Below are positions 1 to 64,000 of a DNA stretch of 64,000 nucleotides, piece by piece. How positions within the stretch are numbered: position 1 is the first letter of the stretch; every line of letters begins with the position of its first letter. A program made the position numbers and the translations under genes. The notes under the pieces were generated by a model that worked only from the letters and a program-made list of their open reading frames with translations, was not told the DNA's origin and made no database searches. Origin of the DNA: Salmo salar. Taxonomy: Eukaryota. The stretch spans positions 34,160,034 through 34,224,033 of the forward strand of contig NC_059455.1 in the NCBI RefSeq assembly GCF_905237065.1, in the 5' to 3' direction.

Positions 1-718
1 CAGAAAATGGCTTTAGAAGCTTCTGATAGGCTAGACATCACGAGTCAATTGTTGGTGTACCTGTGGATGTATTTCAAAGCCTACCTTCAAACTCAGTAAC
101 TCTTTTCTTGACATCATGGGAAAATCAAAAGAAAGAAAGAAAATTTGGAGACCTCCACAAGTCAGGTTCATCCGTGGGAGCAATTTCCAAACGCCAGAAG
201 GTACCACGTTCATCTGTATAAACAATAGTACGCAAGTATAAACACCATGGGACCACGCAGCCATCATACCGCTCAGGAAGGAGACGTTCTGTCTCCTAGA
301 GATGAACGTACTTTGGTGGGAAAAGTGCAAATCAATCCCAGAACAACAGCAAAGGAACTTGTGAAGATGCTGGAGGAAACAGGTACAAAAGTATCTATAT
401 CGACAGTAAAACGAGTCCTATATCGACATTACCTGAAAGGCCGCTCAGCAAGGAAGAAGCCACTACTCCAAAACCGCCATAAAAAAGCCAGACTACGGTT
501 TGCAACTGCACATGGGGACAAAGATCGTACTTTCTGGATCAATGTCCTCTGGTCTGATGAAACAAAAATATAACTGTTTGGCCATAATGACCATCGCTAT
601 GTTTGGAGGAAAAAGGGGAGACTTGCAAGTCGAAGAACACCATCCCAACCGTGAAGCATGCAGGTGGCAGCATTATGTTGTGGGGTGCTTTGCTGCAGGA
701 GGGACTGGTGATTACCTT
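1..718 (+). mobile_element. Tc1-like transposon (family A), 5'-truncated by the window edge. It carries a transposase pseudo-ORF.
   Basis: ORF 247..573 translates to a Tc1 transposase core ([36 protein letters not shown]...[21 protein letters not shown]). Its nucleotides are near-identical to the full-length copy at 30355..31912. Frame breaks at ~575-720 indicate decay. Confidence 0.8.
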
Positions 719-719
719 G

Positions 720-2425
720 TACATCGTGAACGTAACCCTCGATCCAGTTACTGTAACCTTTCAGTTGGACTGCCCTGAGCAGTCTGTCGTTTTCATCTGC
801 CCATTTATCAATATAAGTTGATGTATGAGAGCATAAGTTGTTCTGGACGACTCACGCTCTCCGTAGCCGATATAAGACCTTCAAACAGGGCAACATTCAC
901 AAGGTCGCAGGGCCAGACGGATTACCAAGATGTGTACTCCGAGCATGCGCTGACCAACTGGCAAGTGTCTTCACTGATATTTTCAACCTGTCCCTGACCG
1001 AGTCTGTAATACCAACATGTTTCAAGCAGACCACCATAGTCCCTGTGCCTAAGAACACCAAGGTAACCTGCCTAAATAACTACCGACCCATAGCACTCAC
1101 GTCTGTAGCCATGAAGTGCTTTGAAAGGCTGGTCATGGCTCACATCAACACCATTATCCCAGAAACCCTAGACTCACTCCAATTTGCATACCGCCCCTAC
1201 ACATCCACAGATGATGCAATCTCTATTGCATTCCACACTGCCCTTTCCCACCTGGACAAAAGGAACTCCTATGTGAGAATGCTGTTCATTGACTACAGCT
1301 CAATAATGCAGCACCATAATGCCCACAAAGCTCATCACTAAGCTAAGGACTCTGGGACAAAACACCTCCCTCTGCAACTGGATCCTGGACTTCCTGATGG
1401 GCCGCCCCCAGGTGGTAAGGGTAGGTAACAACACATCTGCCACACTGATCCTCAACACAGGGGCCCTTCAGGGGTGCGTGCTTAGTCCCCTCCTGTACTC
1501 CATGTTCACCCATGACTGCATGGCCAGGCACGACTCCAACACTATCAATTTTGCCACGACAACAACACAACAGGCCTGATCACCGACAACGAAGAGACCT
1601 GGCAGTGAGGTGCCAGGATAACAAACTCTCCCTCAATGTGATCAAGACAAAGGAGATGATTGTGGACTACAGAAAAAGGAGGACCGAACACGCCCCCATT
1701 ATCATCGACTGGGCTGTAGTGGAGCAAGTTGAGAGCGCCTATTGACATGACAACGCCTATTCCCCCTCAGGAGGCTGAAAAGATTTGGCATGGGTCCTCA
1801 GATCCTCAAATAATTCTACAGCTGCACCATCGAGAGCATCCTGACTGGTTGCATCACGACCTGGTATGCCAACTGCTCGGCCTCCGATTGCAAGGCACTA
1901 CAGAGGGTAGTGCGTACGGCCCAGTACATCACTGGGGCCAAGCTTCTTGCCATCCAGGACCTCTATACCAGGCGGTGTCAGAGGAAGGCCCAAAGAATTA
2001 CCAAAGACTGCAGCCACCCTAGTCATAGACTGTTCTCTCTGCTACCGCACAGCAAGTGGTACCAGAGCGCCAAGTCTAGGTCAAAAAGGCTTCTTAACAG
2101 CTTCTATGACCAAGCCATAAGACTCTTGAACAGTTAATCAAATGGCTACCCGTACTATTTGCATTGTCCCCACCCCCATTTTTACGCTGCTGCTACTCTC
2201 TGTTTATTATCCATGCATAGTCACTTTACTTCTACCTACATGTACATATTACCTCAATTACCTCGACTAACCGGTCACCCCGCACATTTACTCTGTACCG
2301 GAACCCTCTGTATATAGCCTCGCTACAGTTATTTTATTGTTGCTTCTTAATTTCTTTTTTTAACTGCTTTGTTGGTTAAGGGCTTGTAAGTATGCATTTG
2401 TTGTATTTGGCACGTGACAAATAAA
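720..2425 (+). mobile_element. L2/CR1-like LINE, 5'-truncated, comprising reverse transcriptase and 3' UTR.
   Basis: Frame-shifted ORFs 838..2137 carry RT motifs ([82 protein letters not shown]). The 3' end reads '...gacaaataaaattcgatttg'. It is homologous to the copies at 56120..59700 and 62905..63560. Confidence 0.8.
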
Positions 2426-2939
2426 ATTCGATTTGAACAGTTTTAAACTAGTCCACGCCATTGTTTTGACTAGCAACTTCCGGTGGTTTCCCAAGTCAGC
2501 CTGCGTGACTAAAGCGTATTCTAGCCCAACCGGTCGCAAGACAGCGGTATCACAGATTGAACGATGAGAGATATTTCACTAGATGTATAAATGTGAATCA
2601 TCCGGTTGCCGTTTCCACTCACTACCAAATATGGTAGGGAGAGGAAGCCAACTGGCGTGCAATGGGAGAAGATAGAACGAGAAAATTTGCCAACATTCTA
2701 AATAATTTTCCAATCGATTAAACATTTGATCTCAATACAGTTTTTTGTTCACAAAAATAGAACGTTATCAACAGAGTGGACTAAGTTTTGTAGACTTTAC
2801 CTTTTGCAAACGTTGTAAAAAAATCGTGCTGTTTAGGAGCGCACAAGCGTATTGAGTTAATGCACATGCGCACTTCAGAGTAGGTGTTCCCTAACGTTCC
2901 CTTTTTAGGATAAAATTGGAATAGAGCTAAGCACTGGCA

Positions 2940-3430
2940 AAATCCTAGAGTAAATCCTGTCTGTCTGCTTTCCAACAGACACAGGAGACAAGTTCACCTT
3001 TCAGCCTAAAACACAAGACCAAATATACACCGGAGTTGCTTACGAAGACGACATTGAATGTTCCTGAGTGGCCTAGTTACAATTTCGACTGAAATTGGCT
3101 TGAAAATCTACGATCAATGATCAACAACCAACTCGACAACCTTGAAGAATTTTTTAAAGAATAATCTGCACATATTGTACAGCTCTTAGGGACTTACCCA
3201 GAAAGACTCACAGCTGTAATCGTTGCCAAAGGTGACTCAGGTGTGTGAATACTTATGTAAATGAGATATTTCTGTATTTAATTTTCCATAAATTAACTAA
3301 CATTTCAAAAAACATGTTTTCACTTTGTCATCATGGGGTAAAGAGAGTGAGAAATAGCAATTTAATCAATTTTGAATTCAGACTAACACAAAATATGTAA
3401 GTCAAGGGGTATGAATACTGTCTGAGTCAC
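2940..3430 (+). mobile_element. Tc1-like transposon 3' fragment.
   Basis: The C-terminal transposase-like reading and an inverted-repeat-like tail ('...gtgtgtgaatacttatgtaaatgag...gtatgaatactgtctgagtcactgt') resemble the 3' ends of the other Tc1 copies in the window. Confidence 0.4.
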
Positions 3431-3749
3431 TGTATATGCATTTAAATGCACAATGGTAAAATACAAAACACTTTCTTCAACCATTCATAACTCAGGTTAT
3501 ATATGATATTGTCATTTCCATTCTCCACACAACCTAATGAAACCATTCTGAAACGGTGGTATGGTATTTACTAAAGGAAAATAGATAACTTGTATGACAC
3601 ACAGCTGGGGAACAAGGTCGATAAACCAGGTTCATGTAAACTTAATTTCATTATACACTCACAGGCCAGTTTAAAGGTACACCACCGCATTCACAAAAAA
3701 TGGATCGCTCCTAAAGACAGTGGCTTGTTATATAAAGCAGGCAGACAGG

Positions 3750-3945
3750 AGGCATTCAGTTAATTTATTCTTAACTGACTTGCCTAGTTAAATAAAGGTA
3801 AAATAAAAGTTACTGTTTGATTGAATGTTAGAATGGCCAAAACGAGTGACCGAAGCGACTTTGAGCGTGGTATGATCATCTGTGCCAGGCGCGCTGGATC
3901 CACTATCTCAGAAACAACAGCCCAACTGACATGCCTAGTTTAAAA
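3750..3945 (+). mobile_element. Tc1-like 5' fragment, comprising IR and transposase N-terminus.
   Basis: The IR-like 'ttaactgacttgcctagttaaataaagg' is followed by an ORF start, MAKTSDRSDFERGMIICARRAGSTISETTAQLT, which is typical of a Tc1 transposase HTH N-terminus. Confidence 0.4.
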
Positions 3946-3961
3946 AATATATATATATATT

Positions 3962-6425
3962 TCACCTTTATTTAACCAGGTAGGCAAGTTGAGAATAAGT
4001 TCTCATTTACAATTGCGACCTGGCCAAGATAAAGCAGATTGACACATACAACAACACAGAGTTACACATGGAGTAAAACAAACATACAGTCAATAATATA
4101 GTAGAAAAATAAGTCTATATACAAAGTGAGCAAATGAGGTGAGTGAAGGGAGGTAAAGGCAAAAAAGGTCATGGTTGCGAAGTAAATACAATATAGCAAG
4201 TAAAACACTGGAATGGTAGATTTTCAGTGGAACAAAGTGCAAAGTAGAAATAGAAATAATGGGGTGCAAAGGAGCAAAATAAATACAGTAGGGGAAGAGG
4301 TAGTTGTTTGGGATAAATTATAGATGGGCTATGTACAGGTGCAGTAATCTGTGAGCTGCTCTGACAGCTGGTGCTTAAAGCTAGTGAGGGAGATAAGTGT
4401 TTCCAGTTTTAGAGATTTTTGTAGTTCGTTCCAGTCATTGGCAGCAGAGAACTGGAAGGAGAGGCGGCCAAAGGAGGAATTGGCTTTGGGGGTGACCAGA
4501 GAGATATACCTGCTGGAGCGCGTGCTACAGGTGGGTGCTGCTATGGTGACCAGCGAGCTGAGATAAGGGGGAACTTTGCCTAGCAGGGTCTTGTAGATGA
4601 CCTGTAGCCAGTGGGATTGGCAACGAGTATGAAGCGAGGGCCAGCCAACGAGAGCGTACAGGTCACGGTGGTGGGAAGTATATGGGGCTTTGGTGACAAA
4701 ACAGATGGCACTGTGATAGACTGCATCCAATTTATTCAGTAGGGTATTGGAGGCCATTTTGTAAATTACATCGCCGAAGTCAAGGATCGGTAGGATGGTC
4801 AGTTTTACGAGGGTATGTTTAGCAACATGAGTGAAAGATGCGTAGAGGTGGATCAGAGAATCACCAGCAGCAAGAGCATCATCATTGATGTATACAGAGA
4901 AAAGAGTCGGCCCAAGAATTGAACCCTGTGGCACCCCCATAGAGACTGCCAGAGGCCCGGACAACAGGCCCTCCAATTTGACACACTGAACTCTATCAGA
5001 GAAGTAGTTGGTGAACCAGGCGAGGCAATCATTTGAGAAACCAAGGCTGTTGAGTCTGCCGATGAGGATGTGGTGATTGACAGAGTCGAAAGCCTTGGCC
5101 AGGTCAATGAATACGGCTGCACAGTATTGTTTCTTATCGATGGCGGTTAAGATATCGTTTAGGACCTTGAGCGTGGCTGAGGTGCACCCATGACCAGTTC
5201 TGAAACCAGATTGCATAGCAGAGAAGGTGCGGTGGGATTCGAAATGGTTGGTAATCTGTTTGTTGGCTTGGCTTTCGAAGACTTTAGAGAGGCAGGGTAG
5301 GATAGATATAGGTCTGTAGCAGTTTGGGTCAGGAGTGTCCCCCCCTTTGAAGAGGGGGATGACCGCAGCTGCTTTCCAATCTTTGGGAATCTCAGACAAC
5401 ACAAAAGAGAGGTTGAACAGGCTAGTAATAGGGGTTGCAACAATTTCGGCAGATAATTTTAGAAAGAAAGGGCCCAGATTGTCTAGCCCGGCTGATTTGT
5501 AGGGGTCCAGATTTTGCAGCTCTTTCAGAACATCAGCTGACTGGATTTGGGAGAAGGAGAAATGGTGAAGGCCTGGGTGAGTTGCTGTGGGGGGTGCAGT
5601 GCTGTTGACCGGGGTAGGGGTAGCAGGTGGAAAGCATGGCCAGCCGTAGAAAAATGGTTATTGAAATTCTCAATTATAGTGGATTTATCAGTGGTGACAG
5701 AGTTTCCTATCCTCAGTGCAGTGGGCAGCTGGGAGGAGGTGCTCTTATTCTCCAAGGACTTTACAGTGTCCCATAACTTTTTTGAGTTTGTGTTGCAGGA
5801 AGCAAATTTCTGCTTGAAAAAGCTAGCCTTGGCTTTTCTAACTGCCTGTGTATATTGGTTTCTAACTTCCCTGAAAAGTTGCATATCATGGGGGCTGTTC
5901 GATGTTAATGCAGAACGCCACAGGATGTTTTTGTGTTGGTTAAGGGCAGTTAGGTCTGGAGAGAACCAAGGGCTATATCTGTTCCTGGTTCTAAATTTCT
6001 TGAATGGGGCATGCTTATTTAAGATGGTGAGGAAGGCATTATTTTTTTAAATAACCAGGCATTCTCTACTGAAGGGAAGAGGTCAATATCCTTCCAGGAT
6101 ACCCGGGCCAGGTCGATTAGAAAGGCCTGCTCGCTGAAGTGTTTCTGGGAGCGTTTGACAGTGATGAGTGGAGGTTGTTTGACCGCTGACCCATTACGGA
6201 TGCAGGCAGTGATCGCTGAGATCTTGGTTGAAAACAGCAGAGGTGTATTTAGAGGGCAAGTTTGTTAGGATGATATCTATGAGGGTGCCCGTGTTTACGG
6301 CTTTGGGGTGGTACCTGGTAGGTACATTGATAATTTGTGTGAGATTGAGGGCATCAAGCTTAGATTGTAGGATGGCTGGGGTGTTAAGCATGTTCCAGTT
6401 TAGGTCACCTAGCAGCACGGGCTAT
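3962..6425 (-). mobile_element. L2-like LINE of a second subfamily with endonuclease and RT. An (AT)n simple repeat at 3948..3961 abuts the element's 3' tail.
   Basis: Minus ORF 6194..6418 is an APE-type endonuclease (LLGDLNWNMLN...INVPTRY). ORFs 4329..5402 plus 5159..5884 are RT (YRPISILPCLSKVFE, FRTGHGCTSA, AAVFIDLAKAFDSVNH, VPQGSILGPTLFSVYIND). The 3' UTR motif 'cttggccaggtcgcaattgtaaatgagaac..cctggttaaataaagg' ends in (AT)7. Confidence 0.75.
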
Positions 6426-6503
6426 GAAGATAGATGGTTAGTTAAATAAAAAAGCTTGTCAATTTCTAAAAACCTCCGTATTGTATTTTTCACATAGAAA
6501 GTG

Positions 6504-8880
6504 TTACATAAAAACTATGCACTTATGAACTATATGTTCCATCTGGTATGAGACAACAAACTTGTGTGTGGATCCCCTGGGTATGCGGGTATCGTGTACT
6601 GAGACACTGGACTCTCTCCGATGTGAGTTTTCTGATGTGACTTCATACCAGAATGCTGGGGGAAGCATTTCCCGCACTTGTAGGGTTTCTCCCCACTGTG
6701 GATCATGTCTGACCAGGTTGCACAGCTTGGTGAAACTCCTGCCAAACTGTTCGCATGGGTTAACAGTTTCTCTCCGGTGTGACTCCGGAGGTGTTCTTTG
6801 AGCTGGCAGAAGGTGCAGCTGAAACGCCTCTCGGTGGTGCCACCTGATCTCCACTGAGTCCTCATTCTCTTCACCATGTTAAAACTACTGTGACTCAGGC
6901 TGTATCCAGAGAAGGTGGAGGTGGTGGCCATGTTTGACCCTGTCACACACTCACTCAATCTCACTGTTGCTTCTGAAGCCCTGTATTGATGCTACCTTGG
7001 CTGTAGAGCTAAACTATTTCCTTTATTATTTGAGTTTAGCCTCTCACTGCTCTGTCCCTCTGGCATCTGTTGTCTAGTCTCATCAGCCAATGTCCTGACA
7101 TGTATTTTCATGTGTTTTGCAGCACTGAACATGTTAGCATGTGGTTTCCATATAGAAGAGTGAAGCGATGGCCCTACTTCATCTGTCATAGTAGAAACAG
7201 ATGGCAGCCCACTATGAGATGGGAAAATTGAGATATTCTGAGAGTACTCTTCTGCGGAATGAAAGGAGAAATCTGGGTGGCCATCAGGGTCAGTGTCTCT
7301 GCCTGGATCCACAGAGGTCCACAGCTGCCCATCAGACTCATCCATAACAAACTGGTCAGGACCTGCCAGGGTCGTGGTCTGATCCAGCTCCTCCTCTTTC
7401 ACCATCACTAGGTCTAGGAAGTCCTCGTCCTCATCTGGCTGGTGCTGCTCTGAACACCTTTGTAGATGCGAGCTGGGGTGTGCCTGGTTCCTCTGGACGA
7501 TCAGAATTGGGGTAATGTTTTACTGAGTGTTCAGGAGATATGTTGGGTTGTGTGATGAAGTCCTCATCACAGTGCTGTTGCTCAAAGGATGGTGGTTTCC
7601 CAGGCTTGAAACCAGATTCTAAAGATTTGGGTATAAACATTAAGAAACATTACAAAAGACCCTTAACAGTTGCAAAACATGACTGCTTTAGAACTGACAC
7701 CACACCCACACAGTCTTCCATAGACAGACAGAGCAGTGCCCCTTATGGTCACACCCACCCTCTCCAGTGATCCTGAGCTCTTCCTGAAAATCAGTCTTCC
7801 ACACATCCTCTGTCTCCTCATCTTTGATCAGTATGGGTTCAGTCTCCACTCTCTGCTCCACATCTGTAGGCTGTAACAGGGACTGAGGTTATTACTCTGG
7901 ACACACACCATATATGCATTTATATTACCTTTATTCAACCAGGAAAATCCCATTGAGACACAGTCTATTTTGCAAGGGAGACCTGGCCAAGAAGGCAGCA
8001 GCAATCAATACATTACAACACTTAAAACATACAATACAATCCAGCCTACAGGAAACATTTACACTCCTCCTGAACAGAGTTTTGTACTAGAGTTTTAAAG
8101 TAATTGAGAGGCACTAGACTACTACATCTAGTTGAAGCATACTTTGTAGAAAATGTCATGCCTCTGGTGCACAATAAAGAAGGCAGTCTTGCCTAACTCA
8201 GTAACAGCCCTGGGGACTTTAAGCGGAAACCACCTAGTAGACCGGGTCTGGTAACTGCTAGCGATGAAGAAAAGCAGGTTACAGAGATAAAGAGGGAGTT
8301 TACCCAGAAGGGGTATATGAACATATATCTAACACTTTTCATACTCATGAATCACACAAAAGCAAAAACATTCTACTGATAATCCAATATCAGAATTGAT
8401 CCAAGAGGCCAGCCAGGTCTCTGTAATTGTAAAAGGTGATGTATCACACCTGGGGTTGAGAGTCCTCCTCAACAGCCAGCTCTTCGTCTCTGCACTGTGA
8501 GGTACTCCTCTGCTTGTTCAAAACAATCTTGACTGGATATGAAGATCTCTCTGATGCCATGAGGTAAAAAAAGGGAAAATAATTGTGTTCAGTCAAATAT
8601 TAGGGCTATTCACACATTTGCTTTTTGCATATACAATCAATTTAACATAAATAACACAACTACCTTGTCTCCTGACTCGTCCTCGTGTCTTCTTCAGCTC
8701 GCTCTCCATCATTTGACACTTCCTTTTCAGTACATCAATATCTCGCTGACTTTGGACCATTTCCAAAAGTATAACAGCACAGCTATCATCTACACGATTG
8801 TTTATTTCTGTTAGAGCTGCTTTATTTAGCCAATACCTCCAGAATGGATACCAACTGCGCCTGAAAATTGCTGCTGGACA
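6504..8880 (-). pseudogene. Decayed tandem paralog (gene A) of the C2H2 zinc-finger gene B.
   Basis: Exon-1, exon-2 and exon-3 homologs of gene B are all present, at 8665..8878, ~7745..7875 and 6530..7440. The exon-1 homolog has an in-frame TAA after 'MSSSNFQAQLVSILEVLAK' plus a frameshift. The finger region has deletions and frameshifts, reading '[29 protein letters not shown]' where gene B has '[38 protein letters not shown]'. The body is split into ORFs 6530..6964 and 6992..7408. A ~440 bp insertion sits in intron 1 (7900..8340), and the upstream promoter region differs from gene B. Confidence 0.6.
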
Positions 8881-9399
8881 TAATGTCCAGCCCAAATTAC
8901 AGATTTGTATTCTCTGTGTGAAGTGAATAGTTGACAATTTCCAAGCTAATGTGCAATAAACAATCCGTAGCAGTTGATAAAAGGCAACTATGTGACCGTG
9001 TTCGAGAGCATCAAAACAGTGATGTATCATGGGTAAATTGTGACTGACTGATATACAAATAATATTGAGTAGTTATTTATGTTGCAATGTTTTTTGTAGA
9101 TCAGTCAGTCTCCACACGCTAGTAATGGCATCTTTATGTGGGCAGAATACGAATGGAGGTTTTTTGGGGGGGATAAATGCCAAAAATAAGGTATATGGTA
9201 GACACAGGCGTATAAGATCTTATGTTTTGTTCTATAAAATATTCTTAATCAGCTAACGTCACTATGTGAATGTATGTAATTTTAAAAAAGCACATAAAGG
9301 CTTTATAATTCATAAATGGCATGTTAACTGACTGCGGTTATCTCATAGAGCAAAATGTAGAAGATCTCCTAAGCCTGTGTTAACCCTCAGACCTTATTT

Positions 9400-9717
9400 T
9401 TGGCATTTATCCCAAAACCCTATTCTTTCGCCATTAATTTTTCCTGTAGGGATGGCTGGGTTTTGGGACTACAAGCGAACTGGAACAAAGTCACGTTGTC
9501 TGGGAAATATTGTGTATCTAATAAGATGAAAGAAGTATCATACAAACTCATTCACAGAATCTACCCTCTAAAGACCTTTATTGTACACAGATTCAAAATT
9601 GCTATTGATAACAAATGTGTATTTTGTGGTTGTGACCCAGAGACTCTTGACCATTTATTTTGGGACTGTTCTTATGCCACAAGATTTTGGAGTGAGTTAG
9701 ATTTTATTTTAAAATAA
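9400..9717 (+). mobile_element. Retroelement fragment, the C-terminal zinc-binding (zf-RVT-like) tail of a LINE ORF2.
   Basis: The ORF ends ...KIAIDNKCVFCGCDPETLDHLFWDCSYATRFWSEL. The CxxC...HLFxxC...W pattern is typical of LINE ORF2 C-terminal zinc knuckles. It is isolated, with no flanking RT. Confidence 0.35.
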
Positions 9718-9977
9718 CCTACAAATTATATGGACCCCCGATGTAACTTTCATTGTAAGTTTATTTTTCATGGCAGATTCTTTATCCATTCACATTGTTA
9801 TGGAAAGAATTGAACCATTTTGAAACGATCTGTAAGTGTAAAAACAAAAAAGCAATATGTACCATAAAACTTTAAAACGCAACATGTAACAATTTCAAAG
9901 ATTTTACTGAGTTAGAGTTTATATAAGGAAATCAATCAATTGACCCCAAAAAAATCATTAAATCTCTGAATTTCATC

Positions 9978-10110
9978 ATGACTGGGAATACAGATATGCA
10001 TCTGTTGGTCACAGATTCCTTTAAAAAAAAAAAAAAAAGGCAGGGGTGTGGATCAGGAAAACCGTCAGTATCTGGTGTGACCACCAATTTACTAACATTT
10101 CTGAAAATGG
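9978..10110 (+). mobile_element. Terminal fragment of Tc1-like family F.
   Basis: 'gactgggaatacagatatgcatctg...cagtatctggtgtgaccaccaatt' matches 46330..46430 of the family F element at 46256..47706. Confidence 0.45.
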
Positions 10111-10823
10111 ATATAGTGTTTTGGAATAAAACTTCATATACACTCCCCTATTTATTTAGAAAGTGAAGCTAAAACTTTTCATTTGGCTCTATACTCCAGC
10201 ATTTTGGATTTAATATCAAATATTTTATGAGGTGACCTTTTATTTGAGGGTATTTTCGTACATAAATTATTTTACCGTTTAGAAATGTATGACCTTTATC
10301 TAGTCCCCCCATGAAAGTTTCATAAGTATTTAGAAAATTTACTTAGAGTATTACATTGTCAAAAGTTTAGTATTTGGTCCCATAGTCCTAGCACGCAATG
10401 ACTACAACATGCATGTGACTACAAACTTGTTGGAAACATTAGCATTTTTTGTGTTTGGATCGAAAATGTGTCAATAAAGCAGTGAATTGGGAGCATAAAC
10501 AGTGTGAAGGGCCTTCCTCATCTGTACATGTATTTTTTCTTGGCCCAGCACATTTAAGGATGTGCGTATGCCCAACTTGTCTATAGTCATTATGTTGTGC
10601 CCAATAGAAATTAAAAGTAAATAATGTAGTGTGTCATTTTGGAGTCATTTTCATTGCAAATTAGAATATATTGTTTGTTTTTAAATAAATAAATTATCAT
10701 TTTATAAGTGAGGAGCCGTTAACAGTCAAACATGAACACCATTTTACCTTCTGCACCACATTTACCCATAAAGTGATACAGAAAGAACTATGCAATTATT
10801 AACTATTTGTTCCATCTGTTCTG

Positions 10824-11943
10824 AGACTACATTAAACTTGTGTGTTGATCCCCTGGGTATGCGGGTATCATGTACTGAGACACTGGACTCTCTCCTATGT
10901 GAGTTCTCTGATGTGACTTCATACCGGAGCGCTGGGGGAAGCATTTCCCACACTGTGTGCACTTGTAGGGCTTCTCTCCACTGTGGACCACAGCATGTCT
11001 GATCAAGTTGCACTGTTTGGTAAAACTCCTGCCACACTGTTCACAGGTGTACGGTTTCTCTCCAGTGTGACTTCGGAGGTGTTCTTTTAGCTGCCAGAAA
11101 CGCGGGAAGCTCTTCCCACAGAAGGTGCAGCTGAAACACCTCTCGGTGGTGCCGCCTGATCTCCACTGAGTCCTCATTCTCTTCACCATGTTAAAACTAC
11201 TGCGACTCAGGCTGTATCCAGAGAAGGTGGAGGTGGTGGCCATGTTTGACCCTGTCGTGCACTCACTCAATCTCACTGTTGCTCCTGAAGCCCTGTATTG
11301 ATGCAGTCTTGGCTGTAGAGCTAAACTATTTCCATCATTATTTGAGTTCAGCATCTCACTGCTCTGTCCCTCTGGCATCTGTTGTCTAGTCTCATCAGCT
11401 AATGTCCTGACATGTCTTGTCATGTGTTTTGCAGCACTGAACATGTTAGCATGTGGTTTCCATATAGAAGAGTGAAGCGATGGCCCTACTTCATCTGTCA
11501 TAGTAGGAACAGATGGCAGCCCACTATGAGATGGGAAAATTGAGATATTCTGAGAGTACTCTTCTGTGGAATGAAAGGAGAAATCTGGGTGGCAGACAGG
11601 GTCAGTGTCTCTGCCTGGATCCACAGAGGTCCACAGCTGCCCATCAGACTCATCCATGACAAACTGGTCAGGACCTGCCAGGGTCGTGGTCTGATCCAGC
11701 TCCTCCTCTTTCACCATCACTAGCTCTAGTGAGTCCTCATCTGGCCGGTGCTGCTCTGCGCTGAACACCTCTGTAGATGTGAGCTGGGGTGTTCCTGGTT
11801 CCTCTGGACGATCAGAATTGGGGTAATGTTCCACTGAGTCTCTGGGAGATATATTGGGTTGTGTGATGAAGTCCTCATCACAGTGCCGTTGCTCAAAGGA
11901 TGGTGGTTTCCCAGGCTTGAAACCAGACTCTAAAGATTTGGAG
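10824..11943 (-). CDS. Zinc-finger gene B, last coding exon. It has a linker region plus three C2H2 fingers, with the stop at 10824..10826.
   Basis: ORF 10827..11987 reads (...SLESGFKPGKPP...[84 protein letters not shown]...). The acceptor is at '...tctccaaatctttag|agtctgg'. Confidence 0.65.
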
Positions 11944-12100
11944 ATAAACATAAAATAGAGATGACAAAAAACCCTTAACAGTTGCAAAATATGACTGCTT
12001 TAGAACTGACTGTGTGTATGTGCACTCCATACGCCAGAACATAAAACACCAATGTAATTTGGAAAGTGCATACCACCATACCCACACAGTCTTCCATAGA

Positions 12101-12242
12101 CAGACAGAGCAGTACCCCTTATGGTCACACCCACCCTCTCCAGTGATCCTGAGCTCTTCCTGAGGGTCAGTCTTCCACACATCCTCTGCTGTCTCCTCAT
12201 CTTTGATCAGTATGGGTTCAGTCTCCACTCTCTGCTCTACAT
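12101..12242 (-). CDS. Zinc-finger gene B, exon 2, an acidic linker.
   Basis: The minus-strand translation is (D)VEQRVETEPILIKDEETAEDVWKTDPQEELRITGEGG. The acceptor is 'cctacag|at' and the donor lies near 'GG|gtgtga'. It is conserved in gene A at ~7745..7875. Confidence 0.55.
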
Positions 12243-12629
12243 CTGTAGGCTGTAACAGGGACTGAGGTTATTACTCTGGAAACACCATGTGTAATGCTTT
12301 TCATACTCATGAATCACACAAAAGCAGTAAATTGTCCTGATATTCCAATATCAGAATTGATCCAAGAGGTTAGGTCTCTGTCATTTTAAAATGTGATGTA
12401 TCACACCTTGGGTTGAGAGTCCCCTTCAACAGCCATCTTGCTGTCTCTCCACTGTGAACTACTCCTCTGCTTGTTTAAAACTATCTTGACTGGATATGAA
12501 GATCTCTCTGGTGCCATGGGATAAAAAACGGGAAAATACTAGTAATTGTATTCAGTCAAATATTAGGGCTATTCACACATTTACGTTTTGCATATGCAAT
12601 CAGTTTAACATGAATAACACATCAACTAC

Positions 12630-12843
12630 CTTTTCTCCTGACTCGTCCTCGTGTCTTCTTCAGCTCGCTCTCCATCATTTGCCACTTCCTTTTCAGTACA
12701 TCAATATCTCGCTGGCTTTGGGTCATTTCCATACGTATAACAGCACAGCTATCATCAACACGATTGTTTATTTCGGCTAAAGCTGCTTTAGCTAATACCT
12801 CCATAATGGATATAAACTGCGCCTGAAAATTGCAGCTGGCCAT
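12630..12843 (-). CDS. Zinc-finger gene B, exon 1, with ATG at 12841..12843. It encodes the shared N-terminal domain.
   Basis: Translation is MASCNFQAQFISIMEVLAKAALAEINNRVDDSCAVIRMEMTQSQRDIDVLKRKWQMMESELKKTRGRVRRK. The donor is 'aaaag|gtagttg' with phase 1. The same domain opens gene 3, MFQQNMTNCVTFQTKLSSVMDVLAKAAVAEISKMFDDGFAVLRLEM..ENEIESLKRQL. Confidence 0.65.
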
Positions 12844-12971
12844 CTTGTCCAGCCCAAATTACAGATTTGTATTTTCTGTGTTAAGTAAAGTCTACAATTT
12901 CCAACCTAATGTTCAATAAACAAGCCGTAGATGTCGACAAATTAAAACAACGCGTGATGCGTGCGCAATTG

Positions 12972-12979
12972 CACTTCCG
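12972..12979 (-). promoter_or_regulatory. ETS/GABP-like core (CGGAAGTG in gene orientation), ~135 bp upstream of the gene B ATG.
   Basis: The plus strand 'cacttccg' corresponds to CGGAAGTG on the gene strand. A matching 'cgcggaagt' lies ~90 bp upstream of the gene 3 ATG. This is a motif match only. Confidence 0.25.
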
Positions 12980-13439
12980 TTCAACAACTCGTGACCTAAG
13001 TATTTATTACCGTAAATATGAGACTGCAACAGCCCTTCAAATTTGTTAGAATTAGCACTGGCAAAACAAATACCAGGGTCTGTTCTAGTCTGCATGTAGG
13101 GTAGCCATATCTATTGACCAAAAAATAATTCAGATCGTAAAACGTATTAGTCAATACAAGATATGGCTACATGTAGTGCAATGCAGTGGCAGACATCGTT
13201 ATTAAAGGTCATGAACAATACATGTTTTTCATGAGATTGATTGGATGAAACCAGATCAAAGTATGATGACCAAAGTATGGAAAAAATACTGTTGCTTCTA
13301 CATTGATACAATTTTATCATAAAGTTACTGGTCCCTTCCTCCAATACCATTTTATTTGAACATGGGAGAACACTGTATGTGACCAATACAATTTGATTTG
13401 AACATTGGAGAACGCGTGTATGCTGAGGGGTGGTTTATA

Positions 13440-13760
13440 TAGCTAGATAGCTATATCACCCCACAGTGGAGAAGTCATAATACCCATAAAACCTAACGGT
13501 CAAACAGGGAAATGGTTCCAATTGTTATTTCCACCATTCATTTTCCCATAGGGAATTTTAGAAACACTTAAAATATGGGCAGTGTTTGGTGTAGGCTTAC
13601 CCTGGCGTGACATTTTGAGAACCAAATACATCTGACTTTTATCAAAATATTCAGCTCGATTTACTCTCAGATTCAAAAATGCTAATAAGCATCAAAGTAG
13701 ACATCATGCAAGACTACACATCTCTAGCTGACACCTTTGCTAACAGGTATTGTGTCAATT
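13440..13760 (+). repeat. Unclassified interspersed repeat. Further copies lie at 13985..14110 (minus) and 48350..48650 (plus).
   Basis: Shared blocks are 'aaacctaacggtcaaacagggaaatggttccaattgtt...ttcccatagggaattttagaaacacttaa...ggcttaccctg' and 'gctaat.agcatc...tctagctgacacctttgctaacag...gtcaatttaaaacttgcaca...tcaatttaaaga'. Confidence 0.5.
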
Positions 13761-14299
13761 TAAAACTTGCACAATATAGTTAATAGAATTGTCAATTTAA
13801 AGAAATTTTGCCAATTTATTCATTACTAAATTTAGCTAAATTTAGTTAATCAAGAGATTCTTACCTTTGCCTCGATTCGGCAATCTAGTCCAGATCATCA
13901 TGGCACTCTTAGTTATTTATGATAGCCTCATTAGCATTTCAATGTTTTTTTGTGTTTTTTGGGGGGGGGGACCTTGTCTTAGAGATTTACACTGTTATCA
14001 AAACATCACACCAGGGTAAGCCTACATTATTTTTTCTATGGGAAAAAGGAATGGTGGAAAAACGATTGGAACCATTTTCCTGTTTGACCGCTAGGTTTTA
14101 TGGGTATTATAACTCATACTGTGGTACTCTATTCTACTGGTGCTGACATTTGACTGTAGGGTATCAGCAAATATAAAAGTTTACACTATTCATCTTTGGC
14201 AAAGATACTTATACAGTGAGTTTCAAAAGTACACTTTGGATTTGAAATGACACAAGTACTATGGGGTTAGTGCAGACTCAACTTTCATTTGAGGGTATT

Positions 14300-16380
14300 T
14301 AAAACATTTTCTTTTTTAAATTTATACCCCCTTTTTCTCCCCAATTTCGTGGTATCCAATTGTTAGCCCTTACTGTCTTGTCTCATTGCTACAACTCCCG
14401 CACGGACTCGGGAGAGGCGAAGGTCGAGAGCATTGCGTCCCATTTTAGGGGACCAAAAGTATTGGGACAAATTCACGTGTATTAAACAAGTAAAAAGTTT
14501 AGTATTTGGTCCCATACTTCTAGCACGCAATTACTACATGAAGCTTGCGACTCGACAAACTTGTTGGATTCATTAGCTGTTTGTTTTGGTTGTGTTTCAG
14601 ATTACTTTGTACCCAATATAAATGTATGGTAAATAATGTATTGTGTTATTTTGGAGTCACTTTTATTGTAAATAAGAATAGAATATGTTTCTAAACATCT
14701 CTACATTAATCTTGATGCTACCATGATTATGGATAATCCTCAATGAAGCGTGAATAATAATGAGTGAGAAAGTTAGACACATATCAGTCAGTTATAAATG
14801 TAGTTATATCTTTGGTTTAGCACTGGCAAGGAAAATACCAGGATGTATTCTAGCCCAACCGGCTGCAAGATTGCGTTATAATTCCTTTAAAAATAATATT
14901 CTTGGCTGCCCTACATGCAGACTAATATTAAAACCTCTCTGGGACATCTGGGACGCTAGCGTCCCACCCGCGGGACACACTATCAACAGCCAGTGAAATA
15001 GCAGGGCGGCAAATTTAAAACAACAAAAGTCTCATAATTCAAAATTCTCAAACATACAAGTATTATACACCATTTTAAAGATACGATTCTCCTTAATCTA
15101 ACCACAGTGTCCGATTTCAAAAAGGCTTTATGGCGAAAGCATAACATTTGATTATGTTGGGACAGCGCCGAGACAAGAAAAACCACACAGCCATTTTCCA
15201 AGCAAGGAGAGGTGTCACAAAAACCAGAAATACAGCTAAAATGAATCACTAACCTTTGATGATCTTCATCAGATGACACTCTCAGGACTCAATGTTACAA
15301 AATACATGTATGTTTTGCTTGATAAAGTTAATATTTATATCCATAAACCCCATTTTACATTGGCGCGTGATGTTCAGAAAATGTTTTCCCACCAAAACCT
15401 CCGGTGAATGAGCACATCAATTTACAAAAATACTCATCATAAACGTTCATAAACTTTACAACAGTTATTGAAAGAATTATAGATATACTACTCCTTAATG
15501 CAACCGCTGTGTCAGATTTTAAAATAGCTTTACGGCGAAAGCACATTTTTCAATATTCTGAGTACAGAGCTCAGCCATCAAAGCAAGCTATACAGTTACC
15601 CGCCAAGTTCTGGAGTCAACTAAACTCATGTGTTAGAAATCTTCCCTTACCTTTGCTGATCTTCGTCGGAATGCACTCCCAGGACTCCCACAAGAAATGT
15701 TCTTTTTGTTCGAAATACTACATATTTATGTCCAAATACCTCCGTTTTGTTCGCGCGTTCAGATCACTAATCCAAAGGCATAACGCGAGAGGGTAAAACC
15801 AGAGACGAAAAGTCAAATAGTTCTATTACCGTTCATAGAAACATGTCAAACGATATTTACAATCAATCCTTAGGGTCTTTTTAACATAAAACTTAGATAA
15901 TATTCCAACCAGACAATAGCGTATTCATTACAGAGGAAAAAGAAAGAGCGGCACGCCAATGTGCCCGCGCTGTAAACAACTCACTGGTCCCAGGCAGTCC
16001 ACTGATTGACTGAGCTCCTATTCTCTGCCCAGTAACAGTGGACGCATGAAACAAGTTTCTAAAGGCTGTTGACAGCCAATGGAAGCCTTAGGAAGTGCAA
16101 AATGACCCCACAGACACTGTAGTTTCGATAGGGATTAGATAGAAAAACTACAAGTCACTTCCTGGTTGGATTTTTTCTCAGGTTTTTGCCTGCCATATGA
16201 GTTCTGTTATACTCACAGACATCATTCAAACAGTTGTAGAAACTTCAGTGTTTTCTATCCAAATCTACTAATAATATGCATATCCTACCTTCTGGGCCCG
16301 AGAAGCAGGCAGTTTAATTTGGGCACACCTTTCATCCGGACGTCAAAATACTGCCCCCTATCCTAGAGAAGTTAACCAAA
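14300..16380. repeat. Composite block of unclassified salmonid-type interspersed repeats.
   Basis: The 'gcacggactcgggagaggcgaaggtcgagag' motif is at 14400. 'cccaaccggctgcaag' and 'ctctgggacatctgggacgctagcgtcccacccgcgggac' are also seen near 2500. An internal direct duplication of ~220 bp links 15080..15300 and 15480..15700. No coding signal is present. Confidence 0.4.
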
Positions 16381-16434
16381 AAGAGAAGACATTAAAGAAT
16401 TCAAGATGGTAGAAAGTCTTCTGTTTTTAGTAAA

Positions 16435-18019
16435 TATACTGCTCAAAAAAATAAAGGGAACACTAAAATAACACATCCTAGATCTGAATGAATGAAATAA
16501 TCTTATTAAATACTTTTTTCTTTACATAGTTGAATGTGCTGACAACAAAATCACACAAAAATAATCAATGGAAATCCAATTTATCAACCCATGGAGGTCT
16601 GGATTTGGAGTCACACTCAAAATTAAAGTGGAAAACCACACTTCAGGCTGATCCAACTTTGATGTAATGTCCTTAAAACAAGTCAAAATGAGGCTCAGTA
16701 GTGTGTGTGGCCTCCACATGCCTGTATGACCTCCCTACAATGCCTGGGCATGCTCCTGATGAGGTGGCAGATGGTGTCCTGAGGGATCTCCTCCCAGACC
16801 TGGACTAAAGCATCCGCCAACTCCTGGACAGTCTGTGGTGCAACGTGGCGTTGGTAGATGGAGCGAGACATGATGTCCCAGATGTGCTCAATTGGATTCA
16901 GGTCTGGGGAACGGGTGGGCCAGTCCATAGCATAAATGCCTTCCTCTTGCAGGAACTGCTGACACACTCCAGCCACATGAGGTCTAGCATTGTCTTGCAT
17001 TAGGAGGAACCCAGGGCCAACCGCACCAGCATATGGTCTCACAAGGGGTCTGAGGATCTCATCTCAGTATCTAATGGCAGTCAGGCTACCTCTGGCGAGC
17101 ACATGGAGGGCTGTGCGGCCCCCCAAAGAAATGCCACCCCACACCATGACTGACCCACCGCCAAACCGGTCATGCTGGAGGATGTTGCAGGCAGCAGAAT
17201 GTTCTCCACGGCGTCTCCAGACTCTGTCACGTCTGTCACGTGCTCAGTGTGAACCTGCTTTCATCTGTGAAGAGCACAGGCCGCCAGTGGCGAATTTGCC
17301 AATCTTGGTGTTCTCTGGCAAATGCCAAACGTCTTGCACGGTGTTGGGCTGTAAGCACAACCCCCACCTGTGGATGTCGGGCCCTCATACCACCCTCATG
17401 GAGTCTGTTTCTGACCGTTTGAGCAGACACATGCACATTTGTGGCCTGCTGGAGGTCATTTTGCAGGGCTCTGGCAGTGCTCCACCTGCTCCTCCTTGCA
17501 CAAAGGCGGAGGTAGCGGTCCTGCTGCTGGGTTGTTGCCCTCCTACGGCCTCCTCCACGTCTCCTGATGTACTGACCTGTCTCCTGGTAGCGCCTCCATG
17601 CTCTGGACACTACGCTGACAGACACAGCAAACCTTCTTGCCACAGCACGCATTGATGTGCCATCCTGGATGAGCTGCACTACCTGAGCCACTTGTGTGGG
17701 TTGTAGACTCCGTCTCAAGCTACCACTAGAATGAAAGCACCGCCAGCATTCAAAAGTGACCAAAACATCAGCCAGGAAGCATAGGAACTGAGAAGTGGTC
17801 TGTGGTCCCCACCTGCAGAACCACTCTTTTATTGGGGGTGTCTTGCTAATTGCCTATAATTTTCACCTGTTGTCTATTCCATTTGCACAACAGCATGTGA
17901 AATTTACTGTCAATCAGTGTTGCTTCCTAAGTGGACAGTTTGATTTCACAGAAGTGTGATTGACTTGGAGTTACATTGTGTTGTTTAAGTGTTCCCTTTA
18001 TTTTTTTGAGCAGTGTATA
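16435..18019 (-). mobile_element. Tc1-like transposon family B, copy 1, near full length with a degenerate transposase.
   Basis: The IRs read 'tatactgctcaaaaaaataaagggaacac' and 'gtgttccctttatttttttgagcagtgtata'. Minus ORFs 16695..17042 and 17236..17763 are transposase with the DDE C-terminus (FLLMQDNARPHVA...[16 protein letters not shown]) and the HTH N-terminus. It is 95%+ identical to copy 2 at 23654..25131. Confidence 0.8.
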
Positions 18020-19440
18020 TACGGTGCATTCGGAAAGTATTCAGACCCCTTTACTTTTTTCCACATTTTATTACATCACAGCCTTTTCCAAAATTGATAA
18101 CATTTTTTAAATATTTTTTTTTAACACTCAATACCCCATAATGATAAACCAAAAACAGGTTTAGAATTTTTTGCTAGTTTATTGAAAATAAACAACTGAA
18201 ATATCACATTTACATAAATATTCAGACTCTTTACTCAGTACTTTGTTGAAGCACCTCTGGCAGCGATTACAGCCTTGAGTCTTCTTGGGTATAACGCTAG
18301 AAGCTTGGCACACCTGTATTTGGGGAGTTTCTCCCATTCTTCTTTGCAGATCCTCTCAAGCTCTGTCAGCTTGGATGGGGAGGGTCGCTGCACAGCTATT
18401 TTCAGGTCTCTCCAGAGATGTTCGATCAGGTTCAAGTCTGGGCTCTGGCTGGGCCACTCAAGGACATTTAGAGACTTGTCCCAAAGCCACTTCTGCGTTG
18501 TCTTGGCTGTGTGGTTAGGGTCGTTGTCCTGTTGGAAGGGGAACCTCCACCCCAATCTGAGGTCCTAAGCGCTCTGGAGCAGGTTTTCATCAAGGATCTC
18601 TCTGTACTTTGGGCCGTTCATCTTTCCCTCGATCTTGACTAGTCTCCCAGTCCCTGAAAAACATCCCCACAGCATGATGCTGCCACCACCGCGTTTCACC
18701 GTAGGGATGGTGCCAGGTTTCCTCGAGACGTGACGTTTGGCCTTTAGGCCAAAGAGTTTGATCGTGACTAGAGAATCTTGTTTCTCATGGTCAAAGTCCC
18801 TTAGGTGCCTTTTGGCAAACTCTAAGATGGCTGTCATGTGCCTTTTACTAAGGAGTGGCTTCCGTCTGGCCACTCTACTATTAAGGCCTGATTGGCGGAG
18901 TGCTGCAGAGTTGGTTGTCTTTCTGGAAGGTTCTCCCATCTCCACAGAGGAGCTCTGTCAGAGTGACCATCAGGTTCTTGGTCACCTCCCTAACCAAGGC
19001 CCTTCCCTCCTGATTGCTCAGTTTGTCCTGGCAGCCAGCTCAAGGAAGTCTTTGTGTTTCCAAACTTCTTCCATTTAAGAATGATGAAGGCCACTTTGTT
19101 CTTGGGGACCTTCAATGCTGCAGAAATGTTTTGGTACACTTCCCCAGAGCTTTGCCTCGACAACAATCATGTATCGGAGCTCTACAGACAATTCCTTCGA
19201 CCTGATGGCTTGGTTTTTGTTCTGACATGCACTGTCAACTGTGGGACCGAATATAGACAAGTGTGTGCTATTCCAAATCATGGCCAATCAATTGAATTTA
19301 CCACAGGTGGACTCCAATCAGGATGTAGAAACATCAGGATGATCAATGGAAACAGAATGCACCTGAGCTCAATTTCTAGTCTTATAGCAAAGGGTCTGAA
19401 TACTTATGTAAATAAGCTATTTCTATTGGTATTTTTAATA
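18020..19440 (-). mobile_element. Tc1-like transposon family C, which abuts family B with no spacer.
   Basis: The IR starts 'tacggtgcattcggaaagtattcagacccctt' at 18020. Minus ORFs 18235..18555 (FQQDNDPNHTAKTTQKWL...[15 protein letters not shown]) and 18565..18945 are present. The right end is degenerate. Confidence 0.7.
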
Positions 19441-19529
19441 CATTTGCAAAAAAAAAAAATGTTTTGCTTTGTCATTATGGGGTATTGTGTGTAGATTTAG
19501 TAAAAATAATAATTTATCCATTTTTGAAT

Positions 19530-19882
19530 AATACCTGACCTCAACCCTACACAGGTGGTTTGGGATGAGATGGACCGCAGAGTAAAGGAAAAGCAGCCAA
19601 CAAGTGCTCAGCATATGTGGGAACTCCTTCAAGACTGTTGGAAAAGCATTCAAGGTGAAGCTGGTTGAGAGAACACTAAGAGTGTGCAAAGCTGTCATCA
19701 AGGGTGGCTACTTTGAAGAATCTAAAATAAACAAATCAAAATAGATTTTATAACACTTTTTTGGTTCCTACGTGATTCCATGTGTTACTTCATAGTTTTG
19801 ATTTCTTCAATGTAAAATAATTTGTCAAAATAAAGAAAAACCCTTGAATGAGTAGCTGTGTTCAAACTTTTGACTGGTACTG
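19530..19882 (+). mobile_element. Tc1-like 3' fragment of family D.
   Basis: The plus-strand reading is ...QVVWDEMDRRVKEKQPTSAQHMWELLQDCWKSIQGEAG..., followed by the terminus '...ttttgactggtactgta'. Confidence 0.5.
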
Positions 19883-20084
19883 TATGAGAGAGCGAGAGAT
19901 AGATCACACACCCACACACTTTATTTCAGGTAACTATTGCATACTACATGCATTATAGCTGATTAACATTCAGAGGTCCTTCTCTTAGGTTTTAAAGGCA
20001 TGTACATATAAGTAGAGATATTAGATGTATGTAGAAGATAGCAGGTAGTGTTGATTGAGCTGCTTGAGAGAATATTCATAAAAG

Positions 20085-21320
20085 TACAGTAGTACTGATA
20101 GACTACATGACCAAAAGTATGTGGACACCTGCTTGTCAAACATCTCATCATGGGCATTAATATGAAGTTGGTCTCCCCTTTGCTGCTATAATAGCTTCCA
20201 GGCTTCTGGGAAGGCTATCCACTAGATGTTGGAACATTGCTGCGGGGACTTGCTTCCATTCAGCCACAAGAGCATTAGTGAGGTCGAGCACTGATGTTGG
20301 GCGATAAGGCCTGGCTTGCAGTCAGCGTTCCAATTCATCCCAAAGGTGTTCAATGGGGTTGAGGTCAGGGCTCTGTACAGGCCAGTCAAATTCTTCCACA
20401 CCGATCTCAACAAACCATTTCTCTATGGGTGCATTGTCATGCTGAAACAGGAAAGGGCCTGCCCCAAACTGTTGCCACAAATTTGGAAGCACAGAATTAT
20501 CTAATTCTATGCTGTAGCGGTAAGATTTTCCTTCATTGGAACTAAAAGGCCTAGCCTGAACCATGAAAAACATCCCCAGACCATTATTCCTCCCCCACCA
20601 AACTTTACAGTTGGCACTATGCATTGGGGCAGGTAGCGTTCTCCTGGCATCTGCCAAACCCAGATTCCTCCGTCGGACTGCCAGATGGTGAAGCATGATT
20701 CATCACTCCAGAGAATGCTCCAGAGTCCAATGGCGGCGAGCTTTACACCACCCCAGCCGACGCTTGGCATTGTGCATGGTGATCTTAGGCTTGTCTGTGG
20801 CTGCTTGGCCATGGAAACCCATTTCATGAAGCTCCCGACGAACAGTTCTTGTGCTGACGTTACGTCCTGATGCAGTTTGGAACTCTGTAATGAGTGTTGC
20901 AATCAAGGACAGACAATGTTTTACACTCTTTGGCGGTCCCGTTCTGTGAGCAGTCCCGTTCTGCAGGGCAGAAATTTGACGAACTGACTTGTTGGAAAGG
21001 TGGCATCCTATGATGGTGCCACATTGAAAGTCACTGAGCTCTTCAGTAAGCCCATTCTATTGCCAATGTTTTCTATGGAGATTGCATGGCCCCCCCAAGC
21101 TCTGACAGCTACGTTAGAGGAACATTTTTACTTTCTATGCCTGTGATATGTGGTTGTCCCACCTAGCTATCTTAAGATGAATGCACTAACCTTTAGTCAC
21201 TCTGGATAAGTGCATCTGCTAAATTACAAAAATGTCAATGCAAGAATGTGTGGCTGAAATAGCAGAATCCACTAATTTGAAGGGGTGTCCACATACTTTT
21301 GTATATACAGTGTATATCTG
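20085..21320 (-). mobile_element. Tc1-like transposon family E. It ends ~60 bp downstream of the TEP1 stop codon.
   Basis: Minus ORFs 20322..20696 ([31 protein letters not shown]) and 20703..20906 (HTH) are present. The right terminus is '...gtgtccacatacttttgtatatacagtgtat'. The same family occurs at 50865..51760 and 59716..59790. Confidence 0.7.
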
Positions 21321-21379
21321 TGTGAGAATAAGTTAACTATGACTCCGTGTGTGTATACAATGACTGTGTGTACACTGGG

Positions 21380-42905
<21,526 letters not shown>

Positions 42906-43007
42906 CTCTGCTGGAAGACAGGTCAATACTGTCAGGCAAATATTCACTCAGTACAGGGAGGGTCCTTTTTACAGTACATCTAGGACAGCGTTTCCCAAAC
43001 TCAGTCC

Positions 43008-43158
43008 TCGGGACCCCAAGGCGTGCACGGTTTGGTTTTTGCCCCAGCACTACACAGCTGTTTCAAATAATCTGGTTTTTGCCCTAGCTGTGTTGTGCTA
43101 GGGCAAAAAAACTAAACGTGCACCCCTTGGGGTCCCGAGGAGAGTTTGAGAAACACAG
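43008..43158. mobile_element. MITE with near-perfect terminal inverted repeats, ~100-250 bp upstream of the TEP1 ATG.
   Basis: The left arm 'gtttcccaaactcagtcctcgggaccccaaggcgtgcacg' is mirrored by the right arm 'cgtgcaccccttggggtcccgaggagagtttgagaaac'. The internal 'ggtttttgcccc(t)agc' is duplicated in inverted form. Confidence 0.6.
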
Positions 43159-43571
43159 CTCTAGGACAAACAGATTACACAGTACCTCAAGGGAAGAATG
43201 TCATCATACAGTTTTACACCTATTGTAACCTGTGCACGTGGAAAGTAAACTTTGAAACTCGACTGACTACGTTTGTTAGAGATAAGCAGTTCATCCGCAT
43301 TCTAGCCAGGTCTTATTTAAACAGTCAACGGTAAAACATACAAAATGGCATTCATGTGTTTGGGTGGGTCGCTTGTATGACAAAGAGAGTGGTAAAAAAA
43401 GAACAAAGTTCACTCGACACACAGATAAAAGATTGTCTTGTGCTTTAGATATGACTGGCTCATTAAATGAATGACAAATCCAGAACCATGCACCAATGCT
43501 GTTCTGTCCATGTCCAGAACACCAGACTGAAGTGGTGCTTGTACACAATGATAGATTGGTACATTACTGCC

Positions 43572-43616
43572 TAGCTCTGGTCCAGGGCGTTAGGGACGCG
43601 CACTAACGCCCTGGAC
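43572..43616. repeat. Perfect 45-bp palindrome in the TEP1/ZNF intergenic region.
   Basis: 'ctggtccagggcgttagggacgcgcactaacgccctggaccag'. The arms 'ctggtccagggcgttag' and 'ctaacgccctggaccag' are exact reverse complements around 'ggacgcgca'. Confidence 0.8.
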
Positions 43617-44056
43617 CAGAAGTATCAATGTTCTTCCTACAAATTTAATAACACAGAAACACGAATGTCCAGACTAGAATACATTGTGCCCATAGAACAG
43701 TATTCTGGGAATTGCACAGGGATGAAAGTCTAAAACCAGGTAGTAATCAAAAGGCACATTGAAGTAGCTAGGCTACCCAGATTTACAAGTACTTTGAATG
43801 GGCGTGACTGTAGCTAAGTCTTCCGAAAGTCACAAACAGAGACTCAAACTTACCTAATAAGTAGCGGGACAACTACTGGCTAACACTTCTCAAATAATTC
43901 TATATGTGTTCAAAGCAGCAAGATTAAATATTATTTCCGCATACGTCTACGCCATGTAGCTGTCTGTCAGACGAGCGCACAACCTAAACAGCTATCCTCT
44001 ACGGACACCGTAGGAGATCATATGACCAGGCGCTCCTCCCCTCCGTTTGTTTTCGC

Positions 44057-44063
44057 GGAAGTA
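44057..44063 (+). promoter_or_regulatory. ETS-like CGGAAGT core ~90 bp upstream of the zinc-finger gene 3 ATG.
   Basis: 'tttcgcggaagtaaaaacg' on the gene strand. It parallels the CGGAAGTG upstream of gene B. Confidence 0.25.
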
Positions 44064-44147
44064 AAAACGATCAATGTGGTAGCTAGTAAACTAACATTTG
44101 TGTTTCCAACTGAAAATTATCTTTAGAAACATAACACTAGTCAGAAA

Positions 44148-44430
44148 ATGTTCCAGCAGAATATGACTAATTGTGTTACTTTTCAAACCAAATTAAGCTC
44201 AGTTATGGATGTGTTGGCCAAAGCTGCGGTGGCAGAAATAAGTAAAATGTTCGATGATGGGTTTGCTGTTTTACGCTTGGAAATGTGCCGAAGAGAAAAT
44301 GAAATTGAATCCTTGAAAAGACAATTATTGTTTATGGAGAACGAACGGCAAACGACGAGGTCCAAAACGCAAGAAGCAGGCTGTTCTTCTACATGCTCGT
44401 CGTCTTCCAGCAGAACGGAGGAGGGACAGG
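44148..44430 (+). CDS. Zinc-finger gene 3, exon 1, encoding the shared N-terminal domain.
   Basis: Translation is MFQQNMTNCVTFQTKLSSVMDVLAKAAVAEISKMFDDGFAVLRLEMCRRENEIESLKRQLLFMENERQTTRSKTQEAGCSSTCSSSSSRTEEGQ. The donor is 'cagg|gtgagcc' in phase 1. Confidence 0.7.
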
Positions 44431-44683
44431 GTGAGCCACCTCCTGCTTACTGTATTCATATAAATATAATTCTGAAATATGTTTCTCAACTCAAGGGTCA
44501 ATTCTTCAAAAATATATAAAATGCAGTAGGACTGAATCCTTTAACACAATGCCTAACTACTGTAGCTAGGTTTCAGTTGTATTGTTTACTTTGTTTAAAT
44601 TGTGCAGTGCTCTCTCTCAACTTTGATATTGACATACCGGTAACGTTATGCTTCTGACAATTCATTAAAACCTCCACTTTCAG

Positions 44684-45612
44684 GGTCCAAGGGGTCTGAT
44701 GAGGATGCTAGTGAAAGGACTTCATTTGAGCAGAACGCCAGAGAGAAAAATGACCAACTGGATCGAAATAGACCACAGCCACATGCAGAAGAAGTAGAGG
44801 GGCTTGATGAACAGTACAGGTCTGGCCACAGAGAGAAGGGTAGTGGACTAGAGTTAGTGAAGAGAGAGCAAGCGGAGGAGTATGATGTTATTTCACTACA
44901 TTCATCAGGAAGTGAACATGGCACAGAGATATCAGATCATGAGGAAACTGAGTTTGCTGTGGATGAGAGAGAGAGTCAGCTCTGGGCGTCTTTAACAGAG
45001 CGCAACTGTGACTCGGAGGGTCCAGATTGCCATAAGTGCACAGAACAATATCCACTGGATCAAGATACAGACATACAGCTCATTCAAAGTGCAGTGGAGG
45101 GTCTCAATAGTGGTCCATCATCAGAGATGGGTGACATTAACAGAGTTATGACAGAAGAGATGCGAGCACAGTCTGTTTGGAATGTGAGAAGAAGTACCCC
45201 TACAGATTTGGCTCAGGCACAGCCAGGACAGCACAGAGAAACCATGCACCCAGAGAGAAGGCAGGATGGGACAACTACCAGAGTGCTGTCAGACAAACAA
45301 ACGCTAGCCAATGAGGGTGCAGCATATTCCAACATTTGGTTAAACAATGTATTTTCACTTGCCCCAAATAGTTTTCACTCAGCAAAAGTACCCCCAAGGA
45401 GAACCCTAGCAAGGGAGAAGTGGTTTGTTTGCTCCTTTTGTGGAAAGAGCTTTGACCGGTTTGGTCACCTGGAGATGCATCAGCGGATTCATACGGGAGA
45501 GAAACCGTACAGCTGTGTCACGTGTGGGAGGTGTTTTGCTCAGCAAAGTAATCTCCGCACACACCAGCGAGTACACAGGGCACTCACAACAAACCAAACT
45601 GTCTACTGATCC
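44684..45612 (+). CDS. Zinc-finger gene 3, exon 2, with two C2H2 fingers and a stop at 45610..45612.
   Basis: The acceptor is 'ccactttcag|gg'. The frame joins ORF 44857..45609, reading ...[79 protein letters not shown]. It shares the phase-1 intron architecture of gene B. Confidence 0.7.
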
Positions 45613-46255
45613 ATCACCATGACGAGACAATTTAGAGCATCCTAGAGAAACCAGCTGGGGCCCACCCCGCACATTATGAAACACAACCTCATTGACAAAC
45701 ATTTTCTAATGAGGAGACCATCAAGACACTCTTGCAGAAAGCAGCAGTGTGTTACTTTTGTCTTCCCATTCTATAAAGTGAGACCCTACCACAACTGTTG
45801 CACTAGTGGTGCTTATATACTGTAGTGAGGGATCAGAGTTGCTGGTTTACAGCTTCCTGCTTGTAACCTTTTAAGGAACGCTTAAGAGGAGGATCTCCAT
45901 CATCTTTAGGTTTTTGTAGAGCTATGCCAGACTAACACTACAATGGACATGCTTTTGTCAATGCATACATTTTTATGAATAAATGTGAATTCTCTCAAAC
46001 TTTGAGCCCTTTCGTGTGTGTGTGTGGATTCTATAGGTGCCAGGATAATGTTCAGGAGGGCTAACATCTGAAATGTTGCAGATAGAACTGACATGGGTCC
46101 TTGGATGTACATGAGAATCATATCTATTATACACAATGTATTTCTACATTTTTATACAGAACTTTCTGTAATGTTGTACCCTACTGAATTCCATCCTTAT
46201 TAACCTCTTAAGCCAACAGTTTGTGTGTGGGTGGGGGGGGGGGGGGGTGTATTTA

Positions 46256-47706
46256 CACTGAACGAAAATATAAACGCAACATGCAGTTACAGTTCATATA
46301 AATCAGTCAATTGAAAAATCCATTAGGTCCTAATCTATGGATGTCACATGACTGGGAATCCAGATATGCACCTTAAAGAAAAGTAGGGGTGAGGATGAGA
46401 AAATTAGTCAGTATCTGGTGTGACCACCATTTGCCTCATGCAGCGTGACACATTTCCTTCGCATAAAGTTGATCAGTCTGTTGATTGTGGAATGTTGTCC
46501 CACTCCTCTTCAATGGCTGTGCGAAGATGCTGGATATTGGTGGGAACTGGAACTACAACACTCTGTCTTACACGTTGATCCAGAGCATCCCTAAAATGGT
46601 CAATGGGTGACATGTCTGGTGAGTATGCAGGCCATGGAAGAACTGGGACATTTTCAGCTTCCAGAAATTATGTACAGACTCTTGCGACATGGGGCCGTGT
46701 GTTATACTGAAACATGAGGTGATGGCTGTGGATGAATGGCACGACAATGGGCCTCAGGATCTCGTCACGGTAGCTCTGTAAAATTGACATCGCTAAAATG
46801 CAATTGTGTTCGTTGTCCATAGCTTATGCCTGTCCATACCATAACCCCATCGCCACCATGGGACGCTCTGTTCACAACGTTGACATCAGCAAACCGCTTG
46901 CCCACACAATGCCATACACGCTGTCTGCCATCTGCCTGGTACAGTTGAAACCGGCATTCATCCATGAAGAACACACTTCTCCCAACATGCCAGTGGCCAT
47001 CGACGGTGAGCATTTGCCCACTGATGTTGGTTGACGCTGAACTGCATTCAGGTCAAGACCCTGGTTAGGACGAAGAGCACGCAGATGAGCTTCCCTGAGA
47101 CGGTTTCTAACAGTTTTTGCAGAAATTCTTCGGGTTGTGCAAACCCACAGTTTCATCAGCTGTCTGGGTGGCTGGTCTCAGACAATCCAGCAGGTGAAGA
47201 AGCTGGATGTGGAGGTCCTGGGCTGGCATGGTTACACGTGGTTCGCGGTTGTGAGGCTGGTTGAACTTATTGCCAAATTCTATAAAATGACATTGGATGT
47301 GGCTTACGGTAGAGAAATTAACGTTAAATTATCTAGTAATAGCTCTGTTGGACATTCCTGTAGTCAGCATGCCAATTGCAAGCTCCCTCAACTTGACATC
47401 TGTGGCATTGTGTTGTGTGACACAACTGCACATTTTAGTGGCCTTCTATTGTCACCAGCACAAGGTGCACCTGTGTAATGATCGTGCTGTTTAATCAGCT
47501 TCTTGATATGCCACACCTGTGAGGTGAATGGAATATCTTGGTAAAGGAGAAATGCTCACTAACAGGGATGTAAACTAATTTCTTGCCAAAATTTGAGAGA
47601 AATAAGCTTTTTGTGCATATGGAGCATTTCTGGGATCTTTTATTTCAGCTCATGAAACATGGGACTAACATTTTACATGTTTAGTTTTATATTTTTTGTT
47701 CAGTGT
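46256..47706 (-). mobile_element. Tc1-like transposon family F.
   Basis: The IRs are 'cactgaacgaaaatataaacgcaacatgcagt...' and '...ttttatattttttgttcagtg'. Minus transposase pseudo-ORFs 46765..47013 and 46872..47156 read (...WHCVGKRFADVNVVNRASHGGDGVMVWTGISYGQRT). A (G)n run at 46223..46247 sits immediately upstream. Confidence 0.75.
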
Positions 47707-49208
47707 ATATGGTTAGCTAAAATGACAGCACAAGCACCACTGATAAGTGGTTAGACAAGACTGGGTTTATAGTTGACACAGTGATGCTGCAATCTTGTCT
47801 AATCTCTTCTTCGCTGGTAAATATTGTTTACATAGTGGGACGCAAGAAGGCAATGCTGATGTAAAAAAGAACAAAATCAACCATGAAAGTGAGCATGAGA
47901 TTGCCAAATGCCTACTCTTCAGTTCAACTGTATCCCAGTTCAGTTCACTGGAATAATTAACAGGCCTCCATGACCATTGGGTTAGGGTGGAGCTGAGGGC
48001 AGTTCCCTTTTCAACTGACTTCTTCCAAGCTTTCTATATGCTCTGTCCTCTGGGGTGTAGGAGGATGGCATTGGAGTGTGGTTTGGGCTAGAAGAACCCG
48101 TTGCTGTAGTGGAAGTGGTTGGAGAGTGCCTCTGAGATCTGGTAAGAACTGATGTGTACAGTCGGCCTTGTCAACCTGTATGTGTCCCCAGTCTTCCCCT
48201 TTGGTCACCCCCTCCTGACAACCCAGGTCGCTGAGCATTGAGGGATGTCTGTGGGCTCCACACTGCCATATTATAAGTTTTGCTCTGGAACCAGGTTGGC
48301 TTCATGGGGACAGGGGAGGAAGGCCAGTCCTGAGAAACTGAGCCCCACAGTGGAGGAGTCATAAAACCTAGCGGTCAAACAGGGAAATGTTTCGAATTGT
48401 TTTTTCACCATTCATTTTTCTCATAGGGGATTTTAGAAACACTTAAGGGCTGTTTTATTGTAGGCTTACCCTGATGTGATGTTTTGATAACCATGTAAAT
48501 CTCTCAGTCAAGGACTTTTATCTATTTACTCTCAGATCTGAAAATGCTAATTAGCATCTCTAGCTGACACCTTTGCTAACAGTTATAATGTCAATTTAAA
48601 ACTTGCACAAGACTGTTCACAGAATTATCAATTTAAAGACATTTTGAAAATGTATTCATTACTAGCCAACATTAGATGGTTAGTCCATTGTACAAAACAA
48701 ATTAATCAACGACTGGGCCATCTCTAACAAATCTATCCGCATCAGAGTATAAAAGTTGATAACATCATTGTGTAGGCCGGCTCTGGCCCAACCCATCGGT
48801 TTCTCTGACCAATCAGAACGGTTAGAAAGTGTTCGCATTCTAGAAATTATCGTAGGGGAGGGAGGCAAATTCAGACTCTTTGTGGTGGAGAAATGTCAGT
48901 TGAACTGGAGCAATGTGGATGGGCAGCCAGGCAACATAAGATATTGATATACTAAAGAGGATTCTTGGAGGGGTTGATGTACGTTGAATGAATTGTGTGG
49001 TTAATGGCAAGAAGGAAAAGAGCTTGTTTGGCTTTGTGTTTTTCGATGTGGAGTCCCTCCCGCAGTTTGAACGAGAGACTGTCAGGAAGTTGGTACCACT
49101 GACCTCAGATGGATCAAATTGTCCTCTGTCCACAGGTGTGTCAATGATAACAATTAAGGAATAACTATAAAGTCTCAGTAAGCTAAGATTCTTATATGTC
49201 CTCATATA

Positions 49209-50835
49209 CAGTTGAAGTTGGAAGTTTACATTCACCTTAGCCAAATACATTTAAAAATCGGTTTTTCACAATCCCTGACATTTAGTCATAGTAAATATTC
49301 CCTGTCTTAGGTCAGTTAGGATCATCACTTTATTTTAAGAATATGAAATGTCAGAATAATATAAATTATTTATTTCAGCTTTTATTTCTTTCATCACATT
49401 CCCAGTGGGTCAGAAGTTTACATACACTCAATTAGTATTTGGTAGCATTGCCTTTAAATTGTTTAACTTGGGTCAAACGTTTTGGGTAGCCTTCCACAAG
49501 CTTCCCACAATAAGTTGGGTGAATTTTGGCCCATTCCTCCTGACAGAGCTGGTGTAACTGAGTCAGGTTTGTCGGCCTCCTTGCTCGCACACGCTTTCTC
49601 AGTTCTGCCCACACATTTTCTATAGGATTGAGGTCAGGGCTTTGTGATGGCCACTCCAATACCTTGACTTTGTTGACCTTAAACCATTTTGCCACAACTT
49701 TGGAAGAATGCTTGGGGTCATTGTCCATTTGGAAGACCCATTTGCCACCAAGCTTTAACTTCCTGACTGATTTCTTGAAGTTGCTTCAATATATCCACAT
49801 CATTTTCCTGCCTCATGATGCCATCTATTTTGTGAAGTGCACCAGTCCCTCCTGCAGGGAGCACCCTCACAACATGATACTGCCACCCCCGTGCTTCACG
49901 GTTGGGATGGTGTTCTTCAGCTTGCAAGCCTCCCCCTTTTTCCTCCAAACATAACAATGGTCATTATGGCCAAACAGTTCTATTTTTGTTTCATCAGACC
50001 AGAGGACATTGATCTAAAAAGTACGATCTTTGTCCCCATGTGCAGTTGCAAACGTAGTCTGGCTTTTTTATGCCGGTTTTGGAGCAATGGCTTCTTCCTT
50101 GCTGAGCGGCCTTTCAGGTTATGTTGATATAGGACTTGTTTTACTGTGGATATAGATACTTTTGTACCTGTTTCCTCCAGCATCTTCACAAGGTCCTTTG
50201 CTGTTCTGGGATTTATTTTCACTTTTCGCACCAAAGTACGTTCATCTCTAGGAGACAGAACGCGTCTTCTTCCTGAGCTTTATGACGGCTGCGTGGTCCC
50301 GTTGTTTATACTTGCGTACTATTGTTTGTACAGATGAACGTGGTACCTTTTTTTTTTAAAGCATTTGGAAATTGCTCCCAAGGATGAACCAGACTTGTGG
50401 AGGTCTCCAATTTTATTTCTGAGGTCTTGGCTGATTTCTTTTGATTTTCCCATGATGTCAAACAAAGAGGCACTGAGTTTGAAGGTAGGCCTTGAAATAC
50501 AACCACAGGACATCAAATGATGTCAAATGATGTCAATTAGCCTATCAGAAGCTTCTAAAGCCATGACATCATTTTCTGGAATTTTCCAAGCTGTTTAAAG
50601 GCACAGTTAACTTAGTGTATGTAAACTTCTGACCCACTGGAATTGTGATACAGTGAATTCGAAGGGAAATAATCTGTCTGTAAACAATTGTTGGAAAAAT
50701 TACTTGTGTCATGCACAAAGTAGATGTCCTAACCGACTTGCCAAAACTATAGTTTAACAAGACATTTGTGGAGTGGTTGAAAAACGAGTTGTAATGACTC
50801 CAAAATAAGTGAATGTAAACTTCCGACTTCAACTG
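49209..50835 (-). mobile_element. Tc1-like family A, near-full copy in minus orientation with TA flanks.
   Basis: The IRs are 'cagttgaagttggaagtttacattcacc' and 'gtaaacttccgacttcaactg'. TA dinucleotides sit at 49207-08 and 50836-37. Transposase ORFs 49432..49728, 49718..49957, 49980..50234 and 50319..50516 read ([38 protein letters not shown]). Confidence 0.8.
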
Positions 50836-50864
50836 TATATTATGAATTCAATGCTGTTCATAAT

Positions 50865-51760
50865 TGTTAAAGGGGAAATACTTTTGTATATATAGTCTAT
50901 GTGGACACCACTTACAATTTGTGGATTTGGCTATTTCAGCCACGCCTGTGGCTGACTTATGTATAAAATCGAGCGCACAGCCATGCAATCTCCATAAACT
51001 TTCAACATGGCACTGTCATAGGATGCCACATTTACATTACATTTTTACATTTTAGTAGACGATCTTATCCAGAGCGACTTACAGTAGTGATTGCATACAT
51101 TTCATGCATATTTTTTTTGTTGTACTGGCCCCCCGTGGAAATCGAACCCACAACCCTGGCGTTGCAAACACCATGCTCTACCAACTGAGCCACAGGGAAG
51201 CCCACCTTTCCAACAAGTCAGTTCGTCAAGTTTCTGTGCTGCTAGAGGTGCCCCGGTCAACTGTAAGTGCTGTTATTGTGAAGTGGAAACGTATAGGAGC
51301 AACAACGGCTCAGCTACGAAGTGGTAGGCCACACAAGCTTAAGCAAAGGGACCGCGAAGTTCTGAAGCACGTAAAAATCGTCTGTCCTCGGTTGCAACAC
51401 TCACTACAGAGTTCCAAACTGCCTCTGGAAGCAACGTCAGCACAATAACTGTTCGATGGGAGCTTCATGAAATGGGTTTCCATGGCCGAGCAGCCATGGT
51501 TCGGGCTAGGCCCCTTAGTTCCAGAGAAGGAAAATTTTAATACAACATGCGACATTCTGTGCTTCCAACTTCGTGGCAACAGTTTGGGGAAAGCCCTTTC
51601 CGGTTTCAGCATGACAATACCCCGTGAACAAAGCGAGGTCCATACAGAAATGTTTTGTTGAGATCAGTGAAGAACCTGACTGGGGTGCACAGAGTCATGA
51701 CCTCAACCAGAACCCTGTTCAACCATAACCCAAAAGAGCTTCAGGACATCAGAACAGAGA
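50865..51760 (+). mobile_element. Tc1-like family E fragment, consisting of the left end plus the transposase N-terminus. A SINE interrupts it.
   Basis: The left end 'cttttgtatatatagtctatgtggacacc...ttcagccac' matches the reverse complement of 21130..21320. ORF 51104..51448 is a paired-like HTH (LSNKSVRQVSVLLEVPRSTVSAVIVKWKRIGATTAQLRSGRPHKLKQRDREVLKH). Confidence 0.6.
51043..51200 (-). mobile_element. tRNA-derived SINE inserted into the family E Tc1 copy.
   Basis: The tail is 'tagtagacgatcttatccagagcgacttacagtag'. The head is '...cccgtggaaatcgaacccacaaccctggcgttgcaaacaccatgctctaccaactgagccacagggaagccc'. It is absent from the homologous position of the family E copy at 20085..21320. Confidence 0.65.
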
Positions 51761-52330
51761 TTACTCATCTTGAGTTGGACAAATAATTTTTCTTGAATGA
51801 GTCGGACGAGAGTGATTTACTCCAGACACCCGAACAGGCCCTCATCCCTTTCATTCACAGGAGAAAGAGACAGAGATTTCACGGAAGGAGATCGGGGTGC
51901 CTTGTGAGGATCAGGCAACATGTGGCTAATCTGCCTGCCGTCCATAATTATTAGCCAACGTACAATCGCTGGAAAATAAGTGGGACAATCTAAAATCACA
52001 TATCCTACCAACGGGACATTAAAAACTGTAATATCTTATGTTTCACCGAGTCGTGGCTGAACGACGACATGGATAACATACAGCTGGCGGGTTATACACT
52101 ATCGTCAGGATAGAACAGCAGCCTCTGATAAGACAAGGAGTGGTGGTCTATGTATATTTGTAAACAGCTGGTACACAATATCTAAGGAAGTCTCGAGGTT
52201 TTGCTCGGCTGAGGTAGAGTGTCTCATGATAAGCGTTAGACCACACTATCTACCAAGAGAGTTTATCTGTATTTTCGTAGCTGTCTAAATACCAACATAG
52301 ACAGATGCTGGCACTAAGACCACACTCAAG
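51760..52330 (+). mobile_element. LINE 5' fragment holding the N-terminus of the APE endonuclease.
   Basis: The plus translation is ...NILCFTESWLNDDMDNIQLAGYTLHRQDRTAASGKTRGGGLCIFVNSWCTISKEV..., which is typical of an L2-type ORF2 endonuclease start. It is followed by non-coding sequence. Confidence 0.5.
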
Positions 52331-52873
52331 GAGCTGTATATCCCGTGACAGGGAAATTGCAAGATTATGTTATAATGCTTGTATTGCATTATAATGGTTG
52401 TTTTATTCGACATAATAGAGTATTCTGTTAACTATTGTGTGTATGTGTGTGTGTGTGTTCTACTGAGGATGGGCCTCTATGAGATAACGCTGACAGAGGA
52501 GATTTACGATGCCTTTGGGTGATAAAACCTAAAGAGCATTCCAGAGAACATGAGTTAATGTATTCTGTTCTATACTGTACCAGGGAGAGATGGTTCCAGT
52601 TTGGAGTAGGAGGGCCAGACACTGGTCTATACAATGAAAACTGTTGACAAATCAGATGCTGTCTTATAGATATCTTTCATACAAATCTTAACCTTGTGAC
52701 CATTCTATGTATCTGTTGTTCGTCATGTAGGTTGAAAGGGGTGTATCTTGGCTATAAAAGACCTTTGTACTTTTGTTTTATCACTCTCAACGGTTCATTA
52801 GAAAATGGTGAATCGTTGACAAGTCATTGCTATTGCAAAGCTCTTATTATTAAAGATGTAGTTTAAGTATAAC

Positions 52874-53083
52874 ATTTTACATTTTAGTCATTTAGCAGAC
52901 GCTCTTATCCAGAGCGACTTACAGTAGTGGATGCATACATTTCAATTCATACATTTTTCCCCCCCCCCCTTTTTTTCCCGTACTGGCCCCCCGTGGGAAT
53001 CGAACCCACAACCCTGCACGATTTACCCAGATCGTGCAGGGTTGCAAACACCGTGCTCTACCAACTGAGCCACAGGGAGCCCA
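52874..53083 (-). mobile_element. tRNA-derived SINE with a 6-bp target-site duplication, TATAAC.
   Basis: The tail is 'attttacattttagtcatttagcagacgctcttatccagagcgacttacagtag' and the head is '...gagccacagggagccc'. It is flanked by 'tataac' at 52868..52873 and 53084..53089. The uninterrupted empty site '...gtttaagtataactctgacttgtgtgataag' occurs at 56045..56075. Confidence 0.7.
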
Positions 53084-53559
53084 TATAACTCTGACTTGTG
53101 TGATAAGTTTGTCTCTCCTAATTTGATAATACAGAAATAAACCACCATATTTGGCGACGAGGATGCGATGTGAATCTTCACTTGGTGAGAGCTCCTGACG
53201 ATCTGGGTAAATCGTGCACGAGGGATCCCTCAAACTTGGGATCTCAGGGAAACCACACTTCGGGAACGAAGCAGATGGACCCACCTTTGACCTGAGAGGC
53301 AGCGAGCCGAGTGGACACCAGATCTCAAACTTTGTTTTTTTTAAGAAAGAGTTGAGCGAACCACACTTGAAGTCGAGTTTTTAGATAAGCCTCTGTTACG
53401 TAGGCTCCGAGTGTGTATTCCTGTGTGAGGGGGGCACCTTGGAGGCGTAAGCCGGGCCGAGTCAGTGGAGGATGATCTGAGAGTTAGTCGTCTCAAAGAC
53501 ACCTATCATTGGTCGGTTGCGGGTGACCTAGAGCCATCCTGACACTGAATTGATCACAG

Positions 53560-54040
53560 TGGGGATTGGTGCGGTCTGTAGGGGTGAGGGGCCAGGGTGA
53601 CTGGATTCTTTGTGAAGCACGGTACCTGGTGAAACCCTATTGGAAGAAGGACCTCATTCTGAAAAGTGTCTGTGTGACTGTCTAAGTGAGCCTCAGAAGT
53701 GGTGAATTCCAATTATTTTAAATGTGCTAGCAAGGTATGCCCTGGGTTACTCTGTGTGAGTGTTTTGTTTTGGGACCACTAGGTAATATTTTGATTACAT
53801 TATGGGTTTTCCTGTACATATAGACAGGGTTTGAAATCCTGTGTAGGTAATCTTTGTAGGAGCGTTCTGTGTGGGCGCGATAGGTTGACTCTGTGTGGGT
53901 AACCTTTCAATTATGTTCTGATCTGTGTGGACATCTGACCAGTTCTGTGTGAGCATCTGACCAGTTCTGTGTGAGCATCTGACCAGTTCTGTGTGGGTGA
54001 TCATTAAAGTTCTGTGTGAGTACCTAAGAATTTCTAACGT
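53560..54040. repeat. Degenerate tandem repeat of the motif ctgtgtg(a/g)g, with three perfect 22-bp units at 53930..53997.
   Basis: 'catctgaccagttctgtgtgag' occurs 3 times. Further 'ctgtgtgagt', 'ctgtgtgggc', 'ctgtgtaggt' and 'ctgtgtggac' copies appear every ~30-60 bp. Confidence 0.6.
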
Positions 54041-54273
54041 TTTATATGGATTCTGTGAATATGAAAATACGATAAATTGTATGTGTGTATAATCGATTAC
54101 TAGAGATTTGATAAAGTAATGCTGAGAATATAATTACATACAATTTAAACCACCCATTCGTAGATGTACGTAGGTTTTGAGTTGGTATCTTTAATGGATC
54201 ATTTGATAAAGATGAGGTTTTAAGCACTATTAAACAGTCTACAAAATCTGGTCAATTATGCTCTAGAAACTGA

Positions 54274-55300
54274 TTGGAGTGTGTCCACTTTTGGTTATCT
54301 TACCCTAACGATGTAACTAAGAATTTTCCCCCTTCTGATAACCAGGTGGCGAATCGCATCTCTGCATGTCTGGCAGACATATCAGTGTGGATGACGGATC
54401 ACCACCTCAAGCTGAACCTCGGCAAGACGGAGCTGCTCTTCCTCCCGGGGAAGGACTGCCCTTTCCATGATCTCGCCATCACGGTGGACAACTCCATTGT
54501 GTCCTCCTCCCAGAGTGCTAAGAGCCTCGGCGTGACCCTGGACAACACCCTGTCGTTCTCCGCTAACATCGAGGCAGTGACCCGATCCTGTAGGTTCATG
54601 CTATACAACATTCGCAGAGTACGACCCTGCCTTACACAGGAAGCGGCGCTGGTCCTAATCCAGGCACTTGTCATCTCCTGTCTGGATTACTGCAACTCCC
54701 TGTTGGCGGGGCTCCCTGCCTGTGCCATTAAACCCCTACAACTCATCCAGAACGCCGCAGCCCGTCTGGTGTTCAACCTTCCCAAGTTCTCTCACGTCAC
54801 CCCGCTCCTCCGCACACTCCACTGGCTTCCAGTTGAAGCTCGCATCTGCTACAAGACCATGGTGCTTGCCTACGGAGCTGTGAGGGGAACGGCACCTCCG
54901 TACCTTCAGGCTCTGATCAGGCCCTACACCCAAACAAGGGCACTGCGTTCATCCACCTCTGGCCTGCTGGCCCCCCTACCTCTGCGGAAGCACAGTTCCC
55001 GCTCAGCCCAGTCAAAACTGTTCGCTGCTCTGGCACCCAAATGGTGGAACAAGCTCCCTCACGACACCAGGACAGCGGAGTCAATCACCACCTTTCGTAG
55101 ACACCTGAAACCCCACCTCTTTAAGGAATACCTGGGATAGGATATAGTAATCCTTCTAACCCCCCCCTCCCCCCCAAAAAGATATAGATGTACTATGTAA
55201 AGTGGTTGTTCCACTGGATATCATAAGGTGAATGCACCAATTTGTAAGTCGCTCTGGATAAGAGCGTCTGCTAAATGACGTAAATGTAAATGTAAACTAT
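54274..55300 (+). mobile_element. L2-like LINE RT C-terminus plus 3' end with a SINE-like tail.
   Basis: ORF 54274..55140 reads ...LGKTELLFLPGKD...FMLYNIRRVRPCLTQEAALVLIQALVISCLDYCNSLLAGLP...PKWWNKLPHDTRTAESITTFRRHLKPHLFKEYLG. The 3' UTR ends 'tgtaagtcgctctggataagagcgtctgctaaatgacgtaaatgtaaatgtaaa'. Confidence 0.75.
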
Positions 55301-56119
55301 AAAACGCTTATTGGATTTTCTCCGTCTGGGTACTACATTTGAAATAAAACTGCCCTTAAGGTCTGAAAGTGTTTTATTTTTTCTTCCCAGTATGAGTGGA
55401 GTTGCAGGATTTATTGAATGAACCTTTTCCCATAAAGTTAGCGCAAATTAAGATGGAATCTCGACGTAATTTATAATGTCGTACAAAGCCTAGGGTATCC
55501 ATCAAACTAATTATCATTGCGGGATTAATGTGATGTAGTAAAGTAATTGAAATACGTTGCATGAGAAAACAATCTACTTTTATTAAAATGTGCAAGATCT
55601 GTTTCCTAGTCTATGAATGTCGATTTTACTCTGACTGCTAATCTATTCATTTGGCATGTGAGAATCTTCGCCGGAGTAACGCTATTATGTGTTGTTATTA
55701 TGTGCCTGATTTTACGACTACAGACAATTGTAATTGGGATATTTGCGGAGTTTTGTCATCCTTTCAATAGCATTGGGTATATGGTATTTACTAAAATCTG
55801 GGTTTCTGATTGTAATTCAACTATTGGTATGTTTTGCCTGGAAAGATACGGTCGCTAGTGTTTGTTGAAGATATAAACTGAACGTTTTAATAGCTTGTTT
55901 AGTATTAAATTGAAAGACTAATTCATCCAAAATAAATAGAGGCGATTTCGATGTAATAATTGTTTTATCAGTCTCAACGGTTCATTAGAAAATGGTGAAT
56001 CGTTGACAAGTCATTGCTATTGCAAAGCTCATATTATTAAAGATGTAGTTTAAGTATAACTCTGACTTGTGTGATAAGTTTGTCTCTCCTAATTTGATAA
56101 TACAGAAATAAACCACCAC

Positions 56120-59100
56120 AACCGCCATAAGCAAACAGGAAAATGTTCAGAGGCGGCGCTCCTAGTGGCCGGGGACTTTGATGCAGGATAACTTAAATCC
56201 GTTTTAACAAATTTCTATCAGCATGTCAAATGTGCAACAAGAGGGGTAAAAAAATTCTAGACCACCTTTACTCCACACACAAAGACGCGTACAAAGCTCA
56301 CCCTCCGTTTGGCAAATATGAATATAATTCTATCCTCCTGATTCCAGCTTATAAGCAAAAATGAAAGCAGGAAGCACCAGTGACTCGGTCAATAAAAAAA
56401 AGTGGTCAGATGAAGCAGATGCTAAACTACAGGACTGTTTTGCTAGCACAGACTGGTATATGTTCCGGGATTCTTCCGATGGCATTGAGGAGTACACCAC
56501 ATCAGTCACTGGCTTCATCGATGACTGTACGTACATGCCTGTAATCTATGGCTTCTGGTTGGGGTAACATCCTCACTGAACTAAAAGGTAGAGCTGCCGC
56601 TTTAAATGTGCGGGACTCTAACCTGGAAGATTATAAGAAATCTCGCTTTGCCCTCCAACGAACCACCAAACAGGCAAAGCATCAAAACAGGACTAAGATC
56701 GAATCATACTACACTGGCTCCGACGCTCATCGGATGTGGCAGGGCCTGCAAACTATTACAGAACTCAAAGGGAAACACAGCCGATAGCTGCCCAGTGATA
56801 CGAGCCTACCAGACGACCTAAATAACTTCTATGCTCGCTTCGAGGCAAGTAACACTGAAACATGCATGAGAGCATAAGCTGTTCCGGACGACTGTGTGAT
56901 CACGCTCTTCTCAGCCGATGTGAGTGAGACCTTTTAAAGAGGTCAAAACTCACAAGGCCGCAGGGCCAGACGGATTACCAGGACGTGTACTCTGAGCATG
57001 CGCTGACCAACTGGCAAGTGTCTTCAATGGCATTTTCAACCTCTCCCTGTCTGAGTCTGTAATACCAACATGTTTCAAGCAGACCACCATAGTCCCTGTG
57101 CCCAAGAACACTAAAGTAACCTGCCTAAATGACTACCGACCCGTAGCACGTCTGTAGCCATGAAGTGCTTTGAAAGGCTGGCTCACATCAACACCGTTAT
57201 CCCGGAAACCCTAGACCCACTCCAATTTGCATACTGAACCAACAGATCCACAGATGATGCAATCTCTATTGCACTCCATACTGCCCTTTCCCACCTGGAC
57301 AAAAGGAACACCTACAGTTGAAGTCAGAAGTTTACATACACTTAGGTTGGAGTCATTAAAACTCACTTTTCAACCATTCCACAAATTTCTTGTTAACAAA
57401 CTATAGTTTTGGCAAGTCGGTTAGGACATCTACTTTGTGCATGACACAAGTAATTTTTCCAACAATTGTTTACAGACAGATTATTTCACTTATAATTCAC
57501 TGCATCACAATTCCAGTGGGTGAGAAGTTTACATACACTGAGTTGACTGTGCCTTTAAACAGCTTGGAAAACATGGCTTTAGAAGCTTCTGATAGGCTAA
57601 TTGACTTCCTTTGAGTCAATTGGAGGTGTAACTGTGGATGTATTTCAAGACCTACTTTCTAACTCAGTGCCTCTGCTTGACATCATGGGAAAATCAAAAT
57701 AAATCAGCCAAGACCTCAGAAATAAAATTGGAGACCTCCACAAGCCTGGTTCATCCTTGGGAACAATTTCCAAACGCCTGAAGGTACCACGTTCATCTGT
57801 ACAAACAATAGTATGCAAGTATAAACACCATGGGACCACACAGCCGTCATACCGCTCAGGAAGGAGATTTGTTCTGTCTCCTAGAGATGAACGTACTTTG
57901 GTGCAAAAAGTGCAAATCAATCCCAGAACAACAGCAAAGGACCCTGTGAAGATGCTGGAGGAAACGGGTACAAAAGTATCTATATCCACAGTAAAACGAG
58001 TCCTATATCGACATAACCTGAAAGGCCGCTCAGCAAGGAAGAAGCCACTGCTTCAAAACCGCCATTAAAATTGCCAGACTACGTTTGCAACTGCACATGG
58101 GGTCAAAGATTGTACTTTTTGGAGAAATGTCCTCTGGTGGAACAAATATAGAACTGTTTGGCCATAGTTACCATCGTTACGTATGGAGGAAAAAGGGGGA
58201 CGCTTGCAAGCCGAAGAACACCATCCCAACCGTGAAGGACGGGGGTGGCAGCATCATGTTGCGGGGGTGCTTTGCTGCAGAAGGGACTGGTGCACTTCAC
58301 AAAATAGATGGCATCATGAGGCAGGAAAATGATGTGGATATATTGAAGCAACATCAAAACCTCAGTCAGGAAGTTAAAGCTTGGTCGCAAATGGGTCTTC
58401 GAAATGAACAATGACCCCAAGCATACTTCCAAAGATGTGGCAAAATGGCTTAAGGACAGCAAAGTCATTGGAGTGGCTATCACAAAGCCCTGACCTCAAT
58501 CCCATAGAAAATATGTGGGCAGAACTGAAAAAGTGTGTGCGAGCAAGGAGGCCTACAAACCTGACTCAGTTACACCAGCTCTGTCAGGAGGAATGGGTCA
58601 CAATTCACCCAACTTATTGTGGGAAGCTTGTGGAAGGCTACCCAAAACGTTTGACCCAAGTTAAACAATTTAAAGGCAATGCTACCAAATACTAATTGAG
58701 TGTATCTAAACTTCTGACCCACTGGGAATATGATGAAATAAATAAAAGCTGAAATAAATCATTCTCTGTACTATTATTCTGACTTTTCACATTCTTAAAA
58801 TAAAGTGGTGATCCTAACTGACCTAAGACAGGGAATATTTACTAGGATTAAATGTCAGGAATTGTGAAAAACTGAGTTTAAATGTATTTGGCTAAGGTGT
58901 ATGTAAACTTCTGACTTCAACTGTATGTTAGAATGCTATTCATTGACTACAGCTCAGCGTTCAACACCATAGTGCCCTCAAAGCTCATCACTACGCTAAG
59001 GACCCTGGGACTAAACACTTCCCTCTGCAACTGGATCCTGGACTTCCTGACGGGCCGCCCCCAGGTGATAAGGGTAGGTAACAACACATTCGCCACGCTG

Positions 59101-59700
59101 ATCCTCAACATGGGGGCCCCTCAGGGGTGCGTGCTCAGTCCCCTCCTGTACTCCCTGTTCACTCATGACTGCATGACTCCATCACCATCATTAAGTTTGC
59201 CAATGACACAACAGTGGTAGACCTGATCTCCGATAACAATGAGAAAACCTATTCCCCCTCAGGAGACTGAAAATATTTGGCATGGGTCCTCAGATCCTCA
59301 AAAGGTTTTACAGCTGCACCATCGAGAGCATCCTGACAGGTTGCATCACTGCCTGGTATGGCAACTGCTCGGCCTCTGATCGCAAGGCACTACAGAGGGT
59401 AGTGCGTACGGCCCAGTACATCACCGGGACCAAGCTTCCTGCCATCCAGGACTACCAGGCGGTGTAAGAGGAAGGCCCTAAAAATTGTAAAAGAATCCAG
59501 CCACCCTAGTCATAGATTGTTCTCTCTGCTACCGCACTTCAAGCGGTACCGGAGTGCCAAGTCTAGGTCCAAAAGGCTTCTTAACAGCTTCTACCCCCAA
59601 GCCATAAGTCTTCTGAACATCTAATCAAATGGCTACCCAGACTATTTGCATTACCCCCCCCCTCCTCTTTTACGCTGCTGCTGTTGTAGCAGCGAAGGGG
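56120..59700 (+). mobile_element. L2-like LINE (same family as 720..2425) split by a nested Tc1 insertion.
   Basis: The endonuclease C-terminus runs 56120..56360 ([47 protein letters not shown]). ORFs 56361..56787 follow, then the RT N-terminus to HLDKRNTY at 57314. The RT resumes at 58926 ([19 protein letters not shown]...) and continues to the 3' UTR near 59700. Copy 1 reads [18 protein letters not shown] without interruption. Confidence 0.75.
57315..58923 (+). mobile_element. Tc1-like family A copy nested in the LINE RT, with a TA target-site duplication.
   Basis: The IRs are 'cagttgaagtcagaagtttacatacacttagg' and 'ggtgtatgtaaacttctgacttcaactg'. TA dinucleotides sit at 57313-14 and 58924-25. 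Transposase ORFs 57757..58068, 58085..58414 and 58411..58695 carry frameshifts. Confidence 0.85.
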
Positions 59701-62700
59701 AGATCAACTCTGTATTAATGACCATGATTTTGGAATGAGATGTTCGATTAGCAGGTGTCCACATACTTTTGTTCATGTAGTGTATATCTGGATCCTACCA
59801 CCTCAGTTGTCTTTTTTATAGTTCTTATATCATTGCCTTGCCAAACAGTAGTAATGTTATGCGGCAATACTAGTGTGAGTCTCTCAAAAACTCAACCCCT
59901 CGTCCAAGTTGTGGGAGGCGGAAACGGCTCAAGTACGGGATTCCCAGACAGGGCTAAGTTTTGTGGGTGGCTTTGCTACCCAGGCCGCTACGGTTGCCAC
60001 GATGGTCTGGATCCACAACACGCTGGATAACGGGGTTCTGGTAAAGCTAGGTGGACCAATCATCCGCTTAGTGGATACTACCGATTACAGATACATTCAC
60101 GAAGAAACTATAGCGTAAATGACCTATGCTTCCCAAAGAACACAAGGGTTTAAGTAATACCCTTGCAAATGTCCATTCCCAGTGTCCCTAATAGTTTGGT
60201 ATAATTAATCATTGTTTTAAAAGAAAATGGTCATCAAATTATTGCAGCAGATGCACTATTTGGGCTCCCCAGGAAAAGATGGTTTGGGACCAGCATTGTT
60301 GGGCGGTTCTTTTGTGACCAAGACAAAGTCAACTGCTGTGTAGGAGGAGCATCAGACACACCAACTGAGGTATACTGGATGTTGACGAATGGGATGTATC
60401 TCACACTCGGTTACTTTCACTAGCCCTCTTCTGTGTGACTTGTGTGATGTGTTTTTGTGTATAACCAACAGCTGGGCTAATGCTGGAGAAGTTAAGAAGT
60501 TCGATTGAAATCAGGAGAAGCCATTTATCCTTGGTGATATGGCATTGTACTATTCCGTCCCCCTGACTTGTTGCAGTGGGCTGGCCCTACTCTGACGTGC
60601 TACCCGCATCAACACCTTAAGCCCTCTGTCCCCTGGTGGTTCCTGACCTGCAGCTAATAGAGTGGCTGCATAGGGTACCTACACAGGGTGGCTGGACCAC
60701 CACTACTGACATTCCGGCAGGGAATCCTTTTATTTTTGTAAATATGCTGCACATATTTAGGGGTGGCTGTTACAGAATCCCCCTGCTGAGGGCACTGTGG
60801 GACTAATTTCCATGTCTCACCCCTGTGCACACTCTAGCCATGCAGTCTCTACAGGTCCTGATTGGCTAGTCAGCCTGACCCACACGCCAAGGGAGTAAAT
60901 ATTTCCATACCTAAACAGTGTTATTCCAGTCTGTGAGTGTGGGTGGACATATATGTGCATGGGATGCGTCAACACAGAAACCGGGGACGGTGTCAGTGAG
61001 TCACAAACCTGTAAAATACGTAGAGCCGGGTCGCTCTCTTTCAACTTTCCTATACCCTACTGTGTCCTGGTACCACCATTTTCTGGATGCATAGCTACTC
61101 CCTTTTACTATATAATCTTACCTCCCTCCCTTGCTTAATCCATCCTACATTAAGTCTTCTGACCGGATTGTACACTGGTCTCCAACACTGTGCAGCAATT
61201 TTGGGAAGGCTGCAGACTAAGAAGACTTACTGTCTGCTGGCCACGAGCCATAGGCTAGTCCTGGAGCGCTCTTTCTACTGTGGCCTGGTCAGAAAGTATG
61301 CAGGTACTGCAGCCAATTCAGTGTTGTTGAACACTGCATCACACCCTCCATATCACTGCTGTTGTTATCTAAGTGTCATTCACCCAGGTGTTTGAACTAT
61401 TACTATCAAACTTCAAGATTTTGATTACCATTTCTTTAAATTGTTTTTCAGGTGGACAAACCATTGCTGTGTGGCACTTCAGAAAAATCAAGTGGACATC
61501 GGAGAGAATAAAACAGCAGATGAATGCCTACAATTGAAGGAACAAGTCTCCTCAATCCCCCCCACCCCCCCCCAGACTGGAGTATGTGGATGTTCTCCAG
61601 AAAGACCATCCAGTCTGGTCCCAGGTGTCCAACAGCTTGGGGGACAGTCTGCTCCGGGCCAAGCAGCGTGCAGCATAACATGTGCCTTAGGGCAGCAGAG
61701 GAGAGGCACCTTATACATGCAGACCTACACAATGGCCTTTTTTATTGCCAGAGAGCTGGGGCTTTTTGAAGAGACCCTTGCTTCTCTTGGGCAGTGTGAG
61801 GCCGAGCCAACACGCTTTCACCTGGGTGCCTCTGTGTTGCTCCGAAAGAAAATGCAGAACTTATTAAAGCTCCAACAAGCATTTTCAATGTTGACTGGTG
61901 ATGGCTTGGTCAGCACAGATGTAGAGGCGGACAGTGAATTGGAGGGCAGTGATTCAGAAGATGAAAGTGGTTGAGGAATGAACGCGTGTGCGCGCGTGCA
62001 AGTTCTAAAGGCGCAAGCTATACACTAAGTATTCCGAACATTAGGAACACCTTCCTAATATATATTTATTTTGGGGGGGGAGGGGGCCTCAGAACAGCCT
62101 CTCGAAGAAATTCATCGGGGCATGGACTCTACAAAGTGTTCCACAGGGATGCTGACCCATGTTGACTCAAATGCTTCCCACAATTGTGTCAAGTTGGCTG
62201 GATGTCATTTTGGGTGGTGGACCATTCTTGATACACACGGGAAACTGTTGAGTGTGGAAAAACCCAGTAGTGTTGCAGTTCTTGACACAAACCGGTGTGC
62301 CTGGCACCTACTACCATACCACATTCAAAGGCAATATTTTGTCTTGCCTATTTACCCTCTGAATGGCACACATACACAATCCATGACTCAATCATATCAA
62401 GGCTTAAAAATCCTTTAATTCTTCAGTCTAAGACATTGGGGGGATTTTGAATTTTAGGACCTGTTTAGTAGCCCATAGAAACACATTGAATAACACATTC
62501 ATAAATGGCAAAATGGACATTAAAAAATGGTATCATAAGAAACAAGGTTTTGAAGTGTCTGTCCTAATTCTAAGATATTTAAAAAAAAAAAATTGTACAC
62601 ATTTAATCCCTTTTTGTGGTAGGAACAAAACGAAACGCCCCATAATTCAATTCACGATGATTACATCCGCTAAGAGAATTCTGACAAAACTTAAAACCTC

Positions 62701-62904
62701 AACTTTAATATGGAGTCAACATACAAGTGTAAGTAAAAACAAATTTAACTAAGTTAGAAATTGTGCTACTAATGCACAAACACGTCTCATGTTTTTGTTT
62801 GGTTAGCTTTTGGAAATTGTAGAATTAAAACATTTTCCTTCTTCAGAAATAACTAGGCAGACTAACGTTATTTAGCTAGCTATCATACAGTAGTTCTATA
62901 GTTA

Positions 62905-63560
62905 ATGTAAACTGCCTGCCATCCAGGACCTCTACACCAGGCAGCGTCGCTAAACATTGTCAAACATCCCAGCCACCCATGTTCTCTCTACTACCGCATG
63001 GCAAGCGGTACCGGAGTGCCAAGTCTAGGGCAAAAAGGCTTCTCAACAGTTTTTACCCCCAAGCCATAAGACTCCTGAACAGGTAATCAAATGGCTACCC
63101 GGACTATTTGCATTGTGTGCCCCTCCCCCACAACCCCTCTTTTTACGCTGCTGCTACTCTCTGTTAATCATATATGCATAGTCACTTTAACTATACATTC
63201 ATGTATATACTACCTCAATTGGGCCGACCAACCAGTGCTCCCACACATTGGCTAACCGGGCTATCTGCATTGTGTCCCACCCGCCAACCCGTCTTTTACA
63301 CTACTGCTACTCTCTGTTCATCATATGTGCATAGTCACTTTAACCGTACACACTACCTCAATCAGCCTGACTAACCGGTGTCTGTATGTAGCCTCGCTAC
63401 TGTATATAGCCTGTCTTTTTACTGTTGTTTTATTTCTTTACCTACCTATTGTTCATCTAATACCTTTTTTGCACTATTGGTTAGAGCCTGTAAGTAAGAA
63501 TTTCACTGTAAGGTCTACACCTGTTGTATTCAGCACACATGACAAATAAACTTTGATTTG
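62905..63560 (+). mobile_element. L2-like LINE 3' end, a third copy of the 720..2425 family. It has an internal ~120-bp direct duplication in the 3' UTR.
   Basis: 'ctgccatccaggacctctacaccaggc...ccgcatggcaagcggtaccggagtgccaagtctagggcaaaaaggcttctcaacag...' parallels 1940..2140. The tail reads '...catgacaaataaactttgatttgatttga'. The 3' UTR duplication links 63120..63240 and 63240..63365. Confidence 0.7.
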
Positions 63561-63769
63561 ATTTGACATGCAATCATAATTGACTGTAGAGCATTTAAAG
63601 CACCCACAAGCCAACGGTGGCTGAAAACACAATCATGGCAGGATGAATTTCTGAGCAAGGGCAGTCCATTTAAAAATCATTCCTTCCTCCCTTGCACCTT
63701 ACCCTGCAACTGTATACTCTTCAGACGTCATCAGAAGTGTCCACTTAATTTGAGGGGATAGGGTGTGTC

Positions 63770-64000
63770 TTAAGTGTTTGGAATGCAGCCTAAAGTTGTT
63801 CACTCGCTCCCTCGAGCTAAATCGAGGGGGCAAAGTTAGTGAATTGGACCTCCACTTAAGATGGCAAAGGCTGAGGGGGTAAAAATAACGTGTTTGGACT
63901 GCAGCCAAGTTCTTCACTTGCTCCATTGTTGACTAAGCCGAGGGGGCAACGTTAGTGAATTGAACCTCGACTTATGATGGCAATTAAACTGCATCCGGTT
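63770..64000. repeat. Tandem repeat with a ~127 bp unit and about 1.8 copies, truncated by the window end.
   Basis: Unit 1 is 'gtttggaatgcagcctaaagttgttcactcgctccctcgagctaaatcgagggggcaaagttagtgaattggacctccacttaagatggcaaaggctgagggggtaaaaataacgtgt'. Unit 2 is 'gtttggactgcagccaagttcttcacttgctccattgttgactaagccgagggggcaacgttagtgaattgaacctcgacttatgatggcaat...'. Confidence 0.7.

Follow-up and report, generated by a model that had tools for sequence, protein, structure and literature searches.

Two neighbouring C2H2 zinc-finger (ZNF) units lie on the minus strand of a 64,000-nucleotide stretch of the Salmo salar genome, the window analysed here. One of them, gene B, is a working gene. The other, copy A, is a non-processed (duplicative) pseudogene of B's unit. 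The best explanation, with a probability of about 90%, is that B is live and A is an old, decayed tandem copy, with a history in the following steps.

The A/B duplication would have taken place before Coregoninae and Salmoninae diverged, putatively by unequal crossing-over. A would then have gained a LINE fragment in intron 2, harmlessly, and would have stayed open in Coregonus. In the Salmoninae lineage A would have been disabled, with finger-destroying indels and a nonsense codon fixed before the split of S. salar and S. trutta. Each species would later have added private A lesions at a neutral-looking rate. Ectopic conversion would have homogenised the paralogues within genera and overwritten exon 2 of salmon A.

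Gene B is already annotated, and the A/B pair is an ordinary example of ZNF clusters gaining and losing members. It has little importance beyond annotation. As a case study, it is a well-resolved duplicated ZNF pseudogene, with lesions, both shared and private, that can be dated, a LINE insertion that is ancient and did no harm, and a conversion tract into a dead copy.

Locus and duplicated units

The duplicated unit spans 10770..12941 in copy B and 6498..8981 in copy A, both on the minus strand. BLASTN of B against A gives three collinear blocks at an offset of 3,960 bp (E = 0), and the extent of A follows from BLASTN together with a MAFFT alignment. An earlier note on this DNA had placed A about 4 kb downstream of B on the same strand and had read it as the decaying member of a tandem ZNF pair whose other member is intact, which is what was found. 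The note also gave A three exon homologues at 85-90% identity. The homologues are indeed kept, but there are four of them, and identity varies by block: 87.2% in the 5' part, 95.3% in the exon-3 region and 89.1% in the last exon. Across the aligned coding sequence B and A are 93.2% identical. Upstream, A is diverged, as had been proposed. Its homology to paralogues stops about 100 bp before the ATG, whereas that of B reaches about 345 bp.

S. salar, S. trutta, S. namaycush and Coregonus all have the gene order TEP1 - B - A. The two units are adjacent members of an old tandem C2H2 ZNF array, which in salmon lies directly downstream of TEP1.

Gene B

Gene B has four coding exons on the minus strand. 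Exon 1 (12630..12843) starts with the ATG at 12843, ends at a GT donor and encodes a 71-residue N-terminal helix domain; in tblastn it matches RefSeq XP_013996198.2 (P0136) at 100%. Exon 2 (12407..12507; 101 nt), which encodes ERSSYPVKIVLNKQ and the residues following it, has AG and GT flanks and is present in all full-length homologues. Exon 3 (12135..12249; 115 nt) has an AG acceptor at 12250-12251 and a GT donor after 12135. Exon 4 (10827..11929) encodes a linker and three C2H2 fingers recognised by Pfam, ends with a TAG stop at 10829..10827 and is again 100% identical to P0136.

All splice sites of this model are canonical AG/GT, and its translation is identical to XP_013996198.2 over all 510 residues. 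Exon 2 (12507..12407) was accepted because this exact match needs it. B had earlier been called intact, and rightly so. The exons then proposed (12630..12843, 12101..12242 and 10824..11943) have to be replaced, as the 101-nt exon was missed and two splice sites were misplaced; that three-exon version needs a non-canonical TG|TC donor. Another three-exon model, of 474 aa, uses canonical sites. Its product was not found among the proteins of the collection, whereas the model with four exons matches RefSeq exactly.

A C2H2 zinc-finger protein should contain at least one C-x2-C-x12-H-x3-H finger above the Pfam gathering threshold. In B, zf-C2H2 (PF00096) scores 56.2 bits in three stretches (gathering cut-off 25.2) and zf-H2C2_2 (PF13465) scores 58.9 bits (cut-off 40), and all three fingers are above the thresholds. 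The stop codon of salmon B results from a salmon-specific TTG->TAG change, and the protein is 8 residues shorter than the trout and whitefish orthologues. B is thus a working gene, and its protein has a helix of 70 residues at the N-terminus, then a long linker of low complexity, and three C2H2 fingers at the C-terminus. This protein most likely acts as a sequence-specific regulator, with DNA binding as its predicted function.

The RefSeq name of XP_013996198.2 (UniProt A0A1S3LZ58) is 'zinc finger and SCAN domain-containing protein 20 [Salmo salar]'. Pfam gave no match in B to SCAN (PF02023) at E <= 0.1 and none to the KRAB box (PF01352). The SCAN name is misleading and is flagged here.

Copy A

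Copy A has the exon-intron structure of its parent and lies next to it. It retains the ATG, every AG/GT site and the homologues of all four exons, so it arose by duplication and not by retroposition.

The lesions are spread over the exon homologues, all on the minus strand. Exon 1 (8664..8881) keeps its ATG and GT donor, but a 4-nt insertion (TAAA, 8828..8825) yields MSSSNFQAQLVSILEVLAK followed by a TAA at 8824..8822, a stop at codon 20. The insertion is found only in salmon, and not in the S. trutta, S. namaycush or Coregonus orthologues. Exon 2 (8450..8550) is open and lies inside a gene-conversion tract (8380..8560). Exon 3 (7759..7870) has a salmon-only deletion of 3 nt.

Exon 4 (6530..7618) combines salmon-only lesions with others shared with trout. 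The former are a 5-nt deletion near 7453 and a 6-nt insertion at 7432..7427. The latter begin with a TAG nonsense codon at 6994..6992. In finger 1, a 24-nt deletion near 6812 removes GKSFPRFW. Finger 2 has a frameshifting 2-nt insertion at 6762..6761 and a 5-nt deletion near 6706, and in finger 3 a 9-nt deletion near 6674 removes TQC. The ancestral stop context is lost as well.

In total, A has nine indels, one nonsense codon and one stop generated by frameshift. There are at least four frameshifts and two in-frame stops, and all three fingers are damaged by deletions. The premature TAA and frameshift in exon 1, the finger-1 deletion and the finger-2 frameshift had all been recognised from the letters of the DNA. 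The inventory was nevertheless incomplete: it lacked the TAG codon, the 5-nt deletion and 6-nt insertion of exon 4, the 5-nt deletion of finger 2, the 9-nt deletion of finger 3, the 3-nt deletion of exon 3 and the loss of the stop context.

A functional C2H2 member would need one or more intact fingers in an open reading frame, and A has none. Its best open reading frame and its frame-repaired protein score 18.1 and 15.9 bits with zf-C2H2, below the cut-off of 25.2, and 32.7 and 28.1 bits with zf-H2C2_2, below the cut-off of 40. No protein record for A exists among the salmon proteins checked, none of which maps to A at 100%, and in the S. trutta locus none of the called proteins overlaps A's orthologue. 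Judging from its sequence, A is presumably neither expressed nor functional.

Substitution patterns and a possible retained role

The terminal branches of A carry 40 nonsynonymous and 15 synonymous substitutions, which fits neutrality (p = 0.25), and those of B carry 19 and 14, which indicates constraint (p = 0.005), with a contrast in ω between the two copies that is not significant (Fisher p = 0.17). On the internal branch, 24 synonymous and 25 nonsynonymous substitutions again indicate constraint (p = 2e-5). The estimates of ω are 0.73 for A (pairwise) and 0.44 for B.

A copy that is dead as a zinc-finger gene may still be retained in another role: as a non-coding or regulatory transcript, as a short N-terminal helix peptide or as a conversion reservoir. 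For A this is improbable. The ω of the A branches is nominally below 1, as such a role would have it, but does not differ significantly from the neutral value. No splice site has been lost through a long decay, nor has the ATG; against this, homology upstream of the ATG covers about 100 bp, compared with about 345 bp in B, and exons 3-4 of S. namaycush A are lost or displaced. A helix peptide would be possible in trout, where exon 1 of A is open, but salmon exon 1 stops at codon 20. As for a reservoir, A is an acceptor of gene conversion, but there is no evidence of it as a donor. The reading of A as a tandem copy in decay is therefore preferred.

The LINE fragment

Intron 2 of A contains the 3' fragment of a 5'-truncated LINE (7909..8321, minus strand). 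The 413 bp comprise 406 bp of LINE sequence and 7 bp, ATATATG, of a target-site duplication whose second copy is at 8328..8322. In the MAFFT alignment the fragment is not present in B. When translated, the fragment matches the LINE open reading frame at 4329..5402 in its C-terminal part (E = 4e-8). An insertion of about 440 bp had previously been reported in intron 1. The insertion exists, but it is 413 bp long and the intron is the true intron 2.

S. trutta, S. namaycush and Coregonus have the same insertion, at an identical site. Coregonus A carries it, and yet its reading frame is complete. The insertion therefore came before the decay of A and did not cause it.

Orthologous loci

The S. 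trutta assembly used for comparison (GCA_901001165.2) is independent of the salmon assembly. Positions 1258..23943 of the window align collinearly to S. trutta LR584437.1 (about 96.4%) and show nothing that suggests a chimera; the A orthologue lies at 13800..16429 of locus L002. Shared and private lesions were mapped by projection of a multi-sequence MAFFT alignment. The two species agree in the positions of five lesions and of the LINE insertion, and each also has private lesions.

Positional orthologues of B are XP_029561255.1 in S. trutta, P0006 in S. namaycush and P0004 in Coregonus clupeaformis. B is intact in all of them, whereas A is in a different state in different species. In C. clupeaformis the positional A orthologue (P0057), at about 18330..20815 of locus L005, has the private upstream flank of A, the LINE insertion and a complete four-exon open reading frame. 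This frame is conceptual; the NCBI product there has only 303 aa, and the full-length gene is probably under-called. Both Salmo copies are multiply disabled. S. namaycush A is truncated or disrupted: it has an exon-2 frameshift and the LINE insertion, and its homology ends at the exon-3 acceptor, with exons 3-4 either lost or displaced, possibly beyond the 7 kb examined. In all four species A can be recognised by its flank and the LINE insertion. Orthologous positions have been kept, yet A has stayed open in Coregonus and has died in Salmo and Salvelinus, which is the pattern of birth-and-death evolution.

This comparison places the events in time. Since the A/B pair, with A's flank and the LINE insertion, is already present in Coregonus, the duplication predates the split of Coregoninae and Salmoninae. 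A recent birth, as the earlier note's word 'snapshot' suggests, does not agree with this. A was dead before S. salar and S. trutta split. It was probably dead before Salmo and Salvelinus split: the A orthologues of trout and lake trout have a -1 frameshift in exon 2 in common, which salmon A is without. As this frameshift could be recurrent or spread by conversion, the older date is probable, not proven.

Gene conversion and the age of the duplication

Direct evidence for conversion comes from a 181-bp tract in salmon A (8380..8560). The tract is 79.6% identical to the S. trutta orthologue and 96.7% identical to an S. trutta paralogue, P0123, whose own tract (L001 24992..25172) serves as a proxy for the conversion donor. 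The exon-2 tract of salmon A has been overwritten by a paralogue. Array members, the dead copy included, exchange sequence by ectopic gene conversion.

In exon-4 trees paralogues cluster by genus, and gene conversion of the kind seen directly in the tract accounts for this. One consequence is that the 85-90% identity of A and B cannot date their duplication, because paralogues have been homogenised within genera. Paralogue divergence in this array badly underestimates the age of duplication.

The same homogenisation bears on the proposal that A is a fresh duplicate specific to salmon or to Salmo, which is very improbable. In the part of exon 4 before the fingers, the positional counterparts of A and B in Coregonus are more distant from them than the two are from each other (dS 0.13) or from other Salmo paralogues, as a fresh duplication would predict, but conversion explains such genus-wise clustering. 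Behind TEP1, moreover, S. trutta, S. namaycush and Coregonus have positional orthologues of both copies in an unchanged order, and all three share the 5' flank private to A as well as the LINE insertion, which is a rare kind of genomic change. An old duplication followed by decay of A remains the preferred history.

That A is truly intact and its lesions are sequencing or assembly artefacts, for example from the collapse of near-identical array members, has next to no probability: tandem arrays of 87-95% identical units are error-prone, and the four salmon-only indels (+4, -3, -5 and +6) are seen in a single assembly, but error is excluded for the TAG codon and the -24, +2, -5 and -9 indels, which recur with the LINE insertion at identical positions in GCA_901001165.2 and alone destroy all three fingers, while the flanks are collinear without chimerism and S. 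namaycush A is broken too.

Two candidates for orthology were set aside. Locus L001 of S. trutta, reached through P0123, holds paralogues that are 93.6% and 91.7% identical to B. The other, P0036 of O. kisutch, had fallen beside A when the proteins were compared by neighbour-joining. However, its locus, L004, lacks synteny and has 89.2% identity to B against 86.4% to A. Mosaicism and conversion make whole-protein trees a poor guide here.

The N-terminal helix and its family

AlphaFold2 predicts the exon-1 domain as a single helix over residues 2-70 (pLDDT 95). The helix, of about 70 residues, may be a coiled-coil or oligomerisation module. No Pfam family was found for B exon 1 alone. A search with the helix module gave 543 clusters at 50% identity, with C2H2 fingers in 9 of the 10 members sampled, and full-length homologues were found in Osmerus, Polymixia and Centroberyx. 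The cluster had been taken as lineage-specific, but the origin of the family is wider. The family is teleost-wide, and the expansion of the array alone looks salmonid. The helix domain, uncharacterised and common to hundreds of fish ZNF clusters, may merit its own study.

Mammalian KRAB-ZNF clusters, such as those of human chromosome 19, evolve by tandem duplication, birth-and-death and gene conversion. By analogy, the salmon locus resembles them in its tandem array, lineage-differential loss, non-processed pseudogenes among live genes and homogenisation by conversion. It differs in that the salmon proteins have no KRAB domain and have 2-3 fingers instead of long arrays, with four coding exons of which the first encodes the helix.

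Another system for comparison is the FiNZ-ZNF family. Wells et al. (2023, PMC10547256) describe FiNZ as a glutamate-rich domain of 28 residues that is restricted to cyprinids; the genes have two exons, and the exon after the domain carries a long finger array. Both are fish-specific ZNF families with a conserved non-Pfam N-terminal module on its own exon and with tandem expansion. Compared by its published description, FiNZ differs from the family here, which has a helix of about 70 residues, four coding exons and 2-3 fingers and occurs in salmonids, smelt, Polymixia and Centroberyx. FiNZ, KRAB and SCAN were all rejected as the N-terminal domain of B, the first on its description and the other two for want of a Pfam match.

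A literature search on salmonid ZNF pseudogenes and on a zebrafish identifier found nothing specific. It can be suggested, tentatively and at low probability, that the helix module of this large, unnamed teleost ZNF family could be a fish counterpart of the KRAB, SCAN or FiNZ effector or oligomerisation domains, and that long-dead copies may be a reservoir of variation through conversion with live paralogues.

A further, related ZNF gene in the window, gene C, lies on the plus strand at 44148..45609 (exons about 44148..44432 and 44683..45609). It encodes two fingers and an N-terminal helix domain like that of B, and in tblastn it is an exact match (100%) to XP_013996178.2, 'zinc finger protein 233 [Salmo salar]'.

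A pseudogene beside an annotated gene

Gene A is a textbook non-processed pseudogene next to B, an intact C2H2 zinc-finger gene. The pairwise alignment called for in the earlier note reveals two homologous units on the same strand, unit B at 12941..10770 (-) and unit A at 8981..6498 (-), offset by 3,960 bp. BLASTN joins them in three collinear blocks of 87.2%, 95.3% and 89.1% identity (E = 0), a homology far beyond chance. Two large differences remain in a global alignment: A carries an insertion of about 0.4 kb, and its last intron has lost 64 bp. By eye, the spacer between the units also holds an inverted-repeat pair, GGGTTTTGGGATAAATGCCAAAAATAAGGT ... ACCTTATTTTTGGCATTTATCCCCCCCAAAAAACC (window about 9160..9420, -), like the terminal inverted repeats of a small DNA transposon or MITE.

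The gene model of B

B had been described as a gene of three exons. The first (12843..12630) is correct; the junction between the proposed second and third, TG|TC, is non-canonical. Canonical sites exist (GT donor after 12135, AG acceptor before 11929), and the canonical three-exon version was not found in the protein collection. Homologues of B have 505-528 residues, among them an additional segment, ERSSYPVKIVLNKQRSSSQWRD...PQ; a 101-nt exon at 12507..12407 (-), bounded by AG and GT, codes for it. Once this exon is used, exon 3 begins at 12249, and the resulting four-exon translation, 510 aa in all, is identical to RefSeq XP_013996198.2. The three-exon model therefore needs correction, and B is a gene already annotated. 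Its RefSeq title is 'zinc finger and SCAN domain-containing protein 20 [Salmo salar]'; three C2H2 fingers are the sole Pfam finding, with no SCAN or KRAB domain found by Pfam.

The live salmon gene has a salmon-specific C-terminal truncation: its stop TAG (10827..10829, -) is TTG in the trout and whitefish orthologues, which run 8 codons further (LSQTRWNK). B and its trout orthologue have ERCFSC instead of the family consensus ERRFSC. The Ensembl S. trutta model A0A673WBC8 (P0062) joins the last exon of the B orthologue to spacer-like sequence (…VLFQNTISIFRNVSKLVVTPDTDGFPDPHPC…), homologous to window about 9950..10140 (-), which suggests that B may have an alternative 3' exon or a read-through transcript.

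Lesions of A

A still has its ATG, homologues of all four exons and each AG/GT site, so it arose by duplication rather than retroposition. Its lesions, all on the minus strand, were scored with B as reference. In exon 1, a 4-nt insertion (TAAA, 8828..8825) creates an in-frame TAA at 8824..8822, and exon 3 has an in-frame 3-nt deletion. Exon 4 has a frameshifting 5-nt deletion near 7453 and an in-frame 6-nt insertion at 7432..7427. A premature TAG follows at 6994..6992. Finger 1 loses GKSFPRFW to a 24-nt deletion near 6812, finger 2 is frameshifted by a 2-nt insertion (6762..6761) and a 5-nt deletion (near 6706), and finger 3 loses TQC to a 9-nt deletion near 6674. The three lesions named in the earlier note are all confirmed by this comparison; six others had been missed. 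Both the longest ORF of A and its frame-repaired conceptual protein fall below the Pfam zf-C2H2 and zf-H2C2_2 thresholds.

In S. trutta the orthologous locus (L002; LR584437.1, 35.19-35.21 Mb) runs collinearly with window 1258..23943, at an identity of about 96.4% and in the order TEP1 3' end, B, A. A four-way codon alignment sorts the lesions. Common to both Salmo species are the TAG, -24, +2, -5 (finger 2) and -9 changes and the intronic insertion. Salmon alone has the +4/TAA and the -3, the paired -5 and +6, the deletion in intron 3, and another -3 close to the stop. Exon 1 has a -3, and exon 2 a -1, in trout alone or in trout and other genera. Since independent assemblies share the finger-killing changes, sequencing error or assembly collapse is ruled out for them. 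The exon-1 TAA, named first in the earlier note, is a late, salmon-specific addition.

Age of the duplication and of the loss

The insertion in A (8321..7909, -) has a 7-bp direct repeat, ATATATG, on either side. When translated, it matches (E = 4e-8) the C-terminal portion of a LINE reverse-transcriptase ORF, the one at 4329..5402 that contains RVT_1, so it is a fragment of a non-LTR retrotransposon, 5'-truncated.

Salvelinus namaycush (L003) has the same order as Salmo: TEP1, the B orthologue P0006, and a remnant of A. In this remnant exon 1 is open, exon 2 has the -1 frameshift seen in trout, and the insertion is the same one. Its homology breaks off precisely at the acceptor of exon 3, and neither exon 3 nor exon 4 was found in the 7 kb that remain of the locus. 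In Coregonus clupeaformis (L005; CM036452.1), TEP1 and the B orthologue P0004 are followed by an A-like copy with the private upstream flank of A and, at an identical site, its insertion. This orthologue of A (L005 about 18330..20815) has four open exons and three intact fingers. The NCBI product there is 303 aa only (P0057, from the last exon), so the Coregonus orthologue of A is possibly an under-called gene.

It follows that the duplication and the insertion are older than the Coregoninae/Salmoninae split, that the insertion did not kill A, and that inactivation of A took place within Salmoninae, earlier than the salar/trutta divergence and probably earlier than that of Salmo and Salvelinus. 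The youth of the pair implied earlier needed correction, as did the role of the insertion and its position, which is intron 2 and not intron 1.

TEP1 itself (telomerase-associated protein 1; TROVE/NACHT/WD40) has its 3' exons just upstream of B, at window about 21400..30300 (-), and the order TEP1-B-A is kept in S. trutta, S. namaycush and Coregonus.

Selection

Pairwise ω between salar and trutta is 0.44 for B and 0.73 for A. Branch substitutions were counted by parsimony and tested against the neutral expectation. The terminal branches of A (15 synonymous, 40 nonsynonymous) are consistent with neutrality (p = 0.25); those of B (14 and 19; p = 0.005) and the internal branch (24 and 25; p = 2e-5) are constrained. 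The direct contrast of A and B counts is not significant (Fisher p = 0.17). The counts fit a gene A that was long constrained and later released.

Gene conversion

The array shows concerted evolution. In exon-4 trees, paralogues cluster by genus despite clear positional orthology: Salmo A and B group with two further Salmo paralogues, and Coregonus A with Coregonus B. The A-B dS of 0.13 therefore does not date the duplication.

Gene conversion has also occurred inside the pseudogene. The exon-2 tract of salmon A (8560..8380, -) shares just 79.6% identity with its trout orthologue (L002 14270..14430) but 96.7% with the trout paralogue P0123 (L001 24992..25172). The exon-2 donor is CAG|GT in salmon A and CAT|GT in trout, lake trout and whitefish. 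Conversion erased both the older exon-2 -1 frameshift and the donor-adjacent G>T change, which is why salmon A lacks them.

The earlier observation is real, and A, rightly read there as decaying, is a pseudogene with lesions partly common to S. trutta. The birth-and-death reading of the cluster is borne out, with an addition: the tandem array evolves by birth-and-death and gene conversion.

The family and its N-terminal helix

Every salmonid genus sampled has full-length homologues, and each species carries several on one chromosome; outside salmonids the family extends to Osmerus (51% identity), Polymixia and Centroberyx (43-46%). Gene C (44148..45609, +), a third family member in the window and exactly XP_013996178.2, shares its N-terminal domain with B. 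This conserved domain of 71 residues, encoded by the first coding exons of both genes (B: 12631..12843, -; C: 44148..44432, +), has no match in Pfam and is predicted as one continuous helix (pLDDT 95). A phmmer search with it against 1.84 billion representatives returned 543 clusters at 50% identity, and C2H2 fingers were present in 9/10 sampled matches. The helix may be an unnamed fish ZNF-associated module. This uncharacterised helix family is the one mildly novel by-product; otherwise little here is new. Identity with FiNZ was rejected, FiNZ being 28 residues long and confined to cyprinids (Wells et al. 2023, PMC10547256).

Finger 1 is lost in several annotated salmonid paralogues (…SGGTTGEKPYTCEQCGR… or …ERRFREKPHTCEQCGR…), so apparently live members have 2 to 3 fingers. 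P0041, P0043, P0046, P0047 and P0050 are two-finger variants, listed with P0037, P0040, P0044, P0045 and P0049.

Transposon surroundings

Transposable elements are abundant around A and B, with stretches at 838..1341 (+), 4329..5402 (-), 16695..17763 (-), 18565..18945 (-), 20322..20902 (-) and 23809..24258 (-). Directly downstream of A come LINE reverse-transcriptase ORFs (RVT_1); between B and TEP1 there are several fragments of Tc1/mariner transposases (HTH_Tnp_Tc3_2, DDE_3).

Follow-up and report, generated by a model that had tools for sequence, protein, structure and literature searches.

An N-terminal helical domain shared by zinc-finger genes of a Salmo salar locus marks a large C2H2 family so far seen in teleosts only

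Three zinc-finger (ZNF) loci in a 64-kb window of the Salmo salar genome (the window being the whole stretch of 64,000 nucleotides that was analysed) share an N-terminal block, for which we favour, with moderate confidence, the reading that it is the founding domain of a large C2H2 family, known so far from teleosts only, and that it most likely acts as a self-association module. N-terminal interaction modules associated with ZNFs are a known category, to which the domain belongs; within it, it constitutes a distinct family unnamed in the searchable literature, and only a fraction of this family touches a Pfam domain of unknown function (DUF).

The locus and its three copies of the domain

The relevant features of the window are listed below, with positions counted from its first nucleotide and the strand given in brackets.

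44148-44351 (+): gene 3, N-terminal domain, aa 1-68; translation, tblastn and HMM (E 6.9e-33 at 44163-44354)
44148-44430 (+): gene 3, coding exon 1, 283 nt, phase-1 donor CAGG/GTGAGC; sequence and ortholog alignment
44684-45609 (+): gene 3, coding exon 2; sequence, open spliced translation and ortholog alignment
12655-12843 (-): gene B, N-terminal domain, aa 1-63; tblastn 100%, HMM E 7.3e-29
10827-12843 (-): gene B, intact, four exons; GT-AG splice model, open frame and ortholog P0086
8689-8881 (-): pseudogene A, domain remnant; two HMM pieces, the first ending in a stop, and DNA comparison with gene B
6554-8881 (-): pseudogene A, arisen by tandem duplication of gene B and lying some 4 kb downstream of it; split-frame tblastn of P0086 and separate ORFs
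27345-27965 (-): WD40-repeat exon of an unrelated gene between the two ZNF loci; Pfam WD40, E 5.6e-22
16990-17763 and 24101-24766: near-identical Tc1/mariner-type pair, about 7.1 kb apart; HTH_Tnp_Tc3_2 and DDE_3 fragments
18568-18945 (-), 20325-20902 (-), 23812-24258 (-) and 30932-31381 (+): further Tc1 fragments
838-1338 (+) and 4332-5402 (-): LINE-type reverse-transcriptase fragments (RVT_1)
54274-55137 (+): ORF resembling the C-terminal part of a LINE-type element, with no Pfam hit

Translation of 44148-44330 on the plus strand yields exactly the gene 3 peptide quoted in an earlier note on this DNA, MFQQNMTNCVTFQTKLSSVMDVLAKAAVAEISKMFDDGFAVLRLEMCRRENEIESLKRQLL, while on the minus strand the reading frame across the same interval is rich in stops. 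When the two peptides quoted there, from gene 3 and gene B, were compared with the window by tblastn, three copies were obtained, at 44148-44351(+), 12843-12655(-) and 8881-8689(-), the second of which is 100% identical to the quoted gene B peptide and the third, that of pseudogene A, spread over two frames; no fourth copy was detected by tblastn in the 64-kb window, all remaining matches having E >0.1. A six-frame scan of the window with the family HMM returned the same three sites only, with E values of 7e-33 for gene 3 and 7e-29 for gene B, and two pieces lying in different frames (E 9e-18 and 6e-5) for pseudogene A. Both methods thus confirm that the block is common to all three ZNF loci, namely the intact genes 3 and B and the disabled pseudogene A. 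When the domain of gene 3 is compared with that of gene B, 61 aa align at 47.5% identity (E 9e-14 with the 64-kb target). Its length had been put at about 55 aa, and in this respect the description has to be amended: the block is indeed present, but the domain reaches approximately 7 codons further, to ~44351 (~65 aa). The start that is canonical for the family corresponds in gene 3 to an internal Met at 44163.

In gene 3, exon 1 encodes the domain and a Ser-rich linker, and exon 2 an acidic linker followed, at about 45430-45576, by two C2H2 fingers. After splicing, the product has 403 aa, with its C-terminal C2H2 fingers at aa 344 and 372; the agreement with the ortholog P0074 (O. mykiss XP_021469426) is 86% over aa 2-94 and 88.8% over aa 94-393 of P0074. 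Gene B consists of exons at 12843-12630 (214 nt, phase-1 donor AAG/GTAGTT), 12507-12407, 12249-12135 and 11929-10827, and its product of 510 aa contains three C2H2 fingers (about 11129-10899) and is identical to P0086 (O. gorbuscha XP_046176692) at 447 of 520 positions. Around the start of gene B exon 2, at 12538-12508(-), the Oncorhynchus ortholog reads …RRKGFYPMLSERSS…; the upstream acceptor has apparently been lost relative to that ortholog (cccg, no AG), and splicing to an in-frame AG located 21 nt further downstream shortens the sequence by 7 residues, to …RRKERSS…. An alternative open model of gene B uses a weaker donor at 12643.

Exon remnants of pseudogene A can be followed at 8881-8664, ~8569-8456, ~7882-7760 and ~7619-6554. 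A 4-nt insertion in its domain (GCTAAATAAAGCAGCT versus GCTAAAGCAGCT) shifts the frame and introduces a TAA at codon 20, and the last exon contains an additional frame break and a stop, which is reflected in the separate ORFs at 6992-7408 and 6530-6964. The pseudogene retains a phase-1 donor of the gene B type, CAAG/GTAGTT at 8664. As regards the claim that a phase-1 intron follows the block at the same relative position in each gene, the phase is the same in all three, but the position is not, since the donor of gene 3 lies 23 linker codons later.

Oncorhynchus, Salmo and Coregonus contain a separate group of orthologs for gene 3 and for gene B, with ~86-89% identity to the window genes; the two genes are therefore old paralogs, and they are 47% identical in the domain as against about 29% over the remaining protein. 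The automatic names of the orthologs are unrelated best-hit labels such as ZNF165, ZNF436, ZNF263-like and ZNF782-like, and a single ortholog group is variously called ZNF165, ZNF436, ZNF24-like, ZNF200-like, ZNF232-like or 'gastrula zinc finger protein 5-1'. Names such as 'SCAN domain-containing' are given to further members, as is 'KRAB and SCAN domains 8-like', with neither SCAN nor KRAB detectable in them.

Anatomy and predicted structure of the domain

The first coding exon encodes this domain of ~65 residues, which nearly always starts at residue 1. Residues ~7-31 make up an amphipathic helix rich in Ala, Val, Leu and Ile and carrying the near-invariant motif (I/V)M(E/D)VLAKAAVAEI, within which V18, L19, A20, K21, A22, A23, E26 and I27 were invariant in the first alignment. 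This helix is linked to a second one by a D-D-G/S hinge and then an alternating VLRLEM segment; of 183 instances, 161 have Gly or Ser at position 33, as would suit a hinge at this point. The second helix, residues ~37-65, is of the leucine-zipper type and has four heptads. When the a/d heptad register was tested over columns 35-65, the difference between a/d and other positions amounted to 0.52 (P=0.006), with Leu at the d positions 37, 51 and 58 and with M/V/I41, I/N48, L55 and L62 at the a positions; judged from the sequence, this a/d pattern, including the Ile or Asn at the central a48, is the one that characterises dimeric leucine zippers. Residues 7-31 do not fit a simple heptad (P=0.8) and present a very broad hydrophobic face. 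A Fourier-type test of 3.5-residue periodicity was not significant, and with the explicit register test only the second half reached significance. Prediction of coiled coils and helices, which the earlier note had named as a check, gave a helix with a four-heptad a/d periodicity in the second half.

With an alignment of 31 sequences, AlphaFold2 (AF2) returned an uninterrupted helix covering residues 2-65 (pLDDT 96.6). A helix of this kind could not be stable by itself. A different answer was obtained for P0038, a naturally occurring protein in which the domain is present twice and for which the best of five models had a helix at 7-31, a strand at 35-43 and a helix at 45-91 in each copy, with pLDDT values of 66-89 over the domain and 66-74 in the strands and with 3 sequences in the alignment. 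This helix-strand-helix form was seen in one of the five P0038 models, and it is at residues 35-43 that the AF2 answers differ. The P0038 strand coincides with the conserved alternating segment (A/V)VLRLE(M/V)xR and, as the two strands are the only ones in that model, they would pair with each other; such pairing would explain the conservation of L39, for which a two-stranded zipper offers no explanation, and would lend self-association some indirect support. In both structural readings the domain would be buried against another chain.

The family in teleosts

A profile built from 15 sequences was searched against 1.84 billion cluster representatives and matched 1105 of them at E<=1e-3, a number that falls to 689 when E<=1e-10 is required, with matches nearly always beginning at residue 1; local re-scoring of the listed matches together with cluster members placed the start of the domain within residue 10 in 183 of 268 instances. 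Taxonomic assignment was based on the 150 of the 1105 matches that were listed, 30 of which were looked up for their source, and on names from other searches. The sources named in this way amount to ~35 species, every one of them a teleost, so that the fish-specific character suggested by the earlier note is borne out as far as sampled. They include Elopomorpha (Anguilla, Albula, Megalops, Gymnothorax, Aldrovandia and Synaphobranchus), mormyrids among the Osteoglossomorpha (Paramormyrops and Brienomyrus), Clupeiformes (Sardina, Alosa, Coilia and Denticeps), Characiformes and Gymnotiformes (Hoplias, Acnodon and Brachyhypopomus), salmonids and percomorphs (Pleuronectes, Centropristis, Plectropomus, Dissostichus, Sphaeramia, Brachionichthys and goodeids); no cypriniform and no non-teleost is present among the named sources, 150 of the 1105 matches being listed. 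The block is thus conserved well beyond this locus, from eels to percomorphs and in the same N-terminal position.

C2H2 fingers were found in 49 of the 84 full-length members, with a median of 4 and with 3 or 4 fingers in 35 of the 49. In the other 35 of the 84 no finger is detectable by Pfam, many of these proteins keeping the N-terminal domain and the acidic linker. Gene models that are truncated or fused may account for them, or they may be true paralogs without fingers, in which case the association of the domain with DNA-binding proteins may not be a strict one. Genes carrying the domain also cluster in the genome, as had been anticipated: apart from the tandem pair in the window, Pleuronectes platessa has three differently diverged copies within 22 kb and Albula two within 5 kb, in both cases beside finger-encoding genes, and adjacent locus tags or accessions in Gymnothorax, Anguilla, Coregonus and mormyrids, as well as giant fused models, also suggest clustering. 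Two back-to-back copies of the N-terminal domain are present in P0060, P0070, P0110, P0140, P0141 and P0148, a sub-family in which the first copy is often reduced to its first helix. P0034, P0036, P0038, P0046 and P0052 contain repeated units of domain plus linker, interpretable as true repeats or as tandem genes that were fused in gene modelling.

The linkers between domain and fingers contain psi-K-x-[E/D] boxes followed by acidic residues, a pattern resembling the SUMO consensus; examples are VKREQAEE at aa 153 in the gene 3 linker (44684-45430) and ILIKDEETAED and LVMVKEEELDQ in that of gene B (12249-12135 and 11929-11129). Among the 84 members 243 such boxes were observed, whereas composition shuffles predict 47.8; at least one is present in 82 of the 84.

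Comparison with catalogued domains

The earlier statement that the block is neither KRAB, SCAN nor BTB is supported by Pfam, which gave no match to any of these three domains in sets of 15 or 31 domain sequences or in 84 full-length relatives, and by a comparison of Pfam with both window peptides, in which nothing but coiled-coil noise was returned at E<=10. Likewise, searching PDB sequences with the family profile produced only keratin-type coiled-coil noise (E>=0.09), and a fold search found no similarity to KRAB, SCAN or ZAD. Literature searches on the core motif strings or on 'DUF7247' found nothing relevant, and a wider search for teleost ZNF-associated domains retrieved FiNZ and ZAD papers only.

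The sole link to a catalogue is Pfam DUF7247 (PF23905), whose profile positions 61-104 align with domain residues 8-50 in a constant register in several members. It might therefore be argued that the block has already been catalogued and that the window proteins are divergent members of DUF7247, which we regard as rather doubtful. In favour of this identity, P0034 exceeds the gathering score of 27 with its 30.7 bits, P0046, P0063 and P0043 have E values of 0.003-0.03, other members reach 15-19 bits in the same register, and 4 of 31 diverse domain sequences match with E>=0.0064. Against it, neither gene 3 nor gene B is matched by PF23905 even at E<=10, only 3 of the 84 full-length members are matched at E<=1e-3, and the first ~60 positions of the profile have no counterpart in the N-terminal domain; what they seem to describe is a tail motif situated upstream in multi-repeat proteins. 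DUF7247 furthermore has no function or literature attached to it, and most members of the present family fall below its threshold or are unmatched.

A second candidate among ray-finned fish is the actinopterygian 'KRAB-like' ZNF family proposed by Carotti et al., which is reported to have 1-2 genes per species and to occur also in gar, bichir and sturgeon (PMC9101882, PMC11603059). With KRAB and 'KRAB-like' modules the present domain shares an N-terminal position in ZNF proteins, a helical character, a possible partner-binding surface and occurrence in ray-finned fish, but it differs from the 'KRAB-like' ZNFs in belonging to a large family that has been seen in teleosts only. The published 'KRAB-like' residue pattern (A25 L27 Q29 R37 L45 E48 L49), used as a regular expression rather than an alignment, was found in 0 of 215 sequences, made up of family matches and cluster members, in any register, and none of the 'KRAB-like' accessions listed by Carotti et al. 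coincides with a named member of the family.

Possible function

Self-association is favoured by two observations taken together, namely the arrays of 2-4 fingers and the predicted structures in which the domain would be buried against another chain, since pairing would be the simplest route to a useful DNA specificity. According to this proposal, the domain would form homo- or heterodimers among clustered paralogs and thereby join proteins with only 2-4 fingers each, and the resulting dimer would read a longer or composite DNA site, in the way that SCAN, BTB and ZAD serve other ZNF families; effector activity would more plausibly reside in the acidic psi-K-x-E boxes of the linker. Dimerisation, and any role of the domain in transcription, is what we infer here, and the fit to a heptad is limited to the second half; the very broad hydrophobic face of the first helix could equally bind another partner.

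That last point leads to the main rival of self-association, in which the block is a cofactor-recruitment domain resembling KRAB in function, whose helix would engage a co-repressor, such as TRIM33 or TRIM24 through its coiled coil, in a heteromeric coiled coil or helical bundle. KRAB binds the coiled coil of TRIM28. The broad and near-invariant hydrophobic surface of the first helix, which a two-stranded zipper does not explain, argues for such recruitment, as does the proposal of TRIM33 as a cofactor in fish, teleosts having no TRIM28 and no canonical KRAB-ZNFs (PMC10547256, PMC11603059). On the other hand, the absence of KRAB similarity in the Pfam and fold searches, the failure of the published 'KRAB-like' pattern to occur in any of the 215 sequences and the short arrays (median 4 fingers), as opposed to the long ones typical of repressors that track transposable elements (TEs), all speak against it, and on balance we consider recruitment rather unlikely.

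Returning to self-association, the best reading of the comparisons is that the role of the domain would be closer to that of SCAN or ZAD than to that of KRAB. SCAN is a five-helix domain-swapped dimer and ZAD a zinc-coordinating fold. Like these two, the domain is N-terminal, associated with ZNFs and placed ahead of the finger exons, in clustered genes that have expanded in a lineage-specific manner; both are modules of homo- and heterodimerisation, a function that by analogy is proposed for the present domain. It differs from them in consisting of one or two long helices, of which half is a leucine zipper, and in having no Cys4 motif. Zippers of the bZIP type (GCN4 and the N-terminal one of PKG) offer a further comparison, but the present domain is without a basic region, a conserved hydrophobic helix and a possible beta segment come before its zipper, and it is the distal C2H2 fingers that would provide DNA binding.

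A more far-reaching proposition, which we put forward tentatively and as falling short of probable, is that this is an undescribed ZNF dimerisation domain, seen in teleosts only and ranging across them from Elopomorpha to Percomorpha, by which one of the largest ZNF families of these fishes is defined, with the SUMO-consensus boxes of the linker as effectors, and that represents the non-cyprinid counterpart of KRAB, SCAN, ZAD and FiNZ in its evolutionary role.

Relationship to FiNZ and to local repeats

The earlier note had also raised the possibility of a correspondence with FiNZ, an N-terminal sequence of 28 aa, rich in Glu and unique to cyprinids (Wells et al. 2023, PMC10547256). If the block were FiNZ or a divergent salmonid version of it, it would be expected to mark TE-repressing ZNFs as in zebrafish; the equivalence is refuted at the sequence level by profile comparison and HMM scan and is contradicted by length, composition and taxonomy alike. 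The search for FiNZ was seeded with a FiNZ sequence, the first seven residues of which match MAFIKEE, the back-translation of the translation-blocking morpholino of Wells et al. 2023 (PMC10547256), and it gave 211 exon-1 ORFs, of which the best 120 were listed. The named sources among the listed matches are all cypriniform (Leuciscus, Onychostoma, Cirrhinus, Labeo, Pimephales and Sinocyclocheilus), whereas none of the named members of the present family is, and the consensus of the retrieved exons reads MAFIKEESEDMKIEExFRVKHEDTEEQT. Comparison of the FiNZ and family profiles by hhalign gave a probability of 0.1% and an E value of 0.55 with 1 aligned column, and the FiNZ HMM found nothing in a six-frame scan of the window (best score -3.7) and only E>0.07 among the family proteins.

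What the two have in common is generic: both are N-terminal blocks of fish C2H2 ZNFs, encoded by clustered genes in an exon of their own upstream of the finger exon or exons, a layout that holds in gene 3 and gene B and is common also to KRAB. In other respects they diverge, the present domain being ~65 aa long, hydrophobic and zipper-like (L 12%, A 11%, E 10.5%, V 9%) and thus unlike the short, Glu-rich FiNZ with its psi-K-x-E repeats. FiNZ is confined to cypriniforms and its genes have long finger arrays and ~700 copies on zebrafish chromosome 4, whereas the present domain occurs across the other teleost orders sampled and its family has mostly 3-4 fingers. FiNZ is built of three boxes of the psi-K-x-E type, for which no significant HMM similarity to the linker boxes was found; the possibility that ILIKDEETAED and similar linker stretches are FiNZ-like acidic boxes was considered and rejected, the partial matches of the FiNZ HMM being insignificant and the likeness compositional only.

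Finally, the idea that the similarity stems from a recent local duplication or a transposon-borne ORF, with no functional domain involved, can draw on the obvious tandem duplication of A and B 4 kb apart and on the abundance of Tc1 and LINE fragments in the window, but has hardly any probability given the age and orthologs (across Salmo, Oncorhynchus and Coregonus) of gene 3 and gene B, the conservation of the domain in other teleosts and the lack of transposase or reverse-transcriptase domains in family members according to Pfam.

Conclusions

In teleosts the KRAB-ZNF/TRIM28 system is absent and FiNZ accounts for cyprinids alone, so that the organisation of ZNFs in the other ~30,000 fish species is largely unaddressed. 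The domain described here marks more than 1000 teleost sequence clusters and has neither a working Pfam model nor a name, and no paper on it was found by motif or accession search; a named profile would at once improve the annotation of fish genes, which is now misled by best-hit names, and would delimit a tractable family in which to study how ZNFs with short arrays gain specificity by pairing. The short finger arrays argue against a simple role in an arms race as TE repressors, and the biology of the family may therefore differ from that of KRAB and FiNZ. With a mechanism that we infer and a concept that would not surprise specialists, the domain provides a useful handle for annotation and a plausible entry into the biology of teleost ZNFs.
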